Part shown: positions 1 through 57,370 of the stretch, piece by piece
Position numbering within the stretch: the first letter of the stretch is position 1
Layout of the letters: every line of letters starts with the position of its first letter
From: an uncultured Flavobacteriaceae bacterium
GTDB lineage: Bacteria; Bacteroidota; Bacteroidia; Flavobacteriales; Weeksellaceae
Assembly (NCBI GenBank): GCA_963521545.1
Contig: CAUQVP010000001.1
Location: forward strand, 1 to 57,370
Direction of reading: 5' to 3'
Length of the DNA stretch: 57,370 nt
Made by a program: the position numbers and the translations under genes
The notes under the pieces: generated by a model
Database searches by the model: none
The model's input: the letters and a program-made list of their open reading frames with translations, nothing else
What the model was told of the DNA's origin: nothing

Positions 1-52
1 AAGTTTTGCCCGATCCAGCCGAGGCATTGATGACAGTATAAGTGGATTTCAT
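1..52 (-). CDS. partial CDS (5' end only): UvrD/AddA-like ATP-dependent helicase N-terminus
   Basis: Reverse-strand ATG at 50-52 reads MKSTYTVINASAGSGKT. That places a Walker A (GSGKT) in the first 17 codons, as in UvrD/AddA-type helicases. The ORF runs off the window edge. Confidence 0.45.
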   Translation of the reverse strand, partial: MKSTYTVINASAGSGKT

Positions 53-135
53 TTTTAGGAAAAATTTTCTCAAAAGTAAGTAAAAAAAAAATCCCTTCAA
101 ATAGAAAATAATTTTTAGAATTCATAGGTTTTCGT

Positions 136-143
136 TAGATTTG
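136..143 (+). promoter_or_regulatory. candidate Bacteroidota -7 promoter box (TAgaTTTG) upstream of eno
   Basis: tagatttg at 136-143 is an exact match to the TAnnTTTG consensus, 44 nt upstream of the eno ATG. I found no clear -33 TTG. Confidence 0.35.
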
Positions 144-174
144 TGAAACGAATAAAAATTAATTATAACATTAA

Positions 175-1479
<1,305 letters not shown>

Positions 1480-1491
1480 TAAATAAATTTA

Positions 1492-1770
1492 ATGAATAAA
1501 ATGGGAAACCAGAATTTTCAAAATCCTTCGCCTATTTATCGAGATAATAAAAAAGTCTTAGCAGGAGTTTTAGCTATCATGTTAGGAAGTTTTGGTATTC
1601 ATAAATTTATTTTAGGATACACCAAAGAGGGAGTTCTTCAAATATTAATGAGTTTTTTCTCATGTGGATTAGCAAGTGTTATTCCTTTTGTAGAAGGGAT
1701 AATCTATCTGACAAAATCTGATGAAGAATTTTACCAAATTTATCAAGTAGGGAGAAGACCTTGGTTTTAA
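1492..1770 (+). CDS. TM2 domain-containing small membrane protein
   Basis: 92 aa with two hydrophobic helices and a TM2-like core (KKVLAGVLAIMLGSFGIHKFILGY). Confidence 0.75.
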   Translation: MNKMGNQNFQNPSPIYRDNKKVLAGVLAIMLGSFGIHKFILGYTKEGVLQILMSFFSCGLASVIPFVEGIIYLTKSDEEFYQIYQVGRRPWF

Positions 1771-1835
1771 GATGATATCCAAAATATATAAAAGATTTGT
1801 TTGTGGATTAGATACATTTAAAAAAATAAGAGATA

Positions 1836-2414
1836 ATGAAAAGAAGATTAATATTATTTCTGATGCTCATGGTTCAGTTTTTCATGGCGCAGAACAAAGT
1901 GGAGGATTATCTTCATTTAGGAGATAAATATAGATTTGATAATAAAGATTATAAATTGGTATGGAGTTCCCATCCAGCGAGTAATTTCTACAAGCAGGAG
2001 TATATTTTGCCAAATGAAAATGTAGAAAAATACACGAGAATGATTATGATTGATTTCTTGGAAGGGGATTTGACTCCAAAGGACGCGATAAGTAATTTTG
2101 TCAATAATTTGGAGAATAGCAAAAAGCAAAATCCTATCATAAATTATCAAATGTATGAAAGAGAGGGTGAATATATGCTTGATTTTATAATAAGTAAAAA
2201 CTCTCAGGATGGAAAGGAAGTTCTTATTTTAGAAAGAAATGTTTATCGATATTTTAGAATAAATACACCGAAGAGAAAGGGTGTTTTGCTTTTTGGCGTT
2301 AGTGACAGAGCATATACTAAAAAAGAGATGGATAATATGTTTTCTGTCTTGAAAAATAAAAAACTTGATTTAGTAAATAAAATAATCCAAATAGAAGTTC
2401 CTAAAATAAAATAA
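1836..2414 (+). CDS. hypothetical secreted protein
   Basis: 192 aa with an N-terminal signal peptide (MKRRLILFLMLMVQFFMAQ). No recognisable domain. Confidence 0.55.
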   Translation: MKRRLILFLMLMVQFFMAQNKVEDYLHLGDKYRFDNKDYKLVWSSHPASNFYKQEYILPNENVEKYTRMIMIDFLEGDLTPKDAISNFVNNLENSKKQNPIINYQMYEREGEYMLDFIISKNSQDGKEVLILERNVYRYFRINTPKRKGVLLFGVSDRAYTKKEMDNMFSVLKNKKLDLVNKIIQIEVPKIK

Positions 2415-2466
2415 TTTTTAAGAAAGGATAGGTAACAAGTCTTTTCTTAACATTACAGCAAAAATT

Positions 2467-3381
2467 ATGAGATTAAATATTAATAACGAAACAGGAAGAT
2501 TAAAATCAGTAGTTCTTGGTCAGCCAGTATCTATGGGAGCAGACCCTACTTTGGAGGAGAGTTATGATGCGAAATCATACCACACCATCCAGCAGGGCGT
2601 TTACCCAAAGGAAGAAGATATTATCAATGAAATGACTGAGTTTGAAAAAGTTCTCAAGAAATACGATGTGGAGGTTATTCGTCCAGATATTATCAAAGAT
2701 TATAATCAAGTCTTCGCGCGAGATGTGGCGTTTGTCATAGAAGACAAGATGATATTGTCCAACCTTATTCCAGACAGAGCCGATGAACAGGAAGCTTACT
2801 CCAAAATATTCGAACAAGTGGAGTGGCGTAAAATCATCAACCTGCCAGACACAGCCCACATAGAAGGGGGAGATGTGATAGTATGGAATGATTTCTTGTT
2901 CATAGGAACTTGTTTTAGTGAGGATTATAGAAATTTCAAAACGGCGAGAACTAACGAATACGCCATAGAAATTCTCAAAGAATATTTTCCTAAAAAAAGG
3001 ATAATAGACCTAGAACTAAAAAAGAATGACACTGTTCCGTATGAAGGCATTTTGCATCTAGATTGTACATTTAATCCCGTAGGAAAGGACAAATGTATCA
3101 TCTACAAAGATGGTTTTGTGGATGAGAGTGATTACAGACTGATTTTGGATATTTTTGGGGAAGAAAATTGTTTCCATGTTACCAAAGAAGAAATGTTTGA
3201 AATGAATCCAAATATTTTTTCGATTTTGCCAGAAGTAGTCGTTTCGGATGCCGCTTTCACAAGGATGAACAGATATTTACAAGATGTTTGGAATATTAAA
3301 GTAGAAGAAATCCCTTATCGCGAGATATCCAAAATGGGAGGGCTTTTAAGATGCTCTACCATGCCGCTGGTAAGGGAATAA
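2467..3381 (+). CDS. amidinotransferase / dimethylarginine dimethylaminohydrolase-family enzyme (guanidino-group modifying superfamily)
   Basis: 304 aa. HLDC motif and a C-terminal catalytic-Cys motif (GGLLRCSTMPL) typical of the DDAH / arginine deiminase fold. Confidence 0.7.
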   Translation: MRLNINNETGRLKSVVLGQPVSMGADPTLEESYDAKSYHTIQQGVYPKEEDIINEMTEFEKVLKKYDVEVIRPDIIKDYNQVFARDVAFVIEDKMILSNLIPDRADEQEAYSKIFEQVEWRKIINLPDTAHIEGGDVIVWNDFLFIGTCFSEDYRNFKTARTNEYAIEILKEYFPKKRIIDLELKKNDTVPYEGILHLDCTFNPVGKDKCIIYKDGFVDESDYRLILDIFGEENCFHVTKEEMFEMNPNIFSILPEVVVSDAAFTRMNRYLQDVWNIKVEEIPYREISKMGGLLRCSTMPLVRE

Positions 3382-3393
3382 AAAATAGAGAAA

Positions 3394-4317
3394 ATGCAGA
3401 CAACCAACACCGTTCTTATGATAGAACCTGTGGCGTTTGGCTATAATGCCCAGACTGCCGAGAACAACTATTTCCAAATAAACTCCGAGAACGAAAATAC
3501 TCAGCTGAAAGCTTTGGCTGAGTTTAATGCTTTTGTGGAAAAACTTCGTTCTCATGGAATCAATGTTATCGTGGTTAAAGACACTCTGGAGCCGCATACG
3601 CCAGATTCTATTTTCCCAAATAACTGGGTGAGTTTCAGCCCAGAGGGAAGGGTAGTTCTCTATCCGATGTTCGCACCGAACCGAAGAGACGAACGCCGAA
3701 TGGACATCATAGAAAAGATGAAAAATGAAGGTTTTGAGGTTAAAGAAATCATAGATTTTACTCAGTCTGAAAAGGAGGACAAGTTTTTGGAAGGAACGGG
3801 AAGCATCATCTTTGACCAAGATAATAAGATAGCATACGGCTCGGTTTCTGTTCGGCTGGATGAGAATTTGTTCCGTGAATTTTGCACGAAAATCGGTTTT
3901 AAACCTATTGTTTTTCATTCGTATCAGACCATAGGCCAAAAACGGATGCCTATCTATCATACCAATGTGATGATGTGTCTGGCGGATAAGTTTGCGGTGA
4001 TTTGTCTCGATTGTATAGATGATGAAACGGAGCGAAAACAGGTGGTAGAAGCCATAGAAAAATCAGGAAAAGAAATTATAGCCATCAGCGAAGAGCAGAT
4101 GCATAATTTTGCGGGAAATATGCTCCAGCTGCATAACGACAAAGGAGATAAGTTCCTGATAATGAGCCAGACGGCATATGGCTCACTCACGCAGGAGCAG
4201 ATAAAAAATATTGAAAAATACAGCCAAATCATTTCTTCTGATTTGAGGACGATAGAAATCAACGGTGGCGGCGGTGCCAGATGTATGCTTGCGGAAGTGT
4301 TTTTACCAAAGAAATAG
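3394..4317 (+). CDS. arginine deiminase-related / citrulline utilization hydrolase CtlX-like protein
   Basis: 307 aa. The N-terminus (VLMIEPVAFGYNAQTAENNYFQ) and the C-terminal GGGGARCMLAEVF catalytic-Cys motif match the CtlX-type subfamily. Confidence 0.7.
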   Translation: MQTTNTVLMIEPVAFGYNAQTAENNYFQINSENENTQLKALAEFNAFVEKLRSHGINVIVVKDTLEPHTPDSIFPNNWVSFSPEGRVVLYPMFAPNRRDERRMDIIEKMKNEGFEVKEIIDFTQSEKEDKFLEGTGSIIFDQDNKIAYGSVSVRLDENLFREFCTKIGFKPIVFHSYQTIGQKRMPIYHTNVMMCLADKFAVICLDCIDDETERKQVVEAIEKSGKEIIAISEEQMHNFAGNMLQLHNDKGDKFLIMSQTAYGSLTQEQIKNIEKYSQIISSDLRTIEINGGGGARCMLAEVFLPKK

Positions 4318-4336
4318 CAGAAAAAAAGTTTTAATC

Positions 4337-5092
4337 ATGACAGAAAACATCAAAAAGTTACAAGAGTTATTGGACTGCGAGGTCATTCCTGTTGCCCAAA
4401 ATACAGACCCAAAACAATTGGTAGAAACTTATCTAAAGCTTTGGCAGGAAGGCAAAGAGCAGAAATTCACGCCCGTGATAGTGACAGCGGATGATATATT
4501 GCTTGAAAAATTTGAACTAGATTTGGAGGATGAGGATTTGGATTTCACAAAGGAAGGAATGAAAACTTATCGTGAAAAAATCCTTGCCGAAGCGCAGAAA
4601 CTAAACGGAGCCGATTTTTATAAAGAAGAGAAAAAAGAGTTTTTGGGAGAGGTTTCTGTTGATGAAATTCAGTGGGAAGTGCCAGAGGGTGAGGAACTGA
4701 TGTTTAGTGCTTATTTGGACATTGATTATGATGATGAGAGCAAAAGCACGATAAAAAAAGATGTAGTCATCGTAAAACTTCCGACAGAAAAATCCTATGA
4801 AGCCTTTGCATGGCTGCCGATGGGCGGGTTTAATGACTGTCCGCTTCCAGCCGAAATGACCGCGATGGCAAAATATTGGTACGAAAAACACGGAGCAGAA
4901 TTGGCGACAATCACCTATGATACAGCTGAATTTTACCTAAATCAGCCAATTTCTGATAAAGAAGCCTTGGTGGAGCTTGCCATAGAGCAGTATCTTTTTG
5001 ATGTGGATATCGTGGAGCAGGGCGTGGGCGATGTGGAATCCCTTGTGGAAACACTTTATCAAAACAAGCAGTGGTATTTTTGGTGGGATTAA
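4337..5092 (+). CDS. DUF4253-like hypothetical protein
   Basis: The track ORF 4265-5092 overlaps the previous gene, so I trimmed it to the ATG at 4337 (MTENIKKLQ). The C-terminal WLPMGGFNDCP...MAKYWYEKHGAEL region resembles DUF4253. Confidence 0.55.
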   Translation: MTENIKKLQELLDCEVIPVAQNTDPKQLVETYLKLWQEGKEQKFTPVIVTADDILLEKFELDLEDEDLDFTKEGMKTYREKILAEAQKLNGADFYKEEKKEFLGEVSVDEIQWEVPEGEELMFSAYLDIDYDDESKSTIKKDVVIVKLPTEKSYEAFAWLPMGGFNDCPLPAEMTAMAKYWYEKHGAELATITYDTAEFYLNQPISDKEALVELAIEQYLFDVDIVEQGVGDVESLVETLYQNKQWYFWWD

Positions 5093-5099
5093 ACTAAAA

Positions 5100-6275
5100 A
5101 TGGGAAATATGAAAAACAATATTATCAAAGGAATAATCTTTTTAATGGGATTGTTTGAAGTTCAGGCTCAGGATGTTACACTTCCATTTGAATTGTATGA
5201 AAATAAATATATTTTGATAAAACTTCCTACAGAGAAGGATAGTTTGACATTTTATTTTGATACAGGAGCTACAACCACATTACTCGACAAGGAGACAGCA
5301 GGTAAGTTTGGATTAAAAGCAAATTATCAACAGAAAGTTTCAGGAGCAGGAGGAGAAAAGATATATGATGTAGTTTTGAATCAAAAAATTTTCCTTACCA
5401 AAGATAAAAGTATAGATGGAGTACATTTCGTACTTGAAGATTTATCAAGGCTAAAAAGTCTTTTGGAGAAGCCTTTTGATGGGATTATAGGTAATGACAT
5501 TATCAAAAATTATGTCACCAAAATAGACTTTAAGAAAAAACAAATAGAATTATACAAGGATTCTATGCCCGAAAAGGAAGGGTTCACAGGGATTTCTTTT
5601 AGTTTTAAAAATAATATACCGATACCTCAGTTTCCGATTACAATAGAAATGGATGGTGGATGGAAGTTTTCAGGAGATGTTTTTTTTGATAGTGGGGCGG
5701 GGCTTTCGTTACTTTTTAATGCACCATTTGTAGAGGAAAAATTCCTTACTTATAAGTTGGGTAAAAGTTTCGTTACTGATTCAAACAACCTTAGTAATAA
5801 GACCAAAACAATAAATACTAAAATCAAAAGGATAAAATTGGGAAGTTTCGCATTTGATAATGTTCCAGTTGCTTTATCCTCTGATAAAGAAGGTGTAAGT
5901 TCTTATAAAGAATATTTGGGGATTTTGGGGAGTGAGATTATCAATCGTTTTGATATTATTCTGGATTACAAGGATATGATATTGTATGTAAAACCTAATC
6001 ATTTATATAACAATAAGTTTGAAATCCCAGTAAGTCCCATTAAATTGAAAAAATCTGAAAATGGAATTTTAATTTCCAGCGTGGTTGAAAACTCAGAAGC
6101 AGAAAAATTGGGACTAAAAGAAGGGCAGAAAATAATATCCATAAACGGCAAGGTTACTAATGATATAGCGGTTTATCGTAAAATGCTGAGTCAAAAGAAC
6201 AAAAATGTTGTCATAAAATATCAGGATGGTGAAGAAGAGAAAAAAATCAAGTTAAAGTTAAAAGAACTTCTATAA
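5100..6275 (+). CDS. secreted retropepsin-like aspartyl protease with C-terminal PDZ domain
   Basis: Trimmed to the ATG at 5100 (MGNMKNNIIKGIIFLMGLFEVQAQ signal peptide). Two aspartic-protease half-site motifs (FDTGATTT and FDSGAGLS). PDZ-like C-terminus (VENSEAEKLGLKEGQKIISINGK). Confidence 0.7.
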   Translation: MGNMKNNIIKGIIFLMGLFEVQAQDVTLPFELYENKYILIKLPTEKDSLTFYFDTGATTTLLDKETAGKFGLKANYQQKVSGAGGEKIYDVVLNQKIFLTKDKSIDGVHFVLEDLSRLKSLLEKPFDGIIGNDIIKNYVTKIDFKKKQIELYKDSMPEKEGFTGISFSFKNNIPIPQFPITIEMDGGWKFSGDVFFDSGAGLSLLFNAPFVEEKFLTYKLGKSFVTDSNNLSNKTKTINTKIKRIKLGSFAFDNVPVALSSDKEGVSSYKEYLGILGSEIINRFDIILDYKDMILYVKPNHLYNNKFEIPVSPIKLKKSENGILISSVVENSEAEKLGLKEGQKIISINGKVTNDIAVYRKMLSQKNKNVVIKYQDGEEEKKIKLKLKELL

Positions 6276-6281
6276 ATACAT

Positions 6282-6318
6282 AAAATCTCCACTGCTAAAA
6301 TAGTGGAGATTTTTATTT
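6282..6318 (+). terminator. rho-independent terminator
   Basis: Stem aaaatctccact / agtggagatttt followed by a T-run, immediately after the 6275 stop. Confidence 0.6.
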
Positions 6319-6466
6319 AAATTTCCGAAATAATTAGAAAAACATAAACGAGAGTTCACTGAAACTTTGCTAAAGAAACGCCGAAGCAAAAACAAAAGCT
6401 CATACAAAAACGGATAAAGTAAATTATTTAAATAAAAAAATAAAGAGAAAGAAGAAAAATATTATA

Positions 6467-6838
6467 ATGAAAATAAAGAACTACATATATTTTATATTTT
6501 TTATTGCTATATCAGTATTTACAGCGAGTGCTTATTTTGATATAAAAAATAAAGAAAATTTTATAAAAAATAATAAACCTGTTAAAGTATATATTCTTAA
6601 TATTCATAGGTTTGCAAAATCATCATCTACTTGCGATATTAAATATGATAATAGAATATACAAAGGAATACCTTACCCAAGTAAGTTAAAAGAGGGCGAG
6701 TATAATGATGATATTTTCTATTATGATGAAGAAGAGGATGCTGTATTTGTAGGTAAAATAGAATATAAGATTATATATATCTTATTGTGTTTATCTTTCT
6801 TCTTTCTGTTTTTATGGCTAAAAAGTATATGGAAGTAA
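6467..6838 (+). CDS. hypothetical membrane protein (N- and C-terminal TM helices)
   Basis: 123 aa in the very AT-rich islet. Hydrophobic N-terminus (IYFIFFIAISVFTASA) and C-terminus (IIYILLCLSFFFLFLWL). Confidence 0.45.
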   Translation: MKIKNYIYFIFFIAISVFTASAYFDIKNKENFIKNNKPVKVYILNIHRFAKSSSTCDIKYDNRIYKGIPYPSKLKEGEYNDDIFYYDEEEDAVFVGKIEYKIIYILLCLSFFFLFLWLKSIWK

Positions 6839-6854
6839 TATAATAATATACCAA

Positions 6855-7190
6855 ATGAAGACAAAACGAATTTTATCAATAACCATTATAGCGGGTTTTA
6901 TAATAACGATGATTGTAATTCAAATTGATAGAAATATTCATGAAAGAAATATGTATGAATCAGAAATAAAAGGTATTCTTTGGAAAATAGTTTTAAAAAA
7001 AGGAGGACATCATTATTATTACGATAAGTATAATAAAAGGGAGTATTTTATAGATGATGATTTTTTTCAAGACAGAAGTGAAAAAAATATAGTAATAGGA
7101 GATTCTATATATAAACCTTCCCATAGTAAAGAGATTTATATTTATAGAAAAGTAAATAATAAGTACAAATTGATTGTTGAAAGTAGATGA
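6855..7190 (+). CDS. hypothetical membrane-anchored protein, paralog 1
   Basis: 111 aa with an N-terminal TM helix. 49 of 111 positions are identical to the 7276-7620 product in my ungapped hand alignment (shared NMYxSEIKG...GGHHY...YIYRK). Confidence 0.55.
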   Translation: MKTKRILSITIIAGFIITMIVIQIDRNIHERNMYESEIKGILWKIVLKKGGHHYYYDKYNKREYFIDDDFFQDRSEKNIVIGDSIYKPSHSKEIYIYRKVNNKYKLIVESR

Positions 7191-7275
7191 TTTTTCAGAT
7201 GAGCTTGGTTTAATATGAGTGAAATCTAACATTTTGATAAATAGGGAATAAAGCAAATTATTCAAATAAAAAATA

Positions 7276-7620
7276 ATGAAAAAGAAGAAAAATATTATAA
7301 TAATGTTTCTGCTAAGCATCATTGTAATAAATGTATCTGATTATATTATAAGAAAAATACAAAAACAAAATATGTATAAATCAGAAATAAAAGGTGTGGT
7401 TTGGGATATTTTTCTAAAAAGAGGAGGACACCATTATCGTTATAATAGAAATGATAAAGGAGATTATTTTGTGGATGAACATTTTTTCAATGATAAACCT
7501 TCAAATATTATAAAAAAGAATGATTCTGTATATAAAGCACCCAACAGCGAAAAACTCTATATATACAGAAAAATAAATAATACTTATGTTCTTGTTGGAC
7601 AAAGTCAAAAATGGTGGTAA
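7276..7620 (+). CDS. hypothetical membrane-anchored protein, paralog 2
   Basis: 114 aa, colinear with the 6855-7190 product. An alternative in-frame ATG lies at 7303. Confidence 0.55.
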   Translation: MKKKKNIIIMFLLSIIVINVSDYIIRKIQKQNMYKSEIKGVVWDIFLKRGGHHYRYNRNDKGDYFVDEHFFNDKPSNIIKKNDSVYKAPNSEKLYIYRKINNTYVLVGQSQKWW

Positions 7621-7686
7621 GTAATATCTCAATGTGTTTGGTTTTATCCATATAAAAACTTTTTAGTAAAAAAATAATAACACCAT

Positions 7687-8283
7687 ATGAAGTATATCAA
7701 AACTAAAGTAAATAAAATATTGTTAGTGGTATTATTATGTTTGTGTTTAGGTTGTGAGAAAAAGAGTGCATTGCCTCAAAATAACCCCATAAATAATGAA
7801 CTGAAAGATATAAACATAGATGTTTTACATACTATGGAAAATAATAATGATTTTTTAATCACTATTAATATTGAAAATAAAAGCAATGAATATTACTGTA
7901 TGATATATGATTATGAGGGGGATTTAGATAAAAGAATATACTCTAAAATAAAGAGTGTAAATAAAGATGTGGTTGAAATCAGTTACTATCCTTTTTATAG
8001 TGAAATTGTAAGTAAACACCGTGAGGAACAAGAAGATAGAGATCCACCTGTAATATCATTAGATGATTTTATTTTTTTAATAATTGGTCCTCAAGAAAAA
8101 GAAGAAATTACACTCTCAATAAAATATGATTTATTGAAAAAATATGAAACAAAAAGATTAAAATTGTATTTCTCAAAATATAAAAATGAAGATTCTTTAA
8201 ATTCCAAATTTATAAGAATTTCTCCTACAAAAGATGCTATGTCATACTATAATTTTAAAGAGAAGTTGATAGAAATTAGGTAA
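7687..8283 (+). CDS. hypothetical lipoprotein
   Basis: 198 aa with a signal peptide and lipobox (LCLCLGC). No recognisable domain. Confidence 0.5.
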   Translation: MKYIKTKVNKILLVVLLCLCLGCEKKSALPQNNPINNELKDINIDVLHTMENNNDFLITINIENKSNEYYCMIYDYEGDLDKRIYSKIKSVNKDVVEISYYPFYSEIVSKHREEQEDRDPPVISLDDFIFLIIGPQEKEEITLSIKYDLLKKYETKRLKLYFSKYKNEDSLNSKFIRISPTKDAMSYYNFKEKLIEIR

Positions 8284-8311
8284 TCTTCCAAATGTATTTT
8301 TCACTCACAAT

Positions 8312-8348
8312 AAAAAATCTCCTAATCATTTTGATGAGGAGATTTTTG
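8312..8348. terminator. bidirectional rho-independent terminator between convergent genes
   Basis: Stem aaaatctcctaatc / gatgaggagatttt with one mismatch, an A-run upstream and a T-run downstream. It lies between the 8283 (+) and 8376 (-) gene ends. Confidence 0.55.
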
Positions 8349-8375
8349 TTTAAATTTCTAAAAACAATGAAAATT

Positions 8376-8783
8376 TTATTTCAAACTTAAAACAGCCAGT
8401 CTGTAGCCATCTAACCCAAATCCAGAGATGACACCGTTGCAATGAGCCGCAGTTACTGACTTTTGTCTAAATTCTTCTCTCGCATAGATGTTGCTGATAT
8501 GGACTTCTATTTTTGGTTTTTGAATGTTTCTGAGACAGTCTGTAATCGCATAGGAGTAATGAGTATAGGCCGCAGGATTGATGATAAGAGCCTCATAATC
8601 ATCTTCTTGCAGTCTGTTGATGATTTCTCCTTCTACATTGGATTGGAAAAATAGAATTTCATCTTCAGGAAATTTTTCCTTTAGATTTTCTAAAAAATCA
8701 GCCATAGAAACCGTTCCATAGATTTCAGGCTCACGAGTTCCGAGGAGGTTTAGATTAGGACCATTGACGATTAGAATTTTCAT
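8376..8783 (-). CDS. aroQ: type II 3-dehydroquinate dehydratase
   Basis: 135 aa. MKILIVNGPNLNLLGTREPEIYG and INPAAYTHYSYAI are hallmark AroQ motifs. Confidence 0.95.
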   Translation of the reverse strand: MKILIVNGPNLNLLGTREPEIYGTVSMADFLENLKEKFPEDEILFFQSNVEGEIINRLQEDDYEALIINPAAYTHYSYAITDCLRNIQKPKIEVHISNIYAREEFRQKSVTAAHCNGVISGFGLDGYRLAVLSLK

Positions 8784-8787
8784 ACCG

Positions 8788-11190
8788 TTATTTTTTTTCT
8801 AAAGCTAAATCTACTACTTCTTTCATCGTTTTCACATAATGGATTTTTAAATCCTTGAAATAATCTCCCTTGATGTCTTCCACATCTTTTCTGTTTTCCT
8901 CGCAGAGAATCACTTCTTTCACGCCTGAACGAACTGTTGCCAAGAGCTTTTCCTTAATTCCTCCCACAGGAAGCACTTTTCCTCTCAGTGTGATTTCGCC
9001 TGTCATCGCTAGATGAGGTTTTACTTTTCGGTTGGTGTAGCTGGATACCATAGAGGTAAGCATCGCGATTCCCGCAGAAGGGCCATCTTTCGGTGTAGCG
9101 CCTTCTGGGACATGGATATGGATATTTTTACTTTCCAAAATCTCCATGTCTATTCCCAGTTCTTTGTGCTTTGCTTTGATGTATTCCAAGGCCAAAGTAG
9201 CACTTTCTTTCATCACCGTTCCTAGATTTCCTGTCATGCTGAGAGTCCCTTTTCCATTGGATAAAATACTCTCAATGAACAAAATATCTCCTCCCACACT
9301 TGTCCAAGCTAGACCTGTCACCACGCCTGTTTCATTGGTGGTTTCAGAAACGGCTTTACTCATAGGAACGCCTAAAATTTCATCAATTTTTTTGATACTG
9401 ATTTTAGGGTCATATTCTTTATTCATCGTGATTTGTAGAGCTACCCAGCGGGCAATAGCCGCCAAGTTTTTCTCTAATCTTCTCACGCCGCTTTCCCTTG
9501 TGTGGGCTTCTATGATGTGTTTTAGTTCTTTTGAACCTAATTTTAATTCTTGTGCAGACAGCCCGTGTTCGTGGATTTGTTTTTTCAGCAGGTGTCTTTT
9601 AGCGATTTCTACTTTTTCCTCCAAAGTATATCCCGAAAGATTGATGATTTCCATTCGGTCAAGCAGTGCCCTTTGGATGGTAGAAAGGCTGTTCGCGGTG
9701 GCGATGAACATTACCTTTGATAAGTCATAGCCTATTTCTAAATAATTATCGTAAAAGCTGTTATTCTGTTCAGGGTCAAGGACTTCCAGTAGGGCAGAGG
9801 ATGGGTCTCCGTGAGTTCCCGTGCCGAGTTTGTCTATCTCATCCAAAACGATGACAGGATTAGAAGTTCCAGCCTTTTTGATGGATTGGAGAATACGCCC
9901 AGCCATGGCGCCAATGTAGGTTTTTCTGTGCCCTCGTATTTCGCTTTCATCGTGCAGACCGCCCAAAGAAAGGCGAATGTATTTTCTTCCCAAAGCATCT
10001 GCTACGGACTTTCCTAAGGAAGTTTTTCCCACACCAGGAGGCCCTACAAGGCAGAGAATAGGCGATTTCATATTGTTTTTAAGTTTCAGAACAGCCATGT
10101 GTTCCAGAACTCTTTTCTTGATGTCTTCCAGCCCAAAGTGGTCTCTGTTGAGAACAGCCTCTGCCTTTGGAAGGTCAAAAGTATCTTTGGTATAATTTTC
10201 CCAAGGCAGGTCTGTGAAGAAATCCAGATAATTTCTCTGAACATTGTAGTCAGGTGAGTTGGGATTGTGTCTTTGCAGACGGTTGATTTCCTTATTGAAA
10301 TGATTTTCTATTTCTTCACTCCATTTTATTTTTTTTGCTTTGGCTTTCAGTTCTTCTATATCGTTTTCTGTGCCTCCGCCCAGTTCTTCCTGAATGGTTT
10401 TAATCTGCTGATTTAGAAAATATTCCCTCTGATGTTTGTCTAATTCTTTGGTGGTTTTCTGATGGATTTTATTCCTTAATTCCAGTTTTTTGAAATCTTC
10501 CTGCAAGAGTTCATAGCATTTTCTTGCACGAATGGAAAGGCTTTTTTCTTCCAGTAGTTTTTGTTTATTTACTGTTGAGAAATTACCATTCACGCAGATG
10601 AAATTCAGCAAATCTTCTGCTCCATCTATGTTTTTAATAGCGAAATTAGCAGCATTAGGAATGTTCGGGTCTAGCTCTATTATCTTTATTGCTAAATCTT
10701 TGATATTGTCTATCAGGGCATAAAATTCCTCTTTGTTCTTCGGCGAAGAATCTCTCATTTTCTGTATTTCTGCTCTGAAAAACGGCTCTGTGGAAATGTA
10801 GTTTTTCACACGGAAACGGTGCACACCACGAGTGATGGCGGTAATATTTCCATTAGGAAGTTTGATGATTTTGATAATCCTTGAAATCGTCCCTATGGAG
10901 TTCAAGTCACCGATTTTTGGTGTTTCTACATCAGAGTTTTTCTGACAGATGACACCTATGTATTCCTTGTTATTATAGGCTTCTTCCAGCAGTTTTATAG
11001 ATTTTCCTCTTCCAGCAGTGATGGGAATCACCACATTAGGAAACATCACCATATTTTTCACAGGCAAAATAGGAAAAGACTCCTGCTCTTCGTTTGGCTG
11101 TTCGTTTTTATCGTGAATTTCTTCGGTTATAACACTGAAACCCTCATCCATAAGATTTTCAAAAGAAATATCTTCAAATTCTTCTATCAT
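8788..11190 (-). CDS. lon: ATP-dependent Lon protease
   Basis: Walker [10 protein letters not shown] and the catalytic-Ser region PKDGPSAG. The start is trimmed from the track (11292) to the ATG at 11188-11190 ([10 protein letters not shown]), because the 34-codon extension looks non-coding. Confidence 0.93.
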
Positions 11191-11369
11191 AATTTTATTA
11201 AAAACTAAAAAGATTAAATGACAAAATGTCACTTTGGTGTTTCTCGTTTTTTTATTAATGTAAATAATAAAACGGTCTCTCATATGGCACAATTCCTATG
11301 CCAAGAAAATTTTACGACAAAAATGCATAAATATCTTTAAATTCAAATAAAAATTCCGAAATTTGTAGC

Positions 11370-12284
11370 ATGGAGGTTGATAAAGTGCACATTCCCATAG
11401 TAGATATTCCACTGGAGGGAGGCGTGAAATTGTCCGTGAAACGCGAGGATTTGGTTCATCCACAGATTTCGGGTAATAAGTATTGGAAAATGTTTTATAA
11501 TGTAAAGACATACCTTGTCCGAGAGGTGAAAAATCCTTTGATAATCACTTTTGGGGGTGCATATTCTAATCATATCGCGGCGGCATCTGCTGTTGGAGAA
11601 AAATACAATATTAAAACTTTGGGCGTTATCCGTGGGGAGGAGTTGGAGAATAACTGGCAGGGAAATCTCACGCTGGAAGATGCACATAGGAGAGGAATGG
11701 ATTTTTTGTTCGTTACTAGAGAGGCGTACAGAGACAAGGAAAAAATTACAAGAGACTTGCAGGAAAAATTTCCAGAAGCCCTTATTGTCCCTGAAGGTGG
11801 GACTAATGAACTGGCAGTGGAAGGGGTGAAACATATGCTAGATGAGCGGACAAAAGAATTTGATTATATTTGCACCGCGGTTGGGACAGGAGGAACCATT
11901 TCGGGCTTGTCCAAATTTGCAGAAGAACATCAGAAAATATTGGGGTTCAAGGTGGTGGACGACCCTACTTTGGAGAAGAGAATCCAAGGGCTGAGTGGGA
12001 GGAAGAATTTTACTCTTTTTGATGCTCATGATGGGAGATATGGGAAAATTATAGATGAAAATATTCAGTTTATCAATGATTTTTATGAGCGGTATGATGT
12101 TCCTCTCGACCCTATATATACAGGGAAAATGATGAGAAATCTGATGAAACTGATACAGGAAGGATATTTCCTGCAGGGCAGCAGGATTTTAGCATTTCAT
12201 ACAGGAGGTTTGCAGGGGATTTTAGGGGCAAATGAATGGTTAAAAAAGACAAAAAAAGAACTAATCAAAATAAAATTTAACTAA
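11370..12284 (+). CDS. PLP-dependent 1-aminocyclopropane-1-carboxylate deaminase / D-cysteine desulfhydrase family protein
   Basis: 304 aa. SGNKYWK (PLP-lysine motif), GGAYSNHIAA and a HTGG C-terminal motif. Confidence 0.8.
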   Translation: MEVDKVHIPIVDIPLEGGVKLSVKREDLVHPQISGNKYWKMFYNVKTYLVREVKNPLIITFGGAYSNHIAAASAVGEKYNIKTLGVIRGEELENNWQGNLTLEDAHRRGMDFLFVTREAYRDKEKITRDLQEKFPEALIVPEGGTNELAVEGVKHMLDERTKEFDYICTAVGTGGTISGLSKFAEEHQKILGFKVVDDPTLEKRIQGLSGRKNFTLFDAHDGRYGKIIDENIQFINDFYERYDVPLDPIYTGKMMRNLMKLIQEGYFLQGSRILAFHTGGLQGILGANEWLKKTKKELIKIKFN

Positions 12285-12286
12285 AA

Positions 12287-13435
12287 ATGAAAAAATTATT
12301 GTGTTTATTATCAATGGCAGGATTGGGGCTGTTTTCTCACGCTCAGGATTGGAAAACAGATGACCAATATATCCAGAATTTTGCTAAATATGCAGTGGAA
12401 GAAATGGAGCTGTATAAAATTCCAGCAAGTATCAAACTCGCACAGGGGATTTTGGAGACAGGAGGAGGACAGAGCCGTTTGGCAAAAGAAGGGAAAAACC
12501 ACTTTGGGATAAAATGTAAGGAAAACTGGACGGGAAAAACAATGAAACACACAGATGATGCACCAAATGAGTGTTTCCGTGTGTATGATGACCCTAGAGA
12601 ATCTTACAGAGACCATTCTTTGTTTTTGACAACGAGAAAGTATTATGTAGGACTTTTTAAATTGGATATCAAAGATTATAAAGGCTGGGCATATGGACTT
12701 AAAAAGGCTGGATATGCTACCAATCCTAGATATGCACAGATTCTGATAAGCAGAATAGAAAAATACAGACTGCATGAATTTGATAATATAAAATCACATG
12801 AAGTTTCTGCAAAACTAAAAGAATTGTATCCAGAGTATAAATCTGAAAACCAAGAAATTAGAAATCAAGAGTCAGTTAAGGAAAAATCCACAAAAGAGGA
12901 AGTGAGAACTGAGCCTGTACTTCGCGAAGAAAAAGTAAAAGAACCAGTAGTTCAAAAGCCAGAAACAAAACAGGAAACAGAAGCATCTAAACCAGAAATA
13001 GAATCTGGTAAAAAAAAAGAACCAGAGCTACACAAATACGAAGAAGGAAGGCTCACAGAAGAAGCCGTTTTGCATAGCCTAAATGAGAGGAATCATCCTA
13101 ATTCAAATTTGAAATATGTGGTTTTGGGAGGAGATATCTCTCTTTCTGCTTTGGCGAAAAAATATAATCTCAGAGTGAGCGACCTGAAAGATTATAATGA
13201 TTTAAAAACATCTGATTTGAAAAAAAATCAGATTGTTTTTTTAGAGCCTAAAAAATCTTACGGAAGCCAAGAAACACATACCGTGAGTAAAGGCGAAAAA
13301 ATGTATGATATTTCCCAGAAATATGGGATAAAACTAAAGTATTTGTATCTAAAAAATAGAATGGAGGAGGGACAAGAACCAAAAGAAGGACAGGTGCTTT
13401 ACCTTCAAAATAAAAAGCCAAGAAGGGAGAGATAA
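12287..13435 (+). CDS. secreted glucosaminidase-domain peptidoglycan hydrolase with two LysM repeats
   Basis: Signal peptide, a glucosaminidase core (ASIKLAQGILETGGGQSRLAKEGKNHFGIKC), a K/E-rich linker and two LysM-like repeats at the C-terminus. Confidence 0.85.
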   Translation: MKKLLCLLSMAGLGLFSHAQDWKTDDQYIQNFAKYAVEEMELYKIPASIKLAQGILETGGGQSRLAKEGKNHFGIKCKENWTGKTMKHTDDAPNECFRVYDDPRESYRDHSLFLTTRKYYVGLFKLDIKDYKGWAYGLKKAGYATNPRYAQILISRIEKYRLHEFDNIKSHEVSAKLKELYPEYKSENQEIRNQESVKEKSTKEEVRTEPVLREEKVKEPVVQKPETKQETEASKPEIESGKKKEPELHKYEEGRLTEEAVLHSLNERNHPNSNLKYVVLGGDISLSALAKKYNLRVSDLKDYNDLKTSDLKKNQIVFLEPKKSYGSQETHTVSKGEKMYDISQKYGIKLKYLYLKNRMEEGQEPKEGQVLYLQNKKPRRER

Positions 13436-13453
13436 TGTTCTCCCTCTTTTTTT
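13424..13453. terminator. short hairpin terminator between convergent genes
   Basis: 7-bp stem agggaga / tctccct followed by cttttttt. It overlaps the 13435 stop. Confidence 0.4.
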
Positions 13454-14090
13454 ATGGAATGTTCAGATATTTGTGCGTTTGTACGGAAGCTATCCATTTA
13501 GGATTTTGTAGAATGTAATCTGTGATTTTTGGATAGTTTTGCTCCCTTTTGCTCCATTCAGACTGCAGGTATAGTTTGCATTTTTCTGATACTTTGGCAG
13601 CTTGTTCTTCAGCGAATTTGAAATCGTGATTGTTGAAAATAACCACTTTCAACTCATCAGCCATTTGATAAATTTCTTCTTTTGGAAGTTTTACTTTTTT
13701 GGGCGAAAGAGTAATCCAGTCGATATGTCCTCTCAGATTGTGCGAGCCTGAGGTTTCCACATGAATAGTACAGCCTAATTCTTTTAGTTTTTTTGTTAAA
13801 ATATTCAAATCCCACATCAGAGGCTCGCCGCCTGTGATGATTATAGTTTTGCAGTGTTTTGCTGCTATGGCAGCGATTTCTTCTGCGTCCATCAACGGAT
13901 GAAGTGTAGCGTCCCAGCTTTCTTTGACATCACACCAGTGGCATCCTACATCACAGCCGCCTAAACGGATGAAATAAGCCGCCCTGCCAGAGTGGGCGCC
14001 TTCTCCTTGAATAGTATAAAAATGCTCCATAACAGGGAGCATTTTACCTTGATTTAATAATATTTTTTGTTCACTACTAAAATCTGACAT
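13452..14090 (-). CDS. queE: 7-carboxy-7-deazaguanine synthase (radical SAM)
   Basis: 212 aa. CDVGCHWC is a Cx3Cx2C radical-SAM cluster motif in a QueE-like context (TIQGEG, GGEPL). Confidence 0.88.
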   Translation of the reverse strand: MSDFSSEQKILLNQGKMLPVMEHFYTIQGEGAHSGRAAYFIRLGGCDVGCHWCDVKESWDATLHPLMDAEEIAAIAAKHCKTIIITGGEPLMWDLNILTKKLKELGCTIHVETSGSHNLRGHIDWITLSPKKVKLPKEEIYQMADELKVVIFNNHDFKFAEEQAAKVSEKCKLYLQSEWSKREQNYPKITDYILQNPKWIASVQTHKYLNIP

Positions 14091-14100
14091 TTTTCACTCA

Positions 14101-14964
14101 TTATTTTTTATAAGCTAAAAGCGTATTTTTCATCAGCATGGCTCTGGTCATAGGGCCTACGCCACCAGGAACAGGCGTTATAAAACTTGCCTTCTTCTCG
14201 CATGCTTCAAAATCTACATCTCCTACTAAATGATAACCTCTCTCGCTATCATCATTCACTCTCGTAATTCCTACATCTATAACTACGGCACCTTCTTTTA
14301 TCATCTCTCCTTTTAGATAATTAGGAATACCTAATGCTACGATGACAATGTCTGCCTTTTGGGTATATTCTTCAATATTAGGCGTATGGCTGTGGATAAG
14401 CGTTACCGTGGCATCAGTTCCTTTGGCACTCATTAGAATACTCATAGGACGGCCAACGATTCTGCTTCGGCCGATAACCACACATTTTTTCCCTTTGGTA
14501 TCAATGTTATATCTCTCCAACAGCTGCATAATCCCAAATGGAGTAGCAGGCAGAAGAGAGTCCATCTCTAAAGCCATTTTCCCAAAGTTTTCTGGGTGGA
14601 AGCCATCCACATCCTTTTTAGGGTCAATAGCCATGATGATTTTTTCTTGGTCTATGCCTTTCGGAAGAGGAAGCTGCACGATGAATCCGTCTATTTCCTC
14701 GTTCTCGTTTAGTTTTTTTATTTCTTCTAAAAGTTCGTTTTCACAAATCGTGTCAGGGAATTTTAGCAGTGATGAGGTAAATCCCACTTCTTTACAATCC
14801 TTGACTTTGCTATTTACATAGGCTTTGCTGGCACCATTTTCTCCCACCAGTATAGCTGCTAGGTGAGGCGCTTTTTTGCCGCTCTGTACTATTTTCGTAA
14901 CTTCTTCTTTTATCTCTTGTTTTATTTTCTGAGAAACGCTCAGTCCATCTAAAATTTCAGCCAT
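14101..14964 (-). CDS. folD: bifunctional methylenetetrahydrofolate dehydrogenase / methenyl-THF cyclohydrolase
   Basis: 287 aa. YVNSKVK, VIGRSRIVGRPM and TPVPGGVGPMT motifs. Confidence 0.95.
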   Translation of the reverse strand: MAEILDGLSVSQKIKQEIKEEVTKIVQSGKKAPHLAAILVGENGASKAYVNSKVKDCKEVGFTSSLLKFPDTICENELLEEIKKLNENEEIDGFIVQLPLPKGIDQEKIIMAIDPKKDVDGFHPENFGKMALEMDSLLPATPFGIMQLLERYNIDTKGKKCVVIGRSRIVGRPMSILMSAKGTDATVTLIHSHTPNIEEYTQKADIVIVALGIPNYLKGEMIKEGAVVIDVGITRVNDDSERGYHLVGDVDFEACEKKASFITPVPGGVGPMTRAMLMKNTLLAYKK

Positions 14965-14979
14965 AATATTATTAGTTTT

Positions 14980-16440
14980 TTAAAGTTCTTTTCGTAGTCT
15001 TGCCACTGGAATGTTGAGCTGTTCTCTGTATTTAGCAATTGTTCTTCGGGCGATATTGTACCCTTTTTCTTTCAGTGCAGTAACCAGCGCATCATCCGTG
15101 AGAGGCTTCTTTTTGTTCTCCTTGTCGATGATTTCCTGCAGATGGTTTTTGATTTCTTTTGTGGAAACTTCTTCTCCTTCATCATTGGTCAAACTATCTG
15201 AGAAAAGATTTTTTAGATAAACTATTCCATGCGGTGTGTCAGCATATTTGCTCTTAACCACCCTAGAAATAGTAGAAATATCAAATCCTGTGATGTCAGA
15301 AATATCTTTCAGAATCATAGGTTTGATGTTTTTTTCGTCCCCTGTGATGAAATATTCTTTCTGCATCTTAGCGATGGCTGTAATGGTCTGTATCAAAGTG
15401 TTTTGTCTTTGATTAACAGCATCAATGTACCATTTCGCGGCATCTAATTTTTGTTTAATGAAAAGAGCCGCCTGCTTGTGTTCAGGAGAGCTTTTATCGT
15501 TAGAATATGTTTCTAAAATTTCTTTGTACTCATTGGAAACCCTCAATGTAGGAGCGTTTTTATTGTTAAGCATCGGGATTACCTCGTTGTCCTTTACCTG
15601 AATGATAAAATCAGGAATGATTTCTTGATTGATGGTAATGGTCTGTGTATCAAAGTTTCCGCCTACTTTTGGTGAAAGTTTTGCAATCTCTTCTAGGACA
15701 TCTTTCAGCTGTTCCTCATCGATATTATACCGCTGGATAATTTTAGAATAATGCTTGTTGCTCAGTGCATCGAATTGGTTTTTCAGTATGCTGGCAGCAA
15801 TGCCCACATTGGGATTGTCACTTACTTTTTTCTCTATTTGTAGAAGGAGACATTCTTGTAAGTTTCTCGCGCCCACGCCCGCAGGTTCTAATTTTTGGAT
15901 ATAGTTTTCTAAAATGTATTCTAGTTTAGGAATATCGGTATAAATCCCCTGTGAGAAAGCCAAATCATCCACGATGGATTTTAAATCTCTGCGGAGATAC
16001 CCATCATTGTCAAGGTTTCCTATAAGATATTCGGCTATTTTTAGCTCTTCATCAGAAATATTACTAAGTCTAATCTGCTCTAGAAGATACTCATAAATGG
16101 TCTGTCCCTCTGTCAATAAACTTTCGTTATCAAACTCCTCATCATCGGGAGAATAGTTGCTGGATGCTGTTTTGTAGCTGGGCTCATCATCATACAGATA
16201 CTCATCAACATTGAAATCCGTTTCTATGCTCTCCGTTCCCTCGCTTTCGTAGTCGTTTCCTAAATTGTCATAATCCTCCTCCTTATCATCCGTTACTTTT
16301 TCCAAAGCAGGATTTTCCTCTAATTCACGCTCCAGCTCCTCCTCAAATTCCAGCGTATGAAGCTGAATAAGCTTCATTAACTGAATCTGCTGTGGAGCGA
16401 GTTTTTGACCAAGTTTAAGTTGTAAATTTTGTTTGAGCAT
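14980..16440 (-). CDS. rpoN: RNA polymerase sigma-54 factor
   Basis: 486 aa. N-terminal LKLGQKLAPQQIQLMKL region I and the C-terminal RpoN box ARRTIAKYR. Confidence 0.95.
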   Translation of the reverse strand: MLKQNLQLKLGQKLAPQQIQLMKLIQLHTLEFEEELERELEENPALEKVTDDKEEDYDNLGNDYESEGTESIETDFNVDEYLYDDEPSYKTASSNYSPDDEEFDNESLLTEGQTIYEYLLEQIRLSNISDEELKIAEYLIGNLDNDGYLRRDLKSIVDDLAFSQGIYTDIPKLEYILENYIQKLEPAGVGARNLQECLLLQIEKKVSDNPNVGIAASILKNQFDALSNKHYSKIIQRYNIDEEQLKDVLEEIAKLSPKVGGNFDTQTITINQEIIPDFIIQVKDNEVIPMLNNKNAPTLRVSNEYKEILETYSNDKSSPEHKQAALFIKQKLDAAKWYIDAVNQRQNTLIQTITAIAKMQKEYFITGDEKNIKPMILKDISDITGFDISTISRVVKSKYADTPHGIVYLKNLFSDSLTNDEGEEVSTKEIKNHLQEIIDKENKKKPLTDDALVTALKEKGYNIARRTIAKYREQLNIPVARLRKEL

Positions 16441-16468
16441 ATCAGTTTTAGATTATTGGTTTTAGAAG

Positions 16469-16948
16469 CTACCCGTTGATTCCTCCCATTTCTATCTGGT
16501 TGTTTTCATCTATTTCTATATTGGCTAAATGGTCAAAGAAATAATTTGGCTCTGCATCTAAATCAAAATTACAGCTAATCTCTTCACTATCAATATAAAA
16601 ATTAAGAGAACGAACGCCGATAGCCTCTTTAAATTCCTTTTCAGAAATTGTTCTATCAAGGCTGAATTCATCAAAATATTGAGCAATTCCTTTTTTGGCT
16701 ATTTCCTCTGAAATCCAATCATTCAGCCCTTCAAAAATAGATTCTTCTTTAATAAAAGTATCTAAAATCAAATCCTTATGGCTTTCTATCCACTGGATTT
16801 TTTCCTCTATTTTCTGAAAATATTTTTTTTGTTCTTCTTTGGTTGCTTCTAGTTCTTCATCAAATTCAATATAAATTTCTGTATCAAATTTGTTCCAAAT
16901 TTTAGCAACAGCTTCAAATTCGGGATAATCTCTATAAGTTATTTTCAT
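16469..16948 (-). CDS. hypothetical acidic cytoplasmic protein
   Basis: 159 aa with no signal peptide, very D/E-rich. It starts 5 nt after the asnS stop. No recognisable domain. Confidence 0.5.
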   Translation of the reverse strand: MKITYRDYPEFEAVAKIWNKFDTEIYIEFDEELEATKEEQKKYFQKIEEKIQWIESHKDLILDTFIKEESIFEGLNDWISEEIAKKGIAQYFDEFSLDRTISEKEFKEAIGVRSLNFYIDSEEISCNFDLDAEPNYFFDHLANIEIDENNQIEMGGING

Positions 16949-16953
16949 AATTC

Positions 16954-18402
16954 TTAAAATTCTGCGTTTCTTGGTGTTCTTGGGAAAGGAATCACATCAC
17001 GGATGTTGGTCATTCCTGTTACGAATAATACCAATCTCTCTAGTCCAAGCCCGAAACCAGCGTGAGGCACAGAACCGAATTTTCTAGTATCCAGATACCA
17101 CCATAGTTCCTTTTCATCCACATTCATATCTTTCATTTTTTGGACAAGAACATCTAGTTTTTCTTCTCTCTGAGAACCACCGATGATTTCACCGATTCCA
17201 GGGAAAAGAACATCCATCGCCGCAACGGTCTTTTGGTCATCGTTCAGCTTCATATAAAACGCCTTGATGTCCTTTGGATAGTTGAATAAAACCACTGGGC
17301 TTTCAAAGTGTTTTTCCACCAAATAGCGTTCGTGCTCAGATTGTAGGTCTGCTCCCCAAGCCTCTATTGGGAATTGGAATTTACCTTTTTTATTCTCTTT
17401 AGAGTTAAGCAAAATCTCGATAGCTTCAGTGTAGCTCAGCCTTACGAAACGCTTTTTCACTACATTCTGAAGTTTTTCTATCAGTCCTTCTGCTGCTCTT
17501 TCTTTTTCAGGTTTTTGTTTTTGTTCCTCTGCAAATCTCTTGTCAAGAAGTTCTAAATCATCTTTGCAATTATCTAATACATAATTGATTACATATTTCA
17601 AGAAATCTTCAGCCAAGTCAATATTGTCTTCCAAATTGTTGAATGCCACTTCTGGCTCCACCATCCAGAACTCTGCTAGGTGTCTGGTTGTATTAGAGTT
17701 TTCTGCACGGAAAGTAGGCCCGAAGGTATAAACTCTCCCCAGTCCCATCACCGCGGTTTCCACATTTAGCTGTCCAGAAACCGTAAGGGAAGTTTTCTTA
17801 CCAAAGAAATCTTGGTCGTAGTCCACATTTCCATCTTCTGTTTTTGGAACATTATTCAGGTCAAAGTTTGTAACTTTGAACATTTCTCCTGCTCCCTCAG
17901 CATCAGCTCCTGTGATTAGAGGCGTGTGGATGTAGAAGAATTGGTTTTGGTTAAAGAACTGATGAATCGCAAAGCTCACGGCATGACGAATTCTAAACAC
18001 AGCTCCGAAAAGATTAGTTCTAAATCTCAAATGAGCCTGTTCTCTCAATAGTTCCAAAGAGTGTTTCTTAGGCTGAAGAACCGTTTTTTCTAGTTCATCA
18101 GTGAAATTATCTCCTAAAATTTCTATTTTCTTTGCTAAAACTTCTATGTTTTGTCCTGCTCCTTGGCTTTCTACGATTTCTCCTGTTACTTTCAGAGAGG
18201 ACGCTGTATGGATTTTTTTGATAATTTCTTCATCAAATTTTTCGAAATCCACTACAATCTGGATGTTATTTGCTGTAGAACCGTCGCTCAGTGCGATGAA
18301 TCTGTTAGAACGAAAAGCTCTGACCCAGCCTTGGATACAGATGTCGTGGTGAATATGTTTTGTGTAATTATCAAGAATTTCTTTAATCGTTAATCGTTTC
18401 AT
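16954..18402 (-). CDS. asnS: asparagine--tRNA ligase
   Basis: 482 aa class II aa[19 protein letters not shown] and GFGLGLERL motifs. Confidence 0.95.
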
Positions 18403-18450
18403 AAGATGATATTATTAAAACAGCAAAGATAAAATAAAAAGATGGAAATA

Positions 18451-18485
18451 AAAAACCGCTGTAAATCTACAACGGTTTTTATTTT
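18451..18485 (-). terminator. rho-independent terminator downstream of the HU gene
   Basis: Stem aaaaaccgctgt / acaacggttttt with flanking A and T runs. Confidence 0.55.
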
Positions 18486-18498
18486 AATTGAAAATCAA

Positions 18499-18789
18499 TT
18501 ATTTTTTCTTAGCACCTGCTACTGCGTCAGCTAGCTCAGCACCTGGCTTGAATTTAGCAACTTTTTTAGCAGCGATTTTGATTGGTTGCTTAGTAGCTGG
18601 GTTGATACCAGTTCTTGCCGCTCTTTCTGTTACAGAAAAAGTTCCAAATCCTACTAATGCTACTTTACCATCTTTCTTTTTAAGTGTGTTAGTAACATTT
18701 TCAATGAAAGATTCTAATGCCTTCTTAGCAGCCACTTTTGTGATTTCTGCATCCTTTGCGATTGCGTCGATTAATTCAGACTTGTTCAT
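18499..18789 (-). CDS. hup: HU family DNA-binding protein
   Basis: 96 aa. [11 protein letters not shown]...GFGTFSV..RAAR.GINP.T is the canonical HU/IHF fold signature. Confidence 0.95.
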
Positions 18790-18819
18790 AATAATGTTAT
18801 TTTATAAATTTATGTTCAG

Positions 18820-18849
18820 CAAATATAAAATAAATAAAACAAAAACCAA
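18820..18849 (-). promoter_or_regulatory. candidate Bacteroidota promoter (-33 TTG, 19-nt spacer, -7 TAtaTTTG) for the HU gene
   Basis: On the minus strand, TTG (18847-18849) is followed by a 19-nt spacer and TATATTTG (18820-18827), about 30 nt upstream of the ATG at 18789. Confidence 0.4.
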
Positions 18850-18907
18850 ATTTTTTATAGCATAAAATTGCTGATTTTCGTGAATTTAAGATAAATTTAA
18901 TTGAAAT

Positions 18908-19590
18908 TTACTTTTTAGCTCCGAAAAATCCGTGATTTCCAAGAGGAATAATAGCTGCAACGATGAAAAGATGGTTGTTTGGACTTGCATGGTTTTTGTG
19001 AGACTGGTAGATGTAGAAGAACTGCGGGTTTAGCCAGTTGAAAAGTTTAATGTCAGCTCCTAAATACACTCTGTTTCTAGCAAAATCTCCTTTTTTAAGT
19101 CGATGAAAATTTCATCATGAGCAAAGAAATTGACAGGTTTATCAAAAATTTTCGCCCTGTGTACGATACCTAAACGCCCTCTATAAAAATCAAAGTCCTC
19201 TCCACCTACTATGAATCTATGCAAATAAGTGTTTCGGTTTTGTAAAATCCATTTGTTTTGTTTGTCCAAAGGGAGGGAGAAAGTCACCATTGCATTGATT
19301 TGGTGTTCTTTCACTTCCTTGCTGTGCGCCTGAGGAGATTTTAGAAATACATAAAGAGGCATGAAGGAAATGTATTTGTTGATTTTGATATTAGGCATCA
19401 CCATGGCTATCTGTGTATGCTCTGGTGATGTGCTCACCCCGCCATATACCGTGATGCTGTGTTCTTTTGGGATGTTTATAGAAATTCCTGTTGTCAAGAA
19501 AGATTTTCTGGTGTCAGCATCTTGGGCTTTCATAGTATTGATGCCGAAAAATGCTCCATATAATGCTGAAAGTAAAATTAACTTTTTCAT
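18908..19590 (-). pseudogene. outer-membrane-type protein (DUF2490-like by recollection) interrupted by a frameshift in a 6-nt homopolymer
   Basis: The track ORF 19060-19590 ends ...FIDLKKEILLETECI*. One extra base in the T6 run at 19091-19096 (A6 on the coding strand) gives ...DLKKGDFARNRVYLGADIKLFNWLNPQFFYIYQSHKNHASPNNHLFIVAAIIPLGNHGFFGAKK*, ending at 18908. Confidence 0.6.
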
Positions 19591-19674
19591 TCGTGTAAAA
19601 TTTAGAAATTTAAGGCTGCAAAAATACTAATTAAATCTTAGGTTTGTTTGAAAAGAAATCAATAATTTTGCAGC

Positions 19675-20025
19675 ATGTTAATAGAAGTTTTTAAATCAAA
19701 AATTCATAGAGTAAGCGTTACAGAAGCGAATTTGAACTACATAGGAAGCATTACCATAGACGAAGACCTGATGGATGCCTCTGGAATTATCCATGGCGAG
19801 AGGGTTTATGTGGTGAATGTAAATAATGGGGAACGCTTTGACACCTATGCGATAAGAGGCGAGAGAAAATCAGGAGTAATCTGTCTGAATGGCGCAGCGG
19901 CGAGAAAAGCCCACAAAGGCGATATTGTCATCATCATAGCCTACGCACAGATAACACCAGAGGAGGCCAAAACCTTTGAGCCCAAAGTGGTTTTCCCAAA
20001 TGAAAAAACTAATTTATTAGAATAA
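19675..20025 (+). CDS. panD: aspartate 1-decarboxylase
   Basis: 116 aa. [19 protein letters not shown] contains the Gly-Ser self-processing site. Confidence 0.95.
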
Positions 20026-20027
20026 TA

Positions 20028-21080
20028 ATGAGCCTCAAAAGAAAGCAGATAAAGAATATTTTTACGATTTTAATTTCAGCTGGATTGGCTGCATTTTTTA
20101 TGTGGCTGGCTTTGGGAGATTTGGATTTCAATAAAGTGAAAGCGTCTTTTGCTGAGATTAACTATTTCTGGGCGTTTATGTCTGCTTTCTTTGCTATTTT
20201 GGCGTATTGGTTTCGGGCGGTGCGCTGGAATCTCCTTTTAGAACCGATGGGCTACCAAATCCGTAATTCTAATGCCTTTTGGACGATAGCTTTCGGGTAT
20301 ATGATGAATCTTACCATTCCAAGAAGCGGTGAAATAGCAAGGGCGACCACGCTTTTCAGAATCGAAAAAGTTCCAGTGGAAAAATCCATCGCTACCATAG
20401 TCATAGAACGATTGGTGGATTTGGTTTTTATGCTTTTGTTTTTGCTGCTGACATTTATTTTTAATGGAAAGGTTTTAGCGTCGTTCTACAACCTGCTTAC
20501 CACACTAAAAGTCTCTGAAAAAAAGGAACTGACATCTACAGATAGTTTCTTGCTAAACCTTGGAATAAATGATTTAGATGCGTTTTATTTTAATCTAAAA
20601 ATAGCCATTTTAGTTCTTGTTTTGCTGGGAGTGGTTGTTTTTATGGTTAAATTTAAAGAGAAAATAATTTCTTTCATTAAAGGCTTGATAGAAGGATTTT
20701 TAGCTGTCCAAAAAATCAAAAATAAACTTGCTTTTGTGCTTCATTCGGCAGGAATATGGATTTGCTATTTTCTTGCAGCGTATTTGGTTTGTTTAGCCTT
20801 GAAAGAAACTTCTGATTTTACCATTGGTGATGGTTTTCTGCTCGTTACGGCAGGAACTCTTGGGATGATGGTGCCTACTTCTGGCGGTGCAGGTTCTTAC
20901 CATATTGTGGTTAAAATCGCTATTGTAGGGATTTTCATCTCTCTTGGTAAAAGTCATTCTCATGGTGAGGAAGTTGGGATTTCCTATGCGCTGATTTCCC
21001 ACTTGATACAGACTATTGCTACGCTTGTCTTTGGGCTGATTTCTATTTTTGCGTTATTTGGAAAGAAGAACGATAAATAG
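20028..21080 (+). CDS. flippase-like (lysylphosphatidylglycerol synthase TM region / UPF0104) membrane protein
   Basis: 350 aa polytopic membrane protein. RAVRWNLLL and PRSGEIARA motifs are typical of the family. Confidence 0.75.
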   Translation: MSLKRKQIKNIFTILISAGLAAFFMWLALGDLDFNKVKASFAEINYFWAFMSAFFAILAYWFRAVRWNLLLEPMGYQIRNSNAFWTIAFGYMMNLTIPRSGEIARATTLFRIEKVPVEKSIATIVIERLVDLVFMLLFLLLTFIFNGKVLASFYNLLTTLKVSEKKELTSTDSFLLNLGINDLDAFYFNLKIAILVLVLLGVVVFMVKFKEKIISFIKGLIEGFLAVQKIKNKLAFVLHSAGIWICYFLAAYLVCLALKETSDFTIGDGFLLVTAGTLGMMVPTSGGAGSYHIVVKIAIVGIFISLGKSHSHGEEVGISYALISHLIQTIATLVFGLISIFALFGKKNDK

Positions 21081-21081
21081 T

Positions 21082-21870
21082 TTATGCTTCCTCAGGAGTG
21101 TCAAAACTATTTATCCATTGATTTATAAAGTCTTTAAATTGCTTGTTATCAAAGACTTTGTTTCTGATTTTGCTAACGGAAAAAATTCCTTTTCTGTCAG
21201 AAATCATCAGGATTTCATCGGCTTTTTGACTTTCAAAAGGGCTGATTTCTGCTTGTTCTATTTCGGCTAATCTATTTTTGTGAACGAAAGTGACGAAATT
21301 CTCCATCAGTGGCGAGATGTAGGCGCCTTCGGTCTGCTTTGGGATACGGATGGTATTTCCTTCTAAAAACAAGAAGTTTCCCCAAATTCCCCTTGCAATT
21401 CTTTTGTTAGGGTTTAGAATAAGCAGGTCGTCCAGTTCGTTTTCTCCAGCGTATATTTCGGCATAAATATTCTCTGGGCAATGAGTTAAGATATTGCTTA
21501 GAATATTCGTGTTTACGGTGATTTCTCTAATCAAATCTACCTCTAATGTTTTGCTAATCTGTAAAATATCTTGTGTTGGTTTTGCTTCGATGAAAAACTG
21601 AACGGGAGATTTGGCTAAATTTAAATCATCAGTATTTCTATAAACTAAAAAATGAATAAATGCGTTTTCAAGGGCGTCGGCAGTTATTTTTTGCTCAAGA
21701 ATATCGATGAAATATTCCAAATTGAAAGAAAGCGGAATGTTCATTCTCATCTTTCGCATAGAGGCCATTAGGAAAAAGTAGCATTCTTCGGTAAAGATGA
21801 GTTTCCCGTTTCTTACAAAAAAATACACGCTCACGGCATCGCCATAGAGAAAAGCACGATTGTCATTCAT
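21082..21870 (-). CDS. aminotransferase class IV-like protein
   Basis: 262 aa. The N-terminal pattern (FLYGDAV...NGKLIFTEECYFFLMASMRKMRMNIP) resembles Flavobacteriia class-IV aminotransferase / PabC-like proteins. Confidence 0.55.
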   Translation of the reverse strand: MNDNRAFLYGDAVSVYFFVRNGKLIFTEECYFFLMASMRKMRMNIPLSFNLEYFIDILEQKITADALENAFIHFLVYRNTDDLNLAKSPVQFFIEAKPTQDILQISKTLEVDLIREITVNTNILSNILTHCPENIYAEIYAGENELDDLLILNPNKRIARGIWGNFLFLEGNTIRIPKQTEGAYISPLMENFVTFVHKNRLAEIEQAEISPFESQKADEILMISDRKGIFSVSKIRNKVFDNKQFKDFINQWINSFDTPEEA

Positions 21871-22256
21871 TAGGCAGCTCCTAATTTTATTTTTAGATTT
21901 TCAATAAGATTTTCCCAGTATTGCTGAGTTTCTTCTTCGTCGCCAGCTTCACAGAAGTCGGTAACATTGAGCGAAAGGTCGTTTGTAATTTCATCAATTA
22001 CGATATTCAGCTCGAAGAAATATTTAGTCCCTTCATCTTCCTCCCATCGGAATCTCACAGACTGCTCTACTTTGTATCTGGTAAGAGTCGCTTTTTCTTT
22101 TGGGCCGCCATTCCAGCTGAAGTAGAAATCATCTCCTTTTTCTGTCACTTCATCAGCGAACCACTCCGCCAGCCCTTCTGCAGTGGCAATGTATTCAAAC
22201 AGAATTTCTGGAAGGCAGTGAAGTGGAAATTCAAATTGTATTTTAGTTTTAGCCAT
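21870..22256 (-). CDS. START/SRPBCC (AHSA1-like) domain protein
   Basis: 128 aa. LAEWFADEV...FSWNG...RFRWEED pattern. 1-nt overlap with the downstream gene. Confidence 0.55.
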   Translation of the reverse strand: MAKTKIQFEFPLHCLPEILFEYIATAEGLAEWFADEVTEKGDDFYFSWNGGPKEKATLTRYKVEQSVRFRWEEDEGTKYFFELNIVIDEITNDLSLNVTDFCEAGDEEETQQYWENLIENLKIKLGAA

Positions 22257-22340
22257 ACATATACATTTTCGGGTCGCAATATATCATTATTTTTTTAGCT
22301 TTAAAATATTGTCCAAGTGATTTTTGTCACTATAAATGAA

Positions 22341-22373
22341 AAAAGGCAAAAAATTATAAATTTTCGCCTTTTT
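22341..22373 (-). terminator. rho-independent terminator downstream of the class-III aminotransferase
   Basis: Minus-strand stem aaggcgaaaa / ttttttgcctt followed by a T-run. Confidence 0.5.
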
Positions 22374-22401
22374 ATTTGTCTTTTGTGTCCGCTTTTTTTT
22401 G

Positions 22402-23580
22402 TTATGATACCTTGTCAAGGGCATTTAGAATAATGGCACAGCCTTTTTCTATTTCTTCCTTGCTGAGGATAAGCGCAGGAGAAATTCTCAGATAATCATT
22501 TCGATAGAGTTGGCAGGATACGATAAGTCCGTCTTTCATGCACTGTTCTACCACGCGGATGCAGTAGTCAGGGCTTCCTAGATTAACCGCCAGCATGATT
22601 CCTTTTCCGTTGATGTATTTTATTTTAGGGTGAATCAAAAGTTTTCGGAATAGCTTTTCTTTTTCTTCTATTTCATCTAGTAGTCCGCTTTCTAAAATTT
22701 CCTCCAAAGTAGCCAAACAAGAAGCCGCGATAAGTGGGTTTCCTCCGAAAGTGGTGATGTGGCCTAATTTAGGGCTGTGGGAAAGACAGCTCATGATTTC
22801 TCTGCTGCTCATGAAAGCACCCACGGGAAGGCCGCCGCCCATTCCTTTGCCCATCGCGAGAATATCTGGAACGATGCCATAATGCTCAAATCCAAAAAGT
22901 TTTCCTGTTCTCCCAAAGCCTGGTTGTATTTCATCTAAAATAAGCAGGACGCCCACTTCTTCACATCTCTTTTTTAGTTTTTTCAGATAGTCGTTTTCTG
23001 GTGTGATGAATCCTGCTGCACCTTGTATGGTTTCTACAACTACACCTGCTGTTTTTTCGGTGATTTTGGCTAAGTCTTCTTCATTATTAAAATGAATGAA
23101 ATTTACCAGCGGAAGCAGCGGACGGAAGGCTCTCTTGTGGTATTCGTTTCCTGCCACGCTCAGTGCTCCGTGGGTGTTGCCATGGTAAGCGTTATGAAAA
23201 GCTATGATTTCCTCTCTGCCGGTGTATCTTTTGGCAAGTTTTAAGCTGCCATCTATGGCTTCTGCACCACTGTTTACCAGATAGGTGACTTCCAATGGGT
23301 CGGGCGTGACCTTAGCTAAAAGTTTGCACAGTTCTACGGGTTTTTCTAGTGCGTACTCTCCATAGACCATCACATGCAGGTACTTGTCTGCTTGTTCTTT
23401 TATGGCGTTTATGATTCTAGGGTGGGAGTGTCCTAGTACATTGGCAGAAATTCCAGAAACGAAGTCCAGATATGCTCTGCCGTCTTTACCATATATATAG
23501 TTGCCCTCCGCTCTTTCTACCTCAAAACCAGAGGCGAAATGTGAGGTCTGAGCTTGATAGTTGAAAAAATCTTGTTTCAT
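22402..23580 (-). CDS. class-III (acetylornithine/ornithine-type) PLP aminotransferase
   Basis: 392 aa. LILDEIQPGFGRTGKLF and GGNPL motifs. Confidence 0.85.
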   Translation of the reverse strand: MKQDFFNYQAQTSHFASGFEVERAEGNYIYGKDGRAYLDFVSGISANVLGHSHPRIINAIKEQADKYLHVMVYGEYALEKPVELCKLLAKVTPDPLEVTYLVNSGAEAIDGSLKLAKRYTGREEIIAFHNAYHGNTHGALSVAGNEYHKRAFRPLLPLVNFIHFNNEEDLAKITEKTAGVVVETIQGAAGFITPENDYLKKLKKRCEEVGVLLILDEIQPGFGRTGKLFGFEHYGIVPDILAMGKGMGGGLPVGAFMSSREIMSCLSHSPKLGHITTFGGNPLIAASCLATLEEILESGLLDEIEEKEKLFRKLLIHPKIKYINGKGIMLAVNLGSPDYCIRVVEQCMKDGLIVSCQLYRNDYLRISPALILSKEEIEKGCAIILNALDKVS

Positions 23581-23827
23581 TATAGAATAATTTTGAGCAA
23601 ATGTACTGTTTTTGATTAAAATAGGGTGTGAAATATTGTTTGACTTGGAAAGAATTTTTGTTTTTATGCATCAATAATTCTTTTTAAAATTTGATTAAAT
23701 TCATACAGAATAAAAGAAAAATCATAAAAACATAGAGAATGGAAGTTAAAAACTAATGAAAAATTTTAGTATTCATTTAAAAATCTGTATTTTCGCAGAC
23801 TAAATAATTTTTAAAGAGTTAATTACA

Positions 23828-25951
23828 ATGACACTTTTAGGACAGATAAGAAAGAAATCTTGGCTTGTGGTGGTATTCATCGCTGTAGCCCTTGTATCAT
23901 TTTTCATTAATCCTGATACTGTAGAGAAGATGATGGGTAATGACCCGAATGTCTTCGGAGAGGTGAATGGAGAGAAAATAACCAGAGAGGAGTATCTAGA
24001 AACTCTGAATATGATGCAGCAGCAGGCACAGCAGCAAGGGCATTCGCCTAACGGTCTGGAAGAGCAGGCTTGGCAGAGTATAGTACAATCTAAACTTATC
24101 AAACAGGAGTTTGAGAAATTAGGTTTGAAAATGACAGAAGAGTTTTTCTGGAATCAGCTGCCATTTGACCCTATGTTTGCCCAAAATCCTAACTTTAATG
24201 TAAGTGATTTTAAAAAGCGGATAGAACAGCTAAAATCAAGCAATGTGGATGAATATAATTCATGGCTTAGTTTTAGAAAAGGTATAGAGTACAGAATCAT
24301 GGCTCGTCAGGTGTTTACCAACCTTTCTGTGGGACTTACTTCTAATAAGAAAGAAGCTGAGCTGATGCTGAAATACAGAGACGAATTAGCGAATATAGAA
24401 TATGTGAAGATAAGCTATGATGATTTCGCAAATAAAAATCCAGTGAAAGTTAGTTCTCAGGATTTGGTGGAATACATTAAGAAATACCCACATACTTTCA
24501 AGACGCCAGAGAGTAGAAATTTAGGATTGGTTTATTTCAAAGCTGAACCTACACAAGCTGATGAAGCAGCTACTTTGGCGGAAATCAACAAACTTTATAA
24601 CGAGGGAGTAGATGTAGGAAATGGATTGGAAAATTTCAAGACTAACAAGAGCGATAGTTTATTCGTGCTGACGCATTCTCAGGCTGGTTTTGATCCGAAC
24701 TATTATTCTAGAGAACAACTTCCAGAAGGAATCAGAGAGCAGGTGGCAGGAGCGGCGCTAGGACAGACTTTCGGCCCTTATAAAGAAGGGAACTATTATG
24801 TAGTTTCTAAACTTTTGAACAAAAAAGCTACAGACTCTATCCGTTCAAGACATATTTTGATTGCTTATCAAGGTCTTCCAACTGCACAAGGCGAAGCTGA
24901 AAAGAGAACAAAAGAACAAGCTAAGCAATTAGCAGAAAAAATAGCATCAGAATCAAAAGCAAATTCAGCGAAGTTCGAAGAATATTTAAACCTTTCTGCT
25001 GATGGTTCTGCTCAGAATGGTGGAGATTTGGGATGGAGAACTACAGGACAGGCTGGTTTCGTTCCAGAGTTCCAAAATTATCTTGATAAAAGCCCTAAAG
25101 GCGCTGTAGATGTGGTAGAATCTCAGTATGGATACCATATCATCAACATCACAGACAGAAAACCTGGTGCGATGTCTTATAAAGTAGCAAATTTGGTGAA
25201 AGAAATCAAAGCATCAAATGCTACAACGGACAAACTTCATGCTCAGTCTACAAGTTTTGCTCAGCAGATACAAGGAAAAGGATTTAATGAGTTTGTAAAT
25301 GTTGCAAAGAAAAACAATTATAACTTCCAAAATCCTAAACTAGTTCAAAGATTCCAAGGGCAGCTTTTAGGAACAGATAAAGATGCTGAAATCCTAAAAT
25401 GGGCTTTTGACAAAAAGAGAGAAAAAGGACAGAGCGAAATGTTTACAACTGCCAATGGAGATAGAATCGTGGTTTATCTGAATGGTAAGCAGTCTGAAGG
25501 TCTTGTAGATCCAGAAGCTGTAAGAGAGCAGATAGAACCGATTGTGAAAAATCAACTTTTGGCTAAAGAAATCGGTAAAAAAATATCCACAGCAAAAGCT
25601 CAGGATTTGGCTACGATTGCTAATTTGTTTGGTGTGAGCAAAGAGTCAGGACAAATCAATCTGCTTAGCCCTGTTTTAGGAGGAGCAGTAGAACCTAAGG
25701 TAGCAGGAGCGGCCTTTGCGATTGGTAAGGATAAAACATCTAAACCGATAGATGGTAATGCGGGAGTGTATGTAGTAGTAAACAAGGGTGTGACTGTGAA
25801 CAAGCAAGATGCAGGAGACACCAAACAACTTCAGCAGCAGCTTATGCAGCAAAACTCAAATGTTTTCCCACAAGCATTCATGAGAAGTCTGCAAAATAAT
25901 GCTGATATCAAAGATTATAGAATACAAGTTTATGATTTAGCGGGTCACTAA
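23828..25951 (+). CDS. PpiD/SurA-like periplasmic chaperone with parvulin PPIase domain
   Basis: 707 aa with an N-terminal membrane anchor. Parvulin core: RSRHILIAY...GGDLGW...FVPEF...SQYGYHIINI. Confidence 0.85.
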   Translation: MTLLGQIRKKSWLVVVFIAVALVSFFINPDTVEKMMGNDPNVFGEVNGEKITREEYLETLNMMQQQAQQQGHSPNGLEEQAWQSIVQSKLIKQEFEKLGLKMTEEFFWNQLPFDPMFAQNPNFNVSDFKKRIEQLKSSNVDEYNSWLSFRKGIEYRIMARQVFTNLSVGLTSNKKEAELMLKYRDELANIEYVKISYDDFANKNPVKVSSQDLVEYIKKYPHTFKTPESRNLGLVYFKAEPTQADEAATLAEINKLYNEGVDVGNGLENFKTNKSDSLFVLTHSQAGFDPNYYSREQLPEGIREQVAGAALGQTFGPYKEGNYYVVSKLLNKKATDSIRSRHILIAYQGLPTAQGEAEKRTKEQAKQLAEKIASESKANSAKFEEYLNLSADGSAQNGGDLGWRTTGQAGFVPEFQNYLDKSPKGAVDVVESQYGYHIINITDRKPGAMSYKVANLVKEIKASNATTDKLHAQSTSFAQQIQGKGFNEFVNVAKKNNYNFQNPKLVQRFQGQLLGTDKDAEILKWAFDKKREKGQSEMFTTANGDRIVVYLNGKQSEGLVDPEAVREQIEPIVKNQLLAKEIGKKISTAKAQDLATIANLFGVSKESGQINLLSPVLGGAVEPKVAGAAFAIGKDKTSKPIDGNAGVYVVVNKGVTVNKQDAGDTKQLQQQLMQQNSNVFPQAFMRSLQNNADIKDYRIQVYDLAGH

Positions 25952-25965
25952 TTCAAAAAATAACG

Positions 25966-25997
25966 AAAAAGAGGTTTTTTCTAAAAGCCTCTTTTTT
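25966..25997 (+). terminator. rho-independent terminator
   Basis: Stem aaaaagaggttt / aagcctcttttt plus a T-run, after the 25951 stop. Confidence 0.6.
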
Positions 25998-26032
25998 GCC
26001 CTTATATCAACAAATTTTTAACTACTGGTCTT

Positions 26033-26515
26033 ATGAAAAGTAAATTAGAAATAGAATACGAAATTCTAAACATAGATACCCTTTCGGAAACAGAAAAAAA
26101 ACTTTTTGAAGAAGCAAAAAACTCCCGATTAAAGGCATATGCGCCTTATTCTAAATTTTTGGTAGGTTGTTCTATTTTATTAGAAAATGGTAAAATCTAC
26201 ACAGGAAGCAATCAGGAGAATGCTGCCTATCCATCTGGGCTGTGTGCAGAGAGAAGCGTGATTTTTTGGCTGGGTGCCAATTTCCCTAACCAAAAAATAG
26301 AAAAACTTTTCGTTATCGGTGGTTTGGAGGAGAATCCAGACTTAGATAGGATAGTTCCTCCGTGTGGTTCATGCAGACAGAGCATCGTAGAATATGAAGT
26401 GAAACAGGCACAAAATATAGAAATCTACATCGCGAGCATCAGTGGAGAGAAGATTATAAAAATAAATTCCATAAAGGATTTATTGCCTTTCTCTTTTGAT
26501 ACTACTTTTTTATAG
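26033..26515 (+). CDS. cdd: cytidine deaminase
   Basis: 160 aa. Zinc motifs CAERSVI and PCGSCRQ. Confidence 0.9.
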   Translation: MKSKLEIEYEILNIDTLSETEKKLFEEAKNSRLKAYAPYSKFLVGCSILLENGKIYTGSNQENAAYPSGLCAERSVIFWLGANFPNQKIEKLFVIGGLEENPDLDRIVPPCGSCRQSIVEYEVKQAQNIEIYIASISGEKIIKINSIKDLLPFSFDTTFL

Positions 26516-26533
26516 TAAGATATAAAGCAAAAT

Positions 26534-26566
26534 AAAACCTTCCAAGATTTTCTCGGAAGGTTTTTT
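26534..26566. terminator. bidirectional rho-independent terminator
   Basis: Stem aaaaccttcc..g / c..ggaaggtttt with A and T runs, between cdd (+) and a small minus-strand ORF. Confidence 0.6.
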
Positions 26567-26568
26567 AG

Positions 26569-26739
26569 TTAATGTTTTCTTATTGTTCTATTGGTTTTTA
26601 GAATGAGATATGCAGTATAAATTTCAATCGCAACTCCTAATATAAAAAACACTTCATATAGGTTTTTACCTGTGATTTTGAGAATTACTCCTCCTATTAC
26701 TAATGATATACCAAGGAGTAGGAATAATAAATGTTTCAT
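26569..26739 (-). CDS. possible small two-helix membrane protein (56 aa, below the ORF-track cutoff)
   Basis: My own reading: ATG at 26737-26739 gives MKHLLFLLLGISLVIGGVILKITGKNLYEVFFILGVAIEIYTAYLILKTNRTIRKH*. The stop abuts the 26534-26566 terminator. Confidence 0.35.
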   Translation of the reverse strand: MKHLLFLLLGISLVIGGVILKITGKNLYEVFFILGVAIEIYTAYLILKTNRTIRKH

Positions 26740-26952
26740 GATAATATAATTTTTAATTGTTTAAAATCACCACTACTGCATTTTCTAATATAAGCTATAC
26801 CACGAGGATTAAAACTTTATCTTATATATAAATTTTCACACCGAGAGACCGAAAATATTAGAGTGCAATATATGTTCCGAAATTACAAAATAATTAATTA
26901 AAAACAAAAAATAAAACTTGTAAATAGAGATTTTTATAAAAGTTAGATATTG

Positions 26953-27549
26953 TTAAAATTCTTCTCCAGAAATGAAATGCCCGAAAAAATCTTTTTTGGT
27001 TTTTAGATAATCTCGGTTTTCTTCGTTGGGTTTTATCTCCAGCGGAATGCGGGAGTGTAGTTTTATTTTGCTGTTTTCTACGAAGCTGATTTTATCAGGG
27101 TTGTTGGTGATGAGGTTGATTTCCTTTATCCCAAGTATTTCTAAAATATCAACTGCCACACTGAAATTCCTATCATCAGCAGGAAGTCCCAGTTTTAGAT
27201 TTGCCTCCACTGTGTCCAACCCTTTTTCTTGTAGAGCATAGGCTTTCAGTTTATTGATAATGCCAATATTTCTGCCCTCTTGCCGTAGATAGACAATCAC
27301 GCCACCGTATTTTTGGGTATACTGCATCGCGGAGGAAAGCTGCTGTCCGCATTCACATTTTTTAGAATGGAAAACCTCTCCTGTGATGCATTCAGAATGA
27401 AAACGGACATTCACCACGCTGGATAAGTCCGTATTTTCAGCTATCAGAGCAAGGTGCGGCATCCAGTCTTGTTCCTTTTCAGAGAAAGCGATGATTTTGA
27501 ACTTTCCGTATTCTGTAGGGACATTAGCCTCAGCCTGAATTTTTACCAT
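26953..27549 (-). CDS. ribA: GTP cyclohydrolase II
   Basis: 198 aa. VRFHSECITGEVF.S.KCECG and YLRQEGRNIG motifs. Confidence 0.9.
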   Translation of the reverse strand: MVKIQAEANVPTEYGKFKIIAFSEKEQDWMPHLALIAENTDLSSVVNVRFHSECITGEVFHSKKCECGQQLSSAMQYTQKYGGVIVYLRQEGRNIGIINKLKAYALQEKGLDTVEANLKLGLPADDRNFSVAVDILEILGIKEINLITNNPDKISFVENSKIKLHSRIPLEIKPNEENRDYLKTKKDFFGHFISGEEF

Positions 27550-27550
27550 T

Positions 27551-28012
27551 CTATAAAGTGTCTTTTAGGGATTCTATCAGAGTGATATTGGTTTTGATAT
27601 TTACTAAAAACCTATTGAGAACCTCTTGTTCATCTTCATTGAGACTATTCTTTAGCTTTTGTATTTTTTTATAAGATTTTTCATAATTATACAAAGCCTT
27701 TTCTTTTCCCACAGTGTTGTGCTCTTTCACAGCGTATAGGTATTCTGTGATGTAGAATTTTAGGTTAGAAAACTCCTCATTTACAGGTTTTTGCGAGAAA
27801 GAAGAGCACGAACTAAAAGCATTGGTAATGTCCGAAGAGTATTTTATCAGGTCTAAATTATCGCTGATATTTTTGACTACATCTTCAGGTGATTTTTCAG
27901 AGATGTTGGCAATCAAGGCGGTAGTAGGAGACAGATTATTTTTCTCTGTTGCACACGCAGATACTACAAAACCACATATTCCGACAATTCCCAATGCTTT
28001 TAGTACATTCAT
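27551..28012 (-). CDS. hypothetical lipoprotein
   Basis: 153 aa with lipobox VSAC. It is sandwiched with 1-nt spacing or overlap between the DUF4254-like gene and ribA. Confidence 0.5.
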   Translation of the reverse strand: MNVLKALGIVGICGFVVSACATEKNNLSPTTALIANISEKSPEDVVKNISDNLDLIKYSSDITNAFSSCSSFSQKPVNEEFSNLKFYITEYLYAVKEHNTVGKEKALYNYEKSYKKIQKLKNSLNEDEQEVLNRFLVNIKTNITLIESLKDTL

Positions 28013-28629
28013 TATTCTTTCTTTTTGTATAATACAGGGTTTAGAGTCTCATCATTATACATTTTCATTTGTTTATAAGTTTTAATTTTTACGAGCCCGT
28101 TTTCTATGTCATTCAGCAGCTGGTCAATAGCAGAACTAAGGTCTTTCTTTTGCTCCAAAAGTGTATTCAGCTTCGTTTGACATTTATTTCTATGCTCATC
28201 ACTTGCAGATGCTCTGTTAGCCTCTAAATCCATATGATAGACTTTTAGAGCCAAAATGGACAATCTGTCTACAGCCCATGCAGGTGTTTCTGTGTTTATT
28301 TTGGCATCGGCATTTGGTGTGGTATTTTTGTATTTATTTAAAAACCAACTGTCTATAAATTCCACTAAATCAGTTCTTTTCTGATTAGAAGCATCTATTC
28401 TTCGTTTGATTTCTAAAGCTTTTACAGGATCTATATTTTCATCACGGATGATATCCTCCAAATGCCACTGAACTGTGTCAATCCAGTTTTTGTCATACAA
28501 AATCTGTTCCAAACTGTTATTTTCATAGTGATTTGGTTTCACTGCATCTACATCATCAGTGATGTGATAGTCCTCAATAGACCTATTGAAAATGCTCCAA
28601 GCGTATTCAGAGAAAGAATTATTATTCAT
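28012..28629 (-). CDS. DUF4254-like hypothetical protein
   Basis: 205 aa. The WHLEDIIRD and DRLSILALKVYHM patterns, as I recall them, belong to DUF4254. TAATG overlap with the next gene. Confidence 0.55.
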   Translation of the reverse strand: MNNNSFSEYAWSIFNRSIEDYHITDDVDAVKPNHYENNSLEQILYDKNWIDTVQWHLEDIIRDENIDPVKALEIKRRIDASNQKRTDLVEFIDSWFLNKYKNTTPNADAKINTETPAWAVDRLSILALKVYHMDLEANRASASDEHRNKCQTKLNTLLEQKKDLSSAIDQLLNDIENGLVKIKTYKQMKMYNDETLNPVLYKKKE

Positions 28630-28634
28630 AAAAT

Positions 28635-28838
28635 TTATTTAGTTGTTTTGTCTTCAGTATTATCGTTTTCTTTGTCATCCTCTTTCATGGATTTTTTAAA
28701 CTCTTTGATTCCAGAGCCTAATCCTTTCATAAATTCAGGAATTCTTTTTGCTCCGAAAAGCAATAAGATAAGGATAGCAATGACTAAGATTTCTCTCATT
28801 CCTAGTCCCATAAATAGTGGTATTAGAATACTGTTCAT
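28635..28838 (-). CDS. tatA: twin-arginine translocase TatA/TatE family subunit
   Basis: 67 aa. [34 protein letters not shown] is the TatA TM plus amphipathic helix signature. Confidence 0.85.
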
Positions 28839-28897
28839 GATTTTTTATTTTGATAGAACAAAATTAAACAATTTTTAGGATAAAGCTAATGATAAAA

Positions 28898-30433
28898 TTA
28901 ACTAGTTACCCAGCTCAATGGGTCTACAGGATTTGTCTGATTCCAAACTTGGAAATCAAGGGTGTAAGTCCCATCAAAGTCAAGTCCTACTTCTCCTATA
29001 TTTGTTCCTGCGGAAATAGTCTGGTTTTTAGAAACATAGGTGCTGGCTAAATTACTATAAATAGTGAAATAATTTCCATGTTTTACCATCACGGTTTTTG
29101 AACCACCACTGGCCAAAACATTTACCACCACACCAGCAAAAACACTTCTTGCTTTTGTTCCTGCATCCACAGCTATTTTGATTCCGTTATTTTCTATAAC
29201 GACTCCCTTGTAAACAGGGTGCGGCTGTCTACCGAAGCGCTGGGTAACCCGTCCACGCTGCACAGGGAAAGAAAGTCTTCCTCTATTTTCTGCGAAACTG
29301 TTACCAGAAGAACTTCCAGCGCCAGCTGATGCCATTGCCCGCTCATCCACAGCTTTTTTCTCAGACTCTGTTTTTTTGGCTACAGCTTCTGCATTTACTC
29401 TGGCAGCTTCCGCCTTACTAGCAGCTATTTTTGCTTTTTCGGCCGCTTCCATTTTGGCTTTTTCAGCGGCTATTCTTTTGGCCTCGTTGTTGGCTTCTAT
29501 GGCTTTTCTTTCCTCTTCTGCTTTTTTTCTAGCGATTTCAGCTAGTCTTCTTTCTTCTTCTTCGGCCTTTCTTTTTGCTCTTTCGGCCTCTTCACGCGCT
29601 CTTCTATTGGCTTCTTCTATTCTCGCTTTTTCTTTTTCAGCCTCTATTCTCGCTAGTCTTAGTTTTTCTTCACGCGCTTTTCTTTCAGCCTCTTCTTTCG
29701 CTTTTGCGATTCTGATTTCTTCAGCGATGATTTTTCTGATTTCGCCTTCTAATCTTTTGGATTCGGCTTGTTTTTGTTTAAGTTCAGCCACTAGTCTGGC
29801 TTCATTCTTTTTGAAATCTTCTAATAAAATTTCTTTTTCTTTTCTTTCCTGAGCGATTACTTCTAAATCTTTAGCCTGTTTCAAGAGAAGATTTTCCTTG
29901 TCTTTTTTGGATTTTTCTCTCAGGGCGATTGTGCTTTTTATCTTTTTAGCTTTATCGGATATTTCTGCAGCTTTTTTGTCTTGGTATTCTCCATATTGTT
30001 TCAGATACTGCACTCTACGAAGCGCCTGTCCCAAATCTTGAGAAGACAAAATGAATGTTACTTTATTTTGTACGCCTTTGTTTTTATAGGCTTTTACGAG
30101 AATTTCGGCGTAGTTTTTACGGAGAACTTTCAGCTCTCGGTTGTATTTATTGATTTCTAACTGACGAAGATAAATATCATCCTCTATGAATCTTTTTTCT
30201 TTCTGTGTATTGCCATAGACTTTCTCACGAAGGGCAATTTTTTTGTTGATATCATTAAGGTAAGATATGGAAAGTCTAGCCTCGGACTTTGCTTTAGCCA
30301 AGTTAGCATTGATGGTTTCGATTTGTTTTTTTAATTCAGCATTCTGCTTTTGTAAATCTTCCTTGCTTTTTTGAGCGAGAAAGAGCGAAGCAGACAAAAT
30401 TCCAATAAATAAGCTTATTTTCCTCAAATACAT
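28898..30433 (-). CDS. EnvC-like murein hydrolase activator (coiled coil plus degenerate LytM/M23 domain)
   Basis: 511 aa with a signal peptide and a long K/E/A/R coiled coil. The C-terminal M23 fold has substitutions at the metal-ligand positions (NNGIKIAV, YSNL, TLDFQV). Confidence 0.8.
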   Translation of the reverse strand: MYLRKISLFIGILSASLFLAQKSKEDLQKQNAELKKQIETINANLAKAKSEARLSISYLNDINKKIALREKVYGNTQKEKRFIEDDIYLRQLEINKYNRELKVLRKNYAEILVKAYKNKGVQNKVTFILSSQDLGQALRRVQYLKQYGEYQDKKAAEISDKAKKIKSTIALREKSKKDKENLLLKQAKDLEVIAQERKEKEILLEDFKKNEARLVAELKQKQAESKRLEGEIRKIIAEEIRIAKAKEEAERKAREEKLRLARIEAEKEKARIEEANRRAREEAERAKRKAEEEERRLAEIARKKAEEERKAIEANNEAKRIAAEKAKMEAAEKAKIAASKAEAARVNAEAVAKKTESEKKAVDERAMASAGAGSSSGNSFAENRGRLSFPVQRGRVTQRFGRQPHPVYKGVVIENNGIKIAVDAGTKARSVFAGVVVNVLASGGSKTVMVKHGNYFTIYSNLASTYVSKNQTISAGTNIGEVGLDFDGTYTLDFQVWNQTNPVDPLSWVTS

Positions 30434-31233
30434 TAGAAATCTCGTTTTTTATAATTATTTGGAACCGAATATGGGGTTTCCATTCTAGAAAAGTCAAATT
30501 TCGTGTTTTCTATTAAAATTTGATCAGTTTTCTTACCTTTTATAACTATTTTAACATTTTTAGGGAGTTTTACGCCATTGATATCTACCCAATTATCGTA
30601 GAATAATTCTAAATTATCCGTAGTTTTTGTGTCTTTTAAAGAAACTTTGGTAAGGTTCAGATCATTAGAAAAACGTAATTCTGTAAGGTATTCGCTGGTT
30701 TTTCCATCAATGTTTACTTTCTGTGTAGTAATCGGTTTCAGGATGTAATCTTCGGCTTCTTTGGTTAAGTTAAAATCTTTTTCATTGACAGGAAAGAAAA
30801 CTTTTCCGACCAATAAATTTTGAAGAGAAGAATAATCTAAAAAATTGACTTTCAGCAAATTATTAAGGTAAGAAAAATCAGAATCGATATAAGTTCTACT
30901 CAGTTTTTCGTAGGCTTTTAGCCCTTGTGGAGTAGCTATTCCGCGGCCTACATTCATAAACAGCGCAGACATATTCATCCATATTTTCTGGTTGTTTTCT
31001 ATGTAGATAGTTGCATGAATGGTAGGAACGAATTTCCCTACTTCTGCATCTATTTTAGAAGTGATTTTAAGGGCGTCAAAATCAGATTTTTTCGTGATAA
31101 CATCATAGAAACTTTTGTTGCTGGAAACAGCAGGGATTTCCGATTTAGCAGCGATACTTTTTTTAGCACCACAAGAGGCTAAAAACACCATAATGGCCGA
31201 TAGAGTTATTAATTTCTTCATTTTGTTAATCAT
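30433..31233 (-). CDS. DUF4292-like (LolB-like) lipoprotein
   Basis: Trimmed from the track start 31335 to the ATG at 31231-31233 (MINKMKKLITLSAIMVFLASC lipobox), because the extension overlaps the upstream gene. TAATG overlap with the EnvC-like gene. Confidence 0.55.
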   Translation of the reverse strand: MINKMKKLITLSAIMVFLASCGAKKSIAAKSEIPAVSSNKSFYDVITKKSDFDALKITSKIDAEVGKFVPTIHATIYIENNQKIWMNMSALFMNVGRGIATPQGLKAYEKLSRTYIDSDFSYLNNLLKVNFLDYSSLQNLLVGKVFFPVNEKDFNLTKEAEDYILKPITTQKVNIDGKTSEYLTELRFSNDLNLTKVSLKDTKTTDNLELFYDNWVDINGVKLPKNVKIVIKGKKTDQILIENTKFDFSRMETPYSVPNNYKKRDF

Positions 31234-31255
31234 TAAAATCACTTCTAAAAATTTT

Positions 31256-32269
31256 TTATTCAGAGAAATCCAATACGGAAAAATCTCCCAAAGAAAGATT
31301 GATAGAAGTTCCGATATACTTCGCCGAGTTTCCAATCATGGAGTTGCTCAGGTTAGCAGACTGGATTTCTGTTCTTTCTTGGATTAGAGAATTATCTATA
31401 TTAGAGTTTTTTACTACCGTGTTGTTGCCCAGAGAAACCCTCGGCCCGATGATAGAATTTACGATTTTCACATTCTCTCCGATGAAACATGGAGGAATTA
31501 TCAAGCTGTTTTCTATCTGTGCAGAAGCTGGATACTGGGAAAGATTTTCTTTTTCGTATTCTAGAATCTTACCATTGGTCTGTACGGTGATGGTTTTGTT
31601 TCCGCAGTCCATCCAGTCATTTACCTTTCCTAAGGAGAACTTAGCTCCTTTTTTTCTTAGGTTTTCTAGTGCAGTTGTCAGCTGGTATTCGCCGCCATCT
31701 TTGATGTCGTTGCTCATGATATAGTCTATTTCGCCCATGAGTTTTTCTGCGCTGTTGAAATAGTAAATCCCAATAATCGCCAAATCAGACACGAATTCTT
31801 TTGGTTTTTCTACAAAGTCTGTGATGAAACCATAGTCGTCTAATTTCACTACTCCAAAAGCACTCGGGTCATCTACTTTTTTTACCCAAATCACCCCATC
31901 AGAATTGGTATCTAGATGAAAATCAGCTCTAAATAATGTATCTGCAAAAGCGATGATTACAGGCCCTTGCATACTTTCTCTTGCGCAGTTGATAGCATGA
32001 GCTGTTCCCAAAGCCTCTGTTTGATGGTATATGCTTCCTTTTGCGCCTAATTTTTCTGCAACAGCTAATAAATCCTGTTCCACTTGACTTCCGAAATCAC
32101 CAGTGATGAAGGCAACTTCATCTATTTTCTGATTTACCACCTTTGCGATGTCCTCTACCAATCTCTGTACGATAGGTTTTCCTGCAATAGGAATCAAAGG
32201 TTTTGGCACAGTCAAAGTGTGCGGTCTCAATCGGGAACCCTTTCCCGCCATAGGTATTATTATTTTCAT
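31256..32269 (-). CDS. sugar-phosphate nucleotidyltransferase with C-terminal left-handed beta-helix
   Basis: 337 aa. MKIIIPMAGKGSRLRP...PKPLIPIAGKP is the nucleotidyltransferase signature. The C-terminus has hexapeptide-like repeats. Confidence 0.8.
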   Translation of the reverse strand: MKIIIPMAGKGSRLRPHTLTVPKPLIPIAGKPIVQRLVEDIAKVVNQKIDEVAFITGDFGSQVEQDLLAVAEKLGAKGSIYHQTEALGTAHAINCARESMQGPVIIAFADTLFRADFHLDTNSDGVIWVKKVDDPSAFGVVKLDDYGFITDFVEKPKEFVSDLAIIGIYYFNSAEKLMGEIDYIMSNDIKDGGEYQLTTALENLRKKGAKFSLGKVNDWMDCGNKTITVQTNGKILEYEKENLSQYPASAQIENSLIIPPCFIGENVKIVNSIIGPRVSLGNNTVVKNSNIDNSLIQERTEIQSANLSNSMIGNSAKYIGTSINLSLGDFSVLDFSE

Positions 32270-32299
32270 AATAGATGTATTTTTATAATTTTTAAAATA

Positions 32300-32734
32300 T
32301 TATTTCGTTCCAGAACTTCCGAAACCTCCTGCACCTCTTTCTGTTTCGTCAAGGGTTTCTACCTCTTCCCACTGCGCAGTTTCGTGTTTTGCGATGACCA
32401 GCTGGGCAATTCGCTCTCCATCATTGATGACAAATTCATCTTTGGATAGATTTGCGAGAATCACGCCGACTTCTCCGCGATAGTCTGCATCTATCGTTCC
32501 AGGGCTGTTCAGGCAAGTAATTCCGTGCTTGGCAGCTAGTCCGCTGCGAGGTCTTACTTGGGCTTCGTATCCAGCTGGCAGAGCTATGAAAATACCTGTC
32601 GGAATAATCGTTCGCTCTAAAGAACCTAAACGAACAGGCTCTGTGATATTCGCATACAAATCCATTCCAGCCGAAAGCTCGGTTTGGTACTTTGGAAGTG
32701 GGTGTTTGGATTTATTTATAATCTTAATTTTCAT
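32300..32734 (-). CDS. dut: dUTP diphosphatase
   Basis: 144 aa. [21 protein letters not shown] and [10 protein letters not shown] motifs. Confidence 0.95.
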
Positions 32735-34182
32735 TTTTTCAAAAATTTTTTCAAGAGTGTTCTTTCCTTAAAAACGACAAATATCAGAAAAATTACAAAA
32801 ATAATGTTACTGATGATGTAATTTTCTCTAAAATATTTAAAAGAAATCATTCCCAATCCTATGGAAAGAAGCAGGTAAATGATTATTTTAGTCGTATTAT
32901 AAGGAATCGGATATTTTATTTGCCCCCAAATATAGGAAATTATCATCATAGACATGAAAGTCAGCAGCGCCGCCACTGCACTTGCCCAGTATCCATATTC
33001 AGGCACGAAGAAATAATTGACAGATATCGTAATCGCTGCTCCGATGAGGGAAATATACAGCCCCACAATGGTCTGGTCAGAGAGTTTGTACCAAATGGAT
33101 AAATTAAGATATATCCCCAAAAACACAGCTCCCAGCATAAGGCACGGAATCAGTTCTATACCTTCGTAGTAGAGAGGATTGTTGATATAGATTTTGGAAA
33201 TCCAAGAAATATTAGTGATAAGTCCTAGGAAAATCACACAGCTGCATATCACGAAGATGTCCATCAGCAGGGTGTAAGTTTTCTTTGCATTTTCGTTTTT
33301 AAAACTTGAAAAGAAATACGGCTCTATCCCTAATTGGTAGGCCTGCCTAAAAACGGTGATGAATGTCGCTATTTTGTAAACGGCTCCGTATACGCCTATC
33401 TGGTGTTTGCTTTCTTCCTCAGGGAGGAGATATTTTAGGAATTGTCTGTCCATTGTCTGGTTGATGATGCCCGCCAGCCCTGCCACCATCACAGGCCAAG
33501 AGTAGTTCATAATTCTTTTCCATAAAGAAAAATCAAAACTTCTAAAACTGAAATTTACAAATTCTTTGGAAACGATGAGCAGAGAAACGATACTCTGAAC
33601 CAAATTCGCCACAAAGACATATCCCACGCCGAACTCAGCATCGTATTTCAGTCCGAGGAAGCCATTGGGTAAATTAGGAAGAATATTGATGAAAAATACC
33701 ACCAACCCAAAATAAATCACGCTTCCTGCTACCTTGGACACTACATACCGCAGAGGTTTTCCCTCTAAACGAAGAACAGCCGAAGGAATCGTAGAAAAAG
33801 CATCAATGGAAAGAATGAACAAAAATAAAATCAAGAAATGCACTTGGTCTGGCGTGTGGAAATATTCTGTAACCTCGCGCCGAAATACCCATCCCAAGAC
33901 CAAATAAATAAAAGACATTGCCAAGATGCTCATGGAACAAGTGGAAACCAGCGTTTCTTTGCTGATATTTTTCTCTTGAGCAAAACGAAAAAACGAGGTT
34001 TCCATGCCGTGTGTCAGAAAAACAGTAACCACTCCCGCAATGGAGTACCAATCCACAAAGGGCGCAGACTCTGCTGGCGAAAATGCCCTTGTGATGATAG
34101 GTGCGATGAGGAAAGGAAATATCCTCACCAGTACCGAACTGATGCCGTAGAGCGCCGTTTGTCCTAATAGTTTTTTAATCAA
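32731..34182 (-). CDS. MOP-superfamily polysaccharide/oligosaccharide flippase (Wzx/RfbX-like)
   Basis: 483 aa with roughly 12-14 predicted TM helices. The polysaccharide biosynthesis protein pattern is present. ATGA overlap with dut. Confidence 0.75.
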
Positions 34183-34233
34183 AACTTTAATTTTGATGCA
34201 AAAGTAAGATTATTTTATCTGAAAATTGTACTT

Positions 34234-35937
34234 TTGTTCACTATGAAAAATAATATTTCTTGTATTTTAGTTTTTATTTTTGGGTGTGTAGGATATTTAC
34301 AGGCACAGTTTTCTCCCAAAAATATCACCAAAGATTTGGATAAAAAAGCGGTGAAATATGCAGACAGTTTGTATGCTAAACTCAGCATGGATGAGCGCAT
34401 CGGGCAGTTATACATAGTGGCGCTTTATACCAATAAAGATCAAAACCATATCTCAGGCGTGAGAAAACTGGTAGAGCAGGAGAGGATAGGAGGAATTATC
34501 CTAATGCAGGATGATGCCGAGCAGGAAATAGCACTGGTAAATGAATTTCAGAAGAAATCCAGAGTGCCGATGCTTTTTGGTATGGATGCCGAATGGGGGC
34601 TTTATCAGAGAATAAAAACAGCGCACAAATTCCCTTGGGCGATGACCCTTGGAGCGATTCAGGATAATAATTTGGTTTATGAAATGGCGTCTAAAATAGC
34701 AGAAGATGCAAAGAAAATGGGAATTTACTGGAACTTTGCTCCTGTGGTGGATGTGAATACCAATCCCAAAAATCCGATTATAGGCAATCGTTCGTTTGGT
34801 TCGGATGTTCAGAATGTAATCGCGAAATCTCTTGCTTATGCACAAGGTTTGCAGGATAACGGCGTGCTGGCGGCGATTAAACATTTCCCAGGGCATGGGG
34901 ACACAGATGTAGATTCGCATTTGGATTTGCCAGTGGTGAAACATAGTTTGGAGAGGCTGAATAAAATAGAATTAGCGCCCTTCAAAGCCTTGATGGACAA
35001 GAAAATAGGCGGAGCGATGATAGCGCATCTCTATGTTCCACAGCTGGAAAAAGGGAAAAATATCCCTGCATCTATTTCTTATGATATTGTAACGAATTTG
35101 CTGAAAAATAAATTCCTATACGAAGGGCTGGTCATTACTGATGCCCTGAATATGAATGCTGTTGCTAAAAAATATCCTGCTGGGGAATTGGATTTGAGGG
35201 CGTTCAAGGCGGGAAATGATGTTTTGCTTTTTAGCCAAGATGTACCGACAGGGAAAAAGTTGATAAAAGAAGCAATCCAAAAGGGAGAAATCAGCGAAAA
35301 AAGGCTGGAAGAGAGCGTGAAAAAGATTTTGAAAACGAAATATCTTTTGGGGCTTCAGAATCTGCGACCGCTTAGTTCAGAAGGAATTAATAATGCTCTG
35401 AATAATGATTCTCACGCGAAAATTTCAGAGAAGTTGTACGCCAATGCTTTGACTTTATTAAAAGATGAAAAACAGCTTTTCCCGCTTAGAGAAAAGGAGG
35501 TTTATTATCTTCCGTTAGAGGAGGCTTCGCACGAGGCGTTTTTACAAGAATTGTCTAAAGAAATTAAGGTTAAAAAAATATCTTTCAAAGAAATCCAGTC
35601 TATCCCTGAAAATGCAGTGGTAATCATCGGTCTTCATAAGGATAATTCTACCGCTTACAAGCCTTACAGGGTATCATGGGAGAGCAAAAGGCTCATTAAT
35701 CAAGTGAAATCAAGAAATAAAATGATTCTCAATGTGTTCGGAAGTCCGTATGCTCTTCAGGATGTGGATATTAGCGGAATTTCATCAGTTTTGGTTTCTT
35801 ATGAAAATAATCCTCTCTCGATGAAAGCTACAGCGGAGGCTTATTTAGGAAAACAAAAGATAAACGGAAGACTGCCAGTGGTGGTAAATGAACAAATAAA
35901 ATACGGAATGGGAATAGATGTCCCAAAACAAAAATAA
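34234..35937 (+). CDS. glycoside hydrolase family 3 (NagZ-like beta-N-acetylhexosaminidase), secreted
   Basis: 567 aa with a signal peptide. KHFPGHGDTDVDSH and VITDAL GH3 motifs. Confidence 0.85.
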   Translation: MFTMKNNISCILVFIFGCVGYLQAQFSPKNITKDLDKKAVKYADSLYAKLSMDERIGQLYIVALYTNKDQNHISGVRKLVEQERIGGIILMQDDAEQEIALVNEFQKKSRVPMLFGMDAEWGLYQRIKTAHKFPWAMTLGAIQDNNLVYEMASKIAEDAKKMGIYWNFAPVVDVNTNPKNPIIGNRSFGSDVQNVIAKSLAYAQGLQDNGVLAAIKHFPGHGDTDVDSHLDLPVVKHSLERLNKIELAPFKALMDKKIGGAMIAHLYVPQLEKGKNIPASISYDIVTNLLKNKFLYEGLVITDALNMNAVAKKYPAGELDLRAFKAGNDVLLFSQDVPTGKKLIKEAIQKGEISEKRLEESVKKILKTKYLLGLQNLRPLSSEGINNALNNDSHAKISEKLYANALTLLKDEKQLFPLREKEVYYLPLEEASHEAFLQELSKEIKVKKISFKEIQSIPENAVVIIGLHKDNSTAYKPYRVSWESKRLINQVKSRNKMILNVFGSPYALQDVDISGISSVLVSYENNPLSMKATAEAYLGKQKINGRLPVVVNEQIKYGMGIDVPKQK

Positions 35938-35946
35938 ATAGAGAAA

Positions 35947-37089
35947 ATGTTAAAAATAGGAATATTATGTTACCCTACTTATGGGGGGAGTGGAATAGTG
36001 GCGACAGAACTCGGAATGAACCTTGCCCGAAAAGGCTATGAGGTGCATTTCATCAGTTCGGAGCTTCCAGCAAGGCTGGATATGACCAGATCTAATATCT
36101 TTTTTCATAAAGTGAATGTGCAGGCGTATCCCTTATTTAGGCATCAGCCGTATGATATCGCGCTGTCATCTATAATATATCAGGTGGTGTGCATGTATCA
36201 GCTGGATGTCCTCCATGCTCATTATGCCATTCCGTATGCCTATGCGGCTTTTACAGCGAAACAGATGCTGAAAGAAAAAGGCAAGGATTTGCCGCTGGTG
36301 ACTACGCTTCACGGAACGGATATTACTTTGGTGGGGCAGCATCCGAGCTATAAACATGCCGTAGAATTTTCTATCAATCAGTCCGATGCGCTGACTTCGG
36401 TTTCGGAAAGTTTGAAGCAGGATACATTGGCTTTTTTTGACATTAAAAAAGAAATCCATGTGATTCCGAACTTCATCGAAGAAAGACACTTTGAGCAGTG
36501 TTCGGTTTGTTTTAGAAATCAATTCGCGGAGGAAAACGAGAAAATTTTGGTGCATATTTCTAACCTTAGACCTGTTAAAAGAATTCAGGATGTTTTGGAG
36601 ATTTTTGAAAAGGTAAATCAGAAAATTCCGAGCAAACTAATCATAGTAGGCGAGGGCCCTGAAATGGAAAAAGTAAATGCTTTCTTATCAGAAAAACCAG
36701 ATTTTATTGACAAAATAAAAATCATGGGAAAAGTAAATGACCTTCGCCCAGTGCTTACCTATGCAGATGTGTTCCTTCTCCCTTCGGAAAAGGAAAGTTT
36801 TGGTCTGGCGGCATTAGAGGCTATGGCAGCAGGAACGCCCGTGGTCAGCAGTAATACAGGAGGAATTCCAGAGGTTAATATTCACGGTGAGACAGGATTT
36901 TTGGCAAATGTAGGCGATGTGGAGAAAATGGCTGAATATACACTTCAGATTTTGTCCGATGAGGCTCTTTTAAAGGAAATGAAAACAAATGCCACAGAAG
37001 TAGCGAAGACTTTTGATTATAAGAAAATCATTCCGATGTATGAGAATTTATATCAGGAAACGATAAAAGAATTTAAGGGTGAGAAATAA
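35947..37089 (+). CDS. bshA: N-acetyl-alpha-D-glucosaminyl L-malate synthase (GT4 glycosyltransferase, bacillithiol pathway)
   Basis: 380 aa. The N-terminus MLKIGILCYPTYGGSGIVATELG and the ESFGLAALEAMAAGTPVV motif are as in BshA. Confidence 0.75.
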   Translation: MLKIGILCYPTYGGSGIVATELGMNLARKGYEVHFISSELPARLDMTRSNIFFHKVNVQAYPLFRHQPYDIALSSIIYQVVCMYQLDVLHAHYAIPYAYAAFTAKQMLKEKGKDLPLVTTLHGTDITLVGQHPSYKHAVEFSINQSDALTSVSESLKQDTLAFFDIKKEIHVIPNFIEERHFEQCSVCFRNQFAEENEKILVHISNLRPVKRIQDVLEIFEKVNQKIPSKLIIVGEGPEMEKVNAFLSEKPDFIDKIKIMGKVNDLRPVLTYADVFLLPSEKESFGLAALEAMAAGTPVVSSNTGGIPEVNIHGETGFLANVGDVEKMAEYTLQILSDEALLKEMKTNATEVAKTFDYKKIIPMYENLYQETIKEFKGEK

Positions 37090-37090
37090 A

Positions 37091-37600
37091 ATGGATAGAG
37101 AAATTTATTTTGCTGGTGGATGTTTCTGGGGAACGGAGCATTTTTTCAAGCAAATCAACGGAGTAACAACTACACAGGTAGGTTATGCCAATGGAAATAT
37201 AGAAAATCCCACTTATGAGCAGGTGTATACCGACAGCACGGGCTTTGCAGAGGTGGTGAAGGTGGCCTATGACCCAAAGGTGGTAAGTCTGGAAATGCTT
37301 TTGGATTTGTTTTTTAAAACAATAGACCCTACAAGCCTTAATCAGCAGGGAGAAGACATCGGAACGCGCTACAGAACAGGAATTTATTGGGTAAATTCAG
37401 AAGATGAAAAAGTAGTAAAAGAGGCACTTTCGGAACTTCAAAAAAATTATGAAAAACCCATAGTGGTGGAAAACGAGCCTTTGAAAAATTTCTACAGTGG
37501 AGAAGAATATCATCAGGATTATTTGGACAAAAACCCAAGTGGATACTGCCACATCAATCCAGAATTATTCGAACTCGCGAAAAAGGCTAATCTGAGATAG
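37091..37600 (+). CDS. msrA: peptide-methionine (S)-S-oxide reductase
   Basis: Trimmed to the ATG at 37091 (MDREIYFAGGCFWG). GCFWG catalytic motif, plus YHQDYL. Confidence 0.93.
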   Translation: MDREIYFAGGCFWGTEHFFKQINGVTTTQVGYANGNIENPTYEQVYTDSTGFAEVVKVAYDPKVVSLEMLLDLFFKTIDPTSLNQQGEDIGTRYRTGIYWVNSEDEKVVKEALSELQKNYEKPIVVENEPLKNFYSGEEYHQDYLDKNPSGYCHINPELFELAKKANLR

Positions 37601-37626
37601 GTTTTTAAGAATAGAGAATGATAAAA

Positions 37627-39909
37627 TTATTTAGAGTTTATTTTATCTATTAATCCTCTCAATTTTTTATCATATTCTTGGTTTCCAAAATTAATTATAA
37701 CTAAATGGGATTTACTTCGAGTAATACCTGTATATAAAATTTCATCTATAGATTGAGAATTAGAAGGTTCTAGAATCAAAAATACTAATTCGCTTTCCCA
37801 TCCCTTGAAGCTATGGACAGTAGAAATTTTAATAGTTCCACTATTAAACCAAAAGTTCATTTTTTTATTTTTTCGGATAGTTTCAAAAGTTTGATGTGTA
37901 GAATTTTTTAAATCCTCATATTCTTTTCGATTGTTTTCTATGAAATTTAAGAAGTCTTGAGTTTCAATTTTTGCTTTCTTACATTCGTTTTTTAAAGTAA
38001 TGTCGAACTGATGATACTCATCATTATATTTTTCGTATAGTTCATATATTGTTAGTAGTTTAGCTAAAAGGGCAATGTTGTTTTTTAGGGGGGGATGATG
38101 TTTTGGTAATAATTTTATCCCTTCAGTATAAAGATCTTCTTTTTTTGATTCTAAATTAATTTTATAACCAATTTCTTTGGTTTCAAACATTGTATTGGTT
38201 CTTTCACGAGAATGATACCTGTAATAAGCTTCAAACTCTTTTAAATTTTCAATAGAAAATCCCAATACACAAACATCATTGATAGAGATATCTTTGTATT
38301 TGTTTTCTAAACTTTGATGAATAATATTATACAAAGCAGAAAGGTCAAGAGTATTTTCTAAAAACATATAGTTAATACTTCCATGCTTTTCAAATTCAAA
38401 GGAAAGCTGAGTATCTTCTTTTTTGTCAAAATCATCAATATCATATTTGTCTTTGTAAATTTCTTTTTGAAATAATACAGCTAATTCTTTTACTTTTTGA
38501 TCAGAACGATAACATTGTTTTAATAGGTTGAATGCTCCAAGTATATTGGTTTTAACTTTTTTGTCTTCCGTTTCTCGTGCATAAATATTCTGCTTTTCAT
38601 CTCCAAACAAAATATATTCTCCATTTTCTTTTAGAATATATTTTTTTAGGATTTCAAACCAAATATATTTATAATCCTGTATTTCATCTGTTAAAATAGC
38701 ATCGTATTTTTGTATATTATTTTTATATTCTTCAAACAATTGTATATTGGAATAATATTTTTCATCAAAATATTCAGAAATTATTTTAAACCATTGGATG
38801 CGATATTTAGGATTTTTATTTGCAAAATATTGATTTAATTTTTGGGTAGGTTCCTCATTCTTTTCTAAAGTACTTAAAATTTCTAAGATAATATCTTTTG
38901 GAAGATATTTACTGCATATTTTATGAAGTAAAGGGTCATCAGGGTCGATATAAATATCAATTTCAATATTATTGAGAACAAAATTTATCAATGAATGATA
39001 ATTTAAAATCTCGAAAGACTTCCATTCAAATTCTTCTGGAACTTGATTTAATTTATCGTGGATATAATTCTTTAATGTAATATTAAAAGTGAGTATAAGA
39101 ATTTTAGGATTATCATTTTCTTTTAAAATTCGTTTATAAGCTTCTACAGCCCGAGCTACTAGGGTTGTTGTTTTCCCAGAGCCTACAACCCCTTTTATTT
39201 TTTGAGCTTTATTTTGTGAATAAATTATTCGTTGTTGTTCTTGTGAATAAATGATAGGTTTCCCTTGCTCTTTTAAATGTATAGGTGGCTTGAGAAATCT
39301 AGAAAAACTTTTATATAATTCTTGGGTAAATAAATAAGATGGTTTTTTTCCATTGATATACCTTTTTTTAAGAATTTTATCAAATTTTTCTTTTTCTAAA
39401 TCATCTCTACCAATGAGATCAATATTGTGTTTTAGAAAAGTTAGGTATTTTTCATCTTCTTTAAAAGGTTCTACCAGAAATTTTTGAAGATTATTTTGGT
39501 AGGCGTTATGAAAATAAACGGCACAACATACCATTTTCCAATTTTTATAATCTTTTATTTTTTTTTCTAATAAATTTGGTATGTGTAAATCGTATAAATT
39601 CTCTTTATACTTCAAAACTTGTTGAATAGGAGATTTTGTAACTGCTTTATTGTGCTTTACAATCCATTGTTTTCTGGAATTTAATTTATAAGAAGATAAA
39701 TCCCAATCTTTCACTTCAATAATAAAAACCCCTCCATTTTTCCGCATAATGATAATGTCAGGTCTATCGCCGTTCATGTATGGATTAAAATAGACTTCAT
39801 ATTCATCATTATAATTGTTTTTTAGGAAATTGAGCAGGTGAAGTTCTCCACTAGTTGGAGGAACTTTCATCATTAAAATTGTTTCAAAATCAGGATAAAA
39901 TATAGCCAT
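37627..39909 (-). CDS. NERD (PD-(D/E)xK-like nuclease) domain fused to an SF1 UvrD-like helicase
   Basis: 760 aa. The N-terminus has DRPDIIIMRKNGGVFIIEVKDWDL (D...ExK). It is followed by GVVGSGKTTT (Walker A), ILTDEIQDY (motif II), LFGDEKQNIY (III), CYRS (IV), TVHSFKGWE (V) and YTGITRSKSHL (VI). The gene is much more AT-rich than its flanks. Confidence 0.85.
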   Translation of the reverse strand: MAIFYPDFETILMMKVPPTSGELHLLNFLKNNYNDEYEVYFNPYMNGDRPDIIIMRKNGGVFIIEVKDWDLSSYKLNSRKQWIVKHNKAVTKSPIQQVLKYKENLYDLHIPNLLEKKIKDYKNWKMVCCAVYFHNAYQNNLQKFLVEPFKEDEKYLTFLKHNIDLIGRDDLEKEKFDKILKKRYINGKKPSYLFTQELYKSFSRFLKPPIHLKEQGKPIIYSQEQQRIIYSQNKAQKIKGVVGSGKTTTLVARAVEAYKRILKENDNPKILILTFNITLKNYIHDKLNQVPEEFEWKSFEILNYHSLINFVLNNIEIDIYIDPDDPLLHKICSKYLPKDIILEILSTLEKNEEPTQKLNQYFANKNPKYRIQWFKIISEYFDEKYYSNIQLFEEYKNNIQKYDAILTDEIQDYKYIWFEILKKYILKENGEYILFGDEKQNIYARETEDKKVKTNILGAFNLLKQCYRSDQKVKELAVLFQKEIYKDKYDIDDFDKKEDTQLSFEFEKHGSINYMFLENTLDLSALYNIIHQSLENKYKDISINDVCVLGFSIENLKEFEAYYRYHSRERTNTMFETKEIGYKINLESKKEDLYTEGIKLLPKHHPPLKNNIALLAKLLTIYELYEKYNDEYHQFDITLKNECKKAKIETQDFLNFIENNRKEYEDLKNSTHQTFETIRKNKKMNFWFNSGTIKISTVHSFKGWESELVFLILEPSNSQSIDEILYTGITRSKSHLVIINFGNQEYDKKLRGLIDKINSK

Positions 39910-39943
39910 TTTTTAAAATTATAAAAATCAATCAATCTTATTA

Positions 39944-39970
39944 ACTTTTGTAAGGATTCTTTACAAAAGT
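39944..39970 (-). repeat. perfect 10-bp inverted repeat (hairpin) between the five-gene operon and the NERD-helicase gene
   Basis: acttttgtaa (39944-39953), 7-nt loop, ttacaaaagt (39961-39970). It lies 30 nt downstream of the 40000 stop and 35-61 nt upstream of the 39909 start. The minus-strand arm contains TActTTTG. Confidence 0.5.
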
Positions 39971-39999
39971 ACATATATTAAATTATTTTAGCTACTTTT

Positions 40000-40551
40000 T
40001 TAATCATGATTAAAGCTTTTATCCATCAACACTTTCCCTTGGTAGATTTTTTCATAACGAATGAGCTGTTCTCCTTTGAAATAGCCGATATAATAAGCGC
40101 GCTCTTGGCTGTGTTCTTCGGCTTCTTCTTGGGTGATTTCATCGTATAAATAAGTGGGCTGGTCGGTTGCTTTTTTATGCAAATCAGAGCAGTTGAGAAA
40201 ATAGCGAACAACCATATTTTCTTTGTATAAATAGAGTTTCTGTCCATTCATAGGGATTTCGGCAAAGACCCTTTCTTGCTCAACGGGGGTAATGGGCATT
40301 TTAGGTTCAAAAGAAGGGTCAGCACGAAAGGTATATTGAGGATCAATATGTATTTCTGAACTTTTTACTTTGAATAGGGTTCGCTCCCAACTATTCCCCA
40401 ATAAGAAATACTGAAAACCATCCTTTTCCCCACAATATTCATAGGTAAGTAGGGATTGTATCGCAAAGGCTTCTGTGGCTTTACGCTCTTCTGTCGCTCT
40501 TTTACAAGAGAACAACGCTAACAAAGAGGCTAATAAGGTCATTTTTTTCAT
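40000..40551 (-). CDS. hypothetical lipoprotein (operon gene E)
   Basis: 183 aa with lipobox LFSC. The start overlaps the upstream stop (ATGA). Confidence 0.55.
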   Translation of the reverse strand: MKKMTLLASLLALFSCKRATEERKATEAFAIQSLLTYEYCGEKDGFQYFLLGNSWERTLFKVKSSEIHIDPQYTFRADPSFEPKMPITPVEQERVFAEIPMNGQKLYLYKENMVVRYFLNCSDLHKKATDQPTYLYDEITQEEAEEHSQERAYYIGYFKGEQLIRYEKIYQGKVLMDKSFNHD

Positions 40552-41480
40552 TCTTTTCTACTAAATATATAGGTATCTGCTTCTTCAAAGTTAGGGTACT
40601 GCCCTCCAAAGACTTCTCTTACTACAATTTTACCGAGGTAACGTTCTAAAGGCAAGTAGATATCCTCAGCATCTGTACAAACAAACTCTAAATGAGACAT
40701 TTTCAGCAAAGGAGAGGCATCTTTTATAGGATTAAAACATATCTTTAAGTTCCTAAGGGTCTCCATACCTACCAAATCACTAAGGTCTTCTATCTTGTTT
40801 TGCTCTAAGTTCAATTCCTCTAAAGATAAATGCTTCAAAGGAGAAAGGTCTTTCACCTCGTTGTGATATAAACGCAAGGTAGTGAGTTTTTTGAGGGCTC
40901 TCAGAGGAGATAAATCGCTGATTTGATTCCTCTCTAATTGTAAATATTCAAGATTGGGCAACCACGCCAAAGGGGATATATCGGTGATTTGGTTTCTATC
41001 CAACCAAAGTTCGGTAAGGTTTTGTAATCGTTGTATGCCCTCGAAAGAAATGAGTTTATTGCACGATAGTTTTAATTCTTTTAGCTTGGATAATTCGCAA
41101 AAAGGAGTTATATCGCTCACTCCACTGTCATAAACCTCTACTTTTTTCAGTTTTTTATACTTGGCAAGAGGCGTATAATCTGTTGCCTTGACATTCAAAT
41201 AGAGTTTTTGTAGCTTCTCCAAGGGTGGTAAGGATTCTAAATCGGTAATATTCTCCGATAGCAACTCTAATTCCTTTATATTGGGGAACATTTGTAAGTC
41301 GGCTAAGTCCTCCGAGTGCAAATCATCGTTATGAATGAGTATTTTGGTAATCAAAGGAGCTCCTTCTTCTTTGACCAATACTTTCTTCCCTTCTTTTACA
41401 AGAAGGTCAGCGTGTTTCTTTTTCAGATATTGCTTTACTTTCTGTTCTATGAGCTTGCTCTTAAAGGTAATGTAACTCAT
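40548..41480 (-). CDS. cytoplasmic leucine-rich repeat protein (operon gene D)
   Basis: 310 aa with no signal peptide. About 9-10 consecutive 22-residue internalin-type LRRs (e.g. LQNLTELWLDRNQITDISPLAW, LPNLEYLQLERNQISDLSPLRA). Confidence 0.8.
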   Translation of the reverse strand: MSYITFKSKLIEQKVKQYLKKKHADLLVKEGKKVLVKEEGAPLITKILIHNDDLHSEDLADLQMFPNIKELELLSENITDLESLPPLEKLQKLYLNVKATDYTPLAKYKKLKKVEVYDSGVSDITPFCELSKLKELKLSCNKLISFEGIQRLQNLTELWLDRNQITDISPLAWLPNLEYLQLERNQISDLSPLRALKKLTTLRLYHNEVKDLSPLKHLSLEELNLEQNKIEDLSDLVGMETLRNLKICFNPIKDASPLLKMSHLEFVCTDAEDIYLPLERYLGKIVVREVFGGQYPNFEEADTYIFSRKE

Positions 41481-41926
41481 TTTGTTTTATTTAATACTTC
41501 TTCAAAACTAAGTATTTCGTATTCTTCATTTAGATGATATTTTTCTTTGGTTTGTTTGTACCAAGTGTCGTGTTCTTCCTCAAAATTATTAGTGTCAGAG
41601 GGAGTTCCGTCCTGCCAATACATATTTCCCTTGGCTATCTCCATTGCGTTGTGATAGGTAAGCTCGTGCGGAATGCAGAATAAAAAAATCTCAAGATTTT
41701 TAGGCGAGGTTGCAAACAGGCTACTTTGAGCTAATTTTTCAGTAGCTTCTTCCCAGTTAAGTCTTGCATAGTGCACCATATAGTGCTTGAGCCATTCGCA
41801 ATAGGAATAGTGGTTGTAGATCCAATAACATTGGTTTTCTGTGTCTTCATATACTATCCCGTCACACAAGCCATTTTCGTGAGGTTCAGTTCCTATTTGT
41901 GCTAATCGTTTTTGTAAGGTGTTCAT
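41477..41926 (-). CDS. hypothetical protein (operon gene C)
   Basis: 149 aa, rich in Cys, His, Trp and Tyr, with no recognisable domain. ATGA overlaps at both ends. Confidence 0.5.
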   Translation of the reverse strand: MNTLQKRLAQIGTEPHENGLCDGIVYEDTENQCYWIYNHYSYCEWLKHYMVHYARLNWEEATEKLAQSSLFATSPKNLEIFLFCIPHELTYHNAMEIAKGNMYWQDGTPSDTNNFEEEHDTWYKQTKEKYHLNEEYEILSFEEVLNKTK

Positions 41927-42258
41927 TTTTTCTTAATCAAAATATCTCCTTCGTTTAAAGAAAGTTTTTCACCTTCTATTTCTAATTCTTTCCAATCTTC
42001 TCTTTCATCGGTTTCTACATCATCTACAATCCGAAAATCAGCAAAAGCCATAGAGGGTGCAGGTAGCACAATAACTTTCTCTATATCTTTTGGTTCTAAA
42101 TGATAAGTATCCGAAAGTTTTTTGAGAAATAATAGTTGTTCCAGTTCCTTTTTATAGCTTACAAGTGCGTGTTTCTCCTCATCCGAAAGAGAAACTTCTT
42201 TAAGTTGATGAACAACTTTTTGAAGTTCTTCTTCTATAAGTTGTTTTGCTGTTTTCAT
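41923..42258 (-). CDS. hypothetical acidic protein (operon gene B)
   Basis: Trimmed from the track start 42297 to the ATG at 42256-42258 (MKTAKQLIEEEL), 2 nt after the gene A stop. 111 aa with a helical N-terminus. Confidence 0.5.
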   Translation of the reverse strand: MKTAKQLIEEELQKVVHQLKEVSLSDEEKHALVSYKKELEQLLFLKKLSDTYHLEPKDIEKVIVLPAPSMAFADFRIVDDVETDEREDWKELEIEGEKLSLNEGDILIKKK

Positions 42259-42260
42259 TA

Positions 42261-43175
42261 TTACAATCCGTATTTTTTCCATCCTCCATCGTGCCATTGA
42301 CAGTCATCTATCTTCCACTCGCCATCTTTTCTGATGATGAGAAAACGAAACTGAGTATTATGATCTTCTTGGGTGTAGAGGTATATCTTATTTTTAGTTA
42401 CCAATTCATTATCAATGATTTGATGTTCACCATAGGTACCACCTTTATCTAAAGAATAACTAATTCCTTCAGGGCGATAGCCTGCCCTGCGCTTGTCGGT
42501 ACAATACTTTTGAAAGAGGACTTTACATTTTTCTCTTACCAAAAGATCGCCTTCTTCGGTATCGCCATTCTTGGTAGCAAAAGCTTCCCACTCGGTCATT
42601 GCAGCAAAGAAATCTAAAAGCAGTTGCTTTACGATGGGCAAATCATCGGTAGGGGTTGCCGTTGGTTTCTTCTTTCCTGCCGTGCGTTGAGCTTGTTCAA
42701 AGGCTTTTATCTGCTCGTCGGTAAAAGACTTGCTAAGGTAAAAACTTACCTTGTTGTAGTTTGCCACAGCCATAAGTCCTTCAAAAGTAACCCGTGTTCT
42801 CTTTAGCGAAAGAGACTTTAGGCGTGGTACTTGCAAGACGATTTTTAGCGTCTCATCAGTTACGGGACAACCATCCAGCGAGATATGGTCAATAGGTTTG
42901 TCGGCAAAGTACTTAAAGCCTTCGCCTGTAACTTGTTTGTTGTCCTCTAAGAAAAGGAGTTTTAGTTTGGGCAATGTCGCCAAGTACTGGAGGGCTTCAT
43001 CAGTAATCGCGGTATTGATAAAGCCCATATTGACCAACGACTTTATTTTTACGATCTGTTCAACCATCTCGTCGGTTAGGGTGACATCCTTGTAATGATG
43101 TCCCTTGCAAAAGCGCTTCTCGGTTACTTCTTTGAGCGCGGCTTCTAAAGTGATAGGGTATTTGTATGCGGCCAT
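42261..43175 (-). CDS. LRR-like N-terminal domain fused to an NTF2-fold immunity-protein-like C-terminal domain (operon gene A)
   Basis: 304 aa with RNI/LRR-like repeats (LPKLKLLFLEDNKQVTGEGF, LKSLSLKRTRVTFEGL). The C-terminal ~110 aa (LLDFFAAMTEWE...IYLYTQEDHNTQFRFLIIRKDGEWKIDDCQW) resemble Imm-NTF2/RhsIA-type immunity proteins by recollection. Confidence 0.6.
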   Translation of the reverse strand: MAAYKYPITLEAALKEVTEKRFCKGHHYKDVTLTDEMVEQIVKIKSLVNMGFINTAITDEALQYLATLPKLKLLFLEDNKQVTGEGFKYFADKPIDHISLDGCPVTDETLKIVLQVPRLKSLSLKRTRVTFEGLMAVANYNKVSFYLSKSFTDEQIKAFEQAQRTAGKKKPTATPTDDLPIVKQLLLDFFAAMTEWEAFATKNGDTEEGDLLVREKCKVLFQKYCTDKRRAGYRPEGISYSLDKGGTYGEHQIIDNELVTKNKIYLYTQEDHNTQFRFLIIRKDGEWKIDDCQWHDGGWKKYGL

Positions 43176-43190
43176 TTTTAATAGATTAAG

Positions 43191-43222
43191 AATAAAAGCG
43201 GAAAATTATTCCGCTTTTTTTT
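43191..43222 (-). terminator. rho-independent terminator of terC (overlaps its stop codon)
   Basis: Minus-strand stem aaaagcggaa / ttccgctttt followed by ttttattctt. It ends about 15 nt before the gene A start. Confidence 0.55.
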
Positions 43223-43988
43223 GTTTTTCTTGTTTTGAACGAAGTTTGATGTTTAGGAATTCAACTGTTAAACTGAATGCCAAGCAAGAATAAATAATAT
43301 TTTTGCTAATGTGCTGGTGGATACCTTCCGCAACGAGTAATACACCGATTACAACCAAGAAAGAAAGTGCCAGCATCTGCAAACTCGGATGAGTGTTTAT
43401 GATGTTGCTCACCTTTCCAGCAAAAAGCATCATTATCGTCATAGAGATAATCACAGCTGCAATCATAATCGCCACATTATCAACAAGTCCCACTGCTGTA
43501 AGGATAGAGTCCAGCGAGAACACCATATCCACTAAGATAATCTGCACGATAACCATCGTAATCGCAGCAGAGGCTTTGGATGTTTTAGATTCTTCGTGCT
43601 CATCACCCTGCATTTTGTGGTGGATTTCCATCGTACTTTTCACGATAAGGAAAAGCCCTCCACAGAGTAGAATGATGTCTTTCCAGCTTAATGCTAGTGC
43701 ATTCCCTGGGTTTTGTGGGTCATTGAACCAATCTAATGTGAGAACAGGGTCGCTCAGCCCGATTAACCAGCTGATGGTCAATAGTAATCCCACACGGAAA
43801 ATCATCGCAAAAAACAGCCCGATATTTCTGGCTCTATTTTGCTGATGAGCAGGGAGTTTATTGGATAAAATGGAAACGAAAATAATGTTATCCACTCCCA
43901 AAACCACCTCCAAGAAGGTCAATGTTAATAAACTAATCCAAATCTGCGGATCTGCAAAATTTGGCATTGATAATGATAATAGTTCCAT
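43206..43988 (-). CDS. TerC family integral membrane protein
   Basis: 260 aa. LEVVLGVDNIIFVSIL and DMVFSLDSILTAVG are the duplicated TerC motifs. Confidence 0.9.
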   Translation of the reverse strand: MELLSLSMPNFADPQIWISLLTLTFLEVVLGVDNIIFVSILSNKLPAHQQNRARNIGLFFAMIFRVGLLLTISWLIGLSDPVLTLDWFNDPQNPGNALALSWKDIILLCGGLFLIVKSTMEIHHKMQGDEHEESKTSKASAAITMVIVQIILVDMVFSLDSILTAVGLVDNVAIMIAAVIISMTIMMLFAGKVSNIINTHPSLQMLALSFLVVIGVLLVAEGIHQHISKNIIYSCLAFSLTVEFLNIKLRSKQEKQKKAE

Positions 43989-44090
43989 AGATAAAAGTTA
44001 AAATATGCGCAAATATAGAAAAATAAATTAGTTAAAAATACATAATATGAACAGGGTTTTGTTTTAAATCATTATCACTATCTTTGCCCT

Positions 44091-44537
44091 ATGATTAGGG
44101 TAACTAAAATTTTTACTTTTGAGACGGCTCATGTCCTCTACGGATATGATGGAAAATGCAAGAATATACACGGGCATTCCTACAAACTTTTTGTGACGAT
44201 AAAGGGAAAACCGATAGATGATATTAACAACGAAAAGAACGGAATGGTGCTTGATTTCGGCGACCTCAAAGCCATTGTGAAAGAAGAAATCGTGGATGAA
44301 TGGGATCACGGACTGATGGTGAATGCGTTGTCGCCTCATAAAGATTTAGGGAAAGAACTGGAGCAGAAAGGGCATAAAGTGATTTACTGTGATTATCAGC
44401 CTACTTGCGAAAATATGCTTTACGAAATCGCTGATAAAATCAAGAAAAGACTGCCGAGCCAAGTGCAGTTAGTATATCTAAAACTCCACGAAACCGAAAA
44501 CTCCTACGGAGAATGGTTTGCGGAGGATAATGAATAA
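44091..44537 (+). CDS. queD: 6-carboxy-5,6,7,8-tetrahydropterin synthase
   Basis: 148 aa. FETAH and HGHSYKL motifs of the PTPS/QueD family. Confidence 0.88.
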   Translation: MIRVTKIFTFETAHVLYGYDGKCKNIHGHSYKLFVTIKGKPIDDINNEKNGMVLDFGDLKAIVKEEIVDEWDHGLMVNALSPHKDLGKELEQKGHKVIYCDYQPTCENMLYEIADKIKKRLPSQVQLVYLKLHETENSYGEWFAEDNE

Positions 44538-44546
44538 TTAAACAAA

Positions 44547-45311
44547 ATGAAAATAGAACTCCAAGAAGGAAAGAAAATTTATTTCGCATCTGACCAGCAT
44601 TTCGGGGCGCCTACGCCTGCCGAGAGCAAGCCTCGTGAGGAGCGTTTCGTGCAGTGGCTGGATGAGATAAAGCATGACTGTCAGGTGCTGTTCCTGATGG
44701 GGGATTTATTTGATTTTTGGCATGAGTGGGACTATGTAGTTCCCAAGGGTTTTGTGCGTGTTTTAGGAAAAATCGCTGAACTGAAAGACAGCGGAATAGA
44801 CATTTATTTTTTCGTGGGAAACCATGATTTATGGATGAAAGACTATTTCCAAAAAGAGCTGGGCATTCCTGTTTTTTTTGAGAAACAATATTTTGAGATT
44901 AATGGAAAAAAATTTCTCCTCGCTCATGGTGATGGCTTAGGCCCAGGGGACAAGGGATACAAGAGAATGAAAAAAGTTTTTACCAATCCTGTGTCTCGCT
45001 GGCTTTTCAAGTGGCTTCACCCAGATATCGCGATGAGGCTAGCGATATATCTTTCCACGAAAAACAAACTGATTTCAGGAGAGGAAGACAAGCAGTTTTT
45101 GGGCGAAGACAAGGAGTTTCTGATTCTTTACGCAAAAGAAAAACTGAAAACAGAAAAGATAGATTATTTCGTTTTTGGGCATCGCCACCTGCCGATGGTT
45201 TTGGACTTGGATAAAACAGGTTCGCTCTACATCAACCTTGGCGACTGGATTTCTTATTTCACTTATGGTGTTTTTGATGGGCAGAAATTTGACTTGCTGG
45301 AATATAAATAA
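44547..45311 (+). CDS. lpxH: UDP-2,3-diacylglucosamine diphosphatase (calcineurin-like metallophosphoesterase)
   Basis: 254 aa. SDQHFG, GDLFDFW, GNHD and GHRH motifs. Confidence 0.8.
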   Translation: MKIELQEGKKIYFASDQHFGAPTPAESKPREERFVQWLDEIKHDCQVLFLMGDLFDFWHEWDYVVPKGFVRVLGKIAELKDSGIDIYFFVGNHDLWMKDYFQKELGIPVFFEKQYFEINGKKFLLAHGDGLGPGDKGYKRMKKVFTNPVSRWLFKWLHPDIAMRLAIYLSTKNKLISGEEDKQFLGEDKEFLILYAKEKLKTEKIDYFVFGHRHLPMVLDLDKTGSLYINLGDWISYFTYGVFDGQKFDLLEYK

Positions 45312-45319
45312 ATGGACAA

Positions 45320-46306
45320 ATGAAAGGAATTTTTGATATAAAAACGGAGCAGGATTTTAGGGAAAAATGTCTGGAAACTTTTCGTTATCAGTATGAAAAT
45401 GTGGAGGTTTATAGAAAATTTGTTGATTTCTTAAATATCAATCCAGACCAAATCACTCAAATTTCCGAAATTCCTTTTCTGCCGATAGAAATGTTCAAAA
45501 ACCACACTATTTTAGATAAAAATAAAGAAAAGGAAAACTATTTCCAGTCATCAGGAACGACTAATATTCAGACGCTTTCTAAACATTGGATTGCAGATTT
45601 TGGTTTGTATGAAGAGAGCATTTACAAAAGTTTTGAGCAGTTTATCGGGAAGCCAGAAGATTTCGTGTTTTTAGGACTGCTGCCAAGTTATTTAGAACGC
45701 CAAAATTCATCGCTAATCTATATGGTGGATTTCTTGATGAAAAAATCTGGGCATCAGGAAAATGGCTATTTCTTGTATAATCATAGGGAACTTCTTGACC
45801 TTCTCAAAAAGCTGAATAATAAGAAAATCATTCTCTTTGGGGTTAGTTTTGCGCTGTTGGATTTTGCAGATTTCTGTAAGGAAAACGAAGGTTTTGATTT
45901 GGCTAAAAATCCAGAGCTGATTATCATAGAAACGGGCGGCATGAAAGGCAGAAAAGAAGAAATGACCAAAGATGAGCTTTTGGAAATATTGAAAAACAGC
46001 TTCCAAACCGAGAAAATCTACTCCGAATATTCCATGACGGAACTCCTTTCGCAGGCGTATTCTCTGGGGAATAATGAGTATCTGTGTCCAGCGTGGATGC
46101 GTATTTTGGTTCGTAATACAGAAGACCCGTTTTCCTACATGGAAGAGGGCAGGACTGGGGCAATCAATATTATAGACTTGGCGAATAAACATTCGTGTAG
46201 CTTTATCGCGACACAAGATTTAGGGAAAATCCACAAAGGAAAATTCCAAGTTCTGGGAAGAATAGACCATTCGGATATCAGAGGCTGCAGCCTTTTGGTA
46301 AGTTAA
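45320..46306 (+). CDS. LuxE/PaaK-family acyl-protein synthetase / acyltransferase-like protein
   Basis: 328 aa. The N-terminal pattern (FRYQYENVEVYRKFVDFLNINP...IPFLPIEMFK) and the SSGTT motif are typical of the Flavobacteriia LuxE-like family. Confidence 0.6.
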   Translation: MKGIFDIKTEQDFREKCLETFRYQYENVEVYRKFVDFLNINPDQITQISEIPFLPIEMFKNHTILDKNKEKENYFQSSGTTNIQTLSKHWIADFGLYEESIYKSFEQFIGKPEDFVFLGLLPSYLERQNSSLIYMVDFLMKKSGHQENGYFLYNHRELLDLLKKLNNKKIILFGVSFALLDFADFCKENEGFDLAKNPELIIIETGGMKGRKEEMTKDELLEILKNSFQTEKIYSEYSMTELLSQAYSLGNNEYLCPAWMRILVRNTEDPFSYMEEGRTGAINIIDLANKHSCSFIATQDLGKIHKGKFQVLGRIDHSDIRGCSLLVS

Positions 46307-46310
46307 AAAA

Positions 46311-46339
46311 CAAAAAAACCGAGAAATTCTCGGTTTTTT
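46311..46339. terminator. bidirectional rho-independent terminator
   Basis: aaaaaaaccgaga / tctcggttttttt between convergent genes. Confidence 0.65.
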
Positions 46340-46342
46340 TAT

Positions 46343-47122
46343 TTAGAATTTAATGATTTCTTCCATTTTAGCATTTTCCTCGCTTACGAGTTCATCATCT
46401 ACTAGGATTTTTCCACTATGTTCATCGATGATGATTTTCTTTCTCTGTGCTATTTCTACTAATTTCTGAGCAGGAATCGTGAAGTAAGAACCTTTCGGCG
46501 CACCTCTTTCTATACCTACTACAGCAAGCCCGTTAGCAGAGTTGTTTCTGATTCTTCTATAAGAAGAAAGCAGTCTTTCATCGATTAGCGCTGCAAATTC
46601 CTCAGATTTTTTCACTAAAAATTCTTCCTCTTTTTGAGTTTCTGTGATTAGTGAGTTTAGCTCAGATTTTTTGAAGTTTAGGTGAGATTCCAGCTCTTCT
46701 ATTTTTTCTTTGTTTTGAGAAAGAACCTCATTTTTTTGTGAGATTTTAGCTTCGAATTCTCTTATTTTTTTCTCAGCCAGCTGGATTTCTAATTCCTGAA
46801 ACTCCATTTCTTTTGATAATGCTTCAAATTCTTTATTGTTTTTTACATTATCCTGCTGAGTTTTATATTTTTCAATCAAAGTTTGAGAATGATTGATCAC
46901 CTCTTTTTTAGTGCTGATTTCCTTGTTGAAATCTTCAATTTCCGTTTCTAACTTCGAAATTCTTTTATTAAGACCTTCGATTTCGATTTCCAAATCCTCC
47001 ACTTCTATCGGCAGTTCGCCTCTGGTACTGCGGATTTCATCTAACCTAGAATCGATATATTGCAGGTCATAAAGGGTTCTTAGTTTTTCTTCAACAGAGA
47101 TTTCTATATTTTTCTTAGCCAT
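46343..47122 (-). CDS. DUF164-type coiled-coil protein (zinc-ribbon family partner of Nif3)
   Basis: 259 aa. EEKLRTLYDLQYIDSRLDEIRSTRGELPIEVEDLE is the family N-terminus. It sits immediately downstream of Nif3, as is usual. Confidence 0.65.
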   Translation of the reverse strand: MAKKNIEISVEEKLRTLYDLQYIDSRLDEIRSTRGELPIEVEDLEIEIEGLNKRISKLETEIEDFNKEISTKKEVINHSQTLIEKYKTQQDNVKNNKEFEALSKEMEFQELEIQLAEKKIREFEAKISQKNEVLSQNKEKIEELESHLNFKKSELNSLITETQKEEEFLVKKSEEFAALIDERLLSSYRRIRNNSANGLAVVGIERGAPKGSYFTIPAQKLVEIAQRKKIIIDEHSGKILVDDELVSEENAKMEEIIKF

Positions 47123-47125
47123 AAC

Positions 47126-48223
47126 TTATAAGAAATAATTTACAGGGTTGGTATTAATGCTTGATTTTGAAACTGCAAATGTAGTGAATTTTTCTGATAA
47201 AATTTCATATAATTGTTGAACTACAAATTGCTCCGACTCAAAATGCCCGATATCACACAGCAAAATTCTATTTTCAGCCATGAAAAAATCGTGATATTTC
47301 ATATCTGCGGTGAGGTAGGCATCGCATTGGTTTTGCAGAGCGTTTTTTATTCCGCTGGCTCCGCTGCCACCTAAAACAGCCACTTTTTTTATCTTTTTAC
47401 CAGTAAAACCACTGTGGCGGATGATTTTTAAATCAAATTTTTCTTTCACAAAATTTAGGAATTCTTTTTCCTCCATTTCCTCGGGCAATTCGCCAAACAT
47501 TCCCAAACCAGAATATTGGTTTTCGTTTTCTATCGCATAGATTTGGTAGGCAACTTCCTCGTAAGGATGAGCGAATTTCATGGCGGAAATAATCTGATTT
47601 TTTTTGAATTTTTCAAAAATCACAGAAATCTGGATTTCATTGACTTTTTCAGTCGTTCCTTTTTTGCCCAAAAACGGATTAGCGCCGTCTATCGGGCGGA
47701 AAGTTCCTTCGCCACCAATGCTGAAACTGCATTCATCATAAAAACCGATGTTCCCTGCTCCAGCCTCAAATAGAGCTTTTTTGACCTGCTCGGCATAATC
47801 CATAGGAACATAAGTGATTAGCTGTAAAAGATTTTCTTTTTTTGGAATTAAAATTTTAAGCTGGTCTAAACCTAATTCTTTGCAAATTCTATGGTTCACA
47901 CCGAAATAGTGGTTGTCTAATGCCGTATGAAGGGCGATGATGGCGATTTTGTTTTCTATCGCTTTCAGGACGGCTTTTTCTACATAATTTTTGCCAGTGA
48001 TGGATTTTAATCCTGAAAAAATAATCGGATGAAAGGTCAAAATTACATTTGCGTTTTTTTGTACAGTTTCCTCTACAACGCTTTCCAAGGCATCGTGACA
48101 GATTAAAACGCCTGTGATTTCCCGCTCTGGATTTCCGCAGAGAAGTCCCACATTATCAAAGTCTTCCGCCTGTGCAAAGGGAATTATTTTTTCTATTTCA
48201 GTAATGAAGTGTTTGATAGTCAT
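47126..48223 (-). CDS. Nif3-like dinuclear metal centre protein
   Basis: 365 aa. DNVGLL, HPIIF, ALHTALD and ADMKYHDF motifs. Confidence 0.85.
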   Translation of the reverse strand: MTIKHFITEIEKIIPFAQAEDFDNVGLLCGNPEREITGVLICHDALESVVEETVQKNANVILTFHPIIFSGLKSITGKNYVEKAVLKAIENKIAIIALHTALDNHYFGVNHRICKELGLDQLKILIPKKENLLQLITYVPMDYAEQVKKALFEAGAGNIGFYDECSFSIGGEGTFRPIDGANPFLGKKGTTEKVNEIQISVIFEKFKKNQIISAMKFAHPYEEVAYQIYAIENENQYSGLGMFGELPEEMEEKEFLNFVKEKFDLKIIRHSGFTGKKIKKVAVLGGSGASGIKNALQNQCDAYLTADMKYHDFFMAENRILLCDIGHFESEQFVVQQLYEILSEKFTTFAVSKSSINTNPVNYFL

Positions 48224-48532
48224 TTTTTTAATAAAAAGAATATGTTTAAGTATATTTATGATTAAATATTCATATAAATGGTTATAATTAATGATATGAT
48301 GAAAAATAAAGATATAAATATATGAACAGCCGTATTAGAATTATCTATATTTTTTTGCTGAGATGATAACTTTCAATAGAAAGACCAATATTGAATATGA
48401 AAAAACATAAAAAATAGTAATAATGTGAAATCCGATAAATGAGGATAATAATAAAAGAAAACAAAAAAATAACAATAATCTGATGATTAGATGTTGATTC
48501 ACAGTATTAAATTTTCTACAAAATTACAAAAT

Positions 48533-48561
48533 AAAAACGAACCCAAAAGAGGTTCGTTTTT
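48533..48561 (-). terminator. rho-independent terminator
   Basis: aaaaacgaacc / ggttcgttttt hairpin just downstream of the 48571 stop. Confidence 0.6.
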
Positions 48562-48570
48562 ATTAAAAAT

Positions 48571-49623
48571 CTATTTTACTTTTACTAATTCTACATCGAA
48601 AATCAGCCAAGCGTTAGGTGGAATCACACCGCCAGCACCTCTTGCTCCGTAGCCCAGTTCAGAAGGGATAAGAAGAGTAGCTGCATCGCCCTCTTTTAGA
48701 AGCATGATTCCTTCGTCCCAGCCTTTAATCACTTGACCAACGCCAATAGGAATTTCTATCGGTTCTCCTCTTCTGAAAGAGTTGTCAAACTCCTGTCCGT
48801 TTACCAGTCTTCCTGCGTAGTGAACAGAAACTACATCTCCTTTCTGAGGCTGTTTTCCGTTTCCTTGTTTCGTTATTTTATAGAACAAACCAGATGGAGT
48901 CTGCTGCATTCCTTCTTTTAGAGAAGCAAATTTTTTCTCCTGCTCTTGTCTGTTTTTTTCTTGAATTTTATTTTTACCTTCGTTGAAGATTTTTGCAGCA
49001 TCATAAGATTTGTAGCTGTCACCTTTAGTGAAGATTTCTACTTTTTTGATAACCACATCTTCTCTTGGTTTGTCCTGAGCTCCTTTTTCTACCGTTGCGA
49101 TAGCATCGATAGTTTCCAGACCGCTGATTACTTTACCGAAAATAGTGTGTCTTCCATCTAGCCAAGGTGTAGCCACTTCTGTGATAAAGAACTGAGAGCC
49201 GTTTGTATTAGGGCCAGAGTTTGCCATAGAAAGGTAACCTTTTCCTTCGTGTCTTAAATCATTTTTTTCATCATCAAATTTGTACCCTGGGTCGCCCATT
49301 CCAGTTCCTGTAGGGTCACCACCTTGGATCATGAAATCTTTAATCACTCTGTGGAAGATGATTCCATCGTAGTAAGGCTGTCCTTTTCCTTTCGCCTTGT
49401 TTTCTATAGTTCCTTGTGCAAGTCCTACGAAGTTAGCCACCGTAACGGGAGCTTCCTTGTCGAAGAACTGGATAATCATGTCTCCTTTTGAGGTTTTCAT
49501 TTTTGCATAGACCCCATCAGGAAGTTGTTCGTAAAGTGCTTTGTCTATATTCATTTTTTTATAAATAGGTTTACAGTTTGTTAAAATTAAAGCAGAAATC
49601 AATAAGAATAAGATTCTTTTCAT
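48571..49623 (-). CDS. dual-family peptidyl-prolyl isomerase lipoprotein: N-terminal cyclophilin plus C-terminal FKBP domain
   Basis: 350 aa with lipobox LTNC. Cyclophilin core (FHRVIKDFMIQGGDP...SMANSGPNTNGSQFFI) is followed by an FKBP core (VHYAGRL.NGQEFDNS...GVGQVIKGWDEG...YGARGAGGVIPPNA.LIFDVELV). Confidence 0.9.
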   Translation of the reverse strand: MKRILFLLISALILTNCKPIYKKMNIDKALYEQLPDGVYAKMKTSKGDMIIQFFDKEAPVTVANFVGLAQGTIENKAKGKGQPYYDGIIFHRVIKDFMIQGGDPTGTGMGDPGYKFDDEKNDLRHEGKGYLSMANSGPNTNGSQFFITEVATPWLDGRHTIFGKVISGLETIDAIATVEKGAQDKPREDVVIKKVEIFTKGDSYKSYDAAKIFNEGKNKIQEKNRQEQEKKFASLKEGMQQTPSGLFYKITKQGNGKQPQKGDVVSVHYAGRLVNGQEFDNSFRRGEPIEIPIGVGQVIKGWDEGIMLLKEGDAATLLIPSELGYGARGAGGVIPPNAWLIFDVELVKVK

Positions 49624-49635
49624 AATGTTAAAAAA

Positions 49636-50145
49636 TTATTTTATAAGTTTTAGTTTAATGATTAGAGGCATGTCGTAAGGGATTTGGTCGCCATCTCCAT
49701 AAGTGCCGTACGCCAGAACGGAAGGAACGAGAAGGGTAGTTTCTTCATCAGGATTTAGATACCGAACGGCATCCTCTATGGCATCCAGTTCCTCGAATTT
49801 TCCCAGAGGAGCGTCTTTATAAGTTTTAGGTTTTTCGTAGAATTTTTGTAAATCAAAATCGTACAATTCATATTGGAACGAAACCAGCTCTCCGTCCTGC
49901 TTTTTTTTTCTTTGTTCTAGGTTTTCTATATTACTCCAATAGTTGAGCTGAGTAGGATAGAATTTCTCTTTCTGTTTGGAAATCCATTCTTGGATTTGTT
50001 CTCTTTCCATGGTGTTCAGCTGTTTTGCTCTGTTTTTGGAAACGCCCATTTCTTCATTGGACATTCCTCCCACAGGCGTGTAGACCTGTGTGCTTTGGGA
50101 GCAGGAAACGAATAAAAAACCGATGATAAAAACTATATTTTTCAT
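49636..50145 (-). CDS. gldI: FKBP-type lipoprotein, GldI-like
   Basis: 169 aa with lipobox FVSC. The C-terminal LVPSVLAYGTYGDGDQIP...LIIKLKL is FKBP-like. The size and the lipoprotein nature fit the gliding-associated GldI. The symbol is tentative. Confidence 0.5.
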   Translation of the reverse strand: MKNIVFIIGFLFVSCSQSTQVYTPVGGMSNEEMGVSKNRAKQLNTMEREQIQEWISKQKEKFYPTQLNYWSNIENLEQRKKKQDGELVSFQYELYDFDLQKFYEKPKTYKDAPLGKFEELDAIEDAVRYLNPDEETTLLVPSVLAYGTYGDGDQIPYDMPLIIKLKLIK

Positions 50146-50630
50146 AAATAAATTTTAGCCCAGCTTTTTTCTAATGGCAGCAGGAAGCCAGATAAATAGT
50201 CATTGTATGTTTCTTTGGCGAAGTCAAAAACTTCTATATTCTGTGGAATAGAGCCGTTTTTTATTCCTTTTTTGAAATCAAGAAGATTGATAGTTTTGGT
50301 TTCTCCTTTTTCTATGTAAGAAACTTTCATTCTGTTCAAAAAATCCAGCCCAAATTCCGTGTCGATATCTCTTATCATACTCGTAAGCGAATCTACCGAG
50401 CATCCGCCAGCTTTTGCATTTTCTTCATCGATGAAGATGATGAGAAACTGATTTCTTTCTATTCTAAATGATGCCGAAAGCGGCTCGCCGTGCGTAGTCC
50501 AGTCCGATAAAAAATCATTTATTCTTTCTGAAACGACCTGTATTTCCTCTGATTTTAAAACACGAGAAGAAGGATAAATCATTATCCTAGGGTTTTTTGT
50601 CTCTATGCTATCGGGAGTTTCTGCTTTCAC
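50142..50630 (-). CDS. conserved hypothetical protein
   Basis: 162 aa with an ATGA overlap with the GldI-like gene. No motif I can assign. Confidence 0.5.
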   Translation of the reverse strand: MKAETPDSIETKNPRIMIYPSSRVLKSEEIQVVSERINDFLSDWTTHGEPLSASFRIERNQFLIIFIDEENAKAGGCSVDSLTSMIRDIDTEFGLDFLNRMKVSYIEKGETKTINLLDFKKGIKNGSIPQNIEVFDFAKETYNDYLSGFLLPLEKSWAKIYL

Positions 50631-50831
50631 AATTAAAGTATTATAACTTGGGAGGCAAATTTAGTAATTCTTTTTTATTCATAATGCAAGTTTTCTGAAT
50701 AGATATGTAATTAGCATCTTAAGATTTTGAATATTCTTTTTAATTTAAAACTGATAAATATCATTGTTTTAGTAGATTGTAATTACTTGTAATTTAGTAA
50801 CTTCGAAGAATGAAATACAAAAATTTTACTT

Positions 50832-53800
50832 ATGAGAAAACTTTTATTGTTGTTGAATTTCTTCGTCATTTTCAACAGTTATGGACAGAGTCTTGTGTCC
50901 AAATTTGATGTAGCATCTAATGGTGCTAATTCGGTTGCTTTTGTAGATAAGAGTATAGGGACTCCTATATCTTATCAGTGGGAATTTCAGGGAGGGGTAC
51001 CAGCTGTATCCACAGAGAAAAACCCTAAGGTATCTTATTCCTCACCAGGGAAATATAGTGTAAAATTAAAAGTTACAGATACTAAAGGCATTACCTCTAC
51101 ATCTGTGAGAACATTAGAAGTGTCCTATACAGTAGCAAAGGAAATAGATCTGAGTACAGGGACTAAAGAAGATGGAACTCTGATGTCTGAGAATGGAGAA
51201 AAAGATGCAGACTGGACACATTTGGATGAAAAAATGACTATTAGAACAATTCCATATACTAGAAAACCATATTTGGATAAAAAAAATGATCCTGTATTTG
51301 GAAGTTGGGAGTCAGCAGAATTAAATAATAAAACACCAGTGACAAGATGGATTACAACAAATAGTGGAGGTAGACACACCAAATGTTTTTATATTAGTAA
51401 AACTTTTAAAGTTCCAACTGAAGGTGTTTTAAATCTAAAGGCTCTTGCATTTACTCGAAATTGGGTGTATTTAGTTAAGAAAAACCAAGATGGAACAGAA
51501 GATAGTAAACAAATAACACGAACAAAATTTATTCAGATAGGAACTTCAGGATTAACTAAAGGATGGTTGAATCCTGAAAATCCAGAGGTGGTCAATTATA
51601 AATTGGAACAAGGGGAATATTATATTAAAGTTGAGGTTTATACTAGCTCTGGTTTGGATAAACAATCAATAGATGTAAATGCAAAAGTGGGATTAGGGGT
51701 AGGAATAAAGGCTGTTTTATCTCCCCCTGCTGATTTTAAAGCAAATGCAACCACAGTTAATTTTGGAACGAATGTGCAGTTTTCTAATATTTCAGCAGGA
51801 ACTCCAGTTAGTCAAAGTTGGACATTTACAGATGCAGGAAGTCATGTAACAGATAAACAAAAAAATCCACTTATTAAATTCAAAAGTGTGGGATATCACA
51901 ATGTGGAATTGTTGGTAGATTATGGCAATCAAATAGTATCTAGTTTAAGTATAGACAACTACATGAAAGTGGCAGGACTGGACTACACTAAAGCTCCTAA
52001 TAGTTACATATTTGACCATAAAAGTTCAAATAGTGGATTGTTTATCCCAGTGAAAAAGGCTTATGAAATGTGGAAAAATGGACTTCATATTGAAGGAGGA
52101 GCGGTGCCTAATGGGCAGGCAGTAGCAGAGGTGTATTGGGAAGATGTACATGGATTGATAAGAACAAAGCCTAATTATCAACTGGAAATTATAGGTTCAG
52201 GAGAGTCTGCAAAGATAAAAGTGCCTGTTAATAAAGCTAAAGAAGGAAATGCATTAGTAGTATATAAAGTTAATGGTAAAATATACTGGTCATGGCATGT
52301 GTGGGTTACAGATGATCCTAGCAAAGGAACCAACTATATGGCTTATGATGAAACTAAAAGACTTAGAAATAATGGTGTAGAGGAACTTATACCAAAAGCT
52401 GAATGGGGATGGATGGATCGTAATTTGGGAGCTGTTTCTAGCAGCCTTACAGAAGAAGGATGGAATAGAAATAATGGACTATTATACCAATGGGGAAGAA
52501 AAGATCCTATTCCTCCGCTAGCAACTAGAGGATGGGATTTTTATGAGGTTTCTGGTACAGTGGGAAGAATAGGACTTGCGAATTCGCAAAATAATAATGT
52601 GGTTAAAAAAATAGATGAAACTAGGATTTTCATTCCTTTATCTAAAGCGAAATTAAAGGATAATATTCAGCGTTCTATTCATAATCCAATGAGTCTTATT
52701 TATGTGAATGATGATAACTCAAATGAACAAGCATATTACATTTCTCGTAATAAAGAAGGTAATATAGTAGGTAAGTGGCCTGTCAATTGGTTCGGAAATC
52801 CTTCTTTTAATGATGGAAAATCAATAGCAGAAGTAAATCTTTGGTCAGATAATTCCCAAGGTAAATTCTTTAATCCACAAACACGGCTTGAAAAACTAGT
52901 GAAACCTTATCAAGATAAGTCTTCGTATGACCCATGTCCTAATGGTTGGAGAGTCCCTTCAGTATTGGTGGCGAATACAACACTAGGAGGCAAGAATAGA
53001 GATATTCCTATGATACTTAGTCCTTTTGGACCAAAAACATTAGAGCATAATAATAACCAATTATATACGATTACACCAACCAACGATGGAATACCTAATT
53101 TTCTAAGGGGAATAAAGATGTATCCTGAGATGGGTGCTGATTTATCTTCTGTTAATGGACAAAATATGGGGGTCTTTCCAGGAACCGGATTGTTATCTAG
53201 AACTACACAAGGTGGAAGATATACTGATATGCATGAAACATATCTTTGGACTGCTACAATGGGAAGATGGTGGAAAGATGATATAAAAACAGTGAATCCA
53301 ATGGCTTTGAGAATAGTACCAGATCTTAATCAAAAAAAATATATTCCAGATCCAAATATGCCATCATTAAAGGGGTTTTATGTATATAATCCTCTATTTT
53401 GGGAGAGAACATCTTCTGATGCTATGGGGGTGCGCTGTATAAAGGATCCTCTATATGTGGTAAATGAATATGACTTCCCTACAGAGTTTTTTAGAGATGA
53501 AATAGCATATCCTACATTCACTGATGGACTTGAAAATCCTAATACCTATCAAATAGTTAAAAAAACTACAGAGTCTATTATCAAAATACCAATTAACAAA
53601 GCATTTTCTGTGCATAGTGAGCATTTGGATAATAAACAAATATTAAAAAATACCAACTATAATAATTTAAAAGCTAATGTGCATTGGACTACTAACAAAG
53701 ATCTTATTAGGCATGTTTCTATTTCAAAAACCAATCCAGCTAGTTTGGCAGAGATAAATAATACATTTATTAATGTAAAAATAACACCTAATCAAAGTGG

Positions 53801-55253
53801 AAATGCGGTAGTTACTCTACATAATGGAAGTATTGCTAATCCTGTGTATTGGTCTTGGCATATTTGGGTAACAGATTCTGAAGTAAAAACAGTAAGATAT
53901 GTTACTGCTGAGCCTAATACAGCAGCATATAACTATATAAACTATGTAAATGATGACCATGTAATAGACTCTGAATTTATGGATAGAAATTTAGGAGCAT
54001 TGGATGTCTTTCCATCTGTAGTAAATGCAAATTCTCCATCCATTCAAGAACTAAGTAAAATAAAAGTATCTGGAGGTATGCAGTACCAATGGGGAAGAAA
54101 AGACCCTATACCTTCTTTTATCAATCCTGATGGTTCTTCTTATTCTATTTATTTAGGGAATACTAATGCTGCTGGGCAGGTATCTTATACAGAATTGAAT
54201 AGTGGTAATTATGAAAGTAGATTTGTGGTACCATATAACAATTATGCTAATAATGTGGTATCAACAGATAAAATATCTGATAAGGTAAGTAAGGTTTTGA
54301 GCTATTCTGTTAAAAATCCACTGGTGTTTATGATTCCAAGTAAACAGGCTCCTCTTCATAAAAATATGCAAGCTTATACTAATGGAACAGACTGGCTTAT
54401 AGATGAGGCTAATATTGCTTCTGATAGATGGGGTCGAGCAGATAGAAAGTCTCCATTTGATCCTTGTCCAGAAGGATGGAGAGTTCCTGATGCTTCACAT
54501 GTAGATATAACTCCTCCTAGAGATTTTGGAAGATCACCTTGGGGAAGAAAGGAGAGAGATCGAACAAAAAATGAATTTCTTAACATATGGTATAAAATAG
54601 AAGGTTTCTACAAAGGGAGAACAATAAAGTCACCTCAAAATCAATCTCTTGGATATGTTTTTGAAGATGCAGGATATCATATAGGGAATTATCCATTTAC
54701 AGGTGCTAGAGGCTATAGAAATATGACTGATGGTCATGCTATCACATCCAAAGTTAATGAAAGACATATGGGAGTTTGGACTAGTGCTATGGGCTCAGCT
54801 TTGTTAGGAAGACCTCTTGCTCTTGTGATAGATAAAGGTAATGGAGCAATGAGTATGTTTGAGAACTACTTAGATCCATATTTCGCTATGAATTGTAGAT
54901 GTATAAAAATCAAAACAACAGCGGATGGTAAGCAGGAAGGAGCTATTCCAAGATTACCTATACCTAAATACACTGTAGCACAACCAGCCAAACCATTAGC
55001 TGCAAATACAGTTCAGAATATGCTTAAAGAGGAGAAAACCTTAAAGGCTTATCCGAATCCTGTTACTGATATTCTAATGATAGATGGAGAACCAGGGAAA
55101 GAATATTTTTATCAGTTGTATGACAAAAATGGAAAAATGCTGAAAGAGGGTAAATTTGTAAATAATCAAATAAATATAAGCAATTTGCTACCTGATATTT
55201 ATCTGATGCGAATAAATAACTCTAAAGAAGCTATAAAAATTATAAAAAAATAA
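50832..55253 (+). CDS. giant T9SS-sorted surface/secreted protein: 2 PKD domains, a duplicated ~520-aa module and a T9SS C-terminal domain
   Basis: 1473 aa with a signal peptide. PKD-like segments lie at about 50904-51125 and 51721-51975. The motif series YWSWH(V/I)WVTD, MDRNLGA, YQWGRKDPIP, DPCPxGWRVP and RCIK occurs twice. The C-terminal LKAYPNPVTD...IYLMRINN is a type-A T9SS sorting domain. Confidence 0.85.
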   Translation: MRKLLLLLNFFVIFNSYGQSLVSKFDVASNGANSVAFVDKSIGTPISYQWEFQGGVPAVSTEKNPKVSYSSPGKYSVKLKVTDTKGITSTSVRTLEVSYTVAKEIDLSTGTKEDGTLMSENGEKDADWTHLDEKMTIRTIPYTRKPYLDKKNDPVFGSWESAELNNKTPVTRWITTNSGGRHTKCFYISKTFKVPTEGVLNLKALAFTRNWVYLVKKNQDGTEDSKQITRTKFIQIGTSGLTKGWLNPENPEVVNYKLEQGEYYIKVEVYTSSGLDKQSIDVNAKVGLGVGIKAVLSPPADFKANATTVNFGTNVQFSNISAGTPVSQSWTFTDAGSHVTDKQKNPLIKFKSVGYHNVELLVDYGNQIVSSLSIDNYMKVAGLDYTKAPNSYIFDHKSSNSGLFIPVKKAYEMWKNGLHIEGGAVPNGQAVAEVYWEDVHGLIRTKPNYQLEIIGSGESAKIKVPVNKAKEGNALVVYKVNGKIYWSWHVWVTDDPSKGTNYMAYDETKRLRNNGVEELIPKAEWGWMDRNLGAVSSSLTEEGWNRNNGLLYQWGRKDPIPPLATRGWDFYEVSGTVGRIGLANSQNNNVVKKIDETRIFIPLSKAKLKDNIQRSIHNPMSLIYVNDDNSNEQAYYISRNKEGNIVGKWPVNWFGNPSFNDGKSIAEVNLWSDNSQGKFFNPQTRLEKLVKPYQDKSSYDPCPNGWRVPSVLVANTTLGGKNRDIPMILSPFGPKTLEHNNNQLYTITPTNDGIPNFLRGIKMYPEMGADLSSVNGQNMGVFPGTGLLSRTTQGGRYTDMHETYLWTATMGRWWKDDIKTVNPMALRIVPDLNQKKYIPDPNMPSLKGFYVYNPLFWERTSSDAMGVRCIKDPLYVVNEYDFPTEFFRDEIAYPTFTDGLENPNTYQIVKKTTESIIKIPINKAFSVHSEHLDNKQILKNTNYNNLKANVHWTTNKDLIRHVSISKTNPASLAEINNTFINVKITPNQSGNAVVTLHNGSIANPVYWSWHIWVTDSEVKTVRYVTAEPNTAAYNYINYVNDDHVIDSEFMDRNLGALDVFPSVVNANSPSIQELSKIKVSGGMQYQWGRKDPIPSFINPDGSSYSIYLGNTNAAGQVSYTELNSGNYESRFVVPYNNYANNVVSTDKISDKVSKVLSYSVKNPLVFMIPSKQAPLHKNMQAYTNGTDWLIDEANIASDRWGRADRKSPFDPCPEGWRVPDASHVDITPPRDFGRSPWGRKERDRTKNEFLNIWYKIEGFYKGRTIKSPQNQSLGYVFEDAGYHIGNYPFTGARGYRNMTDGHAITSKVNERHMGVWTSAMGSALLGRPLALVIDKGNGAMSMFENYLDPYFAMNCRCIKIKTTADGKQEGAIPRLPIPKYTVAQPAKPLAANTVQNMLKEEKTLKAYPNPVTDILMIDGEPGKEYFYQLYDKNGKMLKEGKFVNNQINISNLLPDIYLMRINNSKEAIKIIKK

Positions 55254-55260
55254 TGTAAAT

Positions 55261-55290
55261 AAAAAGCCCTCCTTGAAAGAGGGCTTTATT
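55261..55290. terminator. bidirectional rho-independent terminator
   Basis: aaagccctc / gagggcttt hairpin between convergent genes. Confidence 0.6.
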
Positions 55291-55311
55291 ATTATCAAAT
55301 AAAATTGTCAT

Positions 55312-56244
55312 TTATTTCTTTCCAAAAACAGAAATGTTGATGTATTTCTTTGGGTTTTGTTTTAAATCGCTTATAAGCTCGTTCAGTGAGTTAGAAGTTT
55401 TTGTTAAATTATTGTAAAGCTCTTCGTCTTTCATTAGTTTTCCTAGAGAGCCTTCTCCTCGGTTTATTCCTGCGATTACTTGGTTTAGCTGATTGGCTGT
55501 TTTGCTGAGTTCTTCTATGGCTTGGTTAAGTTTTTTAGCATCTATTTCATCTGCCACTTTTCCGAATTTATCTACTGTATTTTTCGTGGAAACCATCGTT
55601 TGGTTTGCATTATCTAGTAGAGAACTTATTTTATGCTCATTAGAAGACAAAAGTCTGTTGGTTTGGTCAGCTGTAGTTTTGAAAGCTGATACAGTGGCGT
55701 TTAGATTCGCCAAAAGTTGTTTTATTTCTCTTCTGTTCTGCTCGTCTAGGATTTTATTTGTGCTAGCCAGTGTAGAATCTACTTTTGTAAGAACGCTGGA
55801 AACTTTTGGTCCCATTTCGGATGCCATAGCATTGATGGCAGAAAGCTGGAATTTTCCTCCCAATGTATCACCGTCTTTTGCAATTTTATTATCATAAACC
55901 AAATTGATTTTCAGTTGCTTACCGCCCATTAAACTTGGTTCAAAGATTTCTACTGGTGAGTTTTTAGAGAAAGAATACTGGTCATCCACAGAAATTCTTA
56001 CTACGAAACTTATTTTGCCATCTTTAGATGTTATAGGAATAATCTGGTCTACTAAGCCGACTTTCAATCCGTTGATAGTGACTGCGTTAGAGGGTTCTAG
56101 TCCATCCACATTGTCATATTTCACAAAGAAAAAATTATCTGTAGAAAATACATTTTTCCCTTTCAAAAACTGAAAAAATAACATGAAACTTACAATTGCA
56201 AAAACCGCAATAAGTCCCGCTTTTACTTCTTTTGATAAATTCAT
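55312..56244 (-). CDS. MlaD/MCE family protein
   Basis: Trimmed to the ATG at 56242-56244 (MNLSKEVKAGLIAVFAIVSFMLFF). An N-terminal TM helix is followed by an MCE domain (VDGLEPSNAVTINGLKVGLV) and a helical C-terminus. Confidence 0.8.
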   Translation of the reverse strand: MNLSKEVKAGLIAVFAIVSFMLFFQFLKGKNVFSTDNFFFVKYDNVDGLEPSNAVTINGLKVGLVDQIIPITSKDGKISFVVRISVDDQYSFSKNSPVEIFEPSLMGGKQLKINLVYDNKIAKDGDTLGGKFQLSAINAMASEMGPKVSSVLTKVDSTLASTNKILDEQNRREIKQLLANLNATVSAFKTTADQTNRLLSSNEHKISSLLDNANQTMVSTKNTVDKFGKVADEIDAKKLNQAIEELSKTANQLNQVIAGINRGEGSLGKLMKDEELYNNLTKTSNSLNELISDLKQNPKKYINISVFGKK

Positions 56245-56505
56245 TATTATATATGATGTATATTTTGAGGGTGCAAAGATAAGAAAAATCAAAATTATAG
56301 AAACAGGCTTTTGTTAATAAAATGTTAATAAAAAGTTTAAAAAAAATGCAGACACCCAAAAAGCCTTAAATTCCCTGAAAACAGCAATTTTAGTTTTAAA
56401 GTTTTGTTAAAAAATGGACTAACTGACAAAAATCATTTTTATTTTTGTCGAGTTTTTCTAACTTTGCTCCGTTCAAAATAGAAGTAACTCAAAAAGTTTA
56501 CCACT

Positions 56506-57180
56506 ATGAAGATATCCCAATTGATGAAAAAAAGTGTTTTATTTTATAGTCTTATGGCAGGATTGTTGTTTTCTCTTCAGTCTTGTGTTTCCAATTATGT
56601 AGTGGCTACTCCATCAGCATATAAACCAGAAGTTTTAGCAGAAGAAAAGTCTCATTTTACATCTTTGACTCAAGAGTATAAAAAAGAGCTAGAATCAAAT
56701 AAAGCCATTGAAAAAACCGAAGAAAAAACAGTTTCTGCAAGAAAAATGGCAAAGAAAAAATCTTCTACTATAGATGGTATTCTTAGCGAAGCAAACACTT
56801 ACATTGGGACACCATATAGATTTGGCGGGATGACCAGAAGCGGGATAGATTGCTCTGCATTTGTTCTTTCGGTTTATGGTTCAGCCACAGGGATAAATCT
56901 TCCTAGAATCTCTTCGGCTCAGGCTCAGGAAGGAGAAAGAGTAGAAAGAGAACAACTAGAAAAAGGGGATTTACTATTTTTCCAAACAAGAGGAAGCAGA
57001 ATCTCACATGTGGGTATCGTTCAAGAAATTACACCAGAAGGAGAAATCAAATTTATCCATGCATCCACATCTAAAGGAGTTACAATATCTTCCCTAAATG
57101 AAAAATATTGGGGCTTGAGATTCAGATTTGCAAAAAGAATATTGACTAATGAAAAGATCCAAGAAATGGCTTCATTGTAG
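56506..57180 (+). CDS. NlpC/P60 (C40) family peptidoglycan endopeptidase lipoprotein
   Basis: 224 aa with lipobox LQSC. Catalytic motifs GIDCSAFV, SHVGIV and FIHAS. Confidence 0.9.
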   Translation: MKISQLMKKSVLFYSLMAGLLFSLQSCVSNYVVATPSAYKPEVLAEEKSHFTSLTQEYKKELESNKAIEKTEEKTVSARKMAKKKSSTIDGILSEANTYIGTPYRFGGMTRSGIDCSAFVLSVYGSATGINLPRISSAQAQEGERVEREQLEKGDLLFFQTRGSRISHVGIVQEITPEGEIKFIHASTSKGVTISSLNEKYWGLRFRFAKRILTNEKIQEMASL

Positions 57181-57216
57181 ATTTCTAAAGACTATATTTT
57201 AATTTATAATAATAGG

Positions 57217-57249
57217 AGAGGTTTCACTTTTGGGAAATCTCTTTTTTTA
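57217..57249 (+). terminator. rho-independent terminator
   Basis: Stem agaggtttc / gaaatctct followed by a T7 run, after the 57180 stop. Confidence 0.6.
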
Positions 57250-57370
57250 TTTAGGATTAGAAATGATTTATAGAATGCTTTATTCAAAAAAATAATTAAA
57301 TTTGTCATAGTATATTTTTAATCATGTTGGAGAGAAAAAAAGTAGAAGATTTTTTTAAAAAAATAGGAAT

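What the first reader, a model, noticed from the sequence alone, without database searches (positions are those of the whole stretch)
37627..39909. Stand-alone NERD-nuclease / SF1-helicase fusion in a sharply AT-rich block: candidate single-gene anti-phage system
Seen directly: a 760-aa ORF whose first ~120 aa carry a NERD/PD-(D/E)xK-like signature (DRPDIIIMRKNGGVFIIEVKDWDL). It is followed by a complete UvrD-like SF1 motif set (GVVGSGKTTT, ILTDEIQDY, LFGDEKQNIY, CYRS, TVHSFKGWE, YTGITRSKSHL). My hand counts of a few 60-nt lines inside the gene give roughly 20-35% G+C, against about 50% in a line of the adjacent msrA and about 48% in a line of the adjacent operon. That suggests separate horizontal acquisition. 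Established: nuclease-helicase fusions such as staphylococcal Nhi act as single-protein phage defences, and NERD domains are nuclease-related. Inference: this is a defence gene of the Nhi-like architectural class, or an undescribed relative, rather than a repair helicase. It has no partner gene.
Basis: partly seen in the sequence, partly recalled or inferred. Interest (0 to 1): 0.7.

Follow-up and report, generated by a model that had tools for sequence, protein, structure and literature searches.

The report
Solitary NERD nuclease–UvrD helicase cargo gene
A single horizontally acquired gene encodes a nuclease fused to a DNA helicase; it belongs to a widespread but untested family that travels on mobile DNA and often sits beside phage-defence genes, so it is a plausible, unproven defence gene and not a new kind of system.

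Summary
Window 37627..39909 (-) is an intact 760-aa ORF. It has an N-terminal NERD (PD-(D/E)xK) nuclease domain with all catalytic residues, and a complete UvrD/Rep/PcrA-type SF1 helicase.

It is a precise 2,416-bp single-gene insertion (37601..40016) between msrA and a small lipoprotein-like gene. The site is empty in 14 of the 15 closest species-representative genomes, whose flanks are ~95-96% identical in nucleotides. There is no integrase, target duplication, CRISPR array or partner gene.

The family has ≥549 clusters at 50% identity. Members were solitary except at two loci, 8-17 G+C points below their flanks, and under purifying selection (dN/dS ~0.2). They recur on plasmids, an SXT-like ICE, integrase-bounded islands, and next to R-M, retron-type RT and ABC-ATPase defence candidates.

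The protein matches the PADLOC candidate model C3a187 ('NERD+UvrD', 7e-55). It matches nothing named Nhi and lacks the DUF2075 helicase that defines Nhi and Nhi-like.

Verdict: an accessory nuclease-helicase, probably anti-phage/anti-MGE and Nhi-like in logic but not in ancestry. It is a new member of a catalogued, experimentally uncharacterised family. Interest is moderate to low.

The parts
37601..40016 (.). Inserted block of 2,416 bp, low in G+C. It carries one gene plus 26 bp of 3' non-coding and 107 bp of 5' non-coding DNA.
   Evidence: blastn of the flanks against empty-site genomes stops at window 37600 and resumes at 40017. In L009-type loci these points are adjacent positions 11654|11655. 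No terminal direct or inverted repeats were found.
37627..39909 (-). 760-aa ORF: NERD nuclease fused to a UvrD-like SF1 helicase.
   Evidence: Exactly the same protein occurs on 13 metagenome contigs. dN/dS is 0.17-0.25 against homologues.
39505..39909 (-). N-terminal NERD / PD-(D/E)xK nuclease domain (aa 1-135; Pfam match aa 20-115 = 39565-39852).
   Evidence: PF08378 E 7e-11. The predicted secondary structure is the alpha-beta-beta-beta-alpha-beta core, with pLDDT mostly above 90.
39844..39846 (-). E22, the conserved glutamate of the first helix of the PD-(D/E)xK core.
   Evidence: Invariant in 73 sequences from two phyla.
39757..39759 (-). D51 of the 'PD' motif (P50-D51).
   Evidence: Invariant.
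39709..39717 (-). E65-V66-K67, the '(D/E)xK' motif.
   Evidence: E65 and K67 are invariant.
39253..39504 (-). Helical linker region (aa 136-219) between the nuclease and the helicase.
   Evidence: Secondary structure of model m1137dc4e9948. No Pfam match.
37675..39252 (-). UvrD/Rep/PcrA-like SF1 helicase core (aa 220-745) with 1B- and 2B-like helical insertions.
   Evidence: PF00580, PF13245, PF01443 and PF13538. Foldseek top hits are UvrD1, UvrD, Rep and PcrA at E 6e-16 to 1e-14.
39163..39192 (-). Helicase motif I / Walker A, GVVGSGKTTT (K246).
   Evidence: G240, G243, G245, K246 and T247 are invariant. Coordinates.
38671..38697 (-). Motif II / Walker B, ILTDEIQDY (D408-E-I-Q-D412).
   Evidence: D408, Q411 and D412 are invariant. 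Coordinates.
38581..38610 (-). Motif III, LFGDEKQNIY.
   Evidence: D437, Q440 and Y443 are invariant. Coordinates.
38503..38514 (-). Motif IV, CYRS (R468).
   Evidence: R468 is invariant.
37795..37821 (-). Motif V, TVHSFKGWE.
   Evidence: S700, K702, G703 and E705 are invariant.
37702..37734 (-). Motif VI, YTGITRSKSHL (R731).
   Evidence: Y726, T727 and R731 are invariant.
38770..38943 (-). Lineage-private helical insertion (aa 323-380) in the 1B-like subdomain. It is absent from the 85%-identical allele and from the rest of the family.
   Evidence: Alignment A1. Predicted as four helices.
39944..39970 (-). 10-bp-stem hairpin (ACUUUUGUAA-7 nt-UUACAAAAGU) in the 5' non-coding part of the insert. 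It overlaps a TACTTTTG match to the Bacteroidota -7 promoter consensus TAnnTTTG (39964-39971).
   Evidence: z -1.9, not significant. The promoter reading is an inference from the published consensus. The hairpin and the box are conserved in the L007 allele.

Best explanation
The gene is a horizontally acquired, free-standing accessory gene. Its product joins an active-looking NERD (PD-(D/E)xK) endonuclease to a UvrD/Rep/PcrA-type SF1 helicase.

Shown:
- The domain identities and intact catalytic and ATPase motifs.
- A precise single-gene insertion into a variable locus of an uncultured human-associated Weeksellaceae bacterium.
- Purifying selection.
- Family-wide low G+C relative to hosts.
- Recurrent carriage on plasmids, an ICE and integrative or defence islands.

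Inferred mechanism: the helicase loads on single-stranded DNA or DNA ends of an invading phage or plasmid, such as replication or recombination intermediates. It translocates with ATP hydrolysis, in the 3'-5' direction as in UvrD-type enzymes. This feeds or positions DNA for cleavage by the N-terminal nuclease and destroys the invader's genome.

It therefore works like the single-protein nuclease-helicase defences (Nhi, Hna) and like the Gabija or AddAB logic folded into one chain. It is not a sequence relative of Nhi. How it tells self from non-self is unknown.
For: Domains and motifs:
- Pfam NERD plus UvrD-helicase, AAA_19 and UvrD_C_2, all above cut-off.
- E22, D51, E65, K67 and helicase motifs Q and I-VI are invariant in 73 sequences from Bacteroidota and Pseudomonadota.
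- AF2 model with pLDDT 85 and pTM 0.80. Its best PDB matches are UvrD1, UvrD, Rep and PcrA, then the helicase-nucleases AddA and AdnB, SLFN11 and GajB.

Accessory status:
- The site is empty in 14 of 15 genomes whose flanks are ~95-96% identical.
- The 76%-identical homologue sits at a different chromosomal site.
- Gene G+C is 8-17 points below the flanks in six independent hosts.
- dN/dS is 0.17-0.25.

Conflict contexts of homologues:
- An IncN plasmid, beside a type II R-M system.
- An IS-flanked position on a Klebsiella plasmid.
- Beside a Dcm/EcoRII-type R-M system and PDC-S18.
- Directly downstream of WYL, a retron-type RT, HisKin-conflict and iREC genes.
- Between PDC-S01 and an NsnB/PDC-M55A-like ABC ATPase.
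- An SXT-like ICE, between traN and ssb/bet.
- An integrase-bounded E. coli island beside an ABC-three-component system; only 2 of 5,426 complete E. coli genomes carry it.

Other:
- PADLOC candidate model C3a187 'NERD+UvrD' matches at 6.9e-55.
- The host locus between msrA and terC is itself variable and holds an Imm-NTF2 immunity-type gene and an LRR gene.
- Literature: single-chain nuclease-helicases Nhi and Hna are phage defences triggered through phage replication proteins (PMC10732053; bioRxiv 10.1101/2022.08.27.505566). NERD domains occur in several defence systems (PMC10952713; PMC12839542).
Against: - I found no experiment on any member of this family in the searchable literature.
- Four of about fourteen contexts examined, including this window, are ordinary housekeeping neighbourhoods with no other recognised phage-defence gene nearby.
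No enrichment statistic was computed.
- The only curated defence-library match, C3a187, is a three-member cluster. It was defined by proximity to type III CRISPR-cas loci and never tested.
- Helicase polarity, the nuclease substrate (DNA or RNA; a NERD RNase is reported) and the trigger are all inferred.
Confidence: 0.55

Rival explanations
1. An accessory DNA-repair or recombination enzyme: a one-chain analogue of AddA/RecB/AdnB that resects DNA ends or processes stalled forks for the host's own benefit.
For: The helicase core is closest in fold to the repair helicases UvrD, Rep and PcrA, and next to AddA and AdnB. The only PDB sequence hit is AddA, at E 0.0025. Several homologues lie among housekeeping genes.
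Against: The gene is absent from 14 of the 15 closest genomes and present in only 2 of 5,426 E. coli genomes. It is always AT-rich relative to its host. It is repeatedly MGE cargo or next to R-M and other defence candidates. The nuclease is N-terminal and of NERD type, not the C-terminal RecB-type nuclease. No partner subunit is present.
Confidence: 0.15
2. A selfish function serving the mobile element: the gene helps the plasmids, ICEs or islands that carry it, for example by attacking competing elements or processing DNA during transfer or establishment. The chromosomal copy here would be a stranded remnant of such cargo.
For: Homologues lie on conjugative IncN and IncF plasmids, in an SXT-like ICE hotspot, in integrase-bounded islands and next to IS elements or a resolvase.
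Against: In this window, and at L088, L091 and L093, no mobile-element gene accompanies it. It is nevertheless intact and under purifying selection. Cargo hotspots of ICEs and plasmids are also where defence genes sit, so this reading overlaps with defence and does not exclude it.
Confidence: 0.15
3. A true member of the Nhi / Nhi-like family: the same lineage as the staphylococcal Nhi or the Bacillus Nhi-like protein.
For: The order of parts is the same (N-terminal PD-(D/E)xK-type nuclease, C-terminal SF1 helicase) and it is a single gene. SLFN11, whose helicase is of the DUF2075 type, appears among the fold matches at E 7e-11.
Against: There is no PF09848/DUF2075 match at E<=1. Neither this protein nor six other NERD-UvrD proteins matches a PADLOC model named Nhi. 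The best fold and Pfam matches are UvrD/Rep/PcrA, not the Schlafen-group-3 type.
Confidence: 0.07
4. An accessory effector of a type III CRISPR-Cas system, which is the original meaning of the PADLOC model C3a187.
For: Strong match to C3a187 (6.9e-55). That cluster was defined by adjacency to type III-A/B cas cassettes.
Against: The 57-kb window has no CRISPR array and no cas-like context. None of the ~14 homologue contexts examined contained cas genes. The defining cluster had only three members.
Confidence: 0.03

Closest known systems
PADLOC model PDLC01087 'C3a187' (cluster 187, 'NERD+UvrD', of Shah et al. 2019, RNA Biol, PMC6546367)
   Same: The domain architecture is the same and the HMM match is strong (6.9e-55). 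All other NERD-UvrD proteins tested here match it too, at 1e-51 to 1e-77.
   Different: C3a187 was defined by proximity to type III CRISPR-cas. No cas genes or CRISPR array occur here or near any homologue examined. The cluster is a three-member, untested candidate.
Nhi (Bari et al. 2022, S. epidermidis) and Nhi-like (Millman et al. 2022, Bacillus)
   Same: A single polypeptide with an N-terminal PD-(D/E)xK-class nuclease and a C-terminal SF1 helicase. It is stand-alone and accessory. The proposed logic, a helicase-guided nuclease attack on phage DNA, is the same.
   Different: The helicase here is of UvrD/AAA_19/UvrD_C_2 type, not DUF2075/PF09848. No PADLOC model named Nhi matched. Even Nhi and Nhi-like share no sequence identity with each other, so 'Nhi-like' names an architecture and not a clade.
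Gabija GajB (with GajA)
   Same: A UvrD-family SF1 helicase used in defence. There are weak HMM matches (best 1.6e-12) and a fold match (2e-10).
   Different: Gabija is a two-gene system whose nuclease (GajA, ATPase plus Toprim) is a separate protein. No GajA-like gene is present here, and the nuclease is a fused NERD domain.
AddAB / RecBCD / AdnAB helicase-nucleases
   Same: A UvrD-like SF1 motor covalently joined to a PD-(D/E)xK-superfamily nuclease. Fold matches are at ~1e-11 and the AddA sequence hit is at E 0.0025.
   Different: In those enzymes the nuclease is C-terminal and of RecB type. They are multi-subunit and core repair genes. Here the nuclease is N-terminal and of NERD type, and the gene is solitary and sporadic.
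DRT-associated NERD-helicase (cluster 485 with UG34, Mestre et al. 2022; PADLOC 'RTasNERD-Hel')
   Same: NERD N-terminus plus C-terminal helicase. One homologue (P0090) sits directly downstream of a retron-type RT operon.
   Different: The window protein does not match RTasNERD-Hel. Only the B. cereus plasmid protein did, at 9e-14. No RT gene is present in the window.

Membership tests
NERD (Pfam PF08378; PD-(D/E)xK superfamily) | HMM match above the gathering score. | tested here: met
   43 bits against a cut-off of 22.1, aa 20-115.
NERD (Pfam PF08378; PD-(D/E)xK superfamily) | Catalytic E ... PD ... (D/E)xK residues on an alpha-beta-beta-beta core. | tested here: met
   E22, P50-D51 and E65-V-K67 are invariant in 73 sequences. 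They fall on helix 20-32 and strands 52-56 and 60-67 of the model.
UvrD/Rep/PcrA-like SF1 helicases | Motifs Q, I, Ia, II, III, IV, V and VI present and conserved. | tested here: met
   PF00580 scores 35.5 bits against a cut-off of 23.
UvrD/Rep/PcrA-like SF1 helicases | Fold closest to UvrD, Rep and PcrA. | tested here: met
   Foldseek top 23 hits are UvrD1, UvrD, Rep and PcrA, at E 6e-16 to 1e-11.
UvrD/Rep/PcrA-like SF1 helicases | 3'-5' ssDNA translocation and ATP-dependent unwinding. | not testable with these tools
   Needs biochemistry.
Nhi / Nhi-like | N-terminal nuclease domain. | tested here: met
   NERD domain.
Nhi / Nhi-like | DUF2075 (PF09848, now SLFN-g3_helicase) helicase domain, as described by Millman et al.. 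| tested here: not met
   No PF09848 match at E<=1. UvrD-type domains are found instead.
Nhi / Nhi-like | Match to a defence-library profile for Nhi. | tested here: inconclusive
   No PADLOC model named Nhi matched at E<=1, nor for six related proteins. I could not confirm that this library holds an Nhi model, and DefenseFinder was not available.
Nhi / Nhi-like | Demonstrated protection against phage that depends on both nuclease and helicase residues. | not testable with these tools
   Needs an experiment.
PADLOC C3a187 (type III CRISPR-associated NERD+UvrD) | HMM match. | tested here: met
   6.9e-55, 184.9 bits, two stretches. The best stretch covers aa 16-487 on profile positions 13-406 of 559.
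PADLOC C3a187 (type III CRISPR-associated NERD+UvrD) | Encoded next to a type III CRISPR-cas cassette. | tested here: not met
   No tandem or CRISPR array in the window. No cas genes in any context examined.
Gabija | GajB helicase paired with a GajA (ATPase-Toprim) gene. | tested here: not met
   Only weak GajB matches. The insert holds one gene. The neighbours are msrA and a lipoprotein-like ORF.
AddAB/RecBCD-type helicase-nuclease | C-terminal RecB-family nuclease and partner subunit(s). | tested here: not met
   The nuclease is N-terminal and of NERD type. There is no partner gene. NCBIfam recD and addA matches are far below their cut-offs.

The most novel reading that the evidence does not exclude
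The NERD-UvrD family (≥549 clusters at 50% identity, spanning Bacteroidota, Pseudomonadota and Bacillota) may be a distinct, so far unvalidated single-gene anti-phage/anti-plasmid system. It would have arisen independently of Nhi by fusing a NERD nuclease to a UvrD-type rather than a DUF2075-type motor. This copy would be a working example in an uncultured human oral or airway Weeksellaceae commensal.
Probability: 0.5. Interest if true: 0.5.

Novelty: new member of a known kind. Interest (0 to 1): 0.35.

Why it matters
If the family does protect against phages or plasmids, it would add a widespread one-gene nuclease-helicase system to the defence catalogue. It is already carried by IncN plasmids, SXT-like ICEs and Bacteroidota chromosomes. 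It would also show that the 'nuclease plus SF1 motor in one chain' solution evolved more than once.

In practical terms, this locus offers a clean natural contrast. Isogenic-like genomes exist with and without a 2.4-kb single-gene insert, and these could be used to look for differences in phage or plasmid load in human metagenomes.

As it stands, the finding is a well-supported annotation of an accessory gene and not a surprise. The architecture has been known since the NERD domain was described in 2004, and defence-prediction libraries already list it as a candidate.

Tried and rejected
1. Nhi membership: rejected on domain content (no DUF2075) and the absence of any Nhi-named PADLOC match. 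I had no authentic Nhi sequence for a direct comparison.

2. CRISPR type III accessory role: rejected for this locus. There is no array and there are no cas genes in any context.

3. Transposon or integrative-element mobility: no target-site duplication, terminal repeats, integrase or tRNA. The short repeats reported inside the AT-rich gene look like chance matches.

4. Phage origin: one weak hit among 50,697 phage records and three real hits among 2.9 million viral contigs. The gene is not typically phage-borne.

5. Non-coding RNA or riboswitch upstream: no Rfam match anywhere in the window. The upstream hairpin is not significantly more stable than shuffles (z -1.9).

6. The first AF2 model, from 20 close homologues, was poor (pLDDT 69, pTM 0.39) and gave low TM-scores. 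It was replaced by a model from a 73-sequence, two-phylum alignment.

7. PDB sequence search: only AddA at E 0.0025, so there is no close solved relative.

8. Literature searches for an experimentally tested NERD+UvrD single-gene defence found none. The supplements of Mestre et al. were not held.

9. Sigma-70 promoter scan: 22 hits against 16.4 expected, uninformative in AT-rich Bacteroidota DNA.
Full report
**1. Observation**

Window 37627..39909 on the minus strand is a single uninterrupted 760-codon ORF with an ATG start.

- DRPDIIIMRKNGGVFIIEVKDWDL, aa 48-71
- GVVGSGKTTT, aa 240-249
- ILTDEIQDY, aa 405-413
- LFGDEKQNIY, aa 434-443
- CYRS, aa 466-469
- TVHSFKGWE, aa 697-705
- YTGITRSKSHL, aa 726-736

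The composition shift is real. The gene is 26.0% G+C (GC3 18.5%) against 36.4% for the rest of the window. That is 3.5 standard deviations below other 2.3-kb windows.

msrA is 39.5% and the bshA-like glycosyltransferase 40.4%, not ~50%. The block is also not unique, because ~6300-8300 is even lower at about 24%.

**2. What the protein is**

Pfam places aa 20-115 in NERD (PF08378, 43 bits against a cut-off of 22.1). The rest falls in UvrD-helicase (PF00580), AAA_19, Viral_helicase1 and UvrD_C_2, all above their gathering scores. NCBIfam gives nothing near its cut-offs. PHROGs gives only a generic 'DNA helicase'.

I built an alignment of 73 full-length homologues from Bacteroidota (45-93% identity) and Pseudomonadota (32-38% identity). 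The invariant residues are exactly those expected of an active enzyme:

- Nuclease: E22, P50-D51 and E65-x-K67. This is the E...PD...(D/E)xK set.
- Helicase: Q225 (Q motif); G240/G243/G245/K246/T247 (motif I); D408/Q411/D412 (motif II); D437/Q440/Y443 (motif III); R468 (motif IV); S700/K702/G703/E705 (motif V); Y726/T727/R731 (motif VI).

An AlphaFold2 model built on that alignment is confident (pLDDT 85, pTM 0.80). E22 lies on the first helix, D51 on the second strand of the core sheet and E65/K67 on the third strand. This is the canonical PD-(D/E)xK arrangement.

Foldseek against the PDB returns M. tuberculosis UvrD1, E. coli and D. radiodurans UvrD, Rep and PcrA as the top 23 hits (E 6e-16 to 1e-11). 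The helicase-nucleases AddA and AdnB follow, then human SLFN11 and Gabija GajB. A profile search of PDB sequences finds only AddA at E 0.0025, so no close relative has been solved.

This lineage carries a private ~58-residue helical insertion (aa 323-380) in the 1B-like subdomain. The 85%-identical allele lacks it.

**3. Where it sits and how it got there**

The organism is an uncultured Weeksellaceae bacterium. The MAGs are labelled 'Riemerella sp.' or 'Flavobacteriaceae bacterium'. Exactly the same protein occurs on 13 contigs, including a Human Microbiome Project assembly.

I fetched the bshA neighbourhood from one genome per species. Fifteen representatives have BshA at 97-99% identity and flanks ~95-96% identical in nucleotides to the window. 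One of them (L019) carries the gene, at 99% identity. The other fourteen do not.

In twelve of the fourteen, the msrA stop codon directly abuts, and overlaps, the stop of a convergent 182-aa lipoprotein-like ORF. The other two have lost part (L008) or all (L020) of the adjacent variable island.

blastn defines the insert to the base. The homology stops at window 37600 and resumes at 40017, and these points are adjacent in the empty genomes. The 2,416-bp insert contains this ORF, 26 bp downstream and 107 bp upstream.

The insertion rewrote the last residues of the lipoprotein-like ORF (…MDKSFNHD* in place of …MDKTISD*). There is no target duplication, no terminal repeat, no integrase, no tRNA and no CRISPR array.

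A metagenome contig (L007) has an 85%-identical allele with the same junctions and the same non-coding flanks. A 76%-identical homologue (P0008) lies at an unrelated chromosomal site, between an enoyl-CoA hydratase gene and a yaaA-like gene. It shares only ~20 nt upstream of the start codon. The mobile unit is therefore essentially the ORF itself, presumably spread by recombination.

The wider interval between msrA and a terC-family gene (37600-43200) is a variable locus. Here it also carries an LRR protein, three small ORFs without Pfam matches (183, 149 and 124 aa), and an Imm-NTF2 immunity-type protein (1.4e-41). Other relatives carry fewer or different genes there.

**4. The family**

The indexed homologue search scored 1,706 proteins at E<=1e-3 among 8,000 candidates. 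An exhaustive phmmer scan of 1.84 billion cluster representatives gives 549 clusters at E<=1e-30 and 1,271 at E<=1e-10.

A proteobacterial clade (646-664 aa) is named by NCBI 'nuclease-related domain-containing DEAD/DEAH box helicase'.

Three properties recur across the family:

- No partner gene is shared among the ~14 contexts examined. Two homologues, L097 and L099, directly abut other conflict genes and could be operonic (see section 6).
- The gene is 8-17 G+C points below its flanks in all six hosts tested, from 33% to 53% G+C backgrounds.
- It is under purifying selection, with dN/dS 0.17-0.25.

The contexts fall into two groups. Four are plain housekeeping neighbourhoods: this window, L088, L091 and L093. 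The rest are mobile-element or conflict contexts:

- A conjugative IncN plasmid, beside a type II R-M system and a recombinase.
- A Klebsiella IncF plasmid, between IS elements.
- A locus with a Dcm methylase, an EcoRII-type REase, transposases, a Gp49/HTH toxin-antitoxin pair and PDC-S18.
- A position directly downstream of a WYL regulator, a retron-type reverse transcriptase (RT-Protease_XI, 6e-101), and HisKin-conflict and iREC genes.
- A position between PDC-S01 and an NsnB/PDC-M55A/HEC-03B-like ABC ATPase.
- A V. cholerae SXT-like ICE, between traN and ssb/bet.
- IS- or resolvase-adjacent sites.
- An integrase-bounded E. coli island beside an 'ABC-three component system'. Only 2 of 5,426 complete E. 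coli genomes carry it.

The family is almost absent from phages. There is one weak hit in 50,697 phage records and three real hits in 2.9 million viral contigs.

**5. Comparison with known systems**

*PADLOC.* The best match is PDLC01087 'C3a187, NERD+UvrD' (6.9e-55). There are only weak GajB matches, and nothing named Nhi.

I traced C3a187 to Shah et al. 2019. It is cluster 187, with three members (for example Dole_0738), found near type III-A/B CRISPR-cas cassettes and never tested. No cas gene or array accompanies the gene here or in any homologue context. The HMM match therefore establishes architecture, not a CRISPR role.

*Nhi and Nhi-like.* Millman et al. describe both as an N-terminal nuclease plus DUF2075 (PF09848). 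They state that the two share no sequence identity. The window protein has no PF09848 match at E<=1 and is UvrD-type instead.

It therefore shares the architectural idea, and plausibly the mode of action, of Nhi. Nhi is thought to attack phage replication intermediates, and phages escape it through SSB mutations. Membership in the Nhi family fails on a defining feature. I could not obtain an authentic Nhi sequence for a direct comparison, and I could not verify that the PADLOC copy holds an Nhi profile. That row is marked inconclusive.

*Gabija and AddAB/RecBCD.* Both fail on gene content and on the position of the nuclease domain.

**6. Mechanism**

Shown: an intact PD-(D/E)xK active site and an intact SF1 ATPase/helicase motif set in one chain; accessory, horizontally moving and selected.

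Inferred: by homology with UvrD, Rep and PcrA, the motor translocates 3'-5' on ssDNA. The fused NERD nuclease then cleaves the DNA that the motor engages. The biological target is invading DNA, from phage or plasmid. The trigger or self/non-self rule is unknown. Possibilities include free ends, replication intermediates with phage SSB, or modified DNA.

In some genomes the same protein directly abuts other conflict genes and could be operonic (retron-type RT/HisKin/iREC; ABC ATPase). This suggests it can also serve as an effector module. A NERD domain acting on RNA has been reported (ZwsA), so an RNA substrate is not excluded.

**7. Verdict**

The feature is real. The defence interpretation is reasonable and is now backed by presence/absence data and neighbourhood evidence, but it remains untested.

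The gene is not an Nhi relative. It is also not an undescribed architecture. It is a new member (a Bacteroidota clade with a private insertion) of a catalogued, uncharacterised NERD-UvrD family.

I put about 0.55 on an anti-phage/anti-MGE function, about 0.15 on host repair, about 0.15 on an MGE-selfish role, and small probabilities on Nhi membership or a CRISPR accessory role. Interest is 0.35.

Noticed in passing
window 6300-8300: A second sharply AT-rich block (G+C ~0.24, lower than the finding). It holds four small plus-strand ORFs of 123, 111, 114 and 198 aa with N-terminal hydrophobic or lipoprotein-like segments. The 111- and 114-aa products are paralogues (…MYESEIKGILWKIVLKKGGHHYYYD… / …MYKSEIKGVVWDIFLKRGGHHYRYN…). 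It may be another horizontally acquired cassette.
   Followed up: partly
window 40000-43175 (minus strand): A variable array of five genes next to the insert: a 183-aa lipoprotein-like ORF, a 310-aa LRR protein, 149-aa and 124-aa ORFs without Pfam matches, and a 304-aa Imm-NTF2 immunity-type protein (1.4e-41). The whole array is missing in L020, truncated in L008 and expanded in L009. It looks like an orphan-immunity or interbacterial-conflict locus between msrA and terC.
   Followed up: partly
window 37598-37600 / 40000-40020; L009 11641-11654: In the empty-site genomes, msrA and the convergent lipoprotein-like ORF overlap at their 3' ends. The insertion replaced the last residues of the lipoprotein-like ORF (MDKTISD* became MDKSFNHD*), so the insert supplies that gene's new stop codon.
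   Followed up: yes
window 38770-38943 (aa 323-380): A ~58-residue helical insertion in the helicase 1B-like subdomain. It is private to this lineage and absent from the 85% allele at the same locus and from all other family members aligned. Its origin and effect are unknown.
   Followed up: partly
L097 3455-12205 (and L098): A 47%-identical homologue lies 16 bp downstream of, and co-oriented with, a possible operon: a WYL regulator, a retron-type reverse transcriptase, a HisKin-conflict protein, a 237-aa unknown and an iREC/response-regulator protein. This may be a multi-gene conflict system that uses the NERD-helicase as its effector.
   Followed up: partly
L106 / L107 (V. cholerae contigs): A proteobacterial family member is cargo of an SXT/R391-like ICE, in the variable region between traN and ssb/bet, together with two unknown ORFs (402 and 193 aa) and transposases.
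   Followed up: no
P0028, alignment A1 columns ~370-460: One homologue (812 aa) carries an insertion at the same 1B position. The insertion contains a degenerate second copy of the motif II region (…DAVFVNEIQGYKRQLMDIIK…), which suggests an internal partial duplication at a recurrent insertion point.
   Followed up: no
L088 10001-10075: The 729-aa gene call for P0005, P0006, P0008 and P0009 starts 25 codons upstream of the conserved MA(K/I)FYPDF start and overlaps the preceding enoyl-CoA hydratase gene. This is probably a mis-called start; the 704-aa versions are likely correct.
   Followed up: partly
window 39944-39971 (minus strand): A 10-bp-stem hairpin between the lipoprotein-like ORF and the NERD-helicase start overlaps a TACTTTTG match to the Bacteroidota -7 promoter consensus. 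It is conserved in the L007 allele. It could be a terminator, an insulator or an operator. Its folding energy is not significant (z -1.9).
   Followed up: partly

Follow-up and report, generated by a model that had tools for sequence, protein, structure and literature searches.

Five genes packed together on the minus strand, here called A to E, probably constitute an orphan heterogeneous polyimmunity operon, encoding unrelated antidotes against the toxins of rivals. The preliminary description of this DNA had offered such an orphan locus as its first hypothesis. It is favoured by the Imm-NTF2 domain of A, by homologs of B and C that lie behind the C-termini of Rhs toxins, and by a gene content that varies between genomes.

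In the mechanism proposed here, the five unrelated genes would be carried on one message, with their translation coupled. Each product would work alone, binding and blocking a different toxin domain from the polymorphic toxin systems of competitors, for example Rhs. A would join an LRR scaffold to an NTF2-fold immunity domain of a family tied to Tox-NucA; B would neutralise an unclassified His-rich Rhs C-terminal toxin and C a DUF3990-type Rhs C-terminal toxin; D would be an LRR binder in the cytoplasm and E a lipoprotein acting in the periplasm. There is no cognate toxin in the window (the whole stretch of DNA analysed, 57,370 nucleotides), and the array would therefore guard against the toxins of other strains, not its own.

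Organization of the operon

The host is an oral Capnocytophaga (C. granulosa/gingivalis group). The five ORFs are joined by ATGA overlaps at 41923–41926, 41477–41480 and 40548–40551, and by one 2-nt gap (42259–42260), as had been described. The features discussed below are as follows.

43194..43218, minus strand: terC stop codon and terminator-like hairpin (terminator scan, 10-bp stem)
42261..43175, minus strand: gene A, 304 aa, with Pfam and PDB sequence matches
42663..43088, minus strand: LRR region of A, approximately residues 30–171, matching FBXL2 (E 2.5e-5), FBXL17 and a GALA protein
42267..42632, minus strand: Imm-NTF2 domain of A, residues 182–303 (PF15655)
41923..42258, minus strand: gene B, 111 aa, acidic
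41477..41926, minus strand: gene C, 149 aa, rich in aromatic residues and His
40548..41480, minus strand: gene D, 310 aa, cytoplasmic internalin-type LRR protein
40000..40551, minus strand: gene E, 183 aa, lipoprotein

Some gene callers place the start of B at an upstream ATG (42297), which gives 119–124 aa; 111 aa is the better choice because distant family members align from MKTAKQL. The junctions of A to E recur in orthologous loci, and the dN/dS of intact copies is 0.07–0.33 for all five genes, which indicates purifying selection. It is concluded that A to E are real genes and not chance ORFs.

The same selection speaks against the genes being functionless accessory DNA in decay, or alternatively secreted LRR factors of host interaction, and we consider either very improbable. 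Truncated or fused copies do occur (P0020, P0025, P0026, P0003 and P0013), and oral Bacteroidota may use LRR proteins as adhesins. However, the cluster is widely distributed, many Capnocytophaga lineages carry it intact, and neither A nor D has a signal peptide or a T9SS C-terminal domain.

The ATG of A lies 18 nt from the end of the terC hairpin, and the Bacteroidetes −7 motif TAnnTTTG is not found in the 430 nt upstream of A, in agreement with the earlier view that A starts close behind the terC terminator with no canonical promoter. The motif is present upstream of terC (44017) and of the NERD gene. The operon is probably transcribed by read-through from the terC promoter, or else from an unrecognised promoter.

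Gene A combines an LRR region with an immunity domain

The C-terminal part of A matches PF15655 from end to end (profile positions 2–129 of 129) with an E value of 1.4e-41 and 142.1 bits, against a cutoff of 25, in the Pfam scan. This profile search had been proposed as a check of the NTF2-fold immunity domain, and it bears out the proposal. The N-terminus matches FBXL/RNI-type LRR structures in the PDB sequence search, and has weak LRR_4, LRR_6 and LRR_14 matches in Pfam, as expected from the LRR/RNI repeats reported earlier. Members of the 90% cluster of A are named ‘NTF2 fold immunity protein’ in RefSeq, and the dN/dS of A is 0.11–0.14. A is thus predicted from its sequence to be a two-module immunity protein, with an RNI/FBXL-type LRR region followed by a C-terminal Imm-NTF2 domain.

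Imm-NTF2 is a family defined computationally, and has been linked to Tox-NucA nucleases (Zhang et al. 2012, PMC3482391). Neither Tox-NucA nor any other cognate toxin was found beside A, the larger ORFs of the window that were scanned or annotated belonging to housekeeping families only.

Relatives of B and C next to Rhs toxins

B is acidic (pI 4.9), and Cys, His, Trp and Tyr together make up 19.5% of C, in keeping with the first impression of their compositions. Neither gives any match in Pfam, NCBIfam or PADLOC, and the PDB sequence search returned chance-level matches only. Word-indexed homology searches with B, C and E found close relatives only (52–100% identity), for which the organism names given are all Capnocytophaga. 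The statement that B and C resemble nothing known has nevertheless to be withdrawn, as both have relatives outside Capnocytophaga, found by exhaustive HMMER for B and by tblastn against plasmids for C. The plasmid search gave no match for B or for one distant B relative.

The B family, which has no Pfam model, consists of proteins of about 110 aa with the motif LP..SEYRI.D.ETD.R..W.EL..RL..GDIII, and has 84 representative relatives at E ≤ 1e-3. Members of the family lie directly behind a conserved WVDPFGL-type Rhs C-terminal toxin cassette in L043, L045 and L030–32. In L043 and L045 the cassette is intact, with 128 aa beginning MGWVDPFGL, and the end of the Rhs core lies in frame before it. 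Only 2 nt separate the cassette from the B-family gene in L043, and the L045 toxin is 74% identical. Remnants of this type of toxin precede B-like genes in L030–32, L046–49 and L053–54. The toxin is a His-rich Rhs C-terminus with the motif GH..LPNGHPHKT.PHINxL; it has no match in Pfam, NCBIfam or PDB, and is absent from the window by tblastn. B-family arrays also contain a Cytotoxic-domain cassette followed by Imm45, as well as Ntox15, RHS repeats, DUF6386 and a SUKH protein. In an array that holds the B-associated toxin, one gene has a relative named ‘uncultured Haemophilus sp.’. The RefSeq name ‘cell-division protein’ carried by one B homolog is without support.

For C, the clearest context is in Cupriavidus (L058), where tblastn and ORF analysis show a full-length Rhs protein of 1591 aa with a DUF3990 C-terminus (E 1.4e-15), followed directly by two tandem C homologs. 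Alignment of C with these homologs by hhalign gave a probability of 98.9% and an E value of 2.8e-17, and the family shares the motif HE..YH.AM...G..YW. A paralog of C also occurs in the toxin-immunity array of L030–32, and one array contains paralogs of both B and C, together with Tox-ART-HYD1, Imm9, Imm45, LHH and SUKH. The AlphaFold2 model of C has a mean pLDDT of 49, on a shallow alignment restricted to the genus, which is too low for comparison at the level of fold. From these sequence contexts, B and C appear to define immunity families that Pfam lacks.

Genes D and E

D has nine LRR_4 stretches in Pfam (E 1.1e-35) and matches internalin models in NCBIfam with E values of 1e-32 to 1e-36, and its N-terminus, MSYITFKSKLIEQK, is without a signal peptide; the earlier assignment as internalin-type LRRs lacking an export signal therefore stands. 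We rejected an identification of D as an internalin-like surface protein or class 1 internalin, given the absent signal peptide and scores (112–125 bits) far under the cutoffs of 1050–1600. E was likewise correctly recognised as a lipoprotein, with a signal peptide and an LFSC lipobox (Cys16).

E falls into 147 clusters. All 120 matches listed are at least 75% identical, and the organism names given are Capnocytophaga only. No match to E was found in Pfam, NCBIfam or PADLOC, the PDB sequence search gave chance-level matches only, and no relatives outside Capnocytophaga were found by word-indexed homology search or by tblastn against plasmids. Its AlphaFold2 model, based on a shallow genus-only alignment, has a mean pLDDT of 47 and is too low for fold-level comparison. 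A local HMM and phmmer search of all fetched arrays with D, E and either half of A returned orthologs only, and no toxin-linked relatives of D or E were found.

D is a candidate Imm-LRR protein, a role suggested by its position in the array and by the fact that LRRs generally serve as immunity domains, and E is a candidate periplasmic immunity protein by association with the array. It is possible, though rather unlikely, that the locus is mixed, with A, B and C as orphan immunity genes and D–E as a separate module of envelope-linked signalling or scaffolding that shares the transcript. D and E, neither of which has a toxin-adjacent relative, occur together in every locus with D and are joined by an ATGA overlap; they are lost jointly in L056 and L019–25; and no other gene of the array is as conserved as D (91–96% identity). 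Against this, heterogeneous polyimmunity loci are recognised to include LRR proteins as a class of immunity protein, and E is made up of mosaic allelic blocks with dS up to 1.7, which fits conflict-type selection. Furthermore the D–E pairing is not obligatory, because P0003 and P0013 delete D yet retain the C-terminal part of E in a C::E′ fusion.

Variation across Capnocytophaga

At least eight architectures are found among the Capnocytophaga loci. The array is modular: A, D–E or D alone is absent in some lineages (A in L008, L012, L013 and L017; D–E in L056 and L019–25), and genes for DUF1697, a methyltransferase (MTase) or a 396-aa protein (X3) may be inserted. Besides the C::E′ fusion, arrangements include terC-B-C-D, terC-96aa-B-MTase-C-X3-D-E, GT4-A-DUF1697-B-MTase-C-D-E-rpsF, and A-B-MTase-C without D and E. 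There are also longer arrays, with OmdA, DUF4304, DUF6794, Macro, WG repeats, DKNYY, DUF4240 and DUF6348 upstream, and in two species the A–E block stands at the tail end of a longer array on the same strand. Two points tell against the polyimmunity reading: related arrays include genes outside the classical immunity families (DUF1697, a SAM methyltransferase, Macro and OmdA), and the array is not freely shuffled, because the order A-B-C-D-E is always collinear. Its chromosomal position differs between species.

The divergence of the array has a mosaic pattern. When L026 is compared with L013, the dS values are B 0.02, methyltransferase 0.10, C 1.32, D 0.32 and E 1.34; between L026 and L012 a flanking gene is saturated, and B and the methyltransferase have dS of 0.13–0.24.

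These comparative data largely refute, by the condition originally set for it, the second of the original hypotheses, that A to E form a multi-subunit sensor or defence machine built on repeat scaffolds, possibly with the neighbouring NERD-UvrD gene, and we regard this as very improbable. The conserved start/stop overlaps, the collinear order in every genome and the purifying selection would suit such a machine, as would the fusion of C to X3 in C. gingivalis-type loci. However, A or D–E is missing from some loci, unrelated genes are inserted between members, and adjacent genes differ strongly in divergence. Relatives of B and C also stand singly beside toxins, unaccompanied by the remaining four genes, in Proteobacteria and in other Bacteroidota. 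A to E have no PADLOC match at E ≤ 1.

NERD-UvrD itself does match the PADLOC candidate defence model C3a187 (E 7e-55). It has 26% GC compared with 36–43% around it, is not present in L011, L013 or L014, and altered the final codons of E when it inserted. It is a separate, later, low-GC insertion, absent from close relatives, and for this reason a functional link with A to E is rejected. Other neighbours of the array are terC, PTPS, msrA, a GT4 glycosyltransferase, GH3 and similar genes, and no recombinase, mobile-element marker or tRNA gene was found near it.

A related idea, which we hold to be similarly improbable, is that the collinear products assemble into a complex reaching from cytoplasm to periplasm, with the LRR proteins as scaffolds and E as membrane anchor, that collectively senses or sequesters effectors. 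If true, it would account for the conserved order, the start/stop overlaps and the C::X3 fusion.

Comparison with known systems

The locus is most likely of a known kind. Heterogeneous polyimmunity loci typically have small intergenic distances, genes in the same orientation and presumably a single polycistronic message, and ankyrin–Imm-NTF2 fusions have been reported (Zhang et al. 2012, PMC3482391). The tight coupling of A to E is therefore not unusual for independent immunity genes, contrary to what had been suggested. The present locus resembles these in being a tight, co-oriented array whose predicted immunity genes are structurally unrelated to one another, with no toxin family found inside it, a content that varies between related strains, and Imm-NTF2 and LRR proteins among its products; the fusion of a repeat scaffold to Imm-NTF2 in A parallels the ankyrin fusions. 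It differs in that A alone of the five genes falls in a catalogued Imm family, Pfam has no model for the families of B and C, and E is without known relatives. Evidence that the products are immunity proteins comes from the family for A, from the toxin-adjacent context for B and C, and only from the LRR superfamily for D; for E there is none. Further differences are the collinearity of A to E across the genus and the enzymes (DUF1697, methyltransferase) in related arrays. There is also no adjacent recombinase; a XerC/D-type recombinase is reported beside several polyimmunity loci, and is not obligatory (Zhang et al. 2012, PMC3482391).

The AID-1, AID-2 and rAID-1 clusters of Bacteroidales (Ross et al., bioRxiv 10.1101/471110) are also consolidated orphan immunity genes of host-associated Bacteroidota, and signs of interspecies exchange are present here in the mosaic dS and the differing chromosomal positions. 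However, A to E have no ICE or transposon context and no 5′ XerD-like recombinase, their GC (0.35–0.43) is comparable to that of the flanks, and no homology is shown with Bacteroidales T6SS immunity genes. rAID-1 is defined by a XerD recombinase, intergenic repeats and skewed GC (Ross et al., bioRxiv 10.1101/471110). Integron-like intergenic repeats are absent from A to E because the genes overlap, leaving no intergenic DNA, and with no recombinase and unskewed GC the locus is not placed in rAID-1. The analogy drawn earlier with Bacteroidales defence clusters consequently holds for function and not for these features.

Orphan Rhs C-terminal toxin/immunity arrays are where the relatives of B and C sit, behind a toxin C-terminus delimited by PxxxxDPxGL, whereas the A–E locus has no toxin cassette, Rhs core or remnants of either. 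There is also a likeness to LRR inhibitors (eukaryotic ribonuclease inhibitor and the Imm-LRR class), in that A has an N-terminal LRR region of the RNI/FBXL type and D is an LRR horseshoe of the cytoplasm, lacking an export signal; on the other hand, A and D have no known toxin partner, and D carries 22-residue LRRs of the internalin type, such as are usual on secreted proteins.

The locus would be an orphan polyimmunity array of human oral Flavobacteriia, set among housekeeping genes and lacking the recombinase characteristic of the rAID clusters of gut Bacteroidales. It points to two candidate toxin-immunity pairings absent from Pfam, namely the B family with the His-rich Rhs toxin and the C family with DUF3990-type Rhs toxins. 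The gain is incremental, with no new principle: if confirmed, the pairings would extend the catalogue for annotating interbacterial defence genes in microbiomes.

Organization of the operon

The operon is composed of five genes on the minus strand, which follow the upstream gene terC.

42261-43175, minus strand: gene A, ORF of 304 aa
41923-42258, minus strand: gene B, ORF of 111 aa
41477-41926, minus strand: gene C, ORF of 149 aa
40548-41480, minus strand: gene D, ORF of 310 aa
40000-40551, minus strand: gene E, ORF of 183 aa

The junctions B/C, C/D and D/E are ATGA start/stop overlaps, and A and B are separated by a 2-nt gap; the ORFs and their coupling are all as placed in the preliminary description. 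Identical junctions recur in orthologous loci, and dN/dS is 0.07-0.33 in each of A-E (pairwise, against six to nine orthologous loci), from which it is concluded that A-E are genuine genes under constraint and form a compact operon. Exact or near-exact copies are present in metagenomes of the human mouth (oral) and in genomes of Capnocytophaga.

A 10-bp hairpin (43194-43218), whose loop holds the terC stop codon, ends 18 nt upstream of the A start codon (ATG). Either strand can be read as a terminator, the T-tract being better on the plus strand side. Over the 430 nt preceding A, no Bacteroidetes-type -7 motif (TAnnTTTG) was found; terC and the NERD-UvrD nuclease-helicase gene beyond E have one each. 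Read-through from terC into A-E is therefore plausible.

Proteins A, D and E

Residues 182-303 of A match Pfam Imm-NTF2 from end to end (E 1.4e-41), bearing out the resemblance to NTF2-fold immunity proteins that had been recognized from the sequence. For residues ~30-140 the matches are F-box/LRR and GALA-type LRR structures (PDB sequences), and RefSeq 'NTF2 fold immunity protein' entries from C. granulosa and C. gingivalis fall in the 90% cluster of A. D contains nine LRR_4 stretches and no signal peptide; it is similar to internalin LRRs, yet scores far below the internalin cutoffs. Its superfamily makes it a candidate immunity protein. E has a signal peptide and an LFSC lipobox, and is a candidate by association.

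B, C and E gave no match in Pfam, NCBIfam, PADLOC or PDB sequences. A word-indexed search returned close relatives only, the few organism names given being Capnocytophaga. AlphaFold2 modelling of C and of E gave mean pLDDT values under 50. One NCBI record of a B ortholog (P0212) is named 'cell-division protein [Capnocytophaga gingivalis]', a name that finds no support here.

Gene B and its probable toxin partner

An exhaustive HMMER search with a profile of B yielded 84 representatives, ~105-115 aa long and none of them with a Pfam family, which share the C-terminal motif LP..SEYRI.D.ETD.R..W.EL..RL..GDIII. Their surroundings were analysed in fetched loci (numbered L0xx).

L043:1334-1720 and L045:145-522: B-associated Rhs C-terminal toxin cassette, ~128 aa, His-rich, motif GH..LPNGHPHKT.PHINxL
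L030/L031:7772-7987: remnants of this toxin

In the metagenomic locus L043, a 128-aa ORF starting MGWVDPFGL has the end of an Rhs core in frame upstream (...DPIGLLGGETPYAYVHNP), and a B-family gene follows after 2 nt. The toxin of L045 is 74% identical and is again followed by a B-family gene. Remnants with 39% identity and the shared HKT.PHINxL lie upstream of B-like genes in L030-32, as do degenerate fragments in L046-49 and L053-54; the cassette is followed by a B-family gene in every instance seen. The surrounding arrays hold a Cytotoxic-domain cassette followed by Imm45, together with Ntox15, RHS repeats, DUF6386, a SUKH protein, Tox-ART-HYD1, Imm9 and LHH. Genes flanking L030-32 bear names from Bacteroidota MAGs, L036-39 are from Sphingobacterium, and for one gene in the L043-type arrays a relative is named 'uncultured Haemophilus sp.'. 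The toxin matched nothing in Pfam, NCBIfam or PDB, and the 57-kb window contains no copy of it. Because its relatives directly follow Rhs toxin cassettes or their remnants, B is assigned to a family whose members occupy the immunity slot behind one particular Rhs C-terminal toxin, itself unclassified.

Gene C and DUF3990

A tblastn search of plasmids with C gave one weak match, on a Cupriavidus campinensis megaplasmid.

L058 (NZ_CP043441.1) 1596-7375: Rhs-DUF3990 and two C-family genes; the PLSDB gene table has no features there

ORF 1596-6371 of this locus encodes a full-length Rhs/YD-repeat protein of 1591 aa, whose C-terminus after DPLGL is Pfam DUF3990 (E 1.4e-15). Directly after it are two tandem genes (134 and 127 aa), both of which align across the whole core of C, with the common motif HE..YH.AM...G..YW. 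When the Capnocytophaga C alignment was compared, profile against profile, with the Cupriavidus sequences and a Bacteroidota paralog, the probability was 98.9% (E 2.8e-17, 119 columns). The paralog is found in the toxin-immunity array of L030-32, two genes downstream of the B-like gene there. On account of the Rhs-DUF3990-adjacent homologs, the profile match and this paralog, C is also assigned to an immunity-slot family. The arrangement suggests that DUF3990 is deployed as a toxin domain and has an immunity family dedicated to it. The new content is modest, namely two immunity-slot families without a Pfam model, and their candidate toxin partners.

The preliminary description had offered as an alternative that A-E form a multi-subunit sensor/defence module. 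This is largely refuted, since homologs occur singly downstream of toxin genes, the outcome that it had itself named as counting against a module. Its other proposal, an orphan heterogeneous poly-immunity locus, is backed for A, B and C, either by their family or by the toxin genes adjacent to relatives. The chief doubt left concerns the D-E pair, which may serve some different role.

Modularity and probable exchange of array genes

The array is modular across Capnocytophaga, and lies at differing chromosomal positions in different species.

Gene order in related arrays (X3, a 396-aa protein)
Window type: terC-A-B-C-D-E, with or without NERD-UvrD, then msrA
L008: terC-B-C-D
L013: terC-96aa-B-methyltransferase-C-X3(396 aa)-D-E-msrA
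C. sputigena, C. periodontitidis: GT4-A-(DUF1697)-B-methyltransferase-C-D-E-rpsF
Oral taxon 338: DUF4240-TPR-DUF4304-DUF6348-...-A-B-methyltransferase-C, without D and E
C. gingivalis type: OmdA-227aa-DUF4304-DUF6794-Macro-WG repeats-DKNYY-A-DUF1697-B-methyltransferase-C::X3-D-E
C::X3 fusion, C. gingivalis-type loci: L026:7496-9070, L024:1127-2701
C::E' fusion (C-terminal half of E) with D deleted, some strains: P0003/P0013 (L055:114-770)
Embedded non-classical genes: L018:8362-8925, 9276-10004; L026:571-4905

In L012, L013 and L027, C and X3 are separate genes that overlap by ATGA. Inserted genes keep the tight spacing. Equally tightly spaced are genes that are not classical immunity genes, encoding DUF1697, class I SAM methyltransferase, Macro, OmdA/YdeI, WG-repeat and DKNYY proteins. 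Capnocytophaga-type A-B-C (C 65-83% identity) also occurs in GTDB MAGs titled 'uncultured Campylobacter sp.' (L019-L023, L025), a label that is probably a binning or labelling error; there the array stops at C, with three TM2-domain genes ~2 kb downstream.

Array genes were compared with their flanks for L026 against L013, L012, L018 and L056. Against L013, dS was 0.02 for B, 0.10 for the methyltransferase, 1.32 for C, 0.32 for D and 1.34 for E. Against L012, the flanking MFP gene was saturated, and B and the methyltransferase gave 0.13-0.24. Such strongly mosaic divergence, with neighbouring array genes at dS from 0.02 to 1.3 in a single pair of genomes beside saturated flanks, implies cassette-wise recombination between Capnocytophaga lineages. 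For the window, dS against close relatives is higher in A-E (0.2-0.6) than in terC, PTPS and msrA (0.09-0.26). The pattern indicates that array genes were exchanged one by one between lineages, and speaks against a co-evolving machine.

The NERD-UvrD neighbour

37627-39909: NERD-UvrD, single-gene island with boundaries at about 37600 and 40010; PADLOC candidate C3a187 (E 7e-55)

This gene sits between the convergent E and msrA, has 26% GC in surroundings of 36-43%, carries its own -7-like motif, and is missing from the close relatives L011, L013 and L014. The final codons of E were replaced when it inserted (...KTISD* to ...KSFNHD*). It is interpreted as an independent acquisition, not an operon partner. 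Elsewhere in the window, 50832-55253 encodes a protein of 1473 aa that carries a PKD domain at the N-terminus and a T9SS sorting domain at the C-terminus; family matches are lacking over most of the protein, and a toxin domain was not detected.

Comparison with known immunity loci

The locus lies outside the rAID-1 class, which is characterized by a 5' XerD recombinase, intergenic repeats and skewed GC (Ross et al., bioRxiv 10.1101/471110). Polyimmunity loci consist of closely spaced genes in one orientation, which implies a single polycistronic message; toxin genes are absent inside, content varies from strain to strain, and a recombinase is sometimes adjacent (Zhang et al. 2012, PMC3482391). 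The immunity domains of heterogeneous loci include LRR repeats and Imm-NTF2, the latter Tox-NucA-linked and sometimes ankyrin-fused (Zhang et al. 2012, PMC3482391). An orphan heterogeneous polyimmunity operon is probably the best explanation of A-E, and the window locus shows all of the above features of organization apart from the optional recombinase.
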